Shown here: one piece after another, positions 1-64,000 of the stretch
Position numbering within the stretch: the first letter of the stretch is position 1
How the letters are laid out: each line of letters opens with the position of its first letter
Assembly (NCBI GenBank): GCA_963833135.1
Contig: CAWHWW010000010.1
Coordinates: 16,822 to 80,821, forward strand
Source of the DNA: an uncultured cyanobacterium
GTDB taxonomy: Bacteria; Acidobacteriota; Vicinamibacteria; Vicinamibacterales; UBA2999
Direction of reading: 5' to 3'
Length of the DNA: 64,000 bases
Position numbers and translations under genes: made by a program
Notes under the pieces: model-generated
What the model was told of the DNA's origin: nothing
The model's input: only the letters and a program-made list of their open reading frames with translations
Database searches by the model: none

Positions 1-856
<856 letters not shown>

Positions 857-859
857 CCG

Positions 860-1201
860 TCACGGCTCCTTGCGCGGGCCGGTATCCACCTTCCCGCTGA
901 GGCTGGCGCCGTCGGCGAGCACGATCTTCGGCGCGGTGATGTCGCCTTCGACCTTCGCGGTCGGTTTCAATTCGACGGTGGCATTGCCGATCACGTTGCC
1001 CTTGACGGTGCCGCTGATGACGACGGCCTTGGCCTCGAGATCCGCCTCGACCATCGCAACGTCGCCAATCGTCAGATTGTTTTCGCCGACCTCGATGGTG
1101 CCGTGCACCTGTCCGTCGATGACGAGATCCTCCGTCGCGACGACCGTCCCCCGGACGACGACCATGCCGCCGATCCACGCTGACCTACGACGTTCCTGCA
1201 T
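860..1201 (-). CDS. bactofilin-like polymer-forming protein
   Basis: Internal ATG at 1201 of ORF 860..1345 (MQERRRSAWIGG...). A repetitive beta-helix pattern follows: VVRGTVVATEDLVIDGQVHGTIEVGENNLTIGDVAMVEADLEAKAVVISGTVKGNVIGNATVELKPTAKVEGDITAPKIVLADGASLSGKV. Reading frame intact. Confidence 0.75.
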   Translation of the reverse strand: MQERRRSAWIGGMVVVRGTVVATEDLVIDGQVHGTIEVGENNLTIGDVAMVEADLEAKAVVISGTVKGNVIGNATVELKPTAKVEGDITAPKIVLADGASLSGKVDTGPRKEP

Positions 1202-1354
1202 CAAATCCCCCGTCAGTTGAAATGCTACGACAACTGACGCGTGAACGCGCGATTCCTTGTGCGATCGATCGGCCGCGCGCACGGCCGGGGCGGCAGCGGC
1301 GCCCCGCGGCCGAGGTTTGACAAACGCAACTAAATGAACGACCATTAATTTCTT

Positions 1355-2026
1355 ATGGCACGCCCCAAGAACGCCGACGGGCAGCGGACCCGCCAGGCCA
1401 TCCTGGACGCGGCGCTCGACCTGTTCGCCGAAAAGGGCTTTTTCGGCACCAGCCTCCGCGACGTCGCCACCGCGGTCGGCGTGCGCGAAAGCGCCCTCTA
1501 CAACTACTTTCCCGGCAAGGACGCGCTGTTCGACGCGCTCCTGTCAGCCCAGCAGGATTCGCAGGGTCGAGCGGCTCGCGCCGCTCGCCGACGGTCCGAT
1601 CGACGACGGCCGGGCGGTGCTGCTGCGGCTGGCCACCGCCACGCTCAGCAGCTACGTCGAACCGCGCGAACAGAAGCTGTTCCGCATCCTGACGTCGGAC
1701 GGCATCCGTCTCGCCAAGAGCGGCCGGCTCAACCTCTACGAGCGCCTGGGCCACAGCCGCGAGCGGCTGCACGACATCCTGCGCCGGCTGATCCGCGACG
1801 GCTGGCTGCGCCGCGCCGACGCCCATGCTGCTGGCGGTCGCGTTCGTCAGCCCGCTGGTCACGTGGCGGCAGCTGCACGCCATCGACGCGGATCTGCCGA
1901 TGATCAAGAACCCGCGCGCCTTCGCGCGGCAGCACGTCGATCAGTTCCTGCTTGGAGCCGCCCGATCCGGATCGCGCCGGCCGCCGCTCTCCACGCCGCA
2001 TCGCCTCCCGGCGCCGACCGTCATGA
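1355..2026 (+). CDS. TetR/AcrR-family transcriptional regulator (frameshifted)
   Basis: N-terminal HTH RTRQAILDAALDLFAEKGFFGTSLRDVATAVGVRESALYNYFPGKDALF. The protein continues in ORFs 1617.. and 1825.. (at least 2 frame changes). The stop is unresolved; it is probably the TGA of the ATGA overlap at 2023-2026. Confidence 0.7.
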
Positions 2027-3226
2027 CCAGATCAGGAGTTCCCGTGTTTCGCTGCCTTCTCTCAATCCTGCTCGCCGCCGTCGCGGCGGGCTGCGGCGCC
2101 AACGCGACCGACGCCGGGTCGATCCGCCGAAGCTGTCGCCGTGAACGTGACGGCGATCACCGCCGCCGAACAGCCGATCACGCGCTTCATCCGCGTCAGC
2201 GGCACGCTGACGCCGCAGGAAGACGCCGAGGTCGCCGCAGAGATCGCCGGCCGCGTCGTCGCGACGCCCGTGGAGCGCGGCAGCGCTGGTCCGCGCCAAC
2301 GACGCGCTGATCCAGATCGCCTCCACCGACGTCGAGGCGCAGGCGCGCGAGGCCGCAGGCCAATGCGGCGCAGATCGAGGCACGGCTCGGTCTTGGCGGC
2401 GGCGCCGCGTTCGATCCCGAGCGCGTGCCCGAGGTCGCCAATGCGAAAGCCGCCTATCAGCTGGCGCGCAACGAGTTCGAGCGGGCCAAGACGGCTCTAC
2501 GACGACAAGCTGCTGTCGCAGTCGGATTTCGATCAGCGCAGCGCGCAGATGGAAGCCACCGAGCGCCAGTACGACGTGGCCAGGAACGGCGCCGCGCAGC
2601 AGTATCAGGCGCTGATGGGCGCACGCGCCCGCGTCACGGTGGCGCAGAAGGCGCTGGCCGACACCGTGGTTCGCGCGCCCTTTGCGGGCGCCGTCGGCGA
2701 GCGCTTCGTGTCCGTCGGCGACTACGTCACGAAAGGCACCAAGGTCGCCTCGGTCGTGCGGATCGATCCCCTGCGTGTCGAGCTCACCGTGCCTGAGCAG
2801 TACGTCGTCGGCGGTCGCCGTCGGCCGTGCCGTCACCTTCGAGGTCGACGCCTACCGAAGGAAACGTTCACCGGCCAGGTCCGATTCGTCTCGCCGTCGG
2901 TGACGGCGACGACGCGGGCGCTGACGCTCGAGGCGATCGTGCCGAACCCAGACGGACGGCTGAAGCCGGGATTCTTCGCGACCGCGCAGATCGAGGAGGC
3001 GGAGAAGCGCCCCGGCATCCTGGTGCCCGCCGCCGCCGTCCGCACCATCGCCGGCACCGCGAGGGTCTTCGTGATCAACGACGATCGCGCCGAAGAACGC
3101 ATCGTGATGACCGGCCAGGCCGTCGGCGATCAGATCGAGATCGCCAGCGGCATCAAGGCCGGCGAACGCGTTGCCACCGGCGGCGTCGATCAGCTGGTCG
3201 ACGGCGTCCGCGTCGTGGCGAGGTAA
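2023..3226 (+). CDS. RND efflux periplasmic adaptor (membrane fusion protein, HlyD family), frameshifted
   Basis: ATG 2023 with lipoprotein signal MTRSGVPVFRCLLSILLAAVAAGC. Motifs VRAPFAGAVGERFVSVGDYV, RIDPLRVELTVPE, ARVFVINDDRAEERIVMTG. Pieces lie in ORFs 1825.., 2141.., 2425.., 2682.. (several frame changes). Confidence 0.8.
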
Positions 3227-3232
3227 CCGGTC

Positions 3233-6200
3233 ATGCAGTGGCTGGCAGCCCTCTGCGTCCGGCGTCCCGTCTTCGCGTGGGTGCTCGTGCTCTCGCTGAC
3301 CGTGGTCGGCCTGTTCGCCTTCGGCCAGCTGGGCGTCGATCGCTTTCCGAACGTCGACGTCCCGACCATTTCGGTCACGACCCGGCTGCCCGGCGCCGCG
3401 CCGGAGCAGATCGAGACCGAGGTCACCGACAAGATCGAGGAATCGGTCAACACCATCAGCGCCATCGACACGCTGAGCTCGACCTCGTCCGAGGGCATCT
3501 CGCAGGTCGTCGTCTCGTTCAAGCTCGAGAAGGACGCCGACATCGCGGCGCAGGAAGTTCGCGATCGCGTCAACCGCGTCATGCCGCAGCTGCCGCGCAC
3601 GGTGCTGCAGCCGACCGTCGAGAAGCTCGATTTCACCGCCGCGCCGGTGATCACGGTGGCGGTGACGGCGGACAAACCGGTGCGCGACATCACCGAGTTC
3701 GCCGATCGCGTCCTCCGCCGCCGGCTCGAAAGCTCCGACGGCGTCGGCCAGGTGGTGGTGATCGGCGGCCGCAAGCGCCAGGTCAACCTGTGGCTCGATC
3801 CCGCACTGCTGCGCGCCCAGCGCTTGTCGGTGAACGACGTGGCGCGCGCGCTGCAATCGCAGAACGCCGACGTGCCCGGCGGCCGCATGGACCAGGGCGG
3901 GCAGACGGTGACGCTGCGCACGCGCGGACGCATCGAGACGATCGACGGTTTCGGCGACGTGGTCCTTCGCGAAGTCGACGGCCACCCGATCCGGCTGCGG
4001 GACGTCGCCCGCGTCGAGGACGGCATGGCCGAGCCGCGAACGCAGGCCAGCGTCAACGGCGACGCCGACGGTGCTGCTGCAGATCCGCAAGCAGTCCGGC
4101 ACCAACACGGTGGAGGTCGCGGCGAACGTGAAACGCCGCCTCGCCGAGCTCGAACCGATCCTGCCGCCCGGCTATCAGCTGCGCATCGTCCGCGACGAAG
4201 CGCAGTTCATCGAGGCCTCGATCGCCAGCGTGCAGGAACACCTGATCGTCGGCTCGATCCTCGCCGCCATCGTCGTCTTCGTGTTCCTCGGCAACTTCCG
4301 CTCCACGATGATCGCGGCCATCGCGATTCCGACCTCGATCGTCGCGACCTTCGCGCTGATCTGGTACATGGGCTTCACGCTCAACATGCTGACCATGCTG
4401 GCGCTGACGCTCTCGGTCGGCATCGTCATCGACGACGCGATCGTGGTGCTCGAGAACATCTATCGGTTCATCGAAGAGAAGGGCATGCCGCCGCTGCAGG
4501 CGGCCGTCGAAGCGACGCAAGGAGATCGGCCTCGCGGTGATGGCCACCACCCTGTCGCTCGTGGCGATCTTCGCGCCGGTGGGCTTCATGAGCGGCATGG
4601 TCGGCCGCTTCATGCAGAGCTTCGGCTTGACGATGGCGTTCGCGGTGCTGGTGTCGCTGTTCGTGAGCTTCACGCTGACGCCGATGATGTCGGCGTACTG
4701 GCTCAAGGCGCTGCCGAAAGACGCCCGAGCACGATTCCAAGCACAACCGGCTGTTCGACCCGCTCGATCGCGGCTACACGCGCCTGCTCGAATGGGCGAT
4801 GGCGCATCGCGGCCTGGTGGCGGTCGCGACCGTGCTGGTGCTGCTGTCGAGCGTGCCGCTGTTCATGATCACCGCCGTGAACTTCACGCCCGAGGACGAT
4901 CAGTCGCAGTTCGACATTTCGTTGCGGGCCCCGGAAGGCACCAGCCTCGCGGCGATGGACGTGCTCGCCAACCGGCTCGGCTGCCGCGGTTCGCAAGATT
5001 CCGGAAGTCGACTTCACGCTCACGACGGTGGCCGGCGACGCGGCCGGCACGCTGAACACGGCGACGATCCTGGTGCGCCTGCATCCCATCGAGGAGCGCG
5101 ATCGCGATCAGTTCGCGGTGATGTCCGAAGTCCGCACCACGCTGCTGCCCGACTACGTGAAGGCCGGCGTCCGAACGGCGGTGTCGCTCGGCGGCGGCCC
5201 GGGCGGCGGTGGCGGCGGCATCCAGTTCATGGTGCAGGGTCCCGACCTGGATCAGCTCGAGAAGTACAGCGAGGCGCTGCTCGACCAAGGCCCGGACGAT
5301 TCCCGGCCTGGTCGACGTCGACACGACTCTCAATGCCGGCAAGCCCGAGATGTCGGTGCTGCTCGATCGCCCGAAGGCCGCCGACCTCGGCGTGCAGGTG
5401 GCGGACGCGGCGGAAGCGCTGCGCCTGCTCGTCGCGGGCGATCAGGTCACGACCTTCAACGAGTCACGGCGAGCAGTACGAGGTTCACCTGCGCGCCGAA
5501 GAGGGCGAGCGCGGCTCGCAAGAAGCAATCGCGGCGCTGCCGGTGCCGTCGTCGCGCCTCGGCATCGTCACGCTCGACAACATTGCGACCTTCGCGGCGA
5601 GCGATTCGCCCGCGACGATCAGCCGCATGGGCCGTCAGCGCCAGGTGACCCTCAACGCCAACATGCTGCCGGGCACGTCACAGGCGACCGCGCAGGAGGC
5701 GATTGCCGCCGCCGCCGCCGAGCTCAACTTCGGCCCCGAGTACCGGGCGGACTTTGCCGGACGCTCGCGGGAGCTGAATCGCACGGCGACGGCGTTCCTG
5801 ACGGCGATCGCGCTGTCGTTCATCTTCATGTACCTGATTCTGGCCGCGCAGTTCGAGTCGTGGCTGCATCCGGTGACGATCCTGCTGTCGCTGCCGCTGA
5901 CGCTGCCGTTCGCGCTGCTCTCGCTCATCATCTTCCAGCAGTCGCTGAACATCTTTTCGGGACTGGGCCTGCTGGTGCTCTTCGGCGTCGTCAAGAAGAA
6001 CTCGATCCTGCAGATCGATCACGCCAACCAGCTGAAGGAACGCGGCATGAACACGCACGACGCGGTCGTCCAGGCGAGCCGCGATCGGCTGCGCCCGATC
6101 CTGATGACGACGCTGGCGTTCGTGGCGGGCATGATCCCGCTGGTCGTCACGACCGGCGTCGGCGCCGCGACCAATCACGCGATCGGCTGGGTCGTGATCG

Positions 6201-6331
6201 GCGGCCAGACGATGGTGCTGCTCGTGACGCTGGTGGTGACGCCGGTCGCGTATTCGCTCTTCGACGAGCTCGCCGTACGAATGCGGCGGCGCTCAGTAAG
6301 TCTTGCGAGCGACCCACTCCCGATAGAGTGA
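3233..6331 (+). CDS. RND efflux permease (AcrB/HAE1-like), frameshifted
   Basis: [105 protein letters not shown]. The protein is spread over ORFs 3233.., 4071.., 4537.., 4799.., 5028.., 5209.. (at least 6 frame changes). Confidence 0.85.
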
Positions 6332-7444
6332 ATCGACGGTGACGTAGCGGCCGTCGTCCTTCGTGATGATGTCCATGCGCAGGAGCGCCGCCAGGGCCGC
6401 TTGAACGGTTGATGTGCCCGGCAATCGATGGCGGGAGCGCACGTCGGCGGACATCAGCTCGCGGCCTTCTTCGATCACGAGCGCGCGAAGCACGGCGCGC
6501 TGCGGCAGCGTCAGCCGCTGCCACGATTCCTCGAACACGGTGTGCTGTTCGCCCAGCAGCCGCGTCAGGGTGACGTGCAGGTCTTCGAGCCCCGCCGGTC
6601 TGTCTTGCCGGCCTCCCTGACGTCGTCCCACGTTTCGTGCGCGAGCCGCTGCACGTCGTAGGGCACGTTGGCGGCGAGATCGACGATCGCCTCGCCGAGC
6701 CCGTCGTCGGGGCGGACGCCGCTGCCGCGGAATCGTTCGTCGATGAAGGCCGCGAAGTCGTCGGGGTTGATCTTTTCGAGGCGCATCACCGGTCCGGCCT
6801 TGTAGAACGGCCGCCGCGGGCCGAGCATGCGCTCCATCAACGACGGCTCGGAACCCGAGAACACATAGCCGACCTGGCGCTGATCCTGGACCGCGGCGCG
6901 GAGCGCGTTTTCGACGGTGCCGCCGTCGAATGCGGTGATCGCCTGGAACTCGTCGAGGGCGATGGCCAGCCGCTGCTTGCGTGCCTGCGCGATCCGCGCC
7001 GGCAGGGCGAACACTTCCGCGGCGACGCGCGCGGTGTCGCGCGCCGAGCGGACGGTCGGGAAGCCGATCGAGAACTTGGTGCGGCCGCTCGGGTCGGCGT
7101 CGAAGCGCAGCTCGGGGTGGATCGCGCCGAGCAGTTCGGAGGTCCAGCCGCTTGAGGCGGCCGGCCGGCGTGTCGGCGGCGATGAGCGCCTGCGCGTAGG
7201 ACTCGAGGAAGCCGATGTAGGAGCTGGACGCGGCGACGGTGACCTCGACGGTCAGGATCTTCTGGCGGGCCAGGCCGCGCATCACGTCGCGGACCAGCGA
7301 CGACTTGCCGTAGCGGCGCGGCGAGATCAGGAAGACCTTCTGGCCGGAGGCGAGGTCGCGGCCGAGCCGCTCGCGCTCGTCCTCGCGGTCGGCGAAGGCC
7401 GCCGCGGTGACGATCTCGCCGTAGACGAAGGGGTTGTCGCCCAT
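6293..7444 (-). CDS. P-loop ATPase (archaeal-type ATPase/DUF234-like) with C-terminal winged-helix-like tail, frameshifted
   Basis: Start at internal ATG 7444 ([27 protein letters not shown]). Walker A-like [13 protein letters not shown]-terminus [25 protein letters not shown]...[15 protein letters not shown]. Middle part lies in ORF 6565..7014. Confidence 0.55.
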
Positions 7445-7505
7445 TACGTTAGTTGACGTAATCATTACGCAATTATACGTAATGGCGTCGCCGACCCAGC
7501 GTAAT
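7443..7505. promoter_or_regulatory. AT-rich divergent promoter region with five ACGTAAT/ATTACG(T/C) half-sites, including palindrome ACGTAAT-C-ATTACGC
   Basis: Read directly: ATTACGT 7443-7449, ACGTAAT 7456-7462, ATTACGC 7464-7470, ACGTAAT 7477-7483, GCGTAAT 7499-7505. It sits between divergent starts 7444 (-) and 7524 (+) and is the only AT-rich patch in this neighbourhood. Confidence 0.3.
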
Positions 7506-7523
7506 ATCGCCACTCACCACTCA

Positions 7524-8974
7524 ATGGCGTTACTCGCAATCGCCCTGATGTACGCCTCGTTCATCGGCATCGGCTGGCTGGCATCGCGGCGGCTGGCGGC
7601 GGCGCGGTGTCGACGCGTTCATGGTCGCCGGGCGGTCGATGCCGCTGTGGCTGGCGACGTTCACCATGACCGCGACGTGGGTGGACGGCGGCTACCTGCT
7701 CGGCACCGCCGAGGGCGTCTACCGGTCGAGCCTGGCGAGCGGTCTGCAGGGCGGCGTCTGCTTCGGCATCAGCCTGATCATCGGCGGCCTGTTCTTCGCG
7801 CGGCGGATGCGCGCGCTCGAGTTCCACACGCTGATCGATCCGTTCGAGGCGCGCTTCGGCGCGAAGTGGGCGGTGGTGCTGGCGATGCCGGCGGTCCTCG
7901 CCGAAATGTTCTGGAGCGCGGAGCTGCTGGTCGCGCTCGGCTCGACCTTCGGCGTCGTCCTCGATCTGGACCTGGCGACCGGCATTGTGATCTCGGCGGC
8001 GGTGGTCACGCTCTACACGATGGCCGGCGGGATGTGGGCGGTCGCCTACACCGACGCGTTCCAGCTGCTGCTGGTCGGCGTCGGCCTCGCCGCGGCGTTG
8101 CCGTATGCGCTGTCGGCGGCCGGCGGCATCAGCCATGCGTGGTCGGTGTTACCAGGCGGCGCCGCAGCCAGGCTGTCGCTGACTCGACCGTGTCGTGGTG
8201 GGACGTCAGCATCATGCTGATGCTCGGCGGCGTGCCGTGGAACTGTTACTTCCAGCGCGTGCTGTCGTGCCGCTCGCCGGGCGCGGCGCAGGCGCACTCG
8301 ATCCTTTCCGGCCTGCATGACGATCGCGCTGACGATTCCGCCGCTGCTGATGGGCCTGGTCGCGTTCGCGTATGCGTGGCCGCCGGCGCTGGCGGATCGT
8401 CTCGCGGCGCAGCCCGCGGATGCGCTGCCGTTGATCTTCCGCTACGTGACGCCGCCGGTGATCGGCCTGCTCGGTCTCGCCGCGATCGTCGGCGCCGTGA
8501 CGTCGAGTTTCTCGTCGTCGATCCTTTCGGCTGGATCGATGTTCGCGTGGAACGTCTACCGCCGCCTGCTCCAGCCCGGACATGTCGGTCCGCGGCCTGA
8601 CGATGGTGATGCGGATCGCGATTGCGCTCCTCGGAGTCGGCGCGGTGTGGATGGCGCTGAAGGTCCAGAGCGTGCAGGCGCTGTGGTTCTTCACGAGCGA
8701 TCTCGTCTTCGTGCTGCTGTTCCCGCAGCTGGTCGCGGCGCTCTTCGACAGCAAGGCGAACCTGATCGGATCGATGGCGGCGTTCAGCGTGTCGCTGATC
8801 CTGCGATTGGGCGGCGGAGAGCCGCTGTTCGGGATTCCGGCGTTGATTCCGTATCCGGAATGGGTGCCGTTCAAGACGATCGCGGCGTCCGCCGGTCATG
8901 ATCCTGCTCCCGGCGGTATCACGTTTGACGCAGGACTACTTACCGGCGCGGCCGCTCAGGGAAGTAGCCAGTAG
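7524..8974 (+). CDS. sodium:solute symporter family transporter (choline-transporter-like), frameshifted
   Basis: MALLAIALMYASFIGIGWLASRR, WLATFTMTATWVDGGYLLGTAEGVY, TLYTMAGGMWAVAYTDAFQLLL, LGGVPWNCYFQRVLS, AIVGAVTSSFSSSILSAGSMF. Pieces lie in ORFs 7434.., 7621.., 8317.., 8582... Confidence 0.75.
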
Positions 8975-9064
8975 CCAGTAGCCGGTAGCCAGAAGCACTC
9001 GTCCTCGGTCTTCCTGGCTTCTGGCTCTGGCACTGGCATCTGGCTACTGGCTACTGGCTACTAC
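8963..9064. repeat. Long imperfect hairpin built from tandem heptamers: (AGTAGCC)n arm and (GGCTACT/GGCTTCT)n arm
   Basis: Read directly: AGTAGCCAGTAGCCAGTAGCCGGTAGCCAGAAGC ... GCTTCTGGCTCTGGCACTGGCATCTGGCTACTGGCTACTGGCTACT. It fills the spacer between convergent stops 8974 (+) and 9061 (-) and is a candidate bidirectional terminator. Confidence 0.7.
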
Positions 9065-11727
9065 TGTGGCGTGTAATGCAGCCACATCTCCGGCGTGATG
9101 TTGTCCCACTCACACATCGGCGGACGCGCCAGCCAGTGCTGGCCCACATCGCCGCCGATCGGCGCGCCCGGCGGCGCCGGTGACGGCGGCACGATGCGCG
9201 CCGACAGGGCGTCGTTCATCGGGCGCTCGAGGAAGCGCTTGATGTCGGCGGCCATCAGCGTGCGATGCGCGCGCTCGCTCTCCGCCTGGGAACCCTGTGC
9301 GGCGGCGCCGCCGTTCGCGGTACGCAGCGCGGGCGGCGAGGCGCTCGAGCTTGAGCGAGGCGATCGCGCGCACCTGCGCATTCGGCGACGCGGCGGCGAG
9401 CCACATCACGCGATCGACCAGCACGCGTTCCTCGGCGCGACGCACTTCCGCTTCGTAGGGCCCGGACGTCGGCTGATCGAACGTCGCCCGGACCAGCCTG
9501 TCGATCACTTCGCCGAGGCCCGGCAGGGACTGATCGACGGCGTTCTGCGTGACCATGCGGGCGGCGCGATCCGGCTGCAGGATGAAGCCGATCGTGACGT
9601 CGGCGGCGATCGACGCCGGGTTCACCGGATCGAAGCCTTCACCGGTCGTGCGCGGGAACAGCTCACGGTGCATGCCGTAGCCTGGCGGCCGCGGCGGCAG
9701 CAGATCGAGGATTCGCTTCGGAATGGTCAGCTCCGACGGCTTCAACGTGGCGGTCAGCGCGTCGATCGCCTTGCGCTGCATCTCGCCGCTGACCCATTCG
9801 AGCGGCGTGCGGTTGTCGCCGCGCATCGCGTAGACGAAGTCCTGTCCGCCGATCGCCGATGCGGTGCTCTCGACCGCGTAGCGGTGATACATGTAGATCG
9901 GCACCAGCGGCTCTTCGATCATCACCGTCGGCACGCCGGTGCGAATGGTGTTGGTGCCGATCCGATCGAGCGCGGCGCGCCGGACCTTCATCAGCCGCGT
10001 CAACTCGTCGGTCTGGTTGGCGCCGTTGGTCCACTGATCGGCCTTCGGATGAATGTCGATGTCCTGGTTCGTGTAGTAGCGGTAAGTCCGCCGGTCCACG
10101 CATCGGCGATGATCTTGTCGAGCGCGGCTTCGTCATTCCCGCGATTCGGGAACTCGCGGTAGCCCCAGTTGATGGCGATCTTGTCCCACTCGCCGATGTT
10201 CTGGTGATAGGCCTTCGAGAGATCGATGGTGCCGTCGGCCTTCAGCTCGGCGAGCGCCGTCGGGTAGTCCATCACCGAGATCCAGCCCTTGCTGCTGTCG
10301 TAGTAGTTGTGGCCGAGACCGAGCGTGTGGCCGACTTCGTGCGCCGACAACTGGCGGATGCGCTGCCAGCGCGGTCTCGTACAGCACCGCCGGCCGCTCG
10401 GTGCCGTTGGTGTAGGGCGAGAGCAGACCCTTCGAAGATCATGTAGTCCTGGCGGTCGCGCAGCGAGCCGAGCGTGACGGTGGCCTTGATGATCTCGCCG
10501 GTGCGCGGATCCGAGACCGAGCCGCCCGAGCTCCAGCCGCGCGTCGAGCGATGGACCCAGTTGATCATGTTGTAGCGGATGTCCATCGGATCGGCGTCCG
10601 TCGGGCAGGATGTCGACCTTGAACGCGTTGCGGAACCCGGCGGCTTCGAACGCCTTGTCCCACCACATCGCGCCTTCGACCAGCGCCTTCTTGACGTCTT
10701 CCGGCGCGCCGGAATCCACCCAGTACTGAATCGGCTTGATCGGTTCGCTCATCGCCGCGCCCGGGTCCTTCTTCTGGAGCCGATGACGACGGATGTAGCG
10801 GAACTGGATCGACTCGGCGATCGGCTGGCTGAAATCGACGAACGTCGCGCCGCCGTAGCCGGCGCGCGGATCGTCGAGCCGCGGCGTGTAACCGGTGATG
10901 TCCGGCAACTCGACGAACGACACGTGCTCGCGCATCGTCACGGCCTCGGGCGACGGCGTCACGCTGCCGACCGATCCGGAGAACAGGCCGCCGCCGAACC
11001 CGCCACCGCCGCCACCACCGCCGGTCGCGCCGATCGGCGCGGGGCCCTGGGTCGGACCGCCACCGCCGCCGCCACCACCGCCGGTCTGCTCGTTGACGAA
11101 CGTCAACGTCATGTCGACTTCGGTGTTCTTCGGGAAGTTGCGCGTGTTGGGCAGGTAGAACGCGCTGCGCGTGCGATCGACGCGGTAGTTGCCGGGCCGC
11201 AGGCTGGACGCCGCATTCACGACATCGCGCAGGAAGAAATCGGTGGCGTCGACGAGGACGCGCCCGGATGATTCAGCCGCGACCGCGAATCCCCAGAGGA
11301 TCGACTTGGCAAACGAGTCCTCGACCGACTTCCTCTCGAGCGGATTCTTGCTGCTCGATCGGAACGACTGGTTCGGCTGCACCAGGAAGACGCGCGGGCC
11401 GACGCGCTGGAACTGCACCAGCCGTCCGCCGCCGCGGCCGGATCCGCGATCGAGACCGATGTCGTTCGAGCCGAGGCCGGCAGACAGCCCGCTCGAAAAC
11501 AGGAAGTCGGTATCGAACCGGGAGATCTCGAGGAACATGCCGCCGGTGCGCTCATCCCAGTAGAGCGGGAAGTAACCGTCGAGCTTCTTCAGGCCCGCCG
11601 TGCGATCTTCGACCGACTGCGGCGCGGCCGGACGCTGTTGCTGCTGCGCGGGTTGCCGGGCTTCGAGCACCGGACCTGCAAGCAGCAGCGTACTGATCAG
11701 TAAAGCAGATTGTTTCAACATGACCAC
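9061..11727 (-). CDS. secreted zinc metalloprotease (DUF4953/DUF5117-type architecture), frameshifted
   Basis: Signal peptide [26 protein letters not shown] in [18 protein letters not shown]. Gly tract [33 protein letters not shown]. Pieces lie in ORFs 10000..11727, 10272..10586, 9110..10099, 9061..9381. Confidence 0.75.
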
Positions 11728-11770
11728 TCCTGGAGAGTGGTCATTCTAACGTTGCGCGGCCGGAGTGCGG

Positions 11771-12267
11771 TCAGCTCTTTCGGCGTTTCGCGGCCGGACG
11801 CGGCTTCGGTCCACCGCCGCCGACGTTGCGGGCCAGCACTGCTTTTCGCTCGAGCCTGGTCGCGGTTCGCTTCGCCGCCGTTTTCGCGACCTTGCCGGTC
11901 TTGGCTTTCCCGCCGGTTTTCTTCGCCGTTCGCGGTCTTGGCCGCCTTGGCTTCGCCGCCTTGGCCTTGCGCGACTTTCGCCGGCGCGGCTTTCCTCGCG
12001 ATGTTCTGCTTCGTCGCACGCGACACCGGCTGCGTCTCTGCGTCCGGCTGCGGTCGTATCCTCGATCGCATTGTCTTCAGACGTCTCCGAATCGCGGTCC
12101 GGTTCGTTTGCCGATCCGAGCCGCGGCATCTGGTCCTTCTTCACCGGCTGCCAGGTGTGCTGCGATCCGATCGAGCGCTGCTCGCGCAGCTCGCGCGCGG
12201 CATCGTCCTGCGTCAGGCGTCCGCGCTGCGTGTACATCCCGGGATTCACTTTGTTCTGTCTGCTCAT
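11771..12267 (-). CDS. small unrecognised protein with Lys/Ala/Arg-rich (histone-H1-like) C-terminal tail, probably frameshifted
   Basis: ATG at 12267 overlaps the upstream stop (ATGA). N-terminus MSRQNKVNPGMYTQRGRLTQDDAARELREQRSIGSQHTWQPVKKDQMPRLG. An alternative frame (ORF 11771..12019) gives KSRKAKAAKPRRPRPRTAKKTGGKAKTGKVAKTAAKR. The end point depends on which frame is real. Confidence 0.4.
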
Positions 12268-13428
12268 ATGCGGAACCTTAGCAGTGCGCCAACGCCACCG
12301 ACATCGGCCAGCAGCGATGGCGTCCTCGATGAACCTGATGCGAGCCGCGGTCTGCTGCGCGCGCGTGATCAATTCGTCCGACAGCTTCAGCGCGCGCTTC
12401 GTCGGTCTGCTCCGCCGGGATTCGACGTCTCCACCTGCACGTCGCCGGGCGCCGCGTCGTCCGGCAGTTTCTGGACCGGCTTCAGCGTTTCCGGCGAGCC
12501 GGTGATGATCAACTCGTCGACCTGACCGAGCTGGAACGCCGACAGCGTCGCTTCGGGTCCGGCGACGCCGAGGCCGCCGCTCTGCCACGCGTCCATCAGC
12601 TCCTGGACCTTTTCGACGTCGGTCTCCGCATCCTTCTCGCGCAACGCCGCCATCGTCCGCTGCGACGAAGCTGCCGCTCTCGCCATCTTCATGCGGCGCC
12701 GATCTCGACGATCTTGTCGGCGAGCTGCTTGCGGCAGCTGCTCGCGCAGGATCGGCATCGCCACTTCGTCGCCGGCGACGACGATCTGGTGGATGTCTTC
12801 TTCGCGCACGATCTTGTCGAGCGTGTCGACGACTTCCTTGATGTGATGCATGTGGAAGTTGTCGGCGCGGCGCTGATAGCGCGCCTGCGACCAGCCGCCC
12901 TTCGAGGTGCGGCGGGTCTTCTCGCCGACGATCTTTTCTTCGCGCTCGGTGCTCGGCGCCGAACACGAAGATGCGCGCCTTGTTGGTGTCGAGCATCACG
13001 GCCGCGTAGCGCGGGTAGTTCTCGACGAGCTTGGCGAGCGGATAGAGATGCGGCGACCGAGCTGATGAACAGCGAGTGCTCGTCGATCGGCGCTTCAAGC
13101 GGGATGGCTTCGAACAGGTCCGAGCCGCTGCACGCGAAGATCGCGAGTGCCTGCCCCGGCGGCTGTTGTCCTTGTTCTCGAGGTACTCCTGGATGCGCGC
13201 GGCGTCCTTGTCGAAGCTCTCGCGCTCGGGGGACTCGCTCGGGCAGCGCCTTTCGCGCGCTCGTTGAAGACCTTGCGCACGAACTGTTCGTAGCTCCTCG
13301 CGGCCGTTCTGGTTGGTCGTGAGGCTGAGGTAGAGGCTGATGACAGGGAACGGACTGGGCTCCAGCGCGGCCAGAGTTTCCATTCGCTGACTCAAAGACT
13401 GCACGGATACGGGTGTCGACTCGGCCAT
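12264..13428 (-). CDS. bacterial eRF1-like protein (baeRF/Vms1-type release-factor fold), frameshifted
   Basis: MAESTPVSVQSLSQRMETLAALEPSPFPVISLYLSL, ALAIFACSGSDLFEAIPLEAPIDEHSLFISS, PHLYPLAKLVENYPRYAAVMLDTNKARIFVFG. Hand translation of 12880-12960 (-) gives EEKIVGEKTRRTSKGGWSQARYQRRADNFHMHHIKEVVDTL, so the GGQ-loop position reads GGWSQ. C-terminus QSGGLGVAGPEATLSAFQLGQVDELIITG. Confidence 0.6.
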
Positions 13429-13524
13429 ACCGCGATAACTGCAAGGGCGGTGCCGCCGCCGAGAGGATGGCTGCCCGGCGCGGCCTGCACGAAACTCGAC
13501 CAGCTCGAGCCGGCGCGGCAGGTC

Positions 13525-14135
13525 TCAGGCGCGCACGTACGGGATCTCCTTGAACATCGGCAGCCCGGCGGCGCGGATGATGCTCGAGCAGCCCGCGCCG
13601 CTCGTGGAACTCCTTGCTGTCGCGATCGATCACGATCGTGTTCGGATAGAGCGGCGCCAGCCGCCGGAACTCGAAGTCGATCAGCCGGAAGCGCCGCACC
13701 ATGTTCTCGACTTCTTCGTGATCGCGGTTGCGCAGGCGGATGTGCTTTTCGATCGTGTCGGTGCTCGACGTCAGCACGATGACCTTGTCGGGATTCCAGG
13801 CATCGCCGATCGACAGGACCTGGCGCAGCGCCGGATGGTCGATCAGCGGATATTCCGCCATGTGCGCTTCGAGCGTGATGCGCGCGCCTTCGAAAAAGAT
13901 CACGCGGCTGCGGGCCATCGTGCAGCGCGGCGTCCCGGTAGTTGGCGTCGTAGAGCCGCGCAAAGTATTCGGTGACACCGACGGAGTTGACGCCGGCGGC
14001 GATGTCTTCGAGGACGCTGGGATCCCAGACGCCCTTCTCGCCCTCGCCGTACGAGCCGTTGTGATAGAGGTCGGCGAGCTGGCGGACGAGCGTGCTCTTC
14101 CCGACACCCGGTCCGCCGACAATGGCTACTCGCAC
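13525..14135 (-). CDS. small P-loop NTPase (AAA/nucleoside-kinase-like), frameshifted
   Basis: GTG 14135. Walker A MRVAIVGGPGVGKSTLVRQLADLY. The protein continues in ORF 12689..14122 (VIFFEGARITLEAHMAEYPLIDHPALRQVLSIGDAWNPDKVIVLTSSTDTIEKHIRLRNRDHEEVENMVRRF). Hand-derived stop TGA at 13525-13527. Confidence 0.55.
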
Positions 14136-14157
14136 ACCGCGATATTACTGCGGCTCT

Positions 14158-14183
14158 TCCGTGTAGTCCGTGTAATCCGTGGA
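14158..14183. repeat. Tandem TCCGTGTA/ATCCGTG words, same word family as the termini of the 44404..44605 element
   Basis: Read directly: TCCGTGTAGTCCGTGTAATCCGTGG. Compare GTCCGTAGTCCGTGTAATCCGTGAAATCTGTGGAT at 44571-44605. Confidence 0.6.
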
Positions 14184-14541
14184 CTACTTGCGAGTCACAT
14201 GCGCCGACACGGCCAGCCACTGCCGTTGCGGCGCGCCCAGACGTCCGTGTAGCGGCCGCCGCTTTCGCGCCGTCGCCGTCGTGTAGCTGCGTTCGCGCGT
14301 GGATGATCGCGAAATCGCCCATCAGCCGCACGTTGACGTCGTGCGCCTGGAGGTTCCGAATGGTCACCGGCCTGCCGTCTGCTGCAGGAACGCCTTGCGA
14401 TCGATCAGCGACCGTCGGCATCGAGCAGAGAAGTCGTCAGAGAGGATTTCTCGAAGCGCTTCACGTTCGAGTGCTGCACCGACTGGATGTAATCGTCGTT
14501 CAACTGTCGCCAGCAGGTCGACGGTCGCTGGTCGTGCGCAT
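14184..14541 (-). CDS. SnoaL-like/DUF4440 (NTF2-fold) protein, frameshifted
   Basis: Pieces CWRQLNDDYIQSVQHSNVKRFE (tail of ORF 14405..15379), TIRNLQAHDVNVRLMGDFAIIHARTQLHDGDG (ORF 13900..14421) and hand-read GGRYTDVWARRNG. Start (ATG 14541) and stop are approximate. Confidence 0.45.
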
Positions 14542-16018
14542 GTGGAGTCCTCCGAACCGGTCGATCGCGATCCTTGCCGCCTGCCACAGCAGCATCACCG
14601 CGTAGGCGCGCCAGGGCCGCCAGGCTTCGCTGCGGCGCTCGAGCTCGCGCGCGCTGCAGTCGCCGGCCATCCGCCTCAGCACGAGATCGCCCGACGGGAA
14701 CGCATCCGGCTCGTTGAGCGCGCGCATCGCGACGTACTGCGCCGTCCAGTCGCCGATTCCCGGAATGGCGCGCAGCGACTCGAGCGTCGAGACGCCGTCG
14801 AAGACGACGCCGCCGTCGCGCACGGCCCGCGCCAGCGCTCGCAAGGTTCGCGCCCGTGCAGAGATGATGCCGGCCTCTTCGAGCGGCGCATCGGCGAGTT
14901 GATCGGGAGTTGGGAACAGGCGATTGAGCGTCGAGTGGCCCGATTGCCCGCTCGCACTCCGCACTCGATTGGCGTGCCCCATCGCTCGGCGATCCGTCCG
15001 GCGATCGTCGTCGCGGCCTTCGACCGAGATCTGCTGGCCAAGGATCGCGCGCACGGTGATCTCGAAGGGATCCCACGCGCCTGGCGTCCGAATGCCGGCA
15101 TGCGCGGCGGCGGCGCGGCGCAGCAGAGCGATCGCCCGACAACTGCTGCGCGATCAGCGACGGGTCGGCGCCGAGGTCGAACATCCGCCGGACGCGCTCG
15201 ACGATCGTGAGCAGCGCGCGCGGATCGCCGAACTGCACGTCGAGCATCAGCGCCGAGCCCTCGCCGGCCGGCGCAATCGCGATCGTGCCCGTCGTGCTCG
15301 CCGATCGCGATCGTTCGCTGGTAGCGGTCGGCTTCGACGAGCTCGACGCCCGGCGTGGCGCGGGCGGCCAGGAAGCCAATCACCTGCGGCCAGTCGTAGG
15401 GCGGCCGGTAGGCGAGGCGGAAGCGATAGCCGTCCGAACCGTCCGATCGCTTGCGCGAGAGCTTGCGCAGCTCGGTCGGCGTTCGCGAAAAAGTCCTGCG
15501 GCATTTCGCCGTTGAAGCGGCGCAGGCTGCCGAATCCGGCGGCAAACGCGACCTGCGCGATCGGCAGCTGCGTTTCGTCGAGCAGCTTCTTGGCGAAGTG
15601 CACGCGCCGGGTCAGCGCGACCTCGATCGGCGTCGCGCCGAGATGCTGCACGAACAGCCGGCGCAGGTGGCGCGCCGTCACGCCGAGGCGATCGGCCAGC
15701 TGCCTCGACGCCCTCGCGATCGAGCGCGCCTTCGCCGATGAGACGCAGCCCGCGCGACACCACGCTCGAGGTGCCCGACCAGGCCGGCGTGCCCGGCGAT
15801 GCTTCGGGACGGCAACGCAGGCACGGACGGAATCCGGCCGCCTGCGCGGCCGCCGCGGTCGCGTAGTAGCGGACGTTCTCGTCCTTCGGCGATCGCGCCG
15901 GGCAGATCGGCCGGCAATAGATGCGCGTGCTGGTGACGGCGATGAAGAACTTGCCGTCGAACCGCGCATCGCGGGAGCGCCGCGCGCGATCGCAGACCCG
16001 CCGGTCGAGCTCCATCAC
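14500..16018 (-). CDS. Ada-type regulator fused to DNA-3-methyladenine glycosylase II (Ada Zn-domain + AraC HTH + AlkA), frameshifted
   Basis: FFIAVTSTRIYCRPICPARSPKDENVRYYATAAAAQAAGFRPCLRCRPE (Ada Zn site). LADRLGVTARHLRRLFVQHLGATPIEVALTRRVHFAKKLL (AraC HTH). IPGIGDWTAQYVAMRALNEPDAFPSGDLVLRR and WRPWRAYAVMLLW (HhH-GPD/AlkA). Pieces lie in ORFs 15380.., 15247.., 14676.., 14500... Confidence 0.8.
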
Positions 16019-16095
16019 CGACCGAGCTTAGATCGGATCGACAGCGCCGAACTGGTCAGAAACGGACCTCGTCAACAACAAGGCAGAATAGGGAT

Positions 16096-16987
16096 GTGCC
16101 CACGTTGCCGGTCCTGCTCGCTCTGCTGCTTCTCGTTCGCTCAGGCCCCGACATTCAAGTCCGATCCGCCGCACAAGTGCGACAGCTGCGACGAGTGGAA
16201 CAAGCCGCGCGAGCCGTTCAAGCTCTTCGGCAACAGCTATTACGTCGGCACCGACGGACTGTCGGCGATCCTGATCGCCGGCGACGCGGGTCACATCCTG
16301 CTCGACGGCGGTCTCGAGCAGTCCGCCGCGGTGATCGACGCGAACATCCGCAAGCTTGGATTCAAGACCGAGGACATCAAGCTGATCGTCAACTCGCACG
16401 GCCATTACGATCACGCCGGCGGCATTGCGGCACTGCAGCGGGCCAGCGGCGCCACCGTCGCGGCCAGCCCGTCGGGCGCGGACGCACTGCAGCGCGGCGA
16501 GAACACGACCGACGATCCGCAATATGGATTCGGCAAGGCAGTACAACGGCTTTCCGCCGGTCAAGAACGTCAAGGTGATCAAGGACAGCGAAGTGCTGCG
16601 CGTCGGCAACGCTCGCGATCACCGCGAACTTCACGCCAGGACACACGCCCGGCAGCACGACCTGGACATGGCAATCGTGCGAGGGATCGCAATGCCTGAA
16701 CATGGTCTACGCCGACAGCATTTCCGCCGTGTCGGCGCCGGGCTTCAAGTTCACCGATCAACCCGAGCGTCGTCAACGCGTTTCGGCGCAGCATCACTCG
16801 CGTCGCCGAGCTGCCCTGCGACATCGTCGTCTCGACGCATCCGTCGGCGACGAATCTCGATGACAAGATCAAGAAGCGGGCGGCGCAGAAGGGCGGTCCC
16901 GATCCGTTCGTCGATCACGGCTGCAAGGCGCTGGCGGCAACCGCGATGAAGGGCCTCGAGGCCCGCATCGCCGAGGAGAAGAAGTGA
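16096..16987 (+). CDS. subclass B3-like metallo-beta-lactamase fold hydrolase, frameshifted
   Basis: PFKLFGNSYYVGTDGLSAILIAGDAGHILLDGG and VNSHGHYDHAGGIAALQ (HxHxDH) in the tail of ORF 14924..16699. Signal-peptide-like start in ORF 16096... Hand-read C-terminus CDIVVSTHPSATNLDDKIKKR...EARIAEEKK, stop at 16985-16987. Confidence 0.75.
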
Positions 16988-17393
16988 TGGCAGACGCAAT
17001 GGCCGTCGTACGTCGAGAACGCTCGGCGCGTCGCTGGCGGTGGCGATGTTCACCGCCGCGTGCTCAGCGGCCGCTGCAGCTGGCCAACATCCAGGTTGGC
17101 CGCTCGCTCAACCAGGATCGCAGCGTCGCAAGCATCACGACGCTTGTTCAAGCCGAGCGAAACCGTCTACGTTGCGGTGCAGACGCGGCGCGGGCAAGGG
17201 CATGATCGGCGTGAAGTGGAAGTTCGGCGACAAGGTCATCGACGAGCCGACCAAGCCGGTCGATTACAACGACGGCCCGACGTCCACCGAGTTCCACTTG
17301 CAGAACTCCGGTGGATTCCCGCCGGGCGACTACAGCGTCGACGTCTTCATCGACGGCGTGCAGGTCGGCACGCGCGCTTTCAAGGTCGAGTAG
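16984..17393 (+). CDS. small putative lipoprotein, unrecognised family, frameshifted
   Basis: Lipobox-like AMFTAACS in ORF 17040... Clean C-terminal domain MIGVKWKFGDKVIDEPTKPVDYNDGPTSTEFHLQNSGGFPPGDYSVDVFIDGVQVGTRAFKVE. The start is uncertain. Confidence 0.4.
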
Positions 17394-17397
17394 CGAT

Positions 17398-17430
17398 CAA
17401 GCCCGCAAGCCCGTAGCCCGCAAGCCCGCG
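17398..17430. repeat. One-armed tandem array CAAGCCCG/TAGCCCG (complement of GGGCTTGC/GGGCTAC words)
   Basis: Read directly: CAAGCCCGCAAGCCCGTAGCCCGCAAGCCCGCG, between convergent stops 17393 (+) and 17437 (-). On the minus strand it reads (GGGCTTGC)-type G3N4-5 tracts. Confidence 0.7.
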
Positions 17431-17436
17431 ATTCAC

Positions 17437-19935
17437 TCATAGCGCAAGCGCCAGGATCGGATCGATCCGGCTCGCCCTCGTCGCCGGAATCAGACCCGCC
17501 GCCGCGGAGACCACCGTCAACAGCAGCACGGTGCCGATCGCCATCCACGGATCGTTCGGCTGGATTCCATACAGCTGCGACGAGACGTAGCGGCCGAGCC
17601 CGATCGCCGCGGGCACGCCGACGGCGAGACCGATGGCCAGCAGGATCAGCACTTCCCTCATCACGATCCACAACACGCCGGACGGCTCCGCGCCGAGCGC
17701 GAGACGAAGGCCGATCTCCTTGCGGCGGCGCGCGACGATGAACGCCATGACGCCGTAGAGGCCGATCGACGCCAGCAGCGTCGCGAGCATCCCGAAGCCC
17801 GCGGAGAGCAGCGCAATCAGCCGATCGGTGAGCAGCGTTTCGTCGAGTTGACCCTGCACGGTCTTCACGTCGTACACGGGCATGCCCGCATCGAGCCGCT
17901 TCACTTCGCTCCTGATGATGTTGAACGCGGAGGCCGACGCCTCGGTGGTGCGAACGTAGAACGTGGAGCTGCCGCCATATCCCGGCCAGAACACCTGGCG
18001 GCGGACGCCTTCACGCGGACCTTCATAGAGCGAGTCTTCGACGACGCCGATGATCTCGATGTCGAGCTTCGTCTCCGGACCCAGCCCGCGGCCCAGCCGC
18101 CTGCCGATCGCGCTCTTGTCGCCGAAGAAGTGCTGCGCGAACTTGCGGTTGACGATGGCGATCTTCGGGTTCTCGACGATGTCCGACGTCCTGAAGTCGC
18201 GTCCCTCGAGCACCTTGATGCCCATCGTCTCGAAGTAGCCGGGCGAAAGCGCGTTCATGAACGCCTGCATGTCCTCGCCGTCCTTGGCCTGGTGGCCTTC
18301 GACCGACGTGGTGCTGTCCCACTCATCGCCGGCCAGGATCGACACTCCGGCATGCCCGGCCGACTTGATGCCCGGCGTGCTGCGCAGGCGATCGAGCAGC
18401 TCGTTGTAGAGATTCACCGTTCGCGGATTGTCGTATCCGCTGAGCGCCGGCGACAGCCGGAAGGTGACGAGGTTGTCCATCTGCACGCCGGTGTCGGTGG
18501 TCTGGAGGTTCTGCAGGCTGCGCACGAACAGTCCGGCGCCGAACAGCAGCAGGAAGCTCAACGCCACCTGCGCGGCGACGAGGCCCTTGCGCAGGAAGAG
18601 CGATCCGCCGGTGCCCGCGATCCCGCCGACCGTGTCCTTGAGCGTCGCCCACTGATCGGGATTGCTGGCCTTGAGCGCCGGCAGCAACCCGAACACGATG
18701 CCGGTGAGGAGCGTCAGCGCGAACGTGAACGACAGGATCCGAAGATCCGGAGTCGGTTGGATCAGCAGCGGTTGTTGTTGCGGAATGAAGGCGATCAAGC
18801 CGCGCGTCAACGCCACGGACAGCGCGATGCCAATCGCGCCGCCGATCAGCGACAGCAGCACGCTCTCCGTCAGCAGTTGGCGCACCAGTTGGCCGCGCGT
18901 GGCGCCGAGCGACAGGCGCACCGCGATCTCGCGCTGGCGCATGAAGCCGCGCGCGATCAGCAGGTTCGCGACGTTGGCGCACGCGATCAGCAGCACGAGG
19001 CCGACCATCGCCATCAGCACGACCAGCGCGGTCGAGAAGTCGTTGCGGAGCGGCGAATAGCCGATGTTCGGCCTTGTCCAGCTTCAACTGCCCCTGTCAT
19101 GAAGCGCTCGCGGATGAAGGGCGTCCAGTTCTTCGCGCCCGGCAGCGTCATCTCGTGCTGGCGGATCTGCGTGAACAGTCCCTGCAGCGGGCCCTGCGCG
19201 TTCTCGATCGTGTAGCCGGGCTTGAGCCGCGCGAAGACCTGGACCCAGCGCGTGCGCTCATCGTCCATCCGCACCCAGCCCCACTCGGGCACGATGACCG
19301 GCTTCATCAGGATCGGCACGCGCATCTGCGGCGAGCGCGCCGGATCGATGCCCGGCAAAGCCGGCCGCGGACACGCCGACGATCGTCATCGGGATAGTTG
19401 TTGACGAGGATCTTCTTGCCGACCGCCTGCTGGTCGCGATTGAATCGCCGCGTCCAGTAGTCGTAGACTGATGACGACCGACTGGATGGCCCTGGTAGAT
19501 CTGATCGTCTTCCTGCGAATTGAAGACGCGCCCGGCGGCCGGTCCAACGCCGAGCATCGTGAAGTAGTTGCCCGACACCATCTCGATGTCGATGCGCTCG
19601 GTCTGGTTGTCGATCGCGACCGATGCATCGGCAAGCCGGCGCGCCAGCACCTCGCCGAGCGGCTCGGCGCGCTTCTGGTACTCCTGGTAAATCGGATAGG
19701 AGTGCATGCGCGAGCCCATGTTGCTGCCGCTGTGCGGTCCTGACTGATACAGCATCACCAGTTCGTCCGGGTTCTTCACCGGCAGCTTGCGTAGCAGGAT
19801 CTGGTCGATCAACGTGAAGATCGCGGTGTTGGCGCCGATGCCGAGCGCGAGCGACAGGATCGCGACGATCGAGAACAGCGGGCTGCGAAAGAGGCCGCGG
19901 ACGGCCAGCTTGAGGTCATTGGTTGGCAGCGTCAT
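17437..19935 (-). CDS. ADOP-family duplicated ABC permease (MacB-like periplasmic domain + FtsX), copy 1, frameshifted
   Basis: N-terminus MTLPTNDLKLAVRGLFRSPLFSIVAILSLALGIGANTAIFTLIDQILLRKLP. 527-aa C-terminal piece (ORF 17437..19020) with two FtsX-type TM blocks. Linking pieces 19014..19358 and 19258..19935. Confidence 0.85.
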
Positions 19936-19979
19936 TCCGAGAAGTTAGACGGGCCACCGAAGCAGGGGTTGTTATCCCA

Positions 19980-20059
19980 GGGCCACAGAAATGCCAGGCA
20001 GAAGGCGCAGACTCAGACAAATCAAAGTCATTCTGTGCTTTCTGTGCCTTCTGTGGCCC
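19980..20059. repeat. Hairpin built from CAGAA/TTCTGTG-type 9-mers (GGGCCACAGAAATGCCAGGCAGAAGGCGCAGA ... TTCTGTGCTTTCTGTGCCTTCTGTGGCCC)
   Basis: Read directly. It lies just upstream of the ADOP copy 1 start codon at 19935 (-) and upstream of the small + strand ORF. The same CTTTCTGTG word recurs at 36221-36252. Confidence 0.65.
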
Positions 20060-20111
20060 AACCTTGAACCGTCTCGGGCCCGTCGAACGTATCAAGAAAA
20101 ACGGAGGTTTC

Positions 20112-20276
20112 ATGTCGTTTCTGAGCAAATTGCTAGGTAAGAGCGAACCCCCCAAGCCGCGAGTTCAGGTCTGCGTCGAATGTGGTATGCCGGTGGCCGA
20201 CCACAAGCAGTGGTGTTCGATCCTGCAGGGCCAGAACGAAATGAAGCTGAAGGCGGCAGAAAAGAAAACGGCCTAG
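20112..20276 (+). CDS. 54-aa CxxC...C protein (possible zinc-ribbon-like), unrecognised
   Basis: ATG 20112 is preceded by GGAGG (20104-20108). MSFLSKLLGKSEPPKPRVQVCVECGMPVADHKQWCSILQGQNEMKLKAAEKKTA. The longer table ORF (19923..) starts inside the upstream hairpin and is probably not translated. Confidence 0.4.
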   Translation: MSFLSKLLGKSEPPKPRVQVCVECGMPVADHKQWCSILQGQNEMKLKAAEKKTA

Positions 20277-20327
20277 TCCTCAGCTGGCATATGATTCGCA
20301 GCCTCAGGCACTTTCCTGGAGGCCGCC

Positions 20328-21230
20328 GTGTCGCAACCACAAGCTGACGATCCGGATCCGCTCCTCGAATTTTCGGCCGAACGCAGCGCCGTGATTCAGG
20401 TCCCGAGCGCGCGCAAGGCGGGCCCTCAACCCGTTGAAGCGCCGGTAGATCCAGCGCCTGCGCTGCCGAAGCCGTCCCCGTCCGTTTCGGCTGAAGCGCT
20501 GCTTGCGCGAATCAATCGTCTCGAGTCCGCGCTAGTGGATTCGAAGTTCCAGGTGTCGACTTTGAAGTCCGAACTGGCGACATTAGTCCGCGCCATCGGC
20601 GACATCAAGAAGCAATCCCGGCGCGAGAAGAGCCCGGAGATTAGCCTGCGGGGCGCCGTGAAGAACCCCGGGATTGACTTGTTGACCGCCGTGCGGGCGC
20701 CGAAGAAAGCTTCGGCCCTTCTAGGAGCGATCGTTGGACTCGGTTTCGTGGTGTTCGGCTGGGTCTATTTCACGGGCGCCGCTGCTGATACGACGCTCGT
20801 CGGCTCCGCACCTGAGCCCCAGGAAACAACTGTCTTCGTTCCGGCCGACCAACCGGTCGCACCGGCGGAACTGGAAACACCGTCGCCGCCCGCCCGTGTC
20901 CCGGCCCGCGTGCCCGCCCGTGCGCCCGCGCGTGTTGTGCCTGTTCCCGTCGCCGCGCGCGCGCCTGCGCCGGACACGCCTGTCAAACCGGACACGCCGA
21001 TCAAATACGTCGGCTCGCTTTCAATCGATTCGAAACCCGGCGACGGCGAAGTGTTCCTCAACCGGGAGAGCGCCGGCCGTACGCCGCTGCGTCTCAACGA
21101 TCTGAAAGCTGGGTCGCACCTGATCTGGGTCGAGCGCGCCGGCTATCGTCGGTGGACGCGCGTGGTGCAAGTGCCTTCCAATCGCGTGACCCGGCTCTTC
21201 GCGGATCTCGAGCCGACCGCGGCTCGCTGA
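20328..21230 (+). CDS. single-pass membrane protein with C-terminal PEGA domain
   Basis: Coiled-coil-like LLARINRLESALVDSKFQVSTLKSELATLVRAIGDIKK. TM segment ALLGAIVGLGFVVFGWVYF. Pro-rich ARVPARVPARAPARV linker. PEGA-like GSLSIDSKPGDGEVFLNRESAGRTPLRLNDLKAGSHLIWVERAGYRRW. Frame intact. Confidence 0.7.
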   Translation: MSQPQADDPDPLLEFSAERSAVIQVPSARKAGPQPVEAPVDPAPALPKPSPSVSAEALLARINRLESALVDSKFQVSTLKSELATLVRAIGDIKKQSRREKSPEISLRGAVKNPGIDLLTAVRAPKKASALLGAIVGLGFVVFGWVYFTGAAADTTLVGSAPEPQETTVFVPADQPVAPAELETPSPPARVPARVPARAPARVVPVPVAARAPAPDTPVKPDTPIKYVGSLSIDSKPGDGEVFLNRESAGRTPLRLNDLKAGSHLIWVERAGYRRWTRVVQVPSNRVTRLFADLEPTAAR

Positions 21231-21262
21231 CCCCCAAACCGCTTCTCCTTAATCACTCGGTC

Positions 21263-21413
21263 GGTTCAGGGGTTCAGAGGTTCAAGCAGTTCACGGGTTC
21301 TCTTTCGTTCATGCGTTCACGTGTTCAAACGTTCACCTGTGAACCCATTGAACGCTGAACCAAATGAACCTGTGAACATCTTGAACAATTGAACTATTTG
21401 AACCGACGAGTTA
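21263..21413. repeat. About 150-nt imperfect palindrome made of phased GTTCA words (left arm) and TGAAC words (right arm), centre GTTCAC-CT-GTGAAC at 21331-21344
   Basis: Read directly: GGTTCAGGGGTTCAGAGGTTCAAGCAGTTCACGGGTTC...GTTCATGCGTTCACGTGTTCAAACGTTCACCTGTGAACCCATTGAACGCTGAACCAAATGAACCTGTGAACATCTTGAACAATTGAACTATTTGAACC. It ends with TTGAACCGACGAGTTA (21398-21413). Confidence 0.75.
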
Positions 21414-21415
21414 CA

Positions 21416-21649
21416 TCAACTGGCGCGAACGAGCCGCCGGACCGTCAATCCGGCAAACAACACGGTCACGCCCGCCAACGCCGCGAAGTGCATGGTCTGC
21501 GAGAAGATGCTGCCGACGCCGGCCATCGCCAGGCACAGCTGATTGAAGTGAAACGCCGGCGAGAAGACGGCGATCCAGCGGATCGATGCCGGCAGCGGAA
21601 TGAACAGCCCCGACAGGTAGATCATGGCCAGGTAGACGACGTTGACCAC
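21416..21649 (-). pseudogene. C-terminal remnant of an ABC-2-type transporter permease
   Basis: 77-aa ORF VVYLAMIYLSGLFIPLPASIRWIAVFSPAFHFNQLCLAMAGVGSIF...LFAGLTVRRL resembles the last TM helices of ABC-2 permeases. There is no upstream coding continuation; repeat arrays flank both sides. Confidence 0.5.
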
Positions 21650-21681
21650 CGCCGGTGCGGTGCGGCCGCTTACCCGTGCAT

Positions 21682-21795
21682 GGGTTCAAGGGTTCAAGGG
21701 TTCAAGGGTTCAAGGGTTCAAGGGTTGACGACTCGGTGAACCTAAATGAACCGTTGAACTGCTTGAACTCCTTGAACCGTTGAACCGACGAGTTA
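21682..21795. repeat. (GGGTTCAA)x5 + GGGTTGAC tandem array followed by an opposing TGAAC-word arm; ends with TTGAACCGACGAGTTA
   Basis: Read directly: GGGTTCAA at 21682, 21690, 21698, 21706, 21714, then GTGAACCTAAATGAACCGTTGAACTGCTTGAACTCCTTGAACCGTTGAACCGACGAGTTA. The last TTA is the complement of the ADOP copy 2 stop codon (21793). Confidence 0.8.
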
Positions 21796-24244
21796 TTCGG
21801 AGCGCAGCGCTTCCATCACGTCGACGCGCGAGGCGCGCGTAGCGGGCATCAGCGAGGCGACCACGGCGGCGGCGACCAGCACCGCCGCTGCTCCGGCGAG
21901 CGGCGCCACGCCTGGCACCTCGATGTTGCCGAAGAAGCCGCCGGCAAACCGCAGCAACGCCAGTCCTGCGATCACGCCGGTCACGATACCCGCGGCGGCG
22001 ATCACCGCGCCCTCGCCGAGAATCCGCGTCAGCAGGTTCGACGGCGTCGATCCGATCGCGAGCCGCACGCCAAACTCGCGCATGCGCGCGCTCACCGAGA
22101 ACGCCAGCACGCCGGCCACGCCGACGATCGCGATCGTCAACGCGACGAGCGCGAAGCCGCCGAACACCAGCGTGTTCAGGCGATTCGGGGCCAGCACTTC
22201 GGCGCGCACGTCCTCGAGCGTCGCCGCGCGCTCGACGGGCTGCTCCGCGGAAATGTCGCGGATGATCTTCGTGATCGGCGTCACCAGCGTGTAGGGATCG
22301 ACCTTGGCGTGCACGAACAGGCGCCCGCCGCCGAATTCCTGCTCCATCGGGTGATACACCGTCATCTTCGGTCCCGGGACGATGTTCTCGTCGTCCAGGT
22401 CGGCGGTGATGCCGACGATGCGGCGGCCGCCGGTCGAGACGCCGATGAACTTCATCACCGGATCGGTCCACATCAACTTGCGGTTGACCGCGTCCTGGCC
22501 GTTGAACATGCGACGCACGACGCTCTCGCTGACGATCACGACCTTCTCGCTGTCGGCGAGATCGTCGGCGTTGAAGTCGCGGCCGGCGATGATCGGCACG
22601 CCCAGCGACTTGAAGAAGCCCGGCGACACCGTGCGGAAGCTGGCGCGCGGGTCGTCCTCGCCGGCCGACCTTCGCGTATCCCTCCACGGTGAACTGCGCG
22701 TCAAAGGTGAACGCGCCCGCTTCACGCCACGGGACGATGGTGCCGATGGCGACCTGTTCCACGCCGGGCAGCTCGCCGATCTTGCGAATCGCTTCGCGAT
22801 AGAGCGGCAGCGTCTGCTCCGGCGGACGCTCGAAGTTGAGCGGCACGTGCACCGCCAGCACGTTGCTCAGGTTCAGGCCGGTCTTGCGTCTGCTGCAGCG
22901 CGATCAACGTGGTCAGCAATGCGCCGGCGCCGGCCAGCAGCACGAACGACGCGGCAATCTGCGTGACGGCGAACAGGCGCAGGCGGCGATTGGTGCCGGT
23001 CGTGATGCGGACGCTGCCGCTCGACAGCCCCAGGCCGGCCGCCGCATCGGCCGACGGCAGGCGTGGAATGAATGCCAGCAGCACGGACGAAATCAGCGCG
23101 AGGCTCACGCCGACCCACAGCAGCGTGCTGTCGACGGTGAGATCGAGCGCGCGCACAGAGTAGCGGGACGCATAGCGCGCGATGACCGACAGCATCGGCC
23201 GCGCGATCAGGACGCCGAGCAGCGCGCCGGCGCCGCACAGCAGCACGCTCTCGGCGAGCAGCGTTCGCCGCAGCGCCCCTCGACTGGCGCCGAGGGCGGC
23301 GCGAACCGCCAGCTCGCCTTCGCGGCGCACCGATCGCGCGAGGATCAGGTTGGCGACGTTCGAGCACGCGATCACGAAGATCAAGCCGGATGCGGCCAGC
23401 AGCACCAGCAGGATCGTGCGCGCCGGCGAGGTGATCTGATCGCGCAGGCGGACGGCGTTGATGCGGAAGTCATCCTTCACCGGATACGCCTCCTCGATGC
23501 GCGGTCGAGCATGCCGCCATGAATCGCGCGCAGCTCGGCGACCGCCTGTTCGAGCGACGCCTCGGGCGTCAGGCGCCCGAACAACTCGGTCATGCGATGC
23601 ACGCGGCCGTCCTGCATCGTCGCCGACATGTGATGCGAGCTGGTCACGACGTTGGCGATCAGCTGCGTTTCCGCGGGATACGGCACCGACGGCTCGAGCA
23701 CGCCGATGATCGTCGATGCGCGATCGCCCAGCTTGATCTGCTTGCCGAGAATGGTCTCGTCGCTATTCAGTGACTCGGTCCAGAAGCGGTGGGTGAGGAC
23801 CGTCACGCTCGCCGCCTGCGGCGCCGTCGTCGGTGGCATCGACCAGGCGGCCGCGGATCGGCTGCAGTCCCATCACCGGGAAGAACGATCCGCTGACGAC
23901 GCCGGCGCGGACGACGCGCGGTTCGCCGAGACCGACGAGCGTGAACTCGATCGTCGAAAAATCACCGAGCGCGTAATCGACTTGATGCCGGTCTTGAGAT
24001 CGTTGATCTCCGGCACCGAGAAGTTGACGTTCTCGCTGCCGGCGCCGGGTGCGCTCTGCCGGATGTAGACGAGCCGCTCCTCGTCGTCGTTGACGAGCGG
24101 CGTGAGCAGGACGCCCCGGACGACGCTGAAGATCGCGGCGTTGGCGCCGATGCCAAGCGCCAGCGTGACGATGACGGTGATGGCCAGGCCGCGGGCCCGG
24201 GCCAGTGAACGAAGCGCGTAGCGGAAATCGGTCAGCAGTCCCAT
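21793..24244 (-). CDS. ADOP-family duplicated ABC permease, copy 2, frameshifted
   Basis: N-terminus MGLLTDFRYALRSLARARGLAITVIVTLALGIGANAAIFSVVRGVLLTPL. FtsX-type blocks in ORFs 22722..23480 and 21793..22725. Linking pieces 23477..23839 and 23873..24244. Confidence 0.85.
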
Positions 24245-24255
24245 GACTTATCCAT

Positions 24256-25092
24256 TCAACGTTGAAGGGCCAATTCTTTTGCCGGGGCCGGTTGGGAATC
24301 AAGCGCGAAGAACTCGATGAGCTCAGGCGCCAGCACGTCCTGTTTGACCATGTGCGTCTGACCGGCGAGGGTCTGGTGGACGGCGTTCGGAAACGCCTCG
24401 GCCCACGCTTTCATCGAGTTCTGCATGTAGGCCGGGCTCTTGCCGCCCGCCATCACCAGGACCGGCAGCGTCACCATCGACCACTTGCCCGGCGGGAACG
24501 GCTTGCCGTTGTGATGCGGCGCGATGATCTCGAGATCGTTCGGCAGCGTGTGCGCGATCGCCGTGAGCTTCTTCCAGAACGGCAGCAGCGACATCACGAA
24601 CACCGCGATCGCCGGCGTGCCGACGTAGCGCATGAACTTCTTCACCGCGGCGCTGCGATCGCCGGAAGCGACGAAGGCCTTGGTTTCGGCGATGAAGTCG
24701 GGCGGCAGCGGTTCGTGCGTGCCGTCGATCACGTAGGGCGCTTCATACAGCGCGAGGCGGCGAATACCGCGCAGCTGGCGCACGGCCTCGCCGGCGAGTG
24801 CGGCGCCCGACGAGATGCCGAACACCATTGCCGATCCGCCGGCGTGCTGCAGCACCGCATCGAGGTCTTCGATCTCGCGTTGCACGTCGTAGCGGGTGCC
24901 GTTGCCGCTATCGCCGCGGCCGCGGCGATCGTAGTGATACACCGTGAACTGCGACGCCAGCTCTTTCGCGAGGGGCGGCATCGGCCCAAAGCCGCGCGAG
25001 CACATCGCGCCATCGACCAGGATGAGCGCCGGGCCGTCGCCGAACCGATCCACCGCGATTGGAGTGCCGTCCTTCGAGATGACCTTGTCCAC
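24256..25092 (-). CDS. alpha/beta-fold hydrolase
   Basis: GTG 25092 is preceded by AGGAGA. DGTPIAVDRFGDGPALILVDGA, nucleophile elbow VFGISSGAAL, TLAGQTHMV. Frame intact. Confidence 0.75.
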   Translation of the reverse strand: MDKVISKDGTPIAVDRFGDGPALILVDGAMCSRGFGPMPPLAKELASQFTVYHYDRRGRGDSGNGTRYDVQREIEDLDAVLQHAGGSAMVFGISSGAALAGEAVRQLRGIRRLALYEAPYVIDGTHEPLPPDFIAETKAFVASGDRSAAVKKFMRYVGTPAIAVFVMSLLPFWKKLTAIAHTLPNDLEIIAPHHNGKPFPPGKWSMVTLPVLVMAGGKSPAYMQNSMKAWAEAFPNAVHQTLAGQTHMVKQDVLAPELIEFFALDSQPAPAKELALQR

Positions 25093-25167
25093 GGTTGTTC
25101 TCCTGCTTACACGTCGAACGGCCCGCCCTGAAATCGACGCGGCCGTAAACATCTGAATCGAAACCGT

Positions 25168-26916
25168 TTACAGCTGGGCCTGGCTGAAAAGCTCCTGGTG
25201 GGCGCGATCGCGCTCGCGTTCGATTTGCTCGGCAGTGGCGCCCAGCCTCGATAACAAATCCTCGACGAACGCCAGCGCCACCTCGCCTTCACCGGTGAAG
25301 ACGGTATCAGCGCCTGCGCGCTTCAGGTCGGGCAGTTCCCGCAGATACATCGCGCGCGCCAGGACACGAATGCCCGGATTCACATCGCGGGCGGCACGGA
25401 TCACTTCCGTGCTGTTCGCCATGCCCGCCGACGTGAGAATCAGGCTGTCGCGCCGACGCGATGCCGGCTTCGACAAGCGTCTCCGGTCGCGTCGCATCCC
25501 CGTAGACCGCATCACAACCCGCTTCTCTGATCGCGCGGACGGTTTCGATGTTCAACTCGACGACGGTGGGCTCGATGCCGCTTTCCTTGAGCAGGCGGGC
25601 GACTGTCTTTCCGGTCGGTCCGAATCCGATCAGCACCGCCCGATGCTCGTGTCGTGCCGCGCGTGCTTCCGGCGGCGGTGCATCGGTGTCGATCAGACGC
25701 GGTCGATCCATAAGGCCGCGCAGGCGAGGCTGCCGCGCCATCCACTGAACGATCGGGTCGATCGCGCGGAACAGCACGGGATTCACGACGATGGAGAACA
25801 TCGATGTGGCCACCAGCATGTTGGTGGCCTCGGGCGTCAGCAGGCCAAGATCGCGGCCGAGCGTCGCCAGGATGAAAGAGAATTCGCCGATTTGTGCGAG
25901 GGCCACGGCTACCATCACGCTGGTACCGGAACGGCTCGCGCGTCATCCACATGATGAGGAATGCCACGAGGGGATTGGCGACGAGGACAATGGCGATCGA
26001 GCCGGCAAGCAAGCCCGGCGAGTCGAGCAACGACGCCGGATCGAGCAGAATGCCGACCGAGACGAAGAACAGGACCGCGAAGGCGTCGCGCATTGGTAAC
26101 GCGTCCGATGCGGCGCGAAGGCTGTACTCGGACCGACCGACCACCATGCCGGCGAGGAACGCGCCGAGCGCCATCGAGACACCGAAGATCCGCGCTGATC
26201 CCACCGCGATACCGAGCGCGATGACCAGTACCGTGAGCGTGAACAACTCACGCGATCGCGTCAGGGCGACGCGATCGAGCAGGCGCGGGATCACGCGCGC
26301 GCCGACGATCGCGGTGAATGCGACGAGCGCGGTGACCTTCAGCAGCGTGAACGCGATAGCCATCCACAACGGCTGGCCGGTTCCATCGCGTTCGAACACC
26401 GCCGGCAGCAGGACGAGCGCCAGCACCGTCAACACGTCCTGGACCACGAGCCAACCGACCGCAACGTGGCCGGCACGGGTGTGCAGCACGTTGTGATCGG
26501 ACAGGACGCGGACCACGACGACCGTGCTCGCCACCGACAGCGCGATACCGAAGACGAGTGCGGCGTCGATCGTCCAGCCGAGCGAGATCACCAGCCAGGC
26601 GCCGAGCAGCGTCGCGATCAGGCTCTGACCGATCGCGCCGGGTATAGCCACGCGCGCGCACCGCCAGCAACTCTTCGATGTGAAACTGCAGGCCGACGCC
26701 GAACATCAGCAGGATGACGCCGATCTCGGCGAGCTGCTCGGCCATCGCCGAGTCGACGGCCAGCCCAGGGGTGTTCGGGCCGAGGAGCGTGCCGGCGAGC
26801 AGGTAGCCGACGATCGGCGACAAGCCCAGCCGCTGCGTGATGTAGCCGAGGACAAGCGCGCCCGCGAATCCGCCAGTGAGCGTCAGGATCAGGTCATATT
26901 CGTGCACTGTGGGCAC
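25168..26916 (-). CDS. CPA2 monovalent cation:proton antiporter with C-terminal RCK/TrkA-N domain (Kef-type), frameshifted
   Basis: GLSPIVGYLLAGTLLGPNTPGL, AEIGVILLMFGVGLQFHIEEL, GAFLAGMVVGRSEY, then Rossmann AVLIGFGPTGKTVARLLKESGIEPTVVELN. Pieces lie in ORFs 26248.., 25512.., 25307.., 25168... Confidence 0.85.
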
Positions 26917-26965
26917 TAGTCTGACAGATCCACCACTGGCCTCCGGGACTGACTGGCGCTAGAGT

Positions 26966-29129
26966 GTGCGGCGAGAGGTTTCCATGAAGCTCGTGGCTGC
27001 CGTCGTCGCCGCCTGTGTCGCCCTCACCCTTCCATCCTCGTCGCTGGTTGCGCAGTCGCAGCGCGCGCTGACGATCGAGGATTACTACAGGATCAAGACG
27101 GTCGGCGATCCGCAGATCTCTCCGGACGGCAAGTGGGTTGCCTTCACGCTGACCACGCGCGTGGAAGAGGACAACACCAACGCGATCGAGACGTTCGTGG
27201 TGCCCGCGGATGGATCGGCGGCGCCTCGACGCATCACGCATGAAGGCAAGAGCGTCGCGTCGCCGCGATGGACCGACGACAACCTGCTGCAGTATTCGCT
27301 CAATGCGAAGGTGAACAGCGACGTGTTCCTCGGCGGACCGCCTCCACAGCCCGCGCATTCGCATGGACGCCGCGCTGTTCAAGGTCGCCGTCGATGACTC
27401 CGAATGCGACGCCGGTAGTCGGCGACGGCGTCGCCCGCAGGAGCGCTTAGCGCCGATGGCAAGTGGCGCGCGCAGGCGCGCGAGCTGCCGCGCACGCCGG
27501 CTGCCGAAGTCACGGGCACCGACTTCGAGAAGCGGCATGCATCGCGATTCAAGGGCCGCACCTTCGACTGGATGCGATTCCAGTCCGACGGTCAGGACTA
27601 TCCGACGCCGGATCCGCGCACGCGCCCTGCCGCGGAGATCGCGATCACGGCGGTGGATGGCGGTCAGCCGAAGACCATCACGACCCTCGGCATGCGCGCC
27701 GCCAATGTCGCGTGGCATCCGGATGGTGCGACGATCGCGTTCACGGCCGACGACATGTGGAAGAACGAACAGGCGTACGAGCAGCCAGACATCTACACCG
27801 TGACCACGAGTGGCGACGTGAAGCGCCTGACGAACGACGGTTACGTGTGGGGTTCGCTCTCGTATTCGCCGGACGGACAGTTCCTGCTGTCGGAGCGGAC
27901 CTTCGGCACCGCGATGATCATCGAGAAGAAGCTGTCGCATGGCGGCTCGGATGATCTGATCGCGTGGCCGGCCTCGGGCGGCGCGCCGATCAATCTCACC
28001 GCGTCGTGGGATCTGGAGCCGAACGCGCCGCGCTGGTCCGCCGATTCGAAGCACGTGTATTTCACCGCCGAGAAGGGCGGCACGACTCACGTGTTCCGCG
28101 TCGCGGCACGCGCCGGCGCGCCCGTCGAGCAGATCACGAAAGGCGAACGCCGGGTCAACAACGTCACCTTCGACAAGGCCATGACGCGCATCGCCTACAG
28201 CGTCGGCACCTATGAGAGTCCGTCCGACATCTGGACCGCGAACATCGACGGCAGCGGCGAAAAACGTCTCACCGACCTCTTCGCCGAGATCCGCGCCGAG
28301 ATCGGCATCACGAAGACCGAGCGCATCACGTGGAAGAGCAACGACGGCACCGAGATCGAGGGCTGGCTCACGCAGCCGTACGGATTCAGCAAGACCGGGG
28401 GATCCGTATCCTCTCGTCGTCTTCAATCACGGCGGCCCGCATTCAGCGGTCGGCTACGGCTTCAACTTCAAGCAGCAGTACTTCGCCGCGAACGGCTACT
28501 TCGTGCTCGACACGAACTTCCGCAGCTCGACCGGCTACGGCGATGCGTTCAAGTGGGCGACGTGGGGCGCGTGGGGCACGAAGGACGGCCAGGACGTCGT
28601 CTCCGGCATCGACTACGTGATCGCGCACCACCCGATCGATCGGGCGCGCGTCGCGACGATGGGACATTCCTACGGCGGGTTCATGACCAACTGGCTGATC
28701 ACGCAGTATCCCGATCGCTTCGCGGCCGCGGCATCGGGCGCCGGCATTTCAAACTGGTTCAGCGATTACGGCACCGCCGACATCTATCGCACGAAGGAAA
28801 TGGAATTCTTCGGCGCGCCGTGGCAGGAGGAGGGCATCAGGCGGATGATCCTGCAGTCGCCGCTGATGCAGGCCGGGCACGTGCGCACGCCGACCCTCTT
28901 CATCAACGGCGAGATGGATCAGCGCGTGCCGTACGAAGAGGGCGAGCAGATGTTCTTCGCGCTGCGGCGCCAGGGCGTGCCGGCGAAGATGATTCAGTAT
29001 GCGGGGCAGCCGCACGGCATCAGCGGGCACTGGAACAACGTGCACCGCATGCTGAACGAGCTGAAGTGGATCGATACCTACGCGAAGAGGGGACGCGGCA
29101 CGACGACGTCCGCGTCCCGTCAGGACTAA
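26966..29129 (+). CDS. S9-family serine peptidase (beta-propeller + prolyl oligopeptidase/DPP-type catalytic domain), frameshifted
   Basis: Signal peptide MKLVAAVVAACVALTLPSSSLVA. Propeller part in ORF 27572... Catalytic domain MGHSYGGFMTNWLI, TPTLFINGEMDQRVPYEEG, GQPHGI in ORF 28212..29129. Confidence 0.85.
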
Positions 29130-29142
29130 GCTGAAGCTGTGC

Positions 29143-29688
29143 TTAATCTGTGGACACTCGGCGGCTGATGCGATCGATCTGATTGAGGTGCATCAGATCG
29201 TGGCCGGCGTAGAGACGCACGAGGTATCCGGCGCTCTCTTCGCCGCGCTCGGCGTGCACGCCGACACGCTCGAGATCCTCGCGCGTGGCGCGCTCGATCA
29301 AGCGCAGGTTGTCGCGTCGCAGCACCGCGAACACCTCGAGTGACTCATTCGGATCCGCGTTCGCGTAATCGAGCCGGTCGGCCCAGAGATCCTGATCGAA
29401 GCCGGTGATGACCGGCCGATCCTGCGCGAGGATCAGCCGCATCCGCCATCCCCACACCACGTCGGTATCCGCCAGGTGACGCAGGACCATGGCGACCGAC
29501 CATTTCCCCGGTGCTTCCGGCGTGCGTAGTTTTTCCGGCGTGAGTGTGGCAACGGCGCGTGCGGCGGCCCCCGGCGTCTCGCGAAGCACGTCCAGTGCGG
29601 GGCGTTCGCCAACCAGCCCCAAAACTGCCGTCGCATACTGAGCGCGAAGCTCCGGAGAATCCTTGGAAGTATTGGAAAAAACAGACAT
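29143..29688 (-). CDS. DinB-family (four-helix-bundle metal-binding) protein
   Basis: ATG 29688 (MSVFSNTSKDSPELRAQY...). WSVAMVLRHLADTDVVWGWRMRL and YAGHDLMHLNQI (His triad pattern). Frame intact, 181 aa. Confidence 0.7.
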   Translation of the reverse strand: MSVFSNTSKDSPELRAQYATAVLGLVGERPALDVLRETPGAAARAVATLTPEKLRTPEAPGKWSVAMVLRHLADTDVVWGWRMRLILAQDRPVITGFDQDLWADRLDYANADPNESLEVFAVLRRDNLRLIERATREDLERVGVHAERGEESAGYLVRLYAGHDLMHLNQIDRISRRVSTD

Positions 29689-29706
29689 ATCAACCCTTCT
29701 TTGGCA

Positions 29707-29741
29707 CCTTACGCACCCTACGCACTGTACGCACCCTAACC
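29707..29741. repeat. One-armed tandem TACGCACC-type words
   Basis: Read directly: CCTTACGCACCCTACGCACTGTACGCACCCTAACC, in the divergent spacer between 29688 (-) and 29770 (+). Confidence 0.6.
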
Positions 29742-29769
29742 ACCCGTGCCCCGTGACGTCTAAAGGGGG

Positions 29770-32206
29770 ATGATGACGCAGACGATCGTACAGGATCTCC
29801 GCATCGGCATCCGCAGCCTGCTGCGCGTGCCGCTGCTGACGCTGACAATCGTCGCGACGGTCGGCGTCGGCATTGGCGCCACCGCGGCGATCTTCAGCGC
29901 GATCGATGCCGCGATGCTGCGGCCGCTGCCGTACGCGCATCCCGATCGGCTGGTGCGCATCTACACCGACACGCCGCCGTTCAAGTTCCGATTCTCGGCT
30001 GCGGATTACCTGGCGTTCACGGAGCAGCAGACCCGCTTCGAGCGGCACGCGACCTACACCGATCGTTCGGTGAGCTTCAGCAACGGCGAGGTTGCGGAGC
30101 TGCTGCGCACGCGCGTGGTGTCGTGGGCAGTTCTTTTCGGTGCTCGGCGATCAGCCCCGTGCAGGGCCGCGATTTCAACGAGAGCGGACGGACGCGTTGG
30201 CGCGCCTGTCGTCGCGCTGGCCAGTCAGCGTTCTGGCAACAGCGTCTTGGCGGCCGCGCCGACGCCATCGGCAAGCCTGTTCGCCTCGACGGCAACGACG
30301 TGCACGATCGTCGGCGTGATGCCGCCGGCCGCGGGTCCGCTCGAGCGCCGGCAGGATCTGTTCCTGATTCAGCAGTTCACGCCGCCGACGCGCAAGGGCC
30401 CGTTCTTCTATTCGGTCGTCGCGCGGCTGCCGGAAGGCGCCGATCGCGGGCTCGCCGCCGGCGAGCTGCGCGCGCATCAATCGCGCCCTGTTCCCGATCT
30501 GGAAGTCGTCCTACCAGGACGAAAAGTCCACGTGGAGCATGGAGGATCTCAAGACGAACCTCGTCGGCGACGTGCGCGCGATCGCCGGCCTTTCGCTCGC
30601 GCGCCGTCGCTCTCGTCTGGCTGATCGCCTGCGCGAATGCGTCGAACCTGCTGATCGCGCGCGTCGCCGGCCGGCGCCAGGAGCTGGCGGTACGAGCGGC
30701 GCTCGGCGCGTCGCGCGGGCGCGTCATTCGCTACCTGCTCGTCGAAAGCGGCCTGCTCGCGGCCGGCGCGGCGATTGTCGCGATCGCCGATCGCGTACGG
30801 CGGCATGCAGCTGCTGCAGACGCTCGGCGCGACCTACTTTCCCGCGCACCGGCGAGATTCAGTTCGATGCCGCAACTGGCTTGGCTGATGCTCGCGCTGG
30901 CGATGTCGAGCGCGTTGCTGTTCGGACTCGTTCCGGCATTGCACGTCACCGGCGGCAGCGTCGACGAATCGTTGCGATCAAGTCGATCGTCGACGGCCGG
31001 CGTCGGTGTCCGCCGCCTGCGACGGGGACTCGTGGCGCACAGTTCGCGATCGCCACGCCGCTGCTCGTCGTCGCGGGGCTGCTGCTGTCGAGTCTCAATG
31101 CACCTGAAGCAGCGTGGATCTGGGTGTCGACGGCGATCGGATCCTGACCGGATCGATTCGATTGCCGGGCGCGCAGTATCGCGAGCAGCCGCGCATCGAC
31201 GCATTCTGGGATGAGCTCGAAGCGGCGTGTCGAAGCGCAACCCGGCGTCGACCGGTGTCGCGTTCGCCGACGGCCGTGCCGCCGAACCACGGCCGGACAG
31301 CACAACAACTTCGATCTCGAACAGTCTCCGGCCGGCGCCGACGAGTCGCAGCCGGTGACGCCGTGGGTCGGCGATCTCGCCCGACTACGTGCACGCGCTC
31401 GGGATGCGGCTGATCGAAGGCCGGCTGCTCGATCAGCGTGACATGCGCGAGCTCCGCGAGAATCTGCTCGTCGGTCATCGTCGATCGCGCGTGGGCGCGG
31501 CGGTTCTTCCCGAACGAGACGGCGGTCGGCAAGCGGTTGAAGTCCGGCGGCTGCAGCGACCTGCCCGTGGACAACCGTGGTCGGGGTCGTCAGCGACGTG
31601 AACTACGACGGGCTCGATCAGCCGGATCAGGGCACGGTCTATTTCGCGATCTCGCGGTCAGCACCTTCCGTTATCTTGTCGTGCGCACGAAAGGTGATCC
31701 CACCCAGGAGTCGCGCCGACGGTGCGCGCAGATCGTGCGCGAGCTCGAGCCGGGCGCGCCGCTGTCGGAACGTGGCGACCGTCGATCAACTGATCGATCA
31801 GTCGCTGGTGCGACCGCAGTCGATATCGGTGCTGGTCGCGAGCTTTGCCGGTGTCGCCCTGTTGCTGTCGATCATCGGCATCTACGGCGTGATGGGCTAC
31901 TACGTCCAGCAGCACCTCAAGGAGATCAGCATCCGCATGGCGCTCGGCGGCAGCCGCGGCGATGTGGCGAAGCTGGTGGTCGGGCAGGGAATGACGGTCG
32001 TGATCGGCGGCGTGATCGCCGGAACCGCGCTCGCGTTTGCCGCGACGCGGTTGATGTCGAGCCTGCTGTTCGGCGTCGGCGCCACCGATCCGCTCGCGTT
32101 CACCGGCGTCGCGTCGTTGATGGTGTCGGTCGCGCTGATCGCGTGCGCGGTGCCGGCCTGGCGCGCCATGCGCGTGCAGCCGGCCGTGGTGTTGAGAAAC
32201 GAGTAG
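29770..32206 (+). CDS. ADOP-family duplicated ABC permease, copy 3, frameshifted
   Basis: MMTQTIVQDLRIGIRSLLRVPLLTLTIVATVGVGIGATAAIFSAIDAAMLRPLPY. C-terminal FtsX block SISVLVASFAGVALLLSIIGIYGVMGYYVQQHLKEISIRMALGGSRGDV (ORF 31577..32206). Many frame changes in between. Confidence 0.85.
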
Positions 32207-32217
32207 CTGAAGGCGAC

Positions 32218-33778
32218 CTAAGCTCTCGCCAGTCGTTCTTTCTCGACGAGCACTCGCCGCAGAATCTTGCCCGACGGCGACTTCGGAATCGCGTCGACGA
32301 ACGCAACGTGCTTCACGCACTTGTAGTGCGCGACCTTCGGCTGGAGGAACGCGATGACCTCTTCGGCGGTCAGCGAGTCGCGCTTGACGATGATGGCCTT
32401 CGGCACTTCGCCGCATTGTTCGTCGGCGACGGGAATCACCGCGACGTCGGCAATCTTCGGGTGCTTCAGCAGCAGCGACTCGAGCTCCGCGGGCGCAACC
32501 TGGAAGCCCTTCACCTTGATCAGCTCCTTCAATCGATCGACGACGGTGAGATAGCCGTCGTCGTCGGCGACGCCGATATCGCCGGTGTGAAGCCAGCCGT
32601 CCGCATCGACGGTGCGCGCGGTGGCTTCGGGATTGTTCAAGTAGCCCTTCATCACGTTCGGGCCGCGCACCCAGACTTCGCCCGGCTGCCCGCTCGGCAC
32701 ATCCTTGCCGGTTTCCGGATCTGATGATGCGCATCTCCATGCTGGGCATCAGCCGTCCGGCCGTGCCGGACCGCTCGGTGCCGGCGACGGTGTAGTGCGT
32801 GGCCGGGCTCGCCTCGGTCATGCCGTAGCCCTGCCGGATCTTGACGTTGAGCCGTTTCTCGACGGCGTCGGTCAGCTCGGGTCCGAGCGGCGCGGCTCCC
32901 GAAAACAGATATTTCAAGTGCGGGAACTTGTAGTTGTCGACCGCCGGGTGCTTGCCGAGTCCGACGACCACCGGCGGGACGATGTGAGCGGTCACGATCG
33001 GCCAGTCCTGCAGCACCTTCAGGAACGGCTCGAACTCGAACTTCGGCATCGTGACGATCGTTGAGCCGCGCATCAGCCCATGCATCACGAGGATCACCAT
33101 GCCGTAGATATGAAAGAACGGCAGCACGCCGAGCAGCGCCGGCGTCTGAACGCTTTCGATCGCATCGATCTGATTCAGCTGGGCCACCAGGTTGCGATGG
33201 GTCAGCATCACGCCCTTCGGCAAGCCCGTCGTGCCTGACGAGTACGGCAGCACGCACAAGTCGTTGGCCGGATCGATCGACACCGCCGGCGGATCCTTGT
33301 CGATCGCGAGCGAGGCGAGCGACGGAATGCCCGGCGTCTCGTCGATCGTGAACGAGCTCGATCGGCGTCTGTCGACTCAACGATCGCCGCCTTCGCCTTG
33401 TCGGCCAGCGCGTTGACCGTGAACAGCATCTTCACGTCGCCGTCGTTGAGCTGAAACGCGAGCTCGTCCGGCGTGCTTACCGGATTCGAGGTGTGCACGA
33501 TCGCGCCCGAGCTTGATCGACCGCGAAGAACACGATCGGCCACTCCGGCACGTTCGGCGACCACAGCGACACGACGTCGCCCTTCTTGATGCCGCGGGCG
33601 GCAAGGCCCGCCGCGGTCCGGCGGATGCGTCGAACAGCGCGCCGTAGGTGATCGTGCGTCCCGTCAGGCCGCACGCCATCGCGATCGACCCGGGTTTCGT
33701 CGCCGCGTTGAGGAAAACCTGGTCCGTAAGGGAAATATCGGGGACGGTGATGTCCGGGTAAGGACTGCGATACGCCAT
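32218..33778 (-). CDS. AMP-dependent acyl-CoA synthetase/ligase (4-coumarate-CoA-ligase-like), frameshifted
   Basis: [24 protein letters not shown] (AMP-binding P-loop), [59 protein letters not shown]. Pieces lie in ORFs 33377.., 31658..33283, 32218..32700. Confidence 0.85.
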
Positions 33779-33801
33779 GGCGCGCGAATTATAGTGTAGC
33801 G

Positions 33802-34982
33802 ATGGCTAGAACACTCGCGATTGCGGCCCTGGTCCTTCTTGGCGGAATTCAGCTTTCCGGCCAAACCACTTCCCGCTCGGCGTATTACGACTACCGGGTG
33901 GTGACCTACGTAGACGCGCTCGTCCAGCCGTGGTCGATCGCGTTTCTTCCCGGCGGCGACACCCTGATCACGGAGCGTCCCGGCCGGCTGCGCATCGTCC
34001 GCAACGGCAAGTTGCTGCCGAACCCGGTTGAGGGCGTGCCGCCCGTCGTGCACAGCAGCCAGGGCGGTCTGCTCGAAGTGGCGCCGCATCCGAATTTCGC
34101 GACCAACCGGCTGCTCTACCTGACCTATTCAAAGACAGATCGGTGAGCCGGCGACACCGAAAGACCCGGTGCCGGCGACGACGGCGCTCATCCGCGGCGC
34201 GGTTCGAGAACGATCGGCTGACCGACGTGCAGCAGCTGTTCCAATCGGTGTCGCAGGGACGCGGGCACTTCGGCGGCAAGATCGCGTTCGACAAGAACGG
34301 CTTTCTGTTCCTCACGCTCGGCGATCGCCAGGTGCCGCCCGAAGGCAACCTCTCGGCGCATCCGGCGCAGGACCTGACCAACCATCACGGCAAGATGATC
34401 CGCCTCCACGACGACGGGCGAGTGCCCGCGGACAACCCGTTCGCAAAGCAGACCGGCGCCAAGCCCGAGATCTGGAGCTACGGTCATCGCAACATTCAGG
34501 GGCTCGCGATTCATCCCGAGACCGGCGAAGTGTGGACCAACGAACATGGCCCCCAGGGCGGCGACGAGCTGAACCTGATCAGGCCGATGGTCAACTACGG
34601 ATGGCCGGTGATCGGCTTCGGCGTGAACTACACGACGGGCCTCGCCATCCATGCCGGCACGCACCGCGAGGGCATGCAGCAGCCCGCGCAGGTGTGGGTG
34701 CCTTCGATCGGCATTTCCGGCCTGATGATCTACACCGGCGACAAGTTTCCGATGTGGCAGGGCAATTTCTTCGTCGGCGGCATGGCGGGCCAGCAGGTGG
34801 TCCGGCTCACGCGCGATCCGAAACGCGGCTTCACCGGCCGCGAGCTGCTCGCGACGGACCTCGGCCGCATTCGCGATATCAAGCAGGGGCTCGACGGTTT
34901 CATCTATCTCGTGACCGACGATCGCGACGGCAAGCCGACGCCGGTGCTGCGACTGGAGCCAGTCGAGCGACAGACGAAGTAG
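33802..34982 (+). CDS. PQQ-dependent sugar dehydrogenase (full-length paralog of 1..856), one frameshift near 34140
   Basis: Signal [97 protein letters not shown]. Confidence 0.85.
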
Positions 34983-35027
34983 GTTCTACGGACGTTCGAC
35001 GCGGGTTCTACGTACGTTCTACGTACG
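34982..35027. repeat. Tandem GTTCTACG-type words
   Basis: Read directly: GGTTCTACGGACGTTCGACGCGGGTTCTACGTACGTTCTACGTACG. It lies between the convergent stops 34982 (+) and 35008 (-), and its right end encodes the last codons (YVERT*) of the MerE-like ORF. Confidence 0.6.
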
Positions 35028-35223
35028 AGCGCGCGGATCGAATCAGGTTGAAGCCGCGCCAGGTGCCGGCCGCCCAGAGAACTGTGACGACCGCCCCTGC
35101 GATGTAAGGGTGGGCGCGCAGCAGCGCACCGGCCGCGGTGCCGCCGAGGAGAAGCGCCAGCACGCTCAAGGTGATCGGCAGGTGACAGGGGCAGAAGACG
35201 AACGCCCCTATCACCCACATCAT
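35008..35223 (-). CDS. MerE-like small membrane protein (CPC motif)
   Basis: ATG-ATG at 35223/35220 is preceded by GGAGA. MMWVIGAFVFCPCHLPITLSVLALLLGGTAAGALL resembles Tn21 MerE as I recall it (LTCPCHLPILAAVLAGTTAGAFL). No other mer genes are nearby. Confidence 0.5.
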   Translation of the reverse strand: MMWVIGAFVFCPCHLPITLSVLALLLGGTAAGALLRAHPYIAGAVVTVLWAAGTWRGFNLIRSARSYVERT

Positions 35224-35341
35224 TCCCCGATTCTCCAGCCTGCCCGCCGTCTGTCCGCCGTAGCCTTGGCGGAGGAGGAAGCCTTGGCGAAGGTGGCTTC
35301 GCCGAGTCGGGATCTCACATGCCTTCATAAAGGAGCTCATC

Positions 35342-35419
35342 TTACGCGCCCTTCGCGCGCATGAAGACGACGCCGGCCACGAGTGCCGCGACGACGCCGA
35401 TGCAGGCAGCGATCATCAT
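35342..35419 (-). CDS. possible 25-aa single-TM micropeptide (below the ORF-table cutoff)
   Basis: Hand translation: GGAGC-N5-ATGATGATCGCT... = MMIAACIGVVAALVAGVVFMRAKGA*. Same strand, about 120 nt upstream of the MerE-like ORF. There is no further support. Confidence 0.2.
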   Translation of the reverse strand: MMIAACIGVVAALVAGVVFMRAKGA

Positions 35420-35444
35420 GATGTGCTCCTAGAAATCACGGCGT

Positions 35445-36210
35445 TCAAGTGTTTCCGCAGCGCTGTATAGCAACGCCGTCGCTATCACCGCGCTTGTCAG
35501 GAATCCCGCCCACGGCAGCGATCCCGTCTTGAAGTACGACTCGCCGCTCATCACGCTGAAGATGTCGAGCTGCGGCACGACGAACGATGCGAACGCGAGC
35601 GCGCACGCGATGCCCGATCGCGATCAGCAGCGGCCGCCAGATGTCGGCGAACAGCGTCGACAGGAACGACGCCAGGCTGAAGAACACCGCGCGCGACGAA
35701 CGAAGAGGCAGATGCCGTGCGCGAGCGCGTCGACGACGCTGAATTGCTGGCCGATCGACGGCGCGAGGATCGGAATGACGAGCGGCGGCACCATCGCGAT
35801 CGCGAAGCAGCTGCGCGAGCCCGGTGCCGGTTCGCGCGCCGAGCAGCTGCCTGCGTGTCACCGGCAGCGACAGCGTGAAAAGCGCCGAGCCCTTCGACGA
35901 TTCTGACAGCAGTCCGCCGCAGCCGAGCAGGATCGCGAAGAACACCCCCATGTTCGTCAGGTTGTCGCGAAACGTCCGGTACCAGATGAAGCCGCGGAAG
36001 TCCTTCTGCATCTCGATCGCTTCGCGGATGCACGCGGCCAGCGCCGGTCGACTCCGCGACCGGTGACGCTCGGTCGTCGACGCTGAGCTGCGGCAGCAGC
36101 TGCTGGGTCGCGAGATAGTCGTAGACGTTGCTGCCGGCCATCATCGTCAGGATCACCAGCGCGCTGATGAAGCGCCACCGCGTTTCAAGCCACGCTTTGT
36201 GCCACAACAT
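35445..36210 (-). CDS. ABC-2-type transporter permease, frameshifted
   Basis: ATG 36210 (MLWHKAWLETRWRFISALVILTMMAGSNVYDY). Later pieces FIWYRTFRDNLTNMGVFFAILLGCGGLLSESSKGSALFTLSLPVTRRQLLGAR (ORF 35445..36011). It follows the ATPase of the GntR-ABC module. Confidence 0.6.
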
Positions 36211-37138
36211 GTCAGTCCCGCCTTTCTGTGCTTTCTGTGTCATCTGCGGCCCTACCGACTCGAGAAAAATGTCCTTCAGGCTGACCGGCGAGACCTCGAA
36301 CGAAGTCGGGCGGTAACCACGCAGTTCCTCGATCACGGCGTCGCCGCCGGAAGAGGAGAGCACCGTGATCACGCGACCCTCGCGACGCAGGCGATGCGTG
36401 CCCGACGCGTGCACCTTGATATCAGGCGCGTTGCCTTCGAACACCAGCTGGATTCGCCGATACTGCGCGCGCAGATCGTCCAGCGCGCCGGCGACCACCG
36501 TCTGGCCGCGGTCGATGATCGCGACGTGATCGGCGATCTGCTCGACTTCGGCGAGCTGATGCGACGAGAAGAACACCGTCGACCCTTCGGCGGCGACATG
36601 GCCGACGAGCGCCTGCAGCATCTCTTCCGCCATCGCCGGATCGAGGCCCGAGGTGGGCTCGTCGAGCATCAGCAGCTCGGCGCCCCGGCAGAGCGCGAGC
36701 AGCATCGCCAGCTTCGTGCGCATGCCGCGCGAGAGGGTCTTGATGCCGCGATTCGGCGACAGGTCGAAGGTGCGCAGATAGCTGCTGCTCGAGGTCGCCG
36801 CGCCATCGCGGGTAGAACGATCGCGTGAAGGCGATGATCTCGCCGACGGTCATGTAGTCGTAGAGGTCCTTTTCGTCGCTCACGAACGCGGTGCGTCTGC
36901 GGACCTCGACGCCGGTGTCGCTGCCGAAAGGCGACTGGCCGAAGACGCGTGCCTCGCCCCGGCTCGGTTTCGACATCCCGAGCAGCACCTTGATGGTCGT
37001 CGTCTTGCCGGCGCCGTTCCTGCCGAGGAAGCCGAAGATCGATCCCACCGGCACTTGCAGATCGAGTCCTCGCAGCGCCTCGACATCGTCGTAGCGCTTC
37101 CACAGTCCCGCCGTTTCGATCACGTGGCGATCGCTCAT
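36211..37138 (-). CDS. ABC transporter ATP-binding protein, frameshifted, stop not resolved
   Basis: MSDRHVIETAGLWKRYDDVEALRGLDLQVPVGSIFGFLGRNGAGKTTTIKVLLGM (Walker A). LLMLDEPTSGLDP (Walker B) in ORF 35551..36723. That frame runs through a CTTTCTGTG repeat into the permease start without a stop. Confidence 0.8.
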
Positions 37139-37564
37139 TTTGATCTACCCTCCGAAGCCTTCACGGCGGACGGGCCTCCAGTTCGGTAAACACCCGAGAG
37201 CTCTGCTTCGACGAGGCGCCGGATTTCCTCGTCCGTGACACCACGCGATCGCAGTTTCTCGATCGCGCCTGCCACCGTCGACTGCGCCGCCCGCAGTTTG
37301 TCGGCGTCCTTCTTCGTTGGCGCCTTGTCGGACACGAACGCGCCGGCGCCCTGGCGCAGCTCGATCGACGCCGTCGTGCTCCAGCTCGCGATACGCCTTT
37401 GCCACGGTGTTGGGATTGACGACGAGCTCCTCGGCGAGCGGCCGGATGCTCGGCAGCTGTTCGCCCGGCTTCAGCGCGCCGGTTTCGATGGCGTGCTTCA
37501 CCTGCTCCATCAGCTGGAGGTAGATGGGCACGCCCGACGAGGGATTGGGTTTGAGCAGTATCAC
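37135..37564 (-). CDS. GntR-family (YtrA-like, short) transcriptional regulator, one frameshift
   Basis: GTG 37564. VPIYLQLMEQVKHAIETGALKPGEQLPSIRPLAEELVVNPNTVAKAYRELEHDGV. C-terminus in ORF 37135..37335. The stop overlaps the ATPase start (ATGA at 37135-37138). Confidence 0.8.
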
Positions 37565-37593
37565 TGTGCTACTGAACTAATACAGTAATACTG
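37556..37593. promoter_or_regulatory. Array of CAGTA/TACTG half-sites at the GntR start (candidate autoregulatory operator)
   Basis: Read directly: CAGTA 37556, CACTG 37562, TACTG 37570, CAGTA 37583, TACTG 37589. TACTG-N8-CAGTA forms an inverted repeat. Confidence 0.3.
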
Positions 37594-37803
37594 TCGCGGA
37601 AGTTCCGGGCGTTTGTCAAGTGCCCGGTCGCTGATGATGCGGTGGACCACCCGTCGATGCGACGGCTTCAACTCGACTACGGCCGAGTATGCCGCCACCA
37701 GATGGTCGTTGCGTGCGCACCGATCGGAGGCTAACATCGGGCCGCCTCACTGCCCATTCCTTGTACGCCGTCGCGTCGTTGATGCCTTTAGGGAGGAGAA
37801 CCT

Positions 37804-40627
37804 ATGCGTCGCCCTCTGCTGAGCCTCGTCGTCGTGTTCGCCGCGATACTGATCCTGCCGCCTGATGTGCACGCGCAAGCCGCCATTGCCGGAGTCGTGA
37901 AAGACGGGACGGGAGCGTCGCTTCCCGGCGTGACCGTGGAAGCGTCCAGTCCCGCGCTCATTGAACGCGCGCGCAGCGTTGTGAGCGACGGCGCCGGACA
38001 GTACCGCATCATCGATCTGAGCCCGGGCATCTATGACGTGACGTTTACGATCACCGGCTTCAAGCCGATCCGGCGCGCCGGCATCGTGCTCGAGGGCAAC
38101 TTCACCGCACCGGTGAACGTTTCACTCGAAGTGGGCAACGTCAACGAAACCGTCACGGTATTGGGCGAGTCGCCGGTCGTCGACGTGACCAGCAACCGCG
38201 CCACCGTCGTCGTGAACCGCGACATGATGGACGCCATTCCCACCTCGACGCGCAGCTTGCAGGCGCGCGCCTACCTGATTCCCGGCACCATGGTGACGCC
38301 GGTCGGTTCCGGCCAGACCAGCATGACCATTTACGGCTCGCAGGCCGCCGATCAGGTCGTGATGGTGGATGGCATGCGACTCAATCTGCTGGAAGGGCAG
38401 GGACAGTTCAGCGGCATTTACCTGAACGACGGCATGGCCCAGGAGATCTCGTACGACACCGGCGCGCAGAGCGCCGAAGTGGGGCAGGGCGGGCTGCGCG
38501 TGAACATGATTCCGCGTGAGGGCGGCAATCAGTTCAAGGGCATCTTCTTCATCCAGGGCGCCAACGGGCCGCTGGCGAGCGATAACCGGTCGGATGAGGT
38601 CAAGGCGTTTATCCCCGAGCCGCTCGGCCTCGCCTACACGTATGAAATCAACCCGTCGTTTGGCGGTCCGATCATGCGCGACAAGGCCTGGTTCTATTTC
38701 ACCTACAAGCTGTCGGACACCAAGAGCTACACCACGCTGCCGGACCGCAGCCAGGGGACCCAGCAGAACTGGCCCAACTACAGCTACGTGGTTCGCCTCA
38801 CGTGGCAGGCGACCCAGCGCGACAAGTTCCGCGTCTACGTCGACAAGCAGATGAACGGCCAGCGCTATGAAGGCCTCGGCGCCACGACCACGATCGAAGC
38901 GTCTCACCAGCTCTGGACGCCGCGCGGCATGACGCCGCAGTTCAAGTGGATGCAGACCACGACCAACCGGTTGATGCTCGAGGCGGGCATTACGATGTAC
39001 GACCTGAACTTCCGGCGCGAGCCGCAGCCCGGGGTCGGTCCGCTCGACCTGCCGCGATTCGAAGTGGCCTCCGGCGTCAACTCCGGCACCTACGCCGGCA
39101 CGATGGACAGCTGGACGAAGAACTACACGTCGGTGGCGTCGGCGAGCTACGTCACGGGATCGCACACGGTCAAGACCGGCATGAGCTACGGGTGGGGGCG
39201 CCGGATCCGCACGTGGCCCAGTCCCAATCCCGCGGACATCCTGCAGCTGCGCTTCACCAATGGAGCGCCGACGCAGGTGCAGGTCCGCAACACGCCGATC
39301 GACGAGTCGATCGAGCGGATGAACGCCGACCTCGGCTTCTACGCGCAGGACGCGTGGACGATGAACCGCCTGACGCTGAACCTCGGCGCGCGCTACGACT
39401 ACTTCAACGCCGAAGTCCCGGCCTTGTCGGCGCCGGCCAGCTTGTGGGTGGCGGCGCGCGATCGGCCGGCGGTCGAGAACGTGCCGAACTGGCACGACTG
39501 GGCGATCCGCCTCGCGGCGGCCTACGATCTGTTCGGCACCGGCAAGACGGCAATCAAAGTGAACGCGAGCAAGTACGTCGCCTCTGCGGCGCTGGGGTTT
39601 GCCGAAACCTTCAACACACTTGACGGCGGCGACCGAAACGCGCACGTGGAACGACGCCGACGGCAATCGCTCGGTGCTCGACGCGGCCGGCAACCTGCAA
39701 CGCAACGAGATCCTCGGCGGCACCGCCAACTTCGGCCAGGCATCGGGCACCGACCGGCCGGATCCGGCGCTGCAGCGCGAGTACAACTGGGAATACGGCG
39801 CGGTGATCCAGCACGAGCTGTTCCCGCGCGTTTCGGTGTCGGGCGGCTATCACCGCCGGACCTACGGCAACCTTGCCGTCACCGACAACCTGAACCTCGG
39901 CGTGGACGAGTGGTCGCCGTTCACGATTACCGCGCCGCTCGACGATCGCCTGCCCGGCGGCGGCGGTTATCCGATCACGATGTACACGCTGAACGCGAAC
40001 AAGGTCGGCTCGGCCACCGACAACCTGCGCACGTTCTCGACGAAGAACGCGCGCACCTACAACGGCGTGGACCTCAACGTGAACGCGCGTATTGGCGCGT
40101 CGGCGTTCCTGCTCGGCGGCGTCACGCACGAGCGCTCGGTGTCCACCACCTGCGATCAGCGCGACAACCCGAACAGCCTGCGATTCTGCGATTCGGCGGG
40201 CCCCTACCGCACGCTGTTCAAGGTGGCGGGCTCGTACGAGCTGCCGTACAAGATTCAGATCAGCGGCAGCTTCATCTCCCGGCCGGGCATCAGCGTCTCC
40301 GCGAACTACACGGTGACCAGCGCCCTGGCCGGCCGGCCCATCATCGGCAGCACGGCGGGCGCGGCGCAGATCAACGTCAACCTGATCGAGCCGGGCACGA
40401 TGTTCACCGATTACCTCAACACGCTCGATCTGCGCCTGGCGAGGACGTTCACGATTGGCAAGACCAGGCTTCAGGGCCTCCTCGATATCTACAACTTGCT
40501 GAACGCCGGCACGGTGACGACGGTCAATACGACGTTCGGCGCGGTTGCGGCGACCCGCGTCTGGAACAACCCGCAGACGATCCAGACGAGCCGCTACGTG
40601 CGCTTCGGGGCGCAGCTGACCTTCTGA
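37804..40627 (+). CDS. TonB-dependent outer-membrane receptor with N-terminal carboxypeptidase-regulatory-like domain, one frameshift near 39630
   Basis: Signal MRRPLLSLVVVFAAILILPPDVHA. IAGVVKDGTGASLPGVTVEASSP...GQYRIIDLSPGIYDVTFTITGFK. Plug VTVLGESPVVDVTS. Terminal beta-strand RYVRFGAQLTF*. Confidence 0.85.
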
Positions 40628-40703
40628 GGGCTTGCGGGCTTGCGGACGACGGGCTTGCGGGTTGCGGACTTTCGTAAGCCCGTAGCCCGTAAGCCCGTAG
40701 CCC
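40628..40703. repeat. Hairpin of GGGCTTGC-type words versus AAGCCCGT/AGCCCGT words
   Basis: Read directly: GGGCTTGCGGGCTTGCGGACGACGGGCTTGCGGGTTGCGGAC-TTTCG-TAAGCCCGTAGCCCGTAAGCCCGTAGCCC. It starts 1 nt after the receptor stop and lies between convergent genes. Confidence 0.75.
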
Positions 40704-40730
40704 ACTTTGGCCACTGGCGGCTAGCGCACG

Positions 40731-42421
40731 AGAACCCTGCCGGGCGTCGCGTGCGTCAGCTTGCCGGCGTCGACGACGGCGGTGCCGTTGATGAAGCACG
40801 TAGTCGACGCCTTCGGAGTGCTGATGCGGCTCGAAGAAGGTCGCCTTGTCGCGGATCGTCGCGAGGTCGAAGATCACGATGTCGGCGGCGAAGCCTTCGC
40901 GGAGCTGGCCGCGATCCTTCAGGTCCATGATTCGCGCCGGCAGCGACGTCGACGATCGAATCGCGTGCTCGAGCGTGATCGCGCCGCGATCGATCGAGTA
41001 GTGGCGAATCTTTCGTGTGAAGCTGCCGTAGAAACGCGCGTGCGTCGTCGGACCGTCCGCGGGCATCGCGATGCCGCCGTCGGTGGACGTTGCGACCCAC
41101 TGCTGCTTGGCGATGTTCTCCATGTCGAACTCCGCCATCGAGAAGCCGCGCATGCGGGCGCCGCCGTTTCGCTCCTGCAGCCCCTCCATCTGGATCTTGA
41201 TCGCGGTCTCGACCGGATCGAGCTTCCACAGCCGCGCGATCTCCGCGAGTGACTTTCCGTAGAGCGACTTGTCCGTGTACTCGTAGACGGTGATGTTCTC
41301 GGCGCCGCCGCGGCGGCGGATCTCGTGCGCGATGTCGGATCGCACGAGCTTCGCCGAAGGCGGATCGCCGAGGACGCGCTTGAGGATGTCGGCGCGATTG
41401 GTCCGCGGCTGGTTCGCGTTCGCGCCCGGCGGACGCGTCGCCCATGCCGGAATCAGGACGGTCGATCCGTCGGTGCCGCTCGTCGGATACGGATACTGAT
41501 CGGCCCACACGTCGACGCCGCGATCGCGCGCGCGTTGGATCAGCGTGACCGCGGCCGCGCTCGATCCCCAGTAGTGCTCGCCCTTCGCCTTCAGATGCGA
41601 CGCGACGACGCGGGCGCCGGTCTTCTCGCCGATCTCGATGGTCTCGCGCACCGCATCGAGCAGCGTGACGGCATTCGGGCCGTCCTGGCTCGGCACATAC
41701 CAGAGCGGATCGCTGCCTTCGCTCCGTTCGTGCGAAATGTAGATGCCGTTGAACGCGGGCAGCTCGCGCGCGAGCTCGACGACTTCATCGGTCGTGCTCC
41801 ATCGGCCCGGCTCGTACTCGAGTCCGGCGGACATCCCCACCGCGCCTTCCTGCAGCGCCTGCTTCACCAGCGCGCGCATGCGCGTGATCTCATCCGCCCT
41901 CGCCGGCCGCCGCACATCGTCGCCCATCACGCTGCGGCGGACCGTGCCATGACCGACGAGCAGCATCGCGTTCGGACCGATGCCGGTCTTCTCGAGCAGC
42001 GCCCGCTGATCGGCGACGCGGCCACGGCGAGCGGCCGTCCTGGTTGACGACGACGGTGGTGATGCCTTGCGAGACGAGGTTCGGCGCCGATCGGCGGATC
42101 GGATCGGGATCGCGGAACCCACCACGCGGCCCCGATCCATCGTCGGCGTGCGAGTGAATATCGATGAAACCGGGGACGACGTACTTGCCCGCCGCGTCGA
42201 TCACGCGCGCGGCCTGCGGCGCCTGTCGAGCTTGCCGATCGCCGCGATGCGCCCGTTCGGATGCCGATGTCGGCCGGGAACCACGGGTTGCCGGTGCCGT
42301 CCATGACGCGGCCGTTCCGAATCAGCAGATCGAACCGTTGAGCCGGCTGCGCGCCAACGATTGCGAGAAATACCGAGACGAAGGAGGCGATCAGGGCGGT
42401 CCGGCTCTTCATGCCCGCCAT
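40731..42421 (-). CDS. N-acyl-D-amino-acid deacylase (D-aminoacylase) family amidohydrolase, frameshifted
   Basis: Signal MKSRTALIASFVSVFLAIVGA. FDLLIRNGRVMDGTGNPWFPADIGI. IDAAGKYVVPGFIDIHSHADD. 538-aa ORF 40524..42140 body. Hand-read C-terminus GVDYV.INGTAVVDAGKLTHATPGRVLVR*, stop at 40731-40733. Confidence 0.8.
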
Positions 42422-42481
42422 TCTAGGCCCTGTGTCGATCTGCCGGCAGTCGGTTCGACGTGTTGATAGAGGAGGGGAGGC

Positions 42482-43744
42482 CTAAGTCGTCGCAACCGTG
42501 GCGAACGACCGGCGCGCAACGTAAACGAGCGATGCGATTGCGATGCAGGCGCCGAAGCCGAGCCACTCGTCAGTCGTCAGGCCGGTCAGCAGCCACGCGA
42601 TCACGCCGCATGCGAGGAGTGGAACAATCGGTGATTGTCCAAGCTTCCATGCGGCGACCGCGCAGCCGAGGTAGAGCGCCAGCGCCGAGACGTTGGCGAT
42701 GACGGCGAGCTGCTCGAAGGTGCTGGTGATGGCGAGCGCGAGCGTGAGGATTGACTGAGTGATGATCGCCAGTTGCGGCGATCGATAGATCGGGTGCACG
42801 CTCGAGAGCGCGCGGGGCAGATAGCCGTCGCGCGCGAGCGCGTAGACGATGCGCGGGATCGACAGCGTCATGCCGCCGAGATGGCCGAACATCGAGATCG
42901 CGGCGCCGGCAAGCAGCAGCGATCGCGCCCACGCGCCGAGTGATGCGCCGGCCGCATCAGCGAGCGGCACCGCTGATTGCGACAGCGCCGGCGCCGAGAA
43001 TGCCCTGCGCCACGACCTGCAGCGCGATGTAGAGGATGGTGACGCCCACCATCGCCAGCACGATGGCTTTCGGCACGGTTCGTTCCGGGATCGCGCACTT
43101 CGCCGCTGGGGATCAGTGCCACCTCGATTCCCGCGAACGCGAAGACGAGAATCAGCGACATGCGCGCGAAGTCGCCGGCCGCCGGCCACTCGGCGACCTG
43201 GAGATTCTCGGCTCGCACGAAAAACATGCCCGCGACCGCGATCAACACGAGCGGCAGCAGCTTCGCCACCGTCATCGCGGTGTTGAGCCGCACGCCGAGC
43301 GTCACGCCGCGCATGTTGACCCACGACCAGAACCCGAACGCGACGACGAGAATCGCGGCGTGCATCGCCCTGCCGGACAACGCCGGCAGCAGCTCGCCGA
43401 TGCTGAACGCCATCACCGACGACACCGCGGCGGTCGCGAACACGCCGATCATCCACAACAGCACGCCGGAGAGGAATCCCGCGTAAGGCCCGAGAGTGGC
43501 GCCCGACGTAGGCGTACGGACCACCGGTCAGCGTCACGCGCCTGCCGGCGGCGGCAATGCAGGTGACGATCAGGGCCATCGCGACGGCGCAGATCACATA
43601 GGCCACCGGCGCCGCCGCGCCGAGCGAGGCGGCGACCAATGCGGGCACCCGGAAGATGCCGCCGCCGATCATGATGTTGATGATCCCGGCCGCGAGGCCA
43701 ACCGTGCCGATGGCGCGCGTCAGCGATTCCCGTTCGGAATTCAT
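42482..43744 (-). CDS. APC-superfamily amino acid permease, frameshifted
   Basis: [42 protein letters not shown]. Hydrophobic pieces in ORFs 42868..43524 and 42482..43834. Start at Met 43744 is preferred because Met 43768 would overlap the divergent kynB start. Confidence 0.8.
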
Positions 43745-43766
43745 CCGCGCTATTGTGTGCTGAGAC

Positions 43767-44400
43767 ATGTCGCGCCTCTGGGATATTTCGCCGCCGATCT
43801 CGCCGGCCACGCCGGCGTTCCCGGGCGACACCATCTACCAGCAGCGATGGACCGCCGAGATCGGGCCCGGGCTGCCCGGTGAATCGTCAGCGCGATCACG
43901 ATGTCGCCGCACCTCGGCGCGCACGCCGATGCGCCGCTGCATTACGGGCGGGATGCGCGCCGCGATCGGCGCGGTCGATCTCGATCCGTTCCTCGGCCGC
44001 TGCCGCGTCATCCACGCGATCGACAAGGGACCGCTTGATCACGCAGGGCGCATCTCGAACACGCCGTCGGCGAACCTGCCGCCGCGCGTGCTGGTGCGAA
44101 CCTGCGCGAAGGCACCGACCGACGTGGTCGCCGCATTTCTCGGCGTTCGCGCCCGACACGATCGCGTGGCTCGCGTCACTGGGCGTGAAGCTCGTCGGGA
44201 TTGATTCGCAGTCGGTCGATCCCGCCGACAGCAAGACGCTCGACAGCCACCAGCAGCTGCTGACGCACGATCTGCGCGTGCTCGAAAACCTGGTCCTTGA
44301 TGACGTCGACGCCGGCGACTACGAATTGATCGCGCTGCCCCTGAAGCTCACCCAGGCGTGCGCCTCGCCGGTCCGCGCCGTACTGCGCTCGCTGTCATGA
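43767..44400 (+). CDS. kynB: kynurenine formamidase (cyclase-family arylformamidase), frameshifted
   Basis: [28 protein letters not shown]. Hand-read [16 protein letters not shown]-terminus [61 protein letters not shown]. Adjacent to kynU. Confidence 0.75.
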
Positions 44401-44403
44401 ACG

Positions 44404-44605
44404 ATCCACAGATTCCACTGATTACACGGATCGCAAGGACCCGCGACGCCGGGCTTCGGCCGGCGAAATGACGAGATCGAGAGGCGCGATCAAGAGAGCC
44501 CGATTGACGCGGTTCCGCTCTCTTGATTCGCGCCTCTCGACCTCGTCAATGGCCCGAAGGGCCATCGCGGGTCCGTAGTCCGTGTAATCCGTGAAATCTG
44601 TGGAT
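44404..44605. repeat. About 200-nt MITE-like/structured element with 27-nt terminal inverted repeats and a nested 23-nt inverted repeat
   Basis: Read directly. ATCCACAGATTCCACTGATTACACGGA (44404-44430) versus the reverse complement of 44579-44605, ATCCACAGATTTCACGGATTACACGGA (2 mismatches). Inner TCGAGAGGCGCGATCAAGAGAGC (44477-44499) versus GCTCTCTTGATTCGCGCCTCTCGA (44517-44540). Also small hairpins GCCGG..CCGGC and GGCCC-GAA-GGGCC. Confidence 0.6.
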
Positions 44606-44619
44606 GTATTCTTGTCACA

Positions 44620-45931
44620 GTGAACCGGGACGACTGCCTCAACGAGGACGCGCGCGATCAGCTGGCGCCGCTGCGCGAGCTGTTCGCGCTCGATCGCGTC
44701 GATGCCGCAGGCATCATCTATCTCGACGGCAACTCGCTTGGCGTGCTGCCCAAAGCCGCCATCGATCGCGTCCGCGACGTCGTCGAAACCGAGTGGGGCG
44801 TCGGGCTGATTCGCAGCTGGACGGCCGCCGGCTGGATCGATCTCTCGCAGCGCATCGGCGACAAGATCGCGCGGCTCGTCGGCGCGGGAGCCGGCGAGAT
44901 CATCGTCGCCGATTCGACATCGGTGAATCTCTTCAAGGCCCTGAGCGCCGCGGTGGCGCTTCCACCTCCGCGTGGGCCTTCGGCGAGACAGGCTCGCACT
45001 CGGATCCTGTCGGAGCGCACGAACTTCCCGACCGATCTCTACATCGCCGAGACTTTCGCGCGTGAGCGCGGCCTCGAGCTCACGCTCGTCGATCACGAGG
45101 AGATCGCTTCGCATCTCGACGATCGCGTGGCGGTCCTGATGCTGACCCACGCCAGCTACCGCACCGGACGCATGCTACGACATGGCAGCGGTGACCCGGT
45201 CGGCCAGGGATGCGGGCGCGATCGTGATCTGGGATCTCGCGCACTCCGCCGGCGCCGTGCCGGTCGATCTGCACGGGGCCGGCGCGGACATCGCGGTCGG
45301 CTGTGGCTACAAGTACTTGAACGGCGGCCCTGGCGCGCCGGCGTTCATCTGGGTCCATCCGCGCCACACGGAGCGACTGGATCGCGAGAGCTGGCGCCCG
45401 CCACTGTCAGGATGGCTCGGTCACGCGCAACCGTTTGCCTTCGCGCCGCACTATCAGCCCGCGAACGGCATTCAGCGATTCATCTGCGGCACGCCGCCGG
45501 TGCTGTCCATGGCGGCGCTCGAATGCGGCGTCGATACCGTGCTCGCTGCAGGCGATCGCGGCGGCATCGCGGCGATCAGGAGCAAATCGCTGGCGCTGAC
45601 CGACCTGTTCATGCGGCTCGTCGACGAGCGCTGCGCCGGTCACGGTTTCACGATCGTCACGCCTCGCGAACCCGGCCAGCGCGGCAGCCAGGTGTCATCA
45701 GTTGTCGGCGCATCACGCGAGCGCGGAGGGGATGGCTACGCGATCATGCAGGCGCTGATCGCCAAGGGAGTCATCGGCGACTTCCGGCCGCCCGACATCC
45801 TGCGCTTCGGCTTCACGCCGCTCTACACCCGCTTCGTCGACGTGTGGGATGCCGTCGATCGCCTCACGCAGGTGATGACGAGCGGCGAATGGCGCGATCC
45901 GCGCTTCGCAATCCGCGCCGCCGTCACCTAA
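44620..45931 (+). CDS. kynU: kynureninase, one frameshift near 45175
   Basis: GTG 44620. [116 protein letters not shown]. Confidence 0.85.
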
Positions 45932-45937
45932 CCCGAC

Positions 45938-45995
45938 CGCTACTGTCGTTCTACGATCGTTCTAATGGCGTTTCTGCGTAGCGTTCGACGATCGG
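45938..45995. repeat. Tandem CGTTCTA-type words with flanking short inverted repeat (CGCTAC ... GTAGCG)
   Basis: Read directly: CGCTACTGTCGTTCTACGATCGTTCTAATGGCGTTTCTGCGTAGCGTTCGACGATCGG, downstream of the kynU stop. Confidence 0.5.
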
Positions 45996-45996
45996 C

Positions 45997-46026
45997 TTGA
46001 CATATTCCCATATCGGAATATATAAC
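45997..46026 (+). promoter_or_regulatory. Candidate sigma-70-type promoter (TTGACA-N16-18-TATATAAC) overlapping inverted repeat ATATTCC-N6-GGAATAT; would give a leaderless or near-leaderless arsR-like mRNA
   Basis: Read directly: TTGACA 45997-46002. ATATTCCCATATCGGAATAT 46002-46021. TATATAAC 46019-46026. ATG at 46033. Confidence 0.35.
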
Positions 46027-46032
46027 TCTGGA

Positions 46033-46357
46033 ATGCCGCGCGCTGCGACGACCTCGGATCCCTTCAATGCGATTGCGGAACCGCGCCGCCGTCACATCCT
46101 GGAGTTCATTGCCGGCGAGGAGCGCTCGGTTTCGGAAATTGCGGATGCGCTCGACCTGAACCAACCGTCGGTCTCGAAGCACCTGATCGTGCTCCGCGAC
46201 GTGGGCCTGGTTACGGCCAGGCGTGACGGGAGGCGAACCATGTATCGAACCAACGCCGACATGCTGCGCTCGATCCACGAGTGGAGCGCGATGTTCGAGA
46301 AGTACTGGCGCGGACAGTTGCGGCGCATCAAGGCGCACGCGGAGGCACAGACGATGA
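46033..46357 (+). CDS. ArsR/SmtB-family transcriptional regulator (stop unresolved; reads in frame into the next gene)
   Basis: MPRAATTSDPFNAIAEPRRRHILEFIAGEERSVSEIADALDLNQPSVSKHLIVLRDVGLVTARRDGRRTMYR. Confidence 0.8.
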
Positions 46358-46812
46358 CCACTACAGCACAAGCAGTCGATCAGCCCACCTTCACGATCAC
46401 CGAGGAGATTCTGGTGCGCGCGTCAATGGAGACGACGTTCGCGTCGCTCATCGCGCAGTCTCGGACGGCTCAACGAAACCCCGGACGGCAAGCCGCTGGC
46501 GATGATCCTCGAAGCCAGACCAGGCGGCCGCTGGTATCGCGATCTCGGCGGCGACAACGGGCACCTCTGGGGATTCGTGCAGAGCATCAAGCGCCCGGCG
46601 CTGCTCGAGATCTGGGGCCCGCTGTTCATGTCGACCGCGACGAGCAACAACCTGATCTACCGTCTGTCCGAAGTCGACGGCGGCACGCTGATCGCGTTCA
46701 AGCACACGCTGGTTGGCCCCGTGCCCGACGACTTCCGCGAGCAACATGGCGCCCGGGTGGGAAGCGCATCCACGCCCGCGTCAAGAAGCAGGCCGAAGCG
46801 GCGAAGGAATAA
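46354..46812 (+). CDS. SRPBCC (Aha1/START-like) domain protein, frameshifted
   Basis: MTTTAQAVDQPTFTITEEILVRASMETTFASLIAQ, then EARPGGRWYRDLGGDNGHLWGFVQSIKRPALLEIWGPLFMS...YRLSEVDGGTLIAFKHTLVG (ORF 46502..). The pairing with ArsR is typical. Confidence 0.65.
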   Translation: MTTTAQAVDQPTFTITEEILVRASMETTFASLIAQSRTAQRNPGRQAAGDDPRSQTRRPLVSRSRRRQRAPLGIRAEHQAPGAARDLGPAVHVDRDEQQPDLPSVRSRRRHADRVQAHAGWPRARRLPRATWRPGGKRIHARVKKQAEAAKE

Positions 46813-46816
46813 GGAG

Positions 46817-47348
46817 ATGGCAATGAAAATGATCGACGTACTTCTCGCGGAGATGGATCAGGAAGCGCACAGCACCGCGCGCGTGCTCGAACGCGTGCCG
46901 CAGGCGAAGTTATCGTGGCGGCCGCACGCGAAGTCGATGTCGCTCGGGCAGCTCGCGCTGCACGTCGCGACGATCCCGGGCAACGTCGCCGAGCTCGCGT
47001 CGCACGACACGCTTCCGGAACCGCCGGCAGTTCATTCAGCCGGAAGCAGCCACCGCGGCCGAGCTCGTCCCCACGCTCAAGGCCAGCCTCGAGAAGGCGC
47101 GACAGATTCTCGGCGGCATGGACGATGCGAAGTTGATGGAAACGTGGCGGCTGATGAGCGGCGGCAAGGAGCTGATGGCGATGCCGCGCGCCGCGATTGT
47201 TCGCGTGATCATGCTCAACCACTGGTATCACCACCGCGGCCAGCTGCTGGTGTATCTGCGCATGCACGACGTGCCGCTACCGTCGGTCTACGGACCGACC
47301 GCCGACGAGAACCCGTTCGCAGCTGCCATGGCCGCGGCGGCGCACTGA
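46817..47348 (+). CDS. DinB-family protein, one frameshift
   Basis: AAGGAG RBS at 46811-46816. MKMIDVLLAEMDQEAHSTARVLERVPQAKLSWRPHAKSMSLGQLALHVA. C-terminus AAIVRVIMLNHWYHHRGQLLVYLRMHDVPLPSVYGPT (ORF 47118..47348). Confidence 0.7.
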
Positions 47349-47374
47349 TCCGGCGGGCATGCTACAAGTGACGG

Positions 47375-48194
47375 GTGCCCGAACTTCCGGAAGTTGAAAC
47401 CGTGCGGCGGATGCTCGAGCCTGCCATGAAAGGCTCGCGCTTCCGCCGGGTCATCGTCAATCGGCCGAACCTTCGCATCCCTTTTCCCGATCGATTCGCC
47501 GACCGCCTGCGCGGTGCGACGGCCGTCGCCGTCTCGAGGCGCGGCAAATATCTGATCGTCGAGTTGTCGTCCCGCGAGACGCTGATCATGCACCTCGGCA
47601 TGTCCGGATGGTTTCACGTCGCGCCGATTGGCGATCGCTCGCGTGACGCCGATCCGCACGACCACGTCGCCTTCGTCATGTCATCGGGCCAGACGGTGCT
47701 GTTCAACGATCCACGGCGCTTTGGCTTCATGGATCTGGCCGGGGAGGGGCGTCTGCGCGAGTACCCCTCGCTGAGCGCGATGGGGCCCGAACCGCTGTCG
47801 ACCGAGTTCGACGACGCTTCACTCGCGCGCGCCTGCAAAGGCAAGAAGGTGTCGCTCAAGGTCGCGCTCCTCGATCAACGCGTCGTCGCCGGCCTCGGCA
47901 ACATCTACGCGAGCGAGGCGCTGCATCACGCCCGGCTCTCGCCGCTCAGGAAGGCGTCGACGATCGCCACGGCCTCGGGCGCGCCGAAACGATCAGCGAC
48001 GCAGCTGGCGTCAGCGATCAAGGCCGTGCTGACGAGCGCTATCGGGCGGCGCGAGTCACCGTACCGATCCGCGCGCTTCAAGGTTTACGAACGTGAAGGA
48101 CAACCGTGCTCTGCGGCGCGGCTGCGGCGGAACGATCCGCCGGCTCACCCAGGCGGGACGGTCGACCTATTACTGTCCGAAATGCCAGCGTTGA
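47375..48194 (+). CDS. mutM: formamidopyrimidine-DNA glycosylase, frameshift in the zinc-finger region
   Basis: [51 protein letters not shown]. Hand-read C-terminus [23 protein letters not shown], stop at 48192-48194. Confidence 0.85.
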
Positions 48195-48250
48195 ACTGAA
48201 CATGCGGAGTGCTACGCTGCCCTTCGACTCACTTCCTGGAGGACTGCCGC

Positions 48251-48838
48251 ATGAAAGGCCTGGCCGAGCTCACCAAGACGACGCTCATCGGCGGACTGCT
48301 CGTCGTCCTGCCGATCTACGTTTCCATCCTGTTACTGGTCAAGACGCTGGCCGGCATCCTCGCGTTGCTGTCGCCGGTCACCGCGGCGGTCCCGGCCGGG
48401 GCGCAGTTCCGGCAGGTCATCGCGATCCTGATCGTGCTCGCCGTTTGCCTGGTGGCCGGGATCATTGTTCGCACCGGCCCCGGACTGCGGGCCAAGAGGA
48501 GGTTCGAGCGCAAGGTCCTCAAGAAGATCCCCGGGTATTCGCTGGTGCGGGGCATCACCGAACGGGTTTCCGGCGAAGACACCGAAGGCGCATTTCAGCC
48601 GGCGCTCGTGGAAATCGAGGACGCGCTCTCTCCCGGCTTCATCATCGAAGAGCTCGAGGACGGGCGCTACACCGTCCTCGTGCCGTCGGTGCCGACGCCT
48701 GCCGCAGGTGCCCTCTACATCCTCCCGCGGGAGCGTGTGCATCCGCTGGACGTGCCATTCACGCAGGCGGTGACGGTCATCTCCAAGTGGGGCGCGGGCG
48801 CGGGGGTGCTTGCGCGCGGCATATCGGTTCGATCGTGA
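48251..48838 (+). CDS. DUF502-like membrane protein
   Basis: ATG 48251. MKGLAELTKTTLIGGLLVVLPIYVSILLLVKTL. KKIPGYSLVRGI. AGALYILPRERVHPLDVPFTQAVTVISKWG. Frame intact. Confidence 0.6.
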   Translation: MKGLAELTKTTLIGGLLVVLPIYVSILLLVKTLAGILALLSPVTAAVPAGAQFRQVIAILIVLAVCLVAGIIVRTGPGLRAKRRFERKVLKKIPGYSLVRGITERVSGEDTEGAFQPALVEIEDALSPGFIIEELEDGRYTVLVPSVPTPAAGALYILPRERVHPLDVPFTQAVTVISKWGAGAGVLARGISVRS

Positions 48839-48895
48839 CGGCTCGAGTTGTAATCCCGGTTGGCCCCAAGCTCATCCGTGGTAGGGTTTCGCCCG

Positions 48896-49593
48896 ATGGG
48901 CACAACCCTCTCCGTCATTCTCCTGATCGCCATCGTGCTCGCGGCTGGATTGCTGCGCGATTCGTTTCGCACGAAAGCCGTCACGCGCTGGGGCAAGACA
49001 CATGGCTTCTCGTTCGTGCCGAAACCGGAACATGACAACGAACGCCTGATCGCGTGGGCCAAACGGTTTGCCACGACCAGCGCTTCACATTGGGGCATCG
49101 TGCTCCGCGGCGAAACAGCCGGCCTCGAAACAACAATCGCGGAACACGAAGAGAGGTTCGTCAAGAGCCCGGCCCGCTGGCACACATTGGCGGTCACGCG
49201 CGTGCCGGGTCTGAAAATGGATGCCGTGCGATTCACCCAAGCGGGTCGCAGGTGATTCGCGCCGTCACGGACGCGGTGACTGCGCCCGGTCGCGCCGTGC
49301 GCGACGCGCTGGGCATCGAAGTGACGGAGCGATCCGTCCATCGCGTCGGTCAAGGAAAGTGGGCTGTCGAAGGGTCGAACGACGACGCGCTCGCCTTCTG
49401 GTCGAGCGAGACGCAAGCGGCGGCGATCGACGCATGGCCGCACGACGCGGAGCTTGCCGCCGTCGACGACTACGTGCTGGTGAGAGTGCCCGGGCCCATC
49501 AACGCGGGGCGTCTCGACGATCTTCTCGCGAGCGCAGACGCCGCCCGTGCACTCTTTACCCAGGCGGCTGCGCGGATGCCCGTGACTCGATGA
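48896..49593 (+). CDS. hypothetical N-terminally membrane-anchored protein, one frameshift
   Basis: MGTTLSVILLIAIVLAAGLL, then soluble part. Continues in ORF 49054..49593 (WAVEGSNDDALAFWSSETQAAAIDAWPHDAELAAVDDYVLVRV). No family recognised. Confidence 0.35.
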
Positions 49594-49623
49594 TTCGTCG
49601 AAGATCGCCGGCGCGCCGGATCC

Positions 49624-51061
49624 TCACATTGTCTTGAGGAACTCGAGCAGCGCCTCGCGATCCGCCACGGACAATTGGTGACCGTAGGTGTGCCCACCGT
49701 TGCCATTGCCGCGATCGGACGTCTTGAAAAGGACGCCTTGTTTCTCGGCCTCTGGTCCGGACGAGACGAAACCCACGCCCTGGAAGTCGTAGACGTCGTA
49801 GGCGCGATAGAACGCCGCCGGCCGCGGGTCGAGCAGCAGGAGCGCGCGAAGCGTCGGCACCGAACCGTTGTGCAGATACGGTGCCCGCAGCCAGATGCCG
49901 TCGAGCGGCATGCCGGCGTAGCCGTTCGTCTTGCGGAAGTGCGAAAACCTCCAGGGCTTGCCCGTGCCGATGGTGTTCATCATCTTCGCCAGTTCCGGCG
50001 TAAAGGAATTCAGTCGCTCCGGATCGGTCCCGATCTCGGCGATGTCGATCGTCTGTCCCACCTTCGGCTGGCCGACGTCGTGACAGCTTGCACAGTGCTG
50101 CTGATAGAGCGGCCGTCCCGTGCTCGCCAGGGCGGCATTGATGCGGTTGGAAGGATACGAAGGCGGCTTCAGATCGAGAATCCAGTTGGCAATCCGATCG
50201 AGCGCCGCCAGGTCGATGGAGTGCTCCGTCGCGCCGGCGCCTATCGCCGCACTCTTGTTCCGCTCGTCGACCGAATCGTTGTTGCCATCCCAGTGCAGCC
50301 ATAATCCCTGGCGAATCCGCTGATTCCAGAGGGACGGCAGATCGGCGGTGCCGACGCTCGTATCGGAGGCGAAATTCGTCTCGGCCGAGAACATCTCCTT
50401 GTACGGATTGAACGTATCCACACGCCCCGGTCCCTGGGGCGGCCGCTTGTCGAACCAGGCGATGCGCGGGTCACGCTCACGAATGCCCTTCTGCGTGGCG
50501 TTAATCGCGAACAACCGGTAGGTGAGGCCATCGAGGAATCCGAACTCCGGATGCTTCTGCATGGCGGCGACGAGGGTATCGGCGTTGAACCTGGGATCGC
50601 TGGCACAGGCTGACAGGAACCGCGCATAGGCCTGGAGATCCATCTGGTGCGCGGGCATCCCGAGAACGATCTTCGGCGCGGCTCCCGGCGCCTCGCGATA
50701 CTGCGCCGACATGACAGGTCGCGCAGTTCAGTCCCACGCGCGGAACCCAGTCGTTGCTCTTGGACGCGCCCATCGGCAGGTCGCCCTTGGGATTGTCGTA
50801 GGTGAATCCGATGCGCTCGTAGCCGTTCCCAGGGCGATTGGGCAGCTTGTCGGCGAACACTTCGGGCAGCACTTTCCACAGCCAGTAGGGCACCCCGACG
50901 GTTCCCTCGGTCCCGATTGATCCGTACTTGAACTCGGTGGCGATGTCCGGAGTGGACTGGGCTGCCAGGCCAATCCATGCGCAGATCACAATCGCGAAGA
51001 CAATCTTGGTCACGATCCGCGGCGATCCACCGACGCGCGCGCCGTTCTCAACTCGTCTCAT
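49624..51061 (-). CDS. di-haem c-type cytochrome, cytochrome-c-peroxidase/MauG-superfamily-like, one frameshift near 50700
   Basis: Signal or anchor KIVFAIVICAWIGLAA. Two CXXCH sites: GLNCATCHVG (ORF 50501..51061) and QQHCASCHDVG. WLRAPYLHNGSVPTLRALL resembles the CCP-family motif. Confidence 0.6.
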
Positions 51062-51074
51062 CGCGTACTACTCC

Positions 51075-52337
51075 TTACGTTCGAGCGACCGCGGTTGCGA
51101 AGGCGTACGTGATGGCCTCGTTGGTCACGTCGCTATGGTCCTTGATGAGGCCGCCCGAGCCGTCAAGGTTGTTGATGACCTGGCCCTTGAAGTCGTACGG
51201 CGTTCCCGCGGCATTCAGCCGCGAGCTGGCAACTTCCGTCGTCCGCAGCGCTCCATTGCGGCCCAACCCGCCGAATTCGTCGCTTGCGTCGCCGATCGCC
51301 CTCGTGTTGTCGCCGGCGAGACGCGACATGACCGAGTAGGCCTTCCCGACGACGGTGTCCTGGGCGGAGAAGGTCGACAGGAACGGGCCCTTGACGACCT
51401 TTTGAACGATCACGTCGCGGAAAAATCCGGCGCTGCCGTGCCCGTTGTCCGAACTGAAGCCAAAGTGCGAGAACGCCGCCTCGAGCAACATCAGGGAATC
51501 AAGGGGAGTCTTCGGTGCTTCGGCGAGCGCCTTGGCGCACGCCGCCGCCAGGCGGCCGCCCAGGCTGTGTCCCACGACGTGGAGGCGAAGACTCGGCGAG
51601 CTGGCGCGCAGTGTTCGCACCGCTTTGGCGAGGCCCGTGGCGCCTACCGTTCCCGATCGCTCCTTCATCACGTACCACGTCGTCAGGTTCAGGAATTGTC
51701 CGACGCCGCCGGCGATCCTGCCGGCAACGTCGCCGATCCCGCGGGTGCCATCAGCAGGCGGACTCAATCGCGCAAGAATCTCGGAACCTGATCGCTGGCG
51801 GATCCGCGTCAGTCCCTCCGTCGCATCCGCGCCGGAAGCGTCGACCAACGACAACACCAGCTCGACGAATTCGTCTTGCGCTTGCGGATTCGTCTCGAGC
51901 GTGGGCAGAAGTGCGATCGCTTTATCCAGGTTACGGCGCTGCGCGGGCGTCGCGTTGTCGTCCTTGAACTCCTCGAGCTGCGCCTTCGCGTCGGCCAGCG
52001 TGGGCGAAGGATCGTGCAGTCCGCGTGTGCGGCCCGATCCCTCGTCGAAGTCCTCTCGAAACTGCTTCGACGGCCAGTAGACGCCGGCGAAGACAAACTG
52101 CCGGTTGGCCAGCGCGCTGAATTCCGGACGTGAGAGGTTCGCCCTGAATGTCTGCAAGAAACGCGTGTAGAGGTTCGTCGCGTCGTTCTCGTCGTTGCGA
52201 AAGCCGTGCGCGATGAAGACCACATCGGTGGCGGAACTCGCGCGCGCGGCCAGCGCCTCGAATTCCTGCCGCGACTGCAACGTTCCGTGATCATCAAATT
52301 TCAGTGGGAAGAAATCGAATCCGTCGATGGTCGGCAT
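51075..52337 (-). CDS. alpha/beta-hydrolase, DUF900/lipase-like serine esterase
   Basis: VVFIAHGFRNDENDA ... VFAGVYWPSK, and nucleophile elbow LHVVGHSLGGRLAA. Intact 420-aa ORF, 14 nt upstream of the di-haem cytochrome gene. Confidence 0.6.
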   Translation of the reverse strand: MPTIDGFDFFPLKFDDHGTLQSRQEFEALAARASSATDVVFIAHGFRNDENDATNLYTRFLQTFRANLSRPEFSALANRQFVFAGVYWPSKQFREDFDEGSGRTRGLHDPSPTLADAKAQLEEFKDDNATPAQRRNLDKAIALLPTLETNPQAQDEFVELVLSLVDASGADATEGLTRIRQRSGSEILARLSPPADGTRGIGDVAGRIAGGVGQFLNLTTWYVMKERSGTVGATGLAKAVRTLRASSPSLRLHVVGHSLGGRLAAACAKALAEAPKTPLDSLMLLEAAFSHFGFSSDNGHGSAGFFRDVIVQKVVKGPFLSTFSAQDTVVGKAYSVMSRLAGDNTRAIGDASDEFGGLGRNGALRTTEVASSRLNAAGTPYDFKGQVINNLDGSGGLIKDHSDVTNEAITYAFATAVART

Positions 52338-52500
52338 ACGTTCCTCGCTCGCGCCTGCACCAGCTCATCCGGAACGCGACGGCGCAACCGCCATCCTAAC
52401 CGGACTCCGCAACCGTGTCTGCACTGTGATTGAATGGGCCGGGCAGCATCATGCTGAGGTGGCTGGGCCCGCGCCATGAGCGGCCTGACAAGGAGAGGGC

Positions 52501-53469
52501 ATGACCTTCAAGACACCGGCGCTGGCCGAAGAGGCTATCGACCCGGACGAGGCGGCGGTCGCGACGGCGTTCGTCGAGTTTCTCAAGGCGACAAGCACGA
52601 AGCATCACCCCACCGGTACGGTCCCGCGATTCAACCAGGGCCGCGCTGCCGGGTGTGTCGAGGCGGAGTTCATCGTGCCTGACGGCTTGCCGCAGGATCT
52701 TCGTGTCGGCCTCTTCGCTCACCCTCGCACCTACAAGGCGCGCATTCGATTCGCGCACGCCTCATCGGAGTCGGACACGGAGCGCGACGTTCGCGGCATG
52801 TCGATCAAGGTTGCAGGCGTGGGTGGCGAGAATCTGACCCCGGGTGTGGCGGACCACGACTTCATCCTGAACAGTCACCCGGTGATGATGGTGGGGCACA
52901 CCAAGGCCTTTCTCGACTTGCTCAAGGCGGTGGAGGAGGGCGGTGCCGCGCAAGGACTGTTCTTCGTCACACATCCGCGCGCCGCGGCCGTGGCGCTGGC
53001 CTCGCGGCAGCATGCCACCAGTCACCTCGAGATTCCCTACTGGAGCACGACGCCCTACCTCTTCGGGCCGGGCCGGGCGGTCAAATACAGCGTGCGTCCC
53101 GCTTCGCCTCGAAAGACGCCGCTGCCGGACCCGTTGACCGACAACTACTTGCGGGAGCGCCTGGTCGCCCATCTTGCGCGGGAAGAAGCTCGTTTCGAGT
53201 TTCTCGTGCAGTTTCAGACCGACGGCCGGAAGATGCCGATCGAAGACGCGAGCGTGGAATGGAAGGAGGACGACTCCGCGTTCCGCGCGGTCGCCGAAAT
53301 TCGCATCCCCGTCCAAACGCTCGAAGGTCCGAGCGCCGCGTCCTGCGAGCAGCTTTCGTTCAATCCCTGGCACGCCCCGGCGGATCACCGCCCGCTCGGC
53401 GACTTCAACCGCGCGCGCCGTGAGATCTATCGCGCGATGGCGGCTTTTCGTGGGACGCCACGGGCCTGA
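52501..53469 (+). CDS. small catalase-fold haem protein (mini-catalase, y4iL/srpA/AOS-like clade; not a canonical catalase)
   Basis: AAGGAGAGGG RBS. RDVRGMSIKV (cf. catalase D.RGFA.KF). DHDFILNSHPVMMV (cf. D.vgNN.PVFF). Proximal-Tyr-like NRARREIYRAMAAFR. The catalase VHAKG position reads FNQGR by eye. Intact 322 aa. Confidence 0.6.
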   Translation: MTFKTPALAEEAIDPDEAAVATAFVEFLKATSTKHHPTGTVPRFNQGRAAGCVEAEFIVPDGLPQDLRVGLFAHPRTYKARIRFAHASSESDTERDVRGMSIKVAGVGGENLTPGVADHDFILNSHPVMMVGHTKAFLDLLKAVEEGGAAQGLFFVTHPRAAAVALASRQHATSHLEIPYWSTTPYLFGPGRAVKYSVRPASPRKTPLPDPLTDNYLRERLVAHLAREEARFEFLVQFQTDGRKMPIEDASVEWKEDDSAFRAVAEIRIPVQTLEGPSAASCEQLSFNPWHAPADHRPLGDFNRARREIYRAMAAFRGTPRA

Positions 53470-53493
53470 GTCCAAGGAGATCGAATCACTCCC

Positions 53494-54462
53494 ATGAGAA
53501 AAGCACTGATCGTCGGCATCAACTACTACTCACAGATTCCCCGGCTGTATGGCTGCGTGAACGACGCCCATGCGGTGAAAAAAACCCTGGAGCGGAACGG
53601 TGACGGCACGATCAACTTCACCGCCAACCTCTTCACGGCCGACAGCGACGCCGACGCCATCAGCCGCAGCACTCTGAAGCGCCTCGTTCGCGAGCTCTTT
53701 GCCGAAGATCACGAGGTGGCATTGTTGTACTTCGCCGGTCACGGGCACGTGGAGCAAACCGGCGGTTATCTGTGCAGCAGCGATTCCAGTGAGGGAGACG
53801 ACCTCTCGCTCGCCGACGTGATGACGTTTGCCAATGACTCGCCGGCCAAGAACAAGGTGATATTTCTCGACAGCTGCCATTCCGGAATCGCCGGCACGCC
53901 GGCCGGTCAAAAGGCAGCCGAAGTGGCCGAGGGTGTGACCATCCTGACGGCGTCGACCAAGGAACAGTACGCGACCGAGAAGAATGGCAGCGGCGTCTTC
54001 ACGTCGCTACTCGTGGATGCCTTGAACGGCGGAGCATGCGACCTGGTCGGCACAGTTACGCCGGGCGCCGTGTATGCGCACATCGATCAGTCGCTCGGTC
54101 CGTGGGAGCAGCGGCCGGTGTTCAAGACGAATGTGAAGGAGTTCGTTTCGCTGAGGCGCGTGCCCGCGCCCATTCCACTGGAATATCTGCTTCGGCTCAC
54201 CGAGTTCTTCCCGAAGCCGGGGATGAAGTTCGATCTCGATCCGAGTTTTGAGCCCGAGCCGAACGGAAGGCCGCCCGGCGTCGCTCCTCCGGACCCTGAA
54301 AACACCGCGAAGTTCGACGTGCTTCGACAGTTCAACCGCGTCAACCTCCTCGTGCCCGTTGGCGCGCCCCACATGTGGCATGCGGCCATGGAATCAAAGA
54401 GCTGCAAGCTGACGGCGCTCGGCGAGCATTACCGTCGCCTGGTTGAACGGAATCGGATTTGA
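53494..54462 (+). CDS. caspase-fold (peptidase C14) protease with unrecognised ~150-aa C-terminal domain
   Basis: [12 protein letters not shown]...LYGCVNDA. His in LLYFAGHGH. Cys in [13 protein letters not shown]. Intact 322 aa, 25 nt after the mini-catalase stop. Confidence 0.8.
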
Positions 54463-54475
54463 CAGAGCATAAGGA

Positions 54476-54545
54476 GGGCTTGCGGGCTTGCGGGCTACGG
54501 GCTTGCGCGCTGCGGGCTACGGGCTTGCGGGTCACGGGCTTGGGG
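54476..54545. repeat. One-armed tandem array of GGGCTTGC/GGGCTAC words: nine G3+ tracts spaced 3-11 nt (mostly 4-5) on the + (sense) strand
   Basis: Read directly: GGGCTTGCGGGCTTGCGGGCTACGGGCTTGCGCGCTGCGGGCTACGGGCTTGCGGGTCACGGGCTTGGGG. It is preceded by AAGGAGG (54471-54477) and is in frame with the downstream ORF (table ORF 54488..55069). Confidence 0.8.
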
Positions 54546-54562
54546 TCGCCGGAGACCGCGCG

Positions 54563-55069
54563 ATGACACGCATCGGGATTACCGGACATCAACGGTTGGA
54601 CGATGAGACGACATGGCAATGGGTGAGCATCGCCTTGGCTGACGCCGTATCACGGTCACCTCGTCCTTTCGCAGGCCTGAGCTCGCTCGCGATTGGCGCC
54701 GATCAGCTTTTTGCGTCGATCGTGCTCGATCAAGACGGTGCGCTCGAGGTCGTCGTGCCGTTTCCTGACTACCGGAGCCGTTTCGCCGACGAGCAGGATG
54801 CGAAGCGCTACGACGCCTTGTTGTCGCGCGCGTCACGTGTCGAAGTCCTGCCGGCACAAGCGTCCGACGAGAAGGCCTACCTGGCGGCCGGAAAACGAAT
54901 CGTCGATCGCAGCAACGAAATGTTTGCGGTGTGGAATGGTCAGCCAGCCGCCGACGTCGGCGGAACCGGCGATATCGTGCAGTACGCGCGAGAGCGTCGG
55001 ACGCCTCTTGACCGTGTTCAATCCCGTGACCCGGACGGTGCTCCTCCCGGACCGCCGGTTGGCGAATGA
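54563..55069 (+). CDS. stand-alone SLOG/YpsA-like Rossmann-fold protein (putative nucleotide-derivative binding)
   Basis: MTRIGITGHQRL, LSSLAIGADQLFASIVL, EVVVPFPDYRSRF, MFAVWNGQPAADVGGTGDIVQYARERRTPL. This pattern matches my memory of YpsA/DprA-type SLOG motifs (G.TG..., G.A.G.D, vwdG...GGT..v.yA). Alternative TTG start at 54488 inside the repeat. Confidence 0.45.
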   Translation: MTRIGITGHQRLDDETTWQWVSIALADAVSRSPRPFAGLSSLAIGADQLFASIVLDQDGALEVVVPFPDYRSRFADEQDAKRYDALLSRASRVEVLPAQASDEKAYLAAGKRIVDRSNEMFAVWNGQPAADVGGTGDIVQYARERRTPLDRVQSRDPDGAPPGPPVGE

Positions 55070-55091
55070 TTCTCTCTGAGAGAAACCTGTC

Positions 55092-56505
55092 ATGCCTGAA
55101 CTGAGGAAAGTCTTCATCAGCCACTCTCACAAGGACGAACCACTGGCCTCGGCGTTCCGTGACACGCTGAAAAACATCTTCAACAACGTCGACGTCGCTT
55201 TTTCGTCTGACAAGACCGTTGGAGGAGGACCCTCGTCCGGGTCGAACTGGCTCGAGTGGATACACACTCGCATGCGCGACTGTCAGGAGTCACTGCTGTT
55301 GCTGACGCCGTATTCGATACGGCAGCCCTGGCCGATGTGGGAGGCGGGCGCCGTCGGCGGGATGGCGATCATCAATCCGGATCCGGCTGCCGCCCCGTTG
55401 AAGGTGGTGACGCCGATTCGCTTCAACATCGCGCAGGAAGCGCTGCCCGGCCCTTTCGTCGTCACGCAGGCAATCGACGGGCGGGATCCGGAATCGCTCC
55501 GAAAGCTGCTCGGCGATCTGATGAAGCGCTATGACTACGCGGGAACGCCGCAGGCGACCTATAGAGCCGTGCTGAACGATCAGATTCCTTCACTGGCCCA
55601 GACGATCAAAGGCTGGCTCGAAAACTCTCCGCCCATGGTGACCGAGGGGATGGTGATGGAGTGGTGCAGCCGGCTCGATGAACTGCGCGACCAGCGGCGC
55701 AGCTCGGAGGTCCGCTACCTGCACCACTGGATCCGCCTGATGTACGAGGGCCCGCAACAGGAGGAAGCGGACCGGCAGACCTGGAGCCAGACGCCGCGCC
55801 GGGAAACGTGGGACCTGCGCCTGCATTTGCGGCTGGCGCAGAACTACACGATCGCGCAACAGTACAAGGAAGCCATCGAGCAGTATTTGCTCGCGGCGCA
55901 ACTCGCGCCACTCGACGCGTTCGTCCTGCACCGTCTCGCCCAGGTCTATCTCGACGTCGCGGATGCGGACGCTTCGCGGCGGACGATCGATCAAGATCCT
56001 GAACCTCGACAAGGACGCCTTGAAATGGAATGCCGAGATCGCCGGCCTCGAGGGCCGTTATTGGAAGGACCAGGGCCGGAGGCATCAGGCCGAGAGCAAG
56101 CCCCAACAAGCGCAGGAGTCGTTCAGGAAATCGCTGCAGGCGTACGAGGCGGCAATGAACATCGACGGAGTCAAAGTTGATTTCTACATGGCCGACAACG
56201 TCGGGCAGTTGAGCCTGACGCTCGGCGACATCCCGGCTGCCAAGAGAGCCTACGAGCGCGCGCGCGTCGCTCTCGAGAATGTGACCCGCGAGACTGAGAG
56301 CGTGTGGAGCCTTGCGACGCGTGCGACCGCCGCACTGGTGCTGGAGGTTGATGACAAAGAGGCGCTCGACTACCTTGCCCGCATTCGGGAGTTCGAGCCG
56401 ACCGATTCCCAGAAGGCCAGCATCTCCCGGGGGCTGCAGCTGATCAAAAAGGCGCTCGACAAGACGGACGCCGACTATCGGCGCTGGGTCGGTCTGCTCG
56501 GATAG
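55092..56505 (+). CDS. TIR-domain protein fused to a TPR/DUF4071-like helical repeat module, one frameshift near 55985
   Basis: TIR: RKVFISHSHKDEPLASAFRDTL...SLLLLTPYSIRQPWPMWEAGA. Repeats: LRLAQNYTIAQQYKEAIEQYLLAAQLAP, VLHRLAQVYLDV, AEIAGLEGRYWKDQG (resembles the DUF4071 GR.YKD signature), SFRKSLQAYEAAM. Confidence 0.7.
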
Positions 56506-56506
56506 A

Positions 56507-56536
56507 CGGCGCCCGCTACCGTGCGGGCTCCTGCCG
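56507..56536. terminator. Short GC hairpin between convergent operons (GCCCGC-TACCGT-GCGGGC)
   Basis: Read directly at 56511-56528, with flanking CGGC/GCCG extension. It sits in the 33-nt spacer between stops 56505 (+) and 56539 (-). No clear U-tract. Confidence 0.35.
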
Positions 56537-56538
56537 AT

Positions 56539-57608
56539 TCAGTCGCGCTCGCGGGGCATGATCTTGGCTTTCTTTTTTCTGGCCTGCCGCGCGGCGCGGC
56601 GAACCGGTTTCCGGACGGCCCGCGCGCGTGTCGAGGGAGGCGCGATCGTTCGCAGCCGCGGCGCCACACGGGCGGTGGTATCGGCCGCCGGATCCAATAC
56701 GTAGCGGGGCAGGATCCCCTGGGTATAGAGCAACCCGTAGACCAGCGCCTGATTGGTCTTGTGGCCCGGCTTGAACACGTTGTTCTCGAGCCACTCCTTC
56801 GCGTGTGCGAGGCCCCGTCCGAGATCGATGTCGACATCGGCCGAGTGCACCATCGACGCGGGGTCCCCGCCAGGCAACGGCATTGCGTCCTTGGAGAACG
56901 ACAGTTGAACGTTTCCTTCGGCGAACCGCGTGTGCTTCCAGCTGTCGGGATGCGCGGGCAGATCGGCCAGGTCACCGCCGGGGGCGCCATGTCCCGGCGC
57001 GCCGGCAAACTCGCTTGCGCGCGGCATCCGCGCCTTGAGCGCGGCGTATCGAAAAACACGAACGCCCGATCGACGGCGACGTGACGCACGCCGCGCACGA
57101 ATCCGAGGAGCGGGGCCCCATCGAGAACGGTTTCGCGCAGCTTGGCCTCGATGTTCAGAAAGGCCATCTTGGCGGCCGACGTCCAGCGCACGAAAGGCCG
57201 CAGCGTCGATGCCGCTTTTTGGCGCCACAAACGGCGACGCGATCTGCTGCGAGACGATCGAAGCCGTTCGGGAGATCGGTCGTTCCGGGTGCATCGGGCA
57301 CCAGCATCAGCCGCAATACCAGGTCGTCGCCTTCGACGTTCTCCGGAACCCGAATGAAGTCCCGGCGCCGGATCAGTTGCCACGCCGGCCGATGTTGAGG
57401 CGCCGAAAACGTGATGCCGTACACCTGTCCGGCATCGAAGGGCAGCGCGAGCCGGAGCTCGAGCGTCGATTCGTCGGTCTTTCCCTGGAAGAGGAGACGC
57501 GGACCGCCGGAGGCGAAGACGTCGGAGACGCGGATGCTCAGCGGCACCGCCGCGCCAGAGATTTCGATCGCAGCCGTAGAGGATGACGGTCAGCCGTTTC
57601 TCGGTCAC
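56539..57608 (-). CDS. unrecognised protein, last gene of the gasdermin operon, basic C-terminal tail, at least 3 frameshifts
   Basis: GTG 57608 lies 5 nt after GGAGG, which follows the gasdermin TAA. Pieces: PLSIRVSDVFASGGPRLLFQGKTDESTLELRLALPFDAGQVYGITFSAP; AAKMAFLNIEAKLRETVLDGAPLLGFVRGVRHVAVDRAFVFFDT; HSADVDIDLGRGLAHAKEWLENNVFKPGHKTNQALVYGLLYTQGILPRYVLDP; tail RKPVRRAARQARKKKAKI. Confidence 0.5.
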
Positions 57609-57618
57609 CGTCGCCTCC

Positions 57619-58428
57619 TTACTGCGCCACGCGCACGAAGGCGCCGCGAGTCTCGAGAAAGACCGGGCGGCGGGCGGCCCCGCCGGCCGGAGGAAAGGCC
57701 CGCGCCGCCGCTTCTCCGGCGCCCAGTTGCTGCGTCGTCAGGAACTGACCGGATTCGTCGAACACGAGTTGCACGGCCTGAAACGCGAACGCCACCGGTA
57801 CGGCGCCCTCGAAGGCGATTTTCGATTCCATTCCGCTGGCCGTGCCGACGTTGACGCTGCCGCCGACGGCTTGCTGAATGACCGGCACGTCGACCTTGAC
57901 CGTGGCGCCGTTCTCGCCCTGCGCCGCGACGACGATCTTCTTGGTCTTCAAGACCGACGTCACGACATAGACCTCGTCATCGAGCAGCTTCTCCAGCGTG
58001 CCGGCCGGAATGTGCGGGCTGATCCGTCCCGCCTTGACGAATTTTTCGACCGCAAGGACATCGACGACGTCCTCCATCACCGCGGCGTATTGGAAGGTCA
58101 CGGTGCGCGCCTTGTTGAAGGCGACGTCGAGACCAAGCTTGCCGCCGCCGAGCGCCGAGATGAACGCACCGAGGATACTCAACCCGATCGCGACGTTGAC
58201 CTTGCTGGTTTCCTTCCCCTCGATGTCGATGCCCGGATTTCCGTCCCGCCGCACATCAGGTGCGGCGATCTCGCCGGCGTCGACGAGATCCGGCACCATG
58301 CCGAGACGCGTCAGATCCTTCCCGTCACGGTGCATCAGCTCGAGCGGTTGCGCCGATGCGCGCGGAAAACGAAACACACTGAACCCGAAGCTGCGCAGGA
58401 ACGTGATTGACTGATCAGGTCTCGACAT
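57619..58428 (-). CDS. bacterial gasdermin (bGSDM) homolog
   Basis: Intact 269-aa ORF from ATG 58428. FLRSFGFSVFRFPRASAQPLELMHRDGKDLTRLG, VAIGLSILGAFISALGGGKLGLDVAF, VPVIQQAVGGSVNVG, IAFEGAVPVAFAFQAVQLVFDESGQF match the bGSDM consensus as I remember it (GLSILG..I.A.GG.KLGLD; VP.IQ..VGG.V.V; EG.VP..F.FQAV.L). Followed by a ~35-aa tail. It lies 8 nt downstream of a caspase-like gene. Confidence 0.75.
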   Translation of the reverse strand: MSRPDQSITFLRSFGFSVFRFPRASAQPLELMHRDGKDLTRLGMVPDLVDAGEIAAPDVRRDGNPGIDIEGKETSKVNVAIGLSILGAFISALGGGKLGLDVAFNKARTVTFQYAAVMEDVVDVLAVEKFVKAGRISPHIPAGTLEKLLDDEVYVVTSVLKTKKIVVAAQGENGATVKVDVPVIQQAVGGSVNVGTASGMESKIAFEGAVPVAFAFQAVQLVFDESGQFLTTQQLGAGEAAARAFPPAGGAARRPVFLETRGAFVRVAQ

Positions 58429-58436
58429 GTGACACC

Positions 58437-59279
58437 TCAGGCGGAAAACAGCGGCGTTTCGAACCGGGCGGTCCGGCCTTCGAGCTGCGGCACCTGCTCG
58501 AACTTCCTGGTCTTGAGTACGACAGCAGCGCGATCGTGCAGCTGTTTGTAGGTGAGCGCGGCCTTGCCCTTGCGCATGGCCTCGACGAGCGCGAAGGTGA
58601 GCGCGCCGTTGTAGCGGCCGTTGATGAAGGCGTCGGCCGAGGTCTGCGTGTCGCGGCACCCGGTGATGAGCACTTCGGGAAGGTCCGCCTTCACGATGTC
58701 CTTGGTCTTGCGGGCCGCCCGCGAGCGAGCGCCGGAGCTCGCTCGTGACCTTTCTCGGCAGACTCCGTCCGGATTCCACCGCTTTCAGGCTCGCAGGGAC
58801 TCGGGAGGTAGCGTTGCCTGACGGGCGCGTCGGGCGGCAGGAAGGCGCGCGTGTTGGTGCCCGAATGGCAGCAGTCCATGATGACCGTGAGGTTGACGCC
58901 GTCTTTCATCCCGTCGAACGTGGTGCGCAGCCAGTCGTCGCGGAGCGGATCGTCCCAGTCAAGATCGGTCGGGCAGAGGATCTCGTCGCGGCCGTCGGCC
59001 TCGTCGCTGTTGTCGTCGGGCACGTTCGAACCGTGGCCGGAGTAATGAAGGACGGCGACATCGCCCTTCTTCGAGTCGCGCAGCAAGCGCCTTGATTCCG
59101 GCCTCTATCGCCTTCTTCGTTGCCTCGAAGTCGGTGAGCACGGCGATGTCGCTCTTCTTGAAGCCGTAACACTCGACGAGCGCGGAGCTCAGGTCCTCCA
59201 CGTCGTTGACGCACCCCCGGAGATCGGCGCCGTCTATCCGGTATTTGTTGATTCCAATCAGCAACGCTCGCTTAGCCAT
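58437..59279 (-). CDS. caspase-fold (peptidase C14) protease, 2 frameshifts
   Basis: MAKRALLIGINKYRIDGADLRGCVNDV. His in VAVLHYSGHGS. Cys in LTVIMDCCHSGT. C-terminus VLITGCRDTQTSADAFINGRYNGALTFALVEAM. Pieces lie in ORFs 58959.., 58691.., 58437... Confidence 0.8.
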
Positions 59280-61182
59280 TCACACCCTCCCACTCCAACG
59301 GAATGCCGTAACCAGCTGGTCATCGGCGACGGAATCTGATTTGCGCCGGATCGGTCAGCAGGGCGCCCACGCCCTTCGTCGTCACCGTCGAACGGATCAA
59401 GCTCGCTGAGTGAACCGAACGAAAGCCCGGCGCGCTCTTCGATGGTTGCGATCCGTGTCTGCGAGGTCTTGTGCTTCCCGAAGACGAACTCCTCGTCGCG
59501 CAGAAAATCTTCCTGCGACATCGTGTAGCCGGTCGCACACAGCTCCCTGGTCTCGTCGTGGATGAAGGCGATGACTTTCCAGAACGAGCGTGGAATCAGG
59601 ACGCCGTCACGGATCGGATCGTCGGGCATCAGGAACGGTCCCGTCATGACGGAGATGCGCATGTCATCGGACCGCGCGTTGTCGAGCGCGTAGCTCTCGA
59701 GCGCGAGCCAGATGCCGCCGTTGAACGGCTGCATCTGGGGCACGGTGTTCGTCACGTGCATCGAGTCGCTGTTGCCGAGCGCCGCCTCGTCGGGATCGCC
59801 CCAGACCGGGTCTTCGCGACGCGTCATGTGGCCGCGCGAGAACTTCGGCTCGCTCCCATAGCACTCGTCCTTGATTTGCTGCCTGACGGGAATGCGAGGA
59901 TCGAGGCGCCACGAAGGACGCTTGAACCGGCGAGGCGTTGCGCCGTCGATGTTGCCGGCAGCTGAAGATACACAGACGCCGGCTGCGGCTCATCACCACC
60001 GAGAAGTGCTGATACTTGAGCTCCGATTCCTGAGCACCATTCCAGGGGAATGTGAGGACGTCGGCCGCATTGTTCACCAGCGGGCAGTGGCACATCCACT
60101 CCGACAAACCGCGGGTCATACCCCTTGCGCCCGATGTAATCCTCGGGCACGCCTTCGACGAACACCTCGTAACCGGCAGGCGTCCCGGCGTCCGGTGTCG
60201 GCGTGACGATGGCGTGAGGAGTGACGGGACCCTGGGGCGGGCGGCTCGAGGGCTTTCCGGGCTTCGGATGTCGCACTTGTTCGAGGCGCTCCGCAACGAC
60301 CGTCATCGGTACGGCGTAGTTGGTTTCGAGAAAGCGGCCCGCGAAGTGCAATCCGACGGCGTGCCCGGTCCCCAGATCGAGCACGACCGAACCCGAGTTC
60401 CCTCCAAGCGTCGAACAGTCGTGGAGCAGGACATCCGTTTTCGCCTCCGTCACTTGACCCGGAGCCAGGCGCTTCTTGTCGAACACGTCGCCGAAGATCG
60501 ACTGCACCAACTGCTCGTCGGGCGCTCGGCTGTCCCTGGCGGGATATCCGATCACGGCCACCTGCTGCGCGGCGTGAGGCGGTGACACCGAGAGCGGGAT
60601 CGGAGGCGCGAGCGCCTGACCGCGCGATTCGCCCACGCGCAGGAGCGCGAAGTCCGGGCCATCGTCGTCTTCGATGTGCAGGATCTCGACGATCGGGAAC
60701 GAGAGGCGTTCCGGCCGGCCCACTTCTTCGAGGAAGTCGATGGACACGCCGGATGGTGATCCGTCTTCCTTCTTGAACATGAAACGATCGCGCCCTCGTT
60801 GCCCGAACTCACGCGCCACGTGACGATTCGTCACGATGGTGTCCTTCTCCACGAGCCAGCCCGTGCCGACGTACGGCACGCCCGGACGACCGGTGACGTT
60901 GATGCGTCCGACGGCACCCGCCGCGCGCTGCAGCTGCGCGCTCGAGGCCTGAAGACGGGTGCGCCAGACCTCGCTTTCGCTTTCCCTGAATTCCAGTTGT
61001 GCCGCGCCGCCGACGACCGCCAGAACCGGCCGTCCCACGCGAAGCACGATATTTCGAAGGCTCTGACCCGCATCGCGAAGCGAGCGGGTACCGCTGATCT
61101 GTCGGAGTTCGTCGGCGAGCAGCCGATCAGCCGTGTCGAGGGTCGAGATGAGTTGCTTCAGCCATTCGTCGAGGTCTCCCAT
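59258..61182 (-). CDS. fusion protein: N-terminal helical region + trypsin-like serine protease + DNA/RNA non-specific (NucA/EndoG, beta-beta-alpha-Me) endonuclease; at least 2 frameshifts
   Basis: Protease triad: TIVTNRHVAREF (H), GPDFALLRV (D), CSTLGGNSGSVVLD (S). Nuclease: KYQHFSVVMSRSRRLCIFS, hand-read AAGNIDGATPRRFKRPSWRLDPRI...EPKFSRGHMTRREDPVWG, NTVPQMQPFNGGIWLALESYAL. The stop is uncertain (59258 or ~59320). Confidence 0.75.
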
Positions 61183-61202
61183 CGCAGCCTTGCCAGAAGC
61201 GC

Positions 61203-62526
61203 CTATTGAAAGGTCTGCGGACGATAGACGGACAGAATCTGCTCGATCATCGCTTCACGCGACGGGTAGCGGCTTTCGTCGTAGCAGCCGAGCGGGTTCT
61301 CCGGTGCATTCACCAGGCAGCGGTTGCAGTACGTGCACGGGTTCTCCGGCCGGCCGATCCCGTTCGCGAACTGCTGCACGAGATCGTTGTTGGCGATCAG
61401 CGGCCGCGCAATGGTCACCGCGTCGCAGTCGCCACGAGCGATGGCGTCTTCGATGATCGCGGCCGTCTGGAATCCGCCGGTGCACAGCACCGGAATGCTG
61501 CCCACCGCCTGCTTGATCGCGCGGGCATCGTGGAGATTGAGTCCTTCAATCTTGTCCTTCGGACCGCGCGCGTTTTCCCATCGTTTCCTGAACAGTTCCC
61601 CGGTGATCCGCCCGCTGAACAAGATGTAGTTTCTGAGCGCCAGCACGCCGCTCGAGATCAGGCTGTCGTACGTCTTTCGCAGCTCGTCCACCGGCAGATC
61701 GCCGGCCGGATTCTTCGGGTGTGGAAACGAGCTGCCCGGACGACACGTGGATGGCGTCCACGCCGTCTTCCTTCAGCCACTGACAGACCTGGACGGAATC
61801 CTCCACGGTGTTGCCGGGCTTCTCGTCCGACAGCATCGCGTCGTTGAATTCCGTCGCGCTGATCTTCATCTGCAGGTGGAAGTCCCGCCCCACGCGCGCG
61901 CGGATTGCCTGGACGATCTCGCGCACGAACCGTGCGCGGTTGGCGAGCACGCCGCCGTATTCGTCGGTGCGATCGTTGATTGCGGAGCTGAGAAACTGCG
62001 TGATCAAGTAGCCGTTCGCGCCGTGCAGCTCCACGCCGTCGAGGCCCGCCTCGCGCGCGCGTCGTGCACCCTCGGCGAAGGATTGGATCGCTTCCTTGAT
62101 CTCGGCGAGCGTCATCGCTTCGCATTCGAAGCCATGTAGCGGATCACGTTTCCCCGTCGAGCTGAGACCCTTCGGATAGTCGAAGGTCGCGATGTCGCGT
62201 TGCCGGCCGCCATGGCTGAGTTGGAGGATGTACTTGCAGTCGTGTTCGTGCACGGCGTTGCCCAGCGCACGCCAGAACGGAATGCGATCGTCGCTCACGA
62301 TCGTCGCGTAATTCGGCAGGATGCGCCCGCGCTGATGCACCGGCACGAACGACGACACGATGGCGCCGACGCCTCCGCGCGCGAACTTGACTTCCCAGTT
62401 GATGCGCGCCTGCGCGCCAGTGCCATCGTAGTTGTCGAAGCGGCCCGCGATGTTCGATCGCAGAATGCGATTCTTCACCGTCAGATTGCGGAAGCTCAGG
62501 GGCGAAAAAATGCGTTCGTATGGCAT
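61203..62526 (-). CDS. Old Yellow Enzyme-family NAD(P)H:flavin oxidoreductase, frameshifted
   Basis: ATG 62526. MPYERIFSPLSFRNLTVKNRILRSNI, ILQLSHGGRQ, GLDGVELHGANGYLITQFLSSAINDRTDEYGG, DAVTIARPLIANNDLV. C-terminal piece in ORF 61203..61691. Its stop is only 20 nt upstream of the protease-nuclease start. Confidence 0.85.
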
Positions 62527-62636
62527 GGCGGCGCGAATTATATGCGCAAAAGGCGGGTGCACGAATTTCGATCTGTGGCATAGTCTGCGATTCTGCACGC
62601 TGATCATCGAGCACGTGGTTCTGCTGCGAGGGATGA

Positions 62637-63800
62637 ATGACGGACAAGCACCTGAAGGGACCGTGGTACAGGCAGCCGAAGTTGACCGCGATGCCGCAAC
62701 TCGTCGAAATTCGCAACCAGCTCAGGCGTGAGAATCTGCACGATACGGAAGAATCGCCACTTGAAAAGCGAGTTGATACTGCTGAGCCGGATGCCGCGCT
62801 GCGGGAAGAGCGCACCGTCGATGGCTCGTACAACGATCTCGAGCTCCACGCCAAGGCGAAGCTCATCAACTCAGCGCTCATGGCCAAGATCCATACCGTC
62901 GAGTGGACTCCGGCCATCCTGCCGCACCCGGTCACCCAGCTCGCAATGCACGCAAATTGGTACGGCCTGGCGGGCGACGAGCTGCAGGAAGTCCTGAAGT
63001 TTCTAAACGACAACGAGATTCTCGGAGGCATCGTCGGGTCGAAATACGATCACCACACGGCTCCCTACGCGTTCACCGAAGAGTTCGTATCCGTGTACCG
63101 GATGCACCCGCTCATTCCCGACGACGTGGCCATCAGGTCGTTGGACAACGATGCCGTCGCGGAAACGATCGAGCTGCCCGAGCTGTCCGGCCGTAAGGCT
63201 CCCGGCGTCGTGAACCGGATAGGCATGTCCGATTTGTTCTACTCGTTCGGACGGTGTCACCCCGGCGCCATCACCCTGCACAACTACCCGAAGCATCTGC
63301 AGAATCTCAGTCGCGACAACGGTGAACATCTCGACCTCGCCGCCGTAGACATCTTCAGAGATCGGGAACGTGGCGTGCCCCGGTACAACCAGTTCCGCCG
63401 GCTCTTTCACAAGGACCCGGTGAAGTCGTTCGAGGAGCTGACGGACAACCCGGTGTGGCGCGAAGAAATTCGACGCGTCTACGGAAACGATGTGGAGAAG
63501 GTCGACTTGATGACCGGGCTCTATGCCGAACCGCTGCCGCCCGGATTCGGTTTTAGCGATACGGCGTTCCGCGTCTTCGTCCTCATGGCGTCACGACGCC
63601 TGAAGAGCGACCGCTTCTTTACGAACGATTATCGCGCCGAGGTATATACCGAATTCGGACTGAACTACCTGAAGGACAACTCAATGTTAACGGTCTTGAA
63701 GCGACACCATCCGGATTTGGCGCCTGCCCTCCGGGGTGTCGACAATGCCTTCAAGCCATGGCGTAAGGTCGAAGCAGGGGGTGCACATGTCGCGTCGTAA
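62637..63800 (+). CDS. alpha-dioxygenase/COX-type (animal haem peroxidase superfamily) fatty-acid haem dioxygenase homolog, apparently lacking ~230 aa of the N-terminal catalytic half
   Basis: LINSALMAKIHTVEWTPAIL, HHTAPYAFTEEFVSVYRMHPLIPD (cf. plant alpha-DOX PYSLTEEFVSVYRMH.LLP with catalytic Tyr and proximal His), AAVDIFRDRERGVPRYNQFRR, LMASRRLKSDRFFT. The N-terminal LRRENLHDT...RTVDGSYNDLE joins directly to LHAKAKLIN. Confidence 0.7.
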   Translation: MTDKHLKGPWYRQPKLTAMPQLVEIRNQLRRENLHDTEESPLEKRVDTAEPDAALREERTVDGSYNDLELHAKAKLINSALMAKIHTVEWTPAILPHPVTQLAMHANWYGLAGDELQEVLKFLNDNEILGGIVGSKYDHHTAPYAFTEEFVSVYRMHPLIPDDVAIRSLDNDAVAETIELPELSGRKAPGVVNRIGMSDLFYSFGRCHPGAITLHNYPKHLQNLSRDNGEHLDLAAVDIFRDRERGVPRYNQFRRLFHKDPVKSFEELTDNPVWREEIRRVYGNDVEKVDLMTGLYAEPLPPGFGFSDTAFRVFVLMASRRLKSDRFFTNDYRAEVYTEFGLNYLKDNSMLTVLKRHHPDLAPALRGVDNAFKPWRKVEAGGAHVAS

Positions 63801-64000
63801 TCGCCCGTCATCGTTTGAACCGTCGGATCTCAACGACCGCTGCTGTGTTGCGCCGAGTCCTCAACTGCGGGAACGTATCCGCGAAGTCTTGCGGAGCATC
63901 AACGAAACTCCCGGGGTCGCCGCTCGTGGCCGCGTCGTGTTCCAGCCACAGCAACGTCCCGGCTTCAACGATGGTTTGATCATTCCCGGCACCGAGTTTC
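63787..64000 (+). CDS. partial ORF running off the right edge, unrecognised
   Basis: Hand translation from ATG 63787, which overlaps the previous stop by 14 nt: MSRRNRPSSFEPSDLNDRCCVAPSPQLRERIREVLRSINETPGVAARGRVVFQPQQRPGFNDGLIIPGTEF... There is no stop before 64000. It is not in the ORF table. Confidence 0.3.
   Translation, partial: MSRRNRPSSFEPSDLNDRCCVAPSPQLRERIREVLRSINETPGVAARGRVVFQPQQRPGFNDGLIIPGTEF

Follow-up and report, generated by a model that had tools for sequence, protein, structure and literature searches.

A trypsin-like protease fused to a NucA/EndoG-type nuclease as a candidate latent suicide nuclease in an acidobacterial caspase/gasdermin cassette

The window (the whole stretch of 64,000 nucleotides that was analysed) carries on its minus strand an array of genes for a trypsin-like protease/Endonuclease_NS fusion, a caspase-like protease (C14), a bacterial gasdermin and a protein of 345 aa (u345), which are separated by gaps of about 40, 8 and 10 bp (Table 1). 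The fusion gene starts with the ATG at 61182-61180, reads from 61182 to 59323 and ends with the stop codon at 59322-59320. Upstream lies an Old-Yellow-Enzyme-type gene (OYE), a conserved neighbor across the clade and probably a flanking housekeeping gene. The fusion had been regarded as the first cell-death gene of an operon. It is indeed the first conflict-type gene of the array, but its position as the first gene of the transcript is not demonstrable, because the OYE gene is located only 20 bp upstream on the same strand. A scan of 56300-62800 gave no promoter-like site, and terminator-like sites were below the shuffled expectation.

Table 1. Positions of the genes, domains and sites discussed (numbering of the window).
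Feature	Position	Strand	Evidence or remark
Old-Yellow-Enzyme-type Oxidored_FMN gene	61203..62526	(-)	frame break near 61734; ends 20 bp upstream of fusion
Trypsin-like protease/Endonuclease_NS fusion CDS	59320..61182	(-)	619 aa once three spurious bases are deleted
N-terminal ~100 residues	60883..61182	(-)	ortholog AF2 model, conservation, PADLOC protease model
Trypsin_2, chymotrypsin-fold V8/HtrA-like serine protease, residues 106-278	60349..60867	(-)	Pfam E 2.7e-17
Protease triad codons	H121 60822-60820; D177 60654-60652; S263 60396-60394	(-)	
Pro-rich interdomain linker, residues ~307-340	60163..60264	(-)	9 Pro of 34; pLDDT <50
Extra base 1, probably spurious (first frame change)	60081	(-)	G; CCC[G]CTGG; absent in L001
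Endonuclease_NS, NucA/EndoG/Serratia-type beta-beta-alpha-Me, residues 381-590	59411..60041	(-)	Pfam E 2.1e-40
Extra base 2, probably spurious (second frame change)	59962	(-)	G; TTCA[G]CTGCC; absent in L001, homolog alignment
Nuclease site codons	RGH451 59830-59828; N487 59722-59720; E495 59698-59696	(-)	also N478
C-terminal tail, ~30 residues past the Pfam domain, acidic patch	59323..59410	(-)	LDPFDGD(D/E)EG ... LTDP.QIRF
Extra base 3, probably spurious (third frame change)	59371	(-)	C; GAAGGG[C]GTGGGC; absent in L001, homolog alignment
Peptidase_C14 caspase-like protease, ~279 aa	58437..59279	(-)	HYSGHG (His) and DCCHSG (Cys) motifs; ortholog Pfam E 2.8e-33
Bacterial gasdermin, 269 aa, unbroken	57619..58428	(-)	89.5% identical to L021 ortholog over 267 aa, one frame
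u345, fourth array gene	56539..57608	(-)	heavily frame-broken in the window

With regard to the domains, the five motifs quoted in the earlier note (TNRHV, DFALLRV, GGNSGS, FSRGHMTRRED and NTVPQMQPFNGGIWLALE) were all found on the minus strand, and the domain search that it recommended matched both families in the corrected protein well above the Pfam gathering scores: 64.3 bits for Trypsin_2 (PF13365; MEROPS clan PA; cutoff 27.6) and 139.2 bits for Endonuclease_NS (PF01223; cutoff 23), the latter covering model positions 13-218 of 223. The complete H/D/S motifs of the protease correspond to the triad H121/D177/S263, which is invariant in an alignment of 112 sequences. Similarly, the RGH, N and E residues of the nuclease are invariant in these 112 sequences. 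A failure of the nuclease residues to align had been named as a possible refutation of the beta-beta-alpha-Me assignment; instead, SRGH451, N478, N487 and E495 align with ARGH and TN..PQ..N..W..LE of Anabaena NucA (1ZM8/2O3B), and the site could also be aligned at the residue level to the Serratia nuclease (1G8T). For the structure, we used the AlphaFold (AF2) model of the ortholog P0005, which is 85% identical to the window protein. Its best Foldseek matches were Esp, V8, Spl and HtrA proteases (E 1e-11 to 1e-10; target TM 0.64-0.78 among the top 20), and the top 50 matches of the full-length model were all proteases, with none for the N-terminal segment or the nuclease. Both activities are thus predicted for the fusion, which combines a complete serine-protease triad with a complete beta-beta-alpha-Me nuclease site.

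The claim that one polypeptide results after frame correction was borne out, since a single open reading frame of 619 aa is obtained and more than 100 continuous homologs of about 620 aa exist. The corrected protein was aligned with 22 and then 111 of such continuous homologs from end to end without gaps at the junctions, and the homologs read PLPLVNN across the first extra base. The corrected translation has no in-frame stop at any of the three junctions, so that a stop codon splitting the region into two genes, the outcome set as refuting the fusion, does not occur. On the other hand, one or two frame changes had been implied, while we count three; the third one, at 59371, was missed, and therefore the gene was thought to end at 59258 instead of 59320. 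The last 16 residues (VGALLTDPAQIRFRRR) lie in the third frame, and 59258-59319 consists of the intergenic gap and the first caspase codons (caspase ATG at 59279). A contig 97.5% identical to that of the window (L001) lacks all three extra bases, though it has one different extra base of its own. Programmed frameshifting was also considered and rejected, since there are three single-base insertions within 1.9 kb and no slippery sequence; it is further countered by the near-identical contig without the insertions and by similar indels throughout the region. From these comparisons, we take the frame breaks to be assembly errors and not stops. Frame correction is needed, as had been said, but it reflects assembly noise hitting most genes in the region rather than a feature of the fusion gene.

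The remaining parts of the protein are less uniform than its two catalytic domains. The N-terminal region of about 100 residues had been described as helical, but it is not one domain in the P0005 model: residues 1-28 are a clade-specific acidic segment with two low-confidence helices at 2-28, residues 29-50 are variable and disordered, and next come a short strand and then a hairpin of helices (68-90), which pack on the protease. The segment before the protease is conserved family-wide from residue about 41 (LRNIVLRVGRPVLAVV ... EVWR.RL ... AVGRI), and a protease-containing model of the PADLOC library matches residues 37-301. Pfam gave no match at E<=1 for residues 1-106, and nine distant homologs have no extra N-terminal domain. 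As far as the sequence goes, a homotypic link of the EAD/CARD adaptor type was rejected, because HMMs built from the N-terminus, from the segment before the protease and from the C-terminal tail all scored only about 0-2 bits against the other cassette proteins. The Pro-rich linker between the domains is disordered in the P0005 model. Among family members it differs both in length and in sequence, which makes it a poor candidate for a specific cleavage site. In clades A and B, the C-terminal tail is conserved up to its final residues; it may be a candidate regulatory or inhibitory element. The fusion contains no signal peptide or transmembrane segment, with no hydrophobic segment above a Kyte-Doolittle value of 1.42, and its N-terminus is acidic; it is thus predicted to be cytoplasmic.

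The fusion gene has many relatives. Both domains are present in 117 of the 120 best-scoring homologs listed, nearly all of which are near full length, and relatives were found in no fewer than 575 metagenome stretches. The search for the same fusion in other genomes, proposed earlier, thus recovered many homologs with both domains, and this architecture occurs in Acidobacteriota, Bacteroidota, Actinomycetota and Bradyrhizobium. Distant relatives adjoin genes for EAD1-trypsin and STAND NTPase, metallophosphoesterase, TIR, S8 or TPR-S-trypsin proteins, which are typical partners in conflict systems.

In the Acidobacteriota (Vicinamibacterales-like) clade, defined here as loci at 65% identity or more, the C14 gene lies directly downstream of the fusion in all 23 loci. 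The gasdermin gene then follows in 12 loci (11 and the window) and is absent in 6 among the 18 that extend far enough; u345 follows directly in 6 loci. In clade cassettes, u345 and a DUF7379-CHAT-TPR-S giant protein are often present, and intact cassettes were seen in L021, L022 and L023. The fusion-C14 pair is kept in the 6 loci that lost gasdermin and also where u345 or CHAT vary, and it is this pair, not gasdermin, that is the stable unit of the cassette. The placement in a gasdermin operon therefore stands insofar as the fusion gene lies directly upstream of C14 and gasdermin, but the fusion is more than a gasdermin accessory, as its conserved partner is the caspase. The L021 ortholog of the gasdermin is recognized by PADLOC (bGSDM, 1.3e-67) and NCBIfam (prok_gasdermin, 183.6 bits against a cutoff of 100), and the gasdermin C-terminus has a conserved PVFLE.RGAFVRV after a variable loop, a peptide that seems compatible with the predicted inhibitory segment. 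As had been pointed out, two protease folds, the serine protease of the fusion and then the caspase-like C14, stand upstream of one gasdermin; adjacency and precedent favour the C14 caspase as the protease that would open it. In u345, the N-terminal part is a beta-sandwich of transthyretin-like type, followed by a C-terminal domain with many conserved His and Asp; its AF2 model has a pLDDT of 66.7 with a weak transthyretin-like Foldseek match to the first ~110 residues only, and it gave no match in Pfam, PADLOC or NCBIfam. The cassette occupies a fixed, vertically inherited chromosomal position beside OYE and peroxidase genes, with no evident mobile element carrying it. The cassette of the window has no gene for a recognisable sensor and lacks the CHAT-TPR-S gene of its relatives.

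Taken together, we consider it fairly probable (roughly 0.6) that the fusion is a latent pro-nuclease in a caspase/gasdermin suicide cassette, that it belongs to the NucA-trypsin family and that its frame breaks are assembly errors. The full-length protein would be a latent cytoplasmic pro-nuclease with the protease tethered by the disordered Pro-rich linker. An infection or stress signal would start a short proteolytic cascade, in which the C14 caspase acts together with the protease domain of the fusion itself and which would free or unmask the nuclease for degradation of cellular and invader nucleic acid. In parallel, the caspase may cut off the C-terminal inhibitory peptide of gasdermin to allow membrane pores. 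By both destroying nucleic acid and permeabilising the membrane, the cassette would kill in two ways and thus be an abortive-infection or programmed-death module. The sequences show an intact gene, the identity of the two domains with their catalytic residues, a conserved gene order and purifying selection, while for the suicide-nuclease mechanism we infer that the nuclease is latent, which protein cuts which, what the trigger is and that the cassette serves in defence. More tentatively, the caspase and the protease-tethered EndoG-like pro-nuclease could be the conserved unit and gasdermin an optional second arm, with one caspase probably triggering both.

Several other explanations have to be weighed. 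The fusion may be a self-contained effector, with the caspase and gasdermin as independent neighbors through defence-island clustering or vertical synteny. We regard this as unlikely, though the locus is syntenic across the clade with its flanking OYE and peroxidase genes, so that the co-occurrence could be inherited and not functional. Moreover, distant homologs of the fusion have entirely different partners or none, and PADLOC calls the caspase and bGSDM a system without the fusion. These points contrast with the gaps of 8-40 bp on one strand, with the persistence of the fusion-C14 pair in the six gasdermin-less loci and with the C14 protein itself, which has only 279 aa and no sensor domain and therefore depends on a partner or on an activator acting before it.

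In another explanation, the trypsin-like domain is the activating protease for C14 or gasdermin, and the nuclease domain is mainly a nucleic-acid sensor that turns the protease on and not the effector that kills. The window cassette has no other sensor, many protease-effector modules fuse the protease to a sensor, genes adjoining the relatives encode protease-activated effector classes (metallophosphoesterase, TIR), and the Arg/Lys-rich inter-subunit linker of the caspase contains RSLPRKVTSEIRRSSRAARKTK. We nevertheless give this explanation a low probability, because all of the catalytic nuclease residues are invariant in the 112 sequences, and this speaks for catalysis rather than for binding alone. 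In addition, both the fold matches and the motif of the protease (HDCSTLGGNSGS) are of the V8/Esp type, and such proteases are Glu-specific, not Arg/Lys-specific. NucA was also read as the deployed effector by Kaur et al. 2020 (PMC7159879), in the sections drawn on here.

It is very improbable, in our view, that the fusion is a true pseudogene, i.e. that the frameshifts are real in a decaying defence island and the protease and nuclease no longer form one protein. Three frame changes in the fusion and three in the caspase (extra bases at 59088, ~58794 and ~58723) do stand in the deposited sequence, and public gene calls hold a truncated open reading frame of 452 aa (P0107). The breaks, however, are not gene-specific: the window contig and L001 differ by 46 indels in 12.8 kb, 43 of them of 1-2 bp (about 3.6 per kb), which are found in both contigs, and comparison with the intact syntenic locus L021 revealed frame breaks in the housekeeping-type OYE gene and the C14, u345, TIR-TPR and u171 genes. 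In the fusion gene, each of the two near-identical contigs is intact where the other is broken. Every segment is open in its own frame, and dN/dS against L021 is 0.23 for the whole fusion and, for the nuclease portion that follows the frame changes, 0.19, values that indicate purifying selection. Both contigs are ENA assemblies named 'contig_N', with relatives that originate from long-read MAGs of MFD; on the other hand, the intact orthologs are JGI metagenome contigs (L025, L026) and a Logan assembly of a public run (L021), which we take to be short-read assemblies. Two of the caspase breaks share their position in both long-read contigs, which is in line with a pseudogene, and there is some, if small, probability of a real and recent inactivation of the caspase in the window lineage. 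Finally, a secreted or contact-dependent toxin or digestive enzyme, comparable to the Serratia nuclease and Anabaena NucA or to polymorphic toxins that contain a releasing peptidase, is highly improbable, even though many Endonuclease_NS proteins are extracellular or toxin tips and Jablonska et al. 2017 took the Trypsin_2 coupling as virulence-related, because the fusion has no signal peptide, transmembrane segment, secretion or repeat domains, the downstream genes are those of the caspase and gasdermin and not a small immunity-type gene, and the neighbors consistently encode intracellular conflict-system domains.

If the latent pro-nuclease reading is correct, the fusion would be the first member of the long-predicted NucA-trypsin system that can be put to the test. 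It would bring a second nuclease fold under the rule of protease-gated zymogen nucleases, recently shown in bacterial immunity, and would imply that a gasdermin cassette can have, next to the pore, a second arm that destroys nucleic acid and obeys the same proteolytic control. If the caspase and the EndoG-like pro-nuclease indeed form a unit, it would be a bacterial counterpart of caspase-activated DNA destruction and the first beta-beta-alpha-Me nuclease regulated as a zymogen by a protease in the same chain. One small cassette would then give apoptosis-like nucleic-acid degradation and pyroptosis-like pores with domain families also used by animals, and this would bear on the pre-eukaryotic origin of multi-output death programmes (pore and DNA degradation). 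Gene calls of long-read soil MAGs split the fusion into 'trypsin' and 'endonuclease' open reading frames, which hides the architecture from annotation-based surveys.

The protease-nuclease fusion is not a new architecture. It was already described as System 3 by Kaur et al. 2020 (eLife 9:e52696, PMC7159879; the sections drawn on here), in which NucA (Endonuclease NS) and trypsin-like peptidases are either fused or encoded together, and Jablonska et al. 2017 had also noted the coupling of Trypsin_2 with Endonuclease_NS. The same sections of Kaur et al. (PMC7159879) propose, as a prediction, that a proteolytic cascade deploys NucA. Judging from its sequence, the window fusion belongs to this predicted NucA-trypsin (NucA-peptidase) conflict-system family; it is like System 3 in both core domains and in the predicted proteolytic deployment, and the System 3 accessories (EAD1-trypsin, STAND NTPase) do occur by its more distant relatives: an EAD1-trypsin paralog and a STAND NTPase stand beside L006, L015 and L054 (45-55% identity). 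System 3 as given there (PMC7159879) covers 45 organisms, of which most are alphaproteobacteria; its accessories are EAD1 or bDLD2-STAND, and fusions to S8 or transmembrane segments occur. In contrast, the window fusion belongs to an Acidobacteriota clade without EAD, STAND or transmembrane segments, and its partners are the C14 caspase and gasdermin, u345 and DUF7379-CHAT-TPR-S. The EAD1-trypsin paralog, EAD1 effectors and STAND NTPase with bDLD2 are absent from the window and all clade-A cassettes; according to those sections of Kaur et al., such accessories occur only in a subset, so this absence is compatible with System 3 membership. The combination of the fusion with C14 and gasdermin is not mentioned in the sections drawn on from Kaur et al. 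2020 and the 2021 sequel, the term 'gasdermin' being checked in the sequel only. The literature searched, including the text of the Johnson et al. preprint, contains no report that joins Endonuclease_NS/NucA with bacterial gasdermins. Thus, the fusion itself is known, and its fixed context of the C14 caspase and usually gasdermin looks unreported.

For the proposed opening of gasdermin there is a precedent in bacteria, where gasdermins are cut by caspase-like proteases (Johnson et al. 2022 Science; preprint 10.1101/2021.06.07.447441), and in the portion of the preprint considered here the gasdermin-linked proteases are sometimes fused to TPR, LRR, WD40 or NACHT, with no mention of a nuclease. 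The window is like these systems in that gasdermin, which adjoins a protease gene as in bacterial gasdermin-protease systems (C14, 8 bp upstream), comes straight after a Peptidase_C14 gene and has a short conserved C-terminal peptide; related cassettes also share CHAT-TPR proteases with them. It is unlike them in that the first gene encodes a nuclease-bearing second protease and that gasdermin is a dispensable member. In the trypsin-MBL and caspase-nuclease 'canu' modules, activation of a pro-nuclease by a trypsin-like or caspase protease has been demonstrated by experiment (Tuck et al. 2025 Science, PMC12799240; Evans et al. 2025, PMC12642450). These modules have in common with our proposal the concept of a latent non-specific nuclease that is freed by a trypsin-like or caspase-family protease in abortive infection. 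Their nuclease has the metallo-beta-lactamase fold and is always a separate gene, with the protease fused to a sensor, whereas the window fusion has a beta-beta-alpha-Me nuclease in one chain with the protease and no gating insertion was identified in it. In the CARD-trypsin/NLR-like type II gasdermin systems, gasdermin is replaceable by endonuclease or phospholipase effectors (Wein et al. 2023/2025, PMC10312443). Like the window, their gasdermin operons encode a trypsin-like protease that is extended by helices at the N-terminus, but their nuclease is a separate effector that replaces gasdermin, while that of the window is fused to the protease and coexists with gasdermin. Neither a six-helix CARD bundle, as judged from the low-to-moderate-confidence P0005 model, nor an NLR-like ATPase gene, as judged from the gene content, is present in the window cassette.

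The window cluster also has the domain families Endonuclease_NS, chymotrypsin-fold protease, caspase and gasdermin in common with the death machinery of eukaryotes, for which no orthology is claimed. Eukaryotic EndoG, HtrA2/Omi and caspase-activated DNase are separate proteins, which are controlled by compartmentation or by an inhibitor (ICAD) and not by fusion. In its logic, the window cassette would resemble the apoptosis-style DNA destruction and pyroptosis-style pore formation of eukaryotes.

As assembled, the gene for the protease-nuclease fusion is broken into three overlapping minus-strand open reading frames, and a further frame change close to its 3' end leads into VGALLTDPAQIRFRRR, followed by a stop; every one of these changes is a +1 shift. 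We placed the extra bases by comparing the window with the near-identical contig L001 (ENA ERZ25039555 contig_56003; 97.5% identity over 6.3 kb). The window has a single extra base at 60081, 59962 and 59371, all three absent from L001, which has its own, different extra base inside the protease domain. Deletion of the three bases gives a 619-aa ORF (61182-59323, stop at 59322-59320), whose product aligns from first to last residue with continuous homologs, without a gap at the junctions. Therefore, no stop codon separates a 'protease gene' from a 'nuclease gene'. The earlier note had proposed a single polypeptide and had named a stop splitting two genes as the observation against it; we looked for such a stop, it is absent after frame correction, and the single polypeptide stands. 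The 3' end given there (59258) resulted from the uncorrected third shift, and the true end is 59320.

Measured against L021, an intact locus that is syntenic with the window and comes from a Logan assembly of run DRR654877, the frame of the window changes once in the upstream Old-Yellow-Enzyme-type (OYE) gene, three times each in the fusion and in the C14 caspase-like gene, at least twice in the fourth cassette gene, u345, and once each in the genes for a TIR-TPR and a 171-aa protein. Between window positions 50034-62842 and L001 there are 46 indels in 12.8 kb, 43 of them of 1-2 bp and spread over both contigs, as against 374 substitutions in the same stretch. Such a ratio is implausible for selected coding DNA, and the frame breaks are thus assembly noise, that is, sequencing-type errors, so that ORF-based readings of the window need frame correction. 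A true pseudogene, which the broken frames might suggest, is not favoured; dN/dS of the corrected fusion gene against L021 is 0.23, and that of the nuclease part downstream of the breaks is 0.19. The contigs of the relatives carry Microflora Danica ('MFD') long-read MAG names and belong to Acidobacteriota. Of the 16 indels in which it is the window that has the extra base, 14 are an inserted G or C, several beside TCG/CTCG or GC contexts. Two of the three caspase-gene breaks (about 58794 and about 58723) show the extra base in both long-read contigs at the same positions, although the local sequence differs; three intact orthologs, whose assemblies we take to be short-read, lack them. They look like a context-specific, possibly methylation-linked, basecalling error, though a real lesion in the caspase gene is a less likely possibility.

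In the corrected protein, Pfam places Trypsin_2 at residues 106-278 (E 2.7e-17; Trypsin matches more weakly) and Endonuclease_NS at residues 381-590 (E 2.1e-40). The protease triad (H121, D177, S263) is invariant in 112 aligned sequences, as are residues R449, G450, H451, N478, Q482, N487 and E495 of the nuclease; the nuclease segment can be aligned with Anabaena NucA (1ZM8, 2O3B) and with Serratia nuclease (1G8T, 1QL0) at their active-site motifs. By Foldseek, the protease domain is nearest to staphylococcal Esp, V8 and Spl and to HtrA proteases, and the motif HDCSTLGGNSGS resembles that of V8 protease. The N-terminus is acidic and there is no hydrophobic segment, so the protein is cytoplasmic; a secreted toxin is not favoured. 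An AlphaFold2 model was made for P0005, the L021 ortholog of 85% identity (mean pLDDT 71.5; see table). The helical N-terminal region of about 100 aa described before thus resolves into a short clade-specific helical segment and a family-wide protease extension. Profile searches, which also covered homologs and the other cassette proteins, recognised no CARD, Death or EAD domain in the N-terminal region of the fusion. The RGH loop (444-457) and the TN..PQ..N finger (474-490), the two most conserved active-site segments of the nuclease, have pLDDT below 50, with the remainder of the nuclease domain modelled confidently. This low pLDDT may be a modelling artefact, metal and dimer being absent from the model, or may hint at a non-canonical resting conformation.

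Both domains are present in 117 of the 120 best-scoring homologs listed, most of them about 620 aa long, and at least 575 stretches encoding a relative came up in a scan of metagenomes. The gene occurs in genomes of Acidobacteriota, Pontibacter, Nibrella, Chitinophagaceae, Arthrobacter and one Bradyrhizobium MAG, with identical domain order in all members examined. We compared the neighbourhoods of 103 loci, among which clade A comprises those at least 65% identical to the window protein (23 loci whose sequence extends 300 bp or more downstream). A C14 caspase-like gene lies directly 3' of the fusion in 23/23 clade-A loci. The gasdermin follows the caspase in 11 of them and in the window; in six, a 345-aa u345 comes directly after the caspase and gasdermin is absent. 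The description of the fusion as a gasdermin-operon gene is accordingly partly right: it heads a caspase-gasdermin array, but gasdermin does not always accompany it. The next gene in clade-A cassettes is often for a DUF7379-CHAT-TPR-S protein of 1236-1464 aa, a third, caspase-fold protease with 'sensor' TPR and, for the ancestral cassette, the leading sensor candidate; the window variant does not have it, and neither do L001 and L021. Below 65% identity, no locus among the 103 has a caspase beside the fusion. In Bryobacterales/Solibacteraceae-type relatives, a calcineurin-like metallophosphoesterase of about 410 aa, a class recently listed among protease-associated effectors, always follows the fusion; at L008 an SMC gene (Pfam) is found a few kb downstream of the pair, and L007 and L010 have a similar ORF of about 1300 aa there. 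The clade-A cassette occupies a fixed chromosomal site, behind the OYE gene and close to one for an animal haem peroxidase, and therefore the fusion-caspase association is vertically inherited within the lineage, with varying cargo behind the caspase.

Features of the window, of the P0005 model and of related loci (L0xx, loci encoding relatives of the fusion)
Feature	Position or locus	Strand	Remarks
452-aa ORF, uncorrected	61182-59824	-	carries TNRHV, DFALLRV, GGNSGS
Middle frame of fusion, uncorrected		-	holds LVNNAADVLTFPWNGAQESELKYQHFSVVMSRSRRLCIF
189-aa ORF, uncorrected	59827-59258	-	carries (FS)RGHMTRRED and NTVPQMQPFNGGIWLALE
OYE-type Oxidored_FMN gene	61203-62526	-	ends 20 bp before fusion ATG
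Animal-haem-peroxidase gene	62637-63800	+	387 aa; 590 aa in L021
Fourth cassette gene (u345)	56539-57608	-	L021:11581-12618
Second conflict-type array	52501-56505	+	converges on gasdermin operon
Second array, first gene			322-aa protein
Second array, Peptidase_C14	53494-54462	+	intact
Second array, 171-aa protein			weak YpsA/SLOG match
Second array, TIR-TPR protein	55092-56505	+	one frame break
P0005, two N-terminal helices	residues 2-28		low confidence
P0005, disordered stretch	residues 29-50
P0005, strand and helical hairpin	residues 54-90		packed on protease
P0005, two-barrel protease	residues 91-305
P0005, Pro-rich linker	residues 307-340		disordered
P0005, nuclease domain	residues 345-623
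CHAT-TPR-S genes closing related cassettes	L017:15202-19134, L022:12291-16001, L023:12030-16424, L002:13863-18257		also in the L025 cassette
EAD1-trypsin paralog and STAND NTPase	L006, L015, L054 and others		neighbours, <65% identity
Metallophosphoesterase	L007, L008, L010-L012, L063, L066-L068		neighbour, <65% identity
TIR protein	L003, L042		neighbour, <65% identity
S8 subtilase	L019		neighbour, <65% identity
TPR-S-trypsin protein	L020, L024		neighbour, <65% identity

In nearly all clade-A loci, the gene preceding the fusion is that for the OYE (81-92% identity), which could be co-transcribed with the fusion or a mere mark of the fixed insertion site. Residues about 72-266 of the haem-peroxidase ortholog have no counterpart in the window, reflecting either a deletion or assembly collapse. 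All four genes of the second array are present in L021 in the same order. Between the u345 and TIR-TPR genes, L001 (13984-14755) and L021 (12643-13377) carry a DUF5995 gene that the window lacks at about 56515-56563, being some 770 bp shorter there than L001. For the u345 family, at least 427 homologs were detected, and no known domain in any of them. In the u345 model, a transthyretin-like beta-sandwich forms the N-terminal part, and the C-terminal domain carries invariant His/Asp/Glu (HPDSWKH, HSADVDIDLGRG). Fusions to VanY/Peptidase_M15_4 domains (cell-wall peptidases) occur in a few homologs and hint that u345 may be a further effector, possibly envelope-acting.

Taken together, the fusion is intact, selected and cytoplasmic, has two complete active sites and is encoded in a closely packed same-strand array together with a caspase-like protease and gasdermin. 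A cytoplasmic non-specific nuclease would have to be latent, and its proteolytic licensing is suggested by the protease in the same chain, by the caspase as an obligatory partner and by published precedents. In the most economical scheme, a signal, possibly read in many relatives by the CHAT-TPR-S protein, would activate the proteases; the caspase would open the gasdermin, as known from characterised bGSDM systems; and the fusion would be processed by the caspase, by the serine protease or by both, so as to activate the nuclease. That the fusion-caspase pair is kept in the six gasdermin-less cassettes suggests a caspase substrate other than gasdermin, for which the fusion is the obvious candidate. 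Two rivals to this licensing scheme are possible, although the data do not favour them. The fusion and the caspase-gasdermin genes might be two independent neighbouring systems; within the clade, the caspase pairing is invariant and gasdermin is optional. Alternatively, the nuclease domain might be the sensor and the serine protease the initiator.

The fusion itself had been predicted before. Kaur et al., 2020 (PMC7159879) predict a conflict system of NucA (Endonuclease NS) and a trypsin-like peptidase, fused or co-encoded, in some examples with EAD1-trypsin and a STAND NTPase bearing a Death-like domain, and propose that a proteolytic cascade deploys the nuclease; the 2021 sequel names the system 'NucA-trypsin'. 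Fusion of Trypsin_2 to nucleases of this group was also noted by Jablonska et al., 2017. The fusion as such was therefore already known, from computational work only, and ours belongs to the predicted NucA-trypsin system. Protease-gated pro-nucleases have been demonstrated experimentally for MBL-fold enzymes, including a caspase-nuclease system (PMC12799240, PMC12642450). A bacterial gasdermin survey (10.1101/2021.06.07.447441) lists C14, CHAT and other proteases and no nuclease, and a paper on CARD-gasdermin systems (PMC10312443) describes systems where an endonuclease or phospholipase effector takes the place of gasdermin. Our literature search found no paper in which a bacterial gasdermin is tied to an Endonuclease_NS protein. 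What is new is a conserved Acidobacterial cassette in which the NucA-trypsin core is joined to a C14 caspase and usually to a gasdermin.

Follow-up and report, generated by a model that had tools for sequence, protein, structure and literature searches.

The evidence moderately favours a reading in which the old yellow enzyme (OYE) gene at the head of this gasdermin array is an intact gene belonging to a haem-oxygenase cluster, with two death modules stacked at its 3' end and a five-gene transcript running from its promoter. The home context of the OYE would be a widespread cluster that includes RoxA-like di-haem cytochromes, an animal-type haem peroxidase, and a mini-catalase; unsaturated lipids or olefins are the probable substrates of its haem oxygenases, and the enone or enal products would then be reduced by the OYE. 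Within a single Vicinamibacterales clade, the 3' end of the OYE appears to have acquired two death modules arranged head to tail, the first a stand-alone protease-nuclease (PN) and the second a block of caspase, gasdermin, and a last gene of no assigned family. Given spacers of 1-40 nt, a single transcript starting at the OYE promoter most likely covers all five genes. Such a layout is explicable without a dedicated biochemical role of the OYE in gasdermin activation, although a functional tie between the OYE and the death modules is possible. The window (the whole stretch of DNA that was analysed, 64,000 nucleotides) contains the following genes and spacer at this locus.

61203..62526, minus strand: OYE-family FMN reductase gene (Pfam Oxidored_FMN, PF00724; about 440 aa), with its frame broken by one extra G
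61183..61202, minus strand: 20-nt spacer that separates the OYE stop from the ATG of the PN gene (61182)
59320..61182 (approximate), minus strand: PN gene (Pfam Trypsin_2 and Endonuclease_NS, with an N-terminal helical region)
58437..59279, minus strand: caspase-like protease gene (Pfam Peptidase_C14), with its frames broken
57619..58428, minus strand: bacterial gasdermin gene (PADLOC bGSDM model, E = 1.1e-66, full length)
56447..57608 (end approximate), minus strand: last gene, without a family match in Pfam, NCBIfam, or PADLOC, a tblastn homologue of a 388-aa protein of locus L019, with its frames broken
62637..63800, plus strand: divergent haem peroxidase gene (An_peroxidase), covering Pfam profile positions 247-522 only

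The OYE gene starts at 62526 with an N-terminal MPYERIF that is common to all orthologues, and ends in a TAG stop codon at 61205-61203. Its N-terminal piece scores 194 bits against Oxidored_FMN (cut-off 27), and an intact orthologue scores 201 bits. The catalytic HxxNGY motif (a His/Asn pair and the Tyr proton donor) is found as ELHGANGYL in the translation from the window and in the orthologues, and HGANGY aligns to the same motif of structures 8e5h and 3gr7. Among solved structures, the best matches are 1z41, 3gr7, and 2hs6 (YqjM/thermophilic-type OYEs and plant OPR3; E = 1e-36 to 1e-39). The top NCBIfam matches are the N-terminal FMN domains of FadH/BaiCD/TMADH type, at 190 bits against a curated cut-off of 825, and no NCBIfam equivalog cut-off was reached. 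Intact orthologues of 440-441 aa, 85-91% identical, are present at four loci (L019, L021, L022, and L023). The window gene probably encodes a working OYE-family flavin reductase, a putative ene-reductase. Two features within the gene bear on its function and its integrity.

61230-61300: C-terminal Cx2Cx2Cx10C motif PCTYCNRCLVNAPENPLGC, like the 4Fe-4S site of FadH/TMADH-type flavoenzymes
61733..61735, minus strand: frameshift site, a GGG run with one extra G, located by alignment against three orthologues

The protein stops about 30 residues past the cysteine motif, and the FAD and NAD(P)H domains are absent, which suggests an external redox partner, perhaps the neighbouring cytochromes.

As assembled, the gene is not one open frame from 61203 to 62526, a point missed by the original prediction. 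The interval is 1324 nt long and not divisible by 3, the translation runs into stop codons past residue ~265, and the extra G in the GGG run splits the gene into ORFs at 61546..62607 and 61203..61691. A frameshift of this kind, next to a peroxidase gene with a large internal deletion, would be expected if the OYE were a true pseudogene in a decaying locus together with that truncated peroxidase. However, when the whole 6.4-Mb assembly was segmented by codon usage, 2,161 candidate coding-frame switches emerged, about one per 3 kb, a switch being counted where coding moves to another frame on one strand although the frame it leaves has no stop codon for over 40 nt. Housekeeping genes are affected as well, and within the window Pfam matches show frame splits in AcrB (2141-6342), a TonB-dependent receptor (37804-40677), an amino-acid permease (42482-43834), and kynureninase (44620-45981). 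The PN gene is read in four frame pieces; its orthologue at L023 is a single 646-aa ORF, and the intact caspase orthologues of L019 and L023 have 286-287 aa. The OYE error itself sits in a homopolymer, and with the two frames joined, the gene has a dN/dS of 0.08-0.10 against the four intact orthologues, equal to that of the orthologues among themselves. Because of the genome-wide rate of about one break per 3 kb and this dN/dS, the break in the OYE is attributed to sequencing error, and the frame breaks of the region, including the extra G, are almost certainly assembly indels. The frame-switch scan, the split housekeeping genes, and the dN/dS rule out a pseudogene as the main explanation, and a decaying OYE is highly improbable. 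The assembly consists of 23 contigs with an estimated completeness of only 80.7%, and at about one indel error per 3 kb its apparent pseudogenes are unreliable, which is a practical warning for its users.

The 20-nt gap between the OYE stop at 61203 and the PN start at 61182, on the same strand, was borne out by the coordinates, as was the claim that no terminator lies at this junction: a consensus scan found no terminator-like site there, and the 131-nt junction RNA folded no better than its shuffles (z = 0.10), with no hairpin. Further down the array, the spacers are ~40 nt (PN to caspase), 8 nt (caspase fragments to gasdermin, so that the gasdermin gene adjoins a protease gene), and 11 nt (gasdermin to last gene). 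All five genes lie on the same strand, with short spacers and no internal terminator, as in a single operon. The only sizeable spacer is the 110 nt before the OYE, in agreement with the earlier claim that this is the one promoter-type gap of the array. A riboswitch or leader RNA was considered and rejected, as Rfam gave no match at E <= 0.1 within 56000-64000. The upstream spacer holds two elements.

62537..62542, minus strand: TATAAT, a -10-like box 10 nt before the OYE ATG, kept at the same position in L107, L021, and L023
62557..62598, minus strand: upstream box with a weak inverted repeat and a partly conserved TGCCAC..TCGAA motif

The position of the TATAAT box would imply a near-leaderless OYE mRNA. 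At no more than one mismatch to TATAAT, with T1, A2, and T6 kept, it is the sole such hexamer on the minus strand from 62640 to 56400, that is, in the 6.2-kb array. Beside it lies the motif GATTCTGCCACGAA, common to L100, L021, L022, L023, and L107. The imperfect inverted repeat described by the original prediction can be traced as GTGCAGAAT/ATTCGTGCAC (62598-62590 and 62566-62557), a 4+5-nt match with a bulge only; it is absent from the repeat-search output and is not kept as a repeat in the orthologous spacers. As a candidate operator it was set aside as weak and unconserved. A promoter embedded in the OYE 3' end was also rejected, since dS does not fall over the final 50 codons of the OYE, where such a promoter or element would be expected to lower it.

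Because of the short spacers, the lack of a terminator, and the only conserved -10 box lying before the OYE, co-transcription is likely, and one transcript from the OYE promoter through to the last gene is the most economical model. These spacers, the conserved gene order, and the single -10 box fit the operon-like reading (OYE, PN, caspase, gasdermin, last gene) put forward earlier. Defence modules usually have their own regulation. The genes might be accidental neighbours, with the death genes transcribed from their own promoter of an unrecognisable type and OYE transcription ending or becoming uncoupled before them. The autonomy of the PN gene elsewhere is compatible with such separate transcription, as is the scope of the promoter scan, which covered sigma-70-type sites only; Acidobacteriota promoters are poorly known, and non-sigma-70 promoters within the array are possible. 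Yet a promoter would not fit into OYE-PN spacers of 1-24 nt, synonymous divergence does not fall in the last 50 OYE codons, the junction forms no hairpin, and no second -10-like box occurs in the 6.2 kb, so separate transcription is unlikely.

Searches of species-representative genomes with gasdermin, OYE, and PN as queries showed that the array is conserved in related metagenome-assembled genomes (MAGs). The full order of OYE, PN, caspase, gasdermin, and last gene is found in two Acidobacteriota MAGs (L015/L100 and L019/L107), while L022 has OYE and PN up to the contig end. In L023 (3492-5083), the order is OYE, PN, caspase, and last gene, with the gasdermin absent and a gap of only ~130-200 nt between caspase and last gene, indicating that these two genes can persist without the pore-former. 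The OYE-PN spacers in the orthologous MAGs are 1, 15, 21, and 24 nt, against 20 nt in the window, and dS between array-bearing genomes is 0.6-1.3, which indicates that the OYE-PN junction is old. The OYE linkage to such operons thus recurs in other genomes. The six OYEs (that of the window and those of five MAGs) form one clade with 99% SH-aLRT, and the array order is conserved within that clade only.

Of the OYEs, that of L021 is the nearest to the L019 enzyme (91%), yet it is followed by no cassette. In L021 (4772-4830), ATGAGAAACCTCGACGCGTGGCTGAGGCCCCTCATC lies 21 nt past the OYE stop and encodes MRNLDAWLRPLI, the first 12 PN codons, and similarity stops there. This PN remnant shows that the cassette is ancestral, was later lost in L021, and is dispensable. 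The remnant is followed by DUF5995, a patatin-like gene, and then a TPR-S protein gene; the cassette of L021 is best read as deleted, with other conflict genes now filling the site. An account of the array as an island beside a conserved gene, with L021 as the empty site, was rejected, because the remnant shows loss and not a site that had never gained the cassette. A possible horizontal transfer of the OYE and cassette between GTDB families was considered for the window genome (family f1) and G346 (family f4). Their island genes are 66-88% identical; the island is flanked in both genomes by an M6 gene, 76% identical, and a lipase-like gene, 67% identical. The few other G346 genes near the island have their best matches on other contigs of the window genome, at 45-72%, in a comparison that covers little G346 sequence. 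No tRNA gene or GC anomaly was found at an island edge, and the region as a whole shows no mobile-element marker or composition shift.

Both death modules also occur apart from the OYE. The PN gene is single-copy per genome, and its homologues at 17 loci of other phyla lack OYE, peroxidase, caspase, and gasdermin genes up to 8 kb away and share no conserved neighbour whatever; the hosts include Nocardia, Chloroflexota, Rokubacteria, Holophagales, Planctomycetota, and Myxococcota. Lacking a conserved neighbour, the trypsin-Endonuclease_NS fusion may be a single-gene conflict system. Fusions of this type, of ~640-700 aa, are widespread (L108, L110, L112-L123). At L016/L133, the caspase, gasdermin, and last gene stand together without PN, and the OYE is not directly upstream but elsewhere. 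Among 401 genomes in the order, 29 carry a bacterial gasdermin; 13 of the 29 have no OYE orthologue, and in 6 of the 29 the OYE is unlinked, that is, on another contig or more than 1 Mb from the gasdermin. No OYE lies within 10 kb of the gasdermin at loci L103-L106. Because the PN gene and the caspase-gasdermin block occur without the OYE, and genomes with a bacterial gasdermin often lack the OYE or have it unlinked, the OYE, as judged from gene content, is no defining component of the gasdermin system. The membership of the OYE in a gasdermin module, as first proposed, is not upheld; its conserved partners are instead haem oxygenases, and both the PN gene and the block of caspase, gasdermin, and last gene occur without it.

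These partners were identified in a survey of 80 loci whose OYE orthologues share 57-100% identity. In 38 of the 80, a haem peroxidase gene (An_peroxidase) is found no more than 6 kb from the OYE, in arrangements that include peroxidase, OYE, and mini-catalase in that order (10 loci), OYE followed by peroxidase, and divergent pairs. Catalase-like (mini-catalase) neighbours were found at 10 of 80 loci. By clustering of flanking ORFs, one cluster of RoxA-like di-haem cytochrome c is present at 46 of 80 loci and a second at 31 of 80, so that at least 46 of 80 have such a neighbour overall. The RoxA-like genes often come directly after the OYE, also in cyanobacteria, Nitrospirota, Gemmatimonadota, and Alphaproteobacteria, and the haem-oxygenase neighbours as a whole span taxa that include cyanobacteria and Actinomycetota. 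GMC and PQQ oxidoreductases, an SDR, and Tle1-like lipases are also recurrent at OYE loci. From this domain content we read the OYE as supplying the reductase step to a group of clustered haem oxygenases whose substrates would be unsaturated lipids or olefins.

The gene divergent from the OYE in the window, previously called dioxygenase-like, proved to be a haem peroxidase lacking ~195 internal residues: by tblastn, the loss is in frame and corresponds to residues 116-309 of the 636-aa L021 orthologue, so that the distal-haem half is gone. The orthologous peroxidase is intact in L021 and L015 and absent in L019. A full-length peroxidase paralogue is present elsewhere in the window genome (contig C14, 87036-88778). 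After the window peroxidase, an M6 (immune inhibitor A-like) metallopeptidase gene (window 63736-64000; L011, 8558-10411) extends up to the contig end; in L019, where the peroxidase is gone, the M6 gene abuts the OYE directly. A mini-catalase-like gene at 52501-53469 is 54-63% identical to the gene directly after the OYE at 10 other loci; in the window it lies 8 kb from the OYE, with the modules for TIR/caspase and gasdermin in between, as though an earlier oxygenase cluster now housed the death modules.

At 18 of 85 loci, spread over two phyla, death-type modules (PN, caspase, lipase-CHAT, gasdermin) adjoin the OYE, and they do so in several arrangements; on the OYE tree at least 10 state changes are needed to account for the death-type neighbour at these 18 of 85 tips. 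Genes near OYE loci encode TPR-S, CHAT, EAD1-trypsin, caspase, and TIR domains, and the arrangements outside the window include the following.

G102 (L131, contig C37, 1945-13478): RoxA-like, OYE, peroxidase, PN, GMC oxidoreductase, metallophosphoesterase, EAD1-trypsin, and alpha/beta hydrolase genes in that order; these eight are co-directional with gaps of 12-34 nt after PN, and a gasdermin gene is convergent
G421: gasdermin ... mini-catalase, the latter divergent from the OYE, which is followed by peroxidase, TPR-S-trypsin, PN, and TIR
G294: caspase, gasdermin, last gene, lipase-CHAT, OYE, and peroxidase in that order
L073 and L075: lipase-CHAT-TPR-S protein gene divergent from the OYE
Three 3-Mb Actinomycetota genomes (L080, 4025-12237; L087; L096): a trypsin protease gene and then a nuclease gene, divergent from two to three OYE genes that are followed by LCAT-lipase-CHAT

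In the three Actinomycetota genomes, the PN-like nuclease and the CHAT gene are each the sole copy per genome; in L096, the CHAT gene lies between the OYE array and the RoxA-like gene. Ten death-module queries, run against the 6.4 Mb of the window genome, had matches at just two loci. Death modules adjoin the OYE far more often than expected by chance (18 of 85 loci), and this frequency and the sole-copy genes of the Actinomycetota hint at something beyond passive neighbourhood.

A functional coupling, in which the OYE/haem-oxygenase cluster would be the chemical arm of the death systems, making, sensing, or detoxifying lipid-derived electrophiles that accompany lipase, protease, or gasdermin activation, is therefore possible, though less likely than the main reading. 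It draws on the varied adjacency of the OYE to PN (directly, or through the peroxidase as in G102 and G421), to the caspase-gasdermin-last gene block through CHAT (G294), and to divergent CHAT genes (L073 and L075); on the single-copy nuclease and CHAT genes flanking the Actinomycetota OYEs; on the oxidoreductases interleaved with death proteases at 12-34 nt gaps in G102; and on the two loci to which matches to the ten death-module queries are restricted in the window genome. However, 67 of 85 OYE loci are free of such modules, and the majority of PN loci lack an OYE. L021 dropped the cassette and kept the OYE, while L019 dropped the peroxidase and kept the cassette. None of the OYE, peroxidase, mini-catalase, RoxA-like cytochrome, CHAT protein, and last gene is represented by a PADLOC model, and a literature search found no paper combining 'bacterial gasdermin' with 'old yellow enzyme' or otherwise linking these oxidoreductases to death systems. 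Shared residence in variable islands could yield the same pattern. The proposed link of the OYE-headed array to electrophile or oxidised-lipid chemistry is accordingly kept as a tentative lead from recurrent gene neighbourhood. A more specific proposal, which we regard as doubtful, is that this OYE subfamily, with the peroxidase, RoxA-like cytochromes, mini-catalase, and CHAT-fused lipases, forms an oxylipin-type arm of caspase/CHAT/PN/gasdermin conflict systems. In such an arm, unsaturated fatty acids released by the lipases would be converted to reactive enones by the oxygenases, and the OYE would tune or quench these enones; if true, the scheme would parallel, in prokaryotes, the lipase-oxygenase-OPR cascades in eukaryotic immunity and cell death.

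The favoured reading, an intact OYE with stacked death modules on one transcript, has consequences of its own. Gasdermin-protease operons are known, but we know of nothing on their expression or metabolic input. If the promoter of a redox gene drives the array, the death genes would be expressed whenever the lipid-oxidation cluster is induced; if the neighbourhood also reflects function, oxidised-lipid chemistry would be tied to regulated bacterial cell death, as it is in plants and animals.

Several known systems offer a comparison. Like the YqjM/thermophilic-type OYEs and OPR3, the window OYE has the HxxNGY catalytic motif; it exceeds them in length by ~100 residues and differs in carrying an insertion past residue ~266 and the C-terminal four-cysteine motif. 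It shares with the FadH/BaiCD/TMADH Fe-S flavoenzymes a CxxCxxC...C motif directly past the barrel, but it ends after that motif without FAD and NAD(P)H domains and scores far under their cut-offs. Oxylipin pathways are formed by alpha-dioxygenase, AOS, and OPR3 in plants and by di-haem diol synthases in Pseudomonas. The gene set around the OYE, with a dioxygenase-type haem peroxidase, a catalase-fold mini-haem protein, di-haem cytochromes, lipases, and an OYE reductase, resembles these pathways, and the likeness is one of domain content. The TPR-S/EAD conflict systems of multicellular prokaryotes (Kaur et al., PMC7159879, PMC8195603) are matched by the TPR-S, CHAT, EAD1-trypsin, caspase, and TIR domains of OYE-locus neighbours; unlike in the OYE loci, an OYE/haem-oxygenase companion is undescribed there, and peroxidases are unmentioned (0 occurrences). 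In the survey of bacterial gasdermins, 43 of 50 adjoin proteases (Johnson et al., bioRxiv 10.1101/2021.06.07.447441; Science 2022), and its account of their neighbourhoods names no oxidoreductase (0 occurrences; bioRxiv 10.1101/2021.06.07.447441). Like these gasdermin-protease operons (Johnson et al.), the window gasdermin follows a Peptidase_C14 caspase-like protease by 8 nt; unlike them, the array is preceded by the PN and OYE genes and followed by the homologue of the 388-aa protein.
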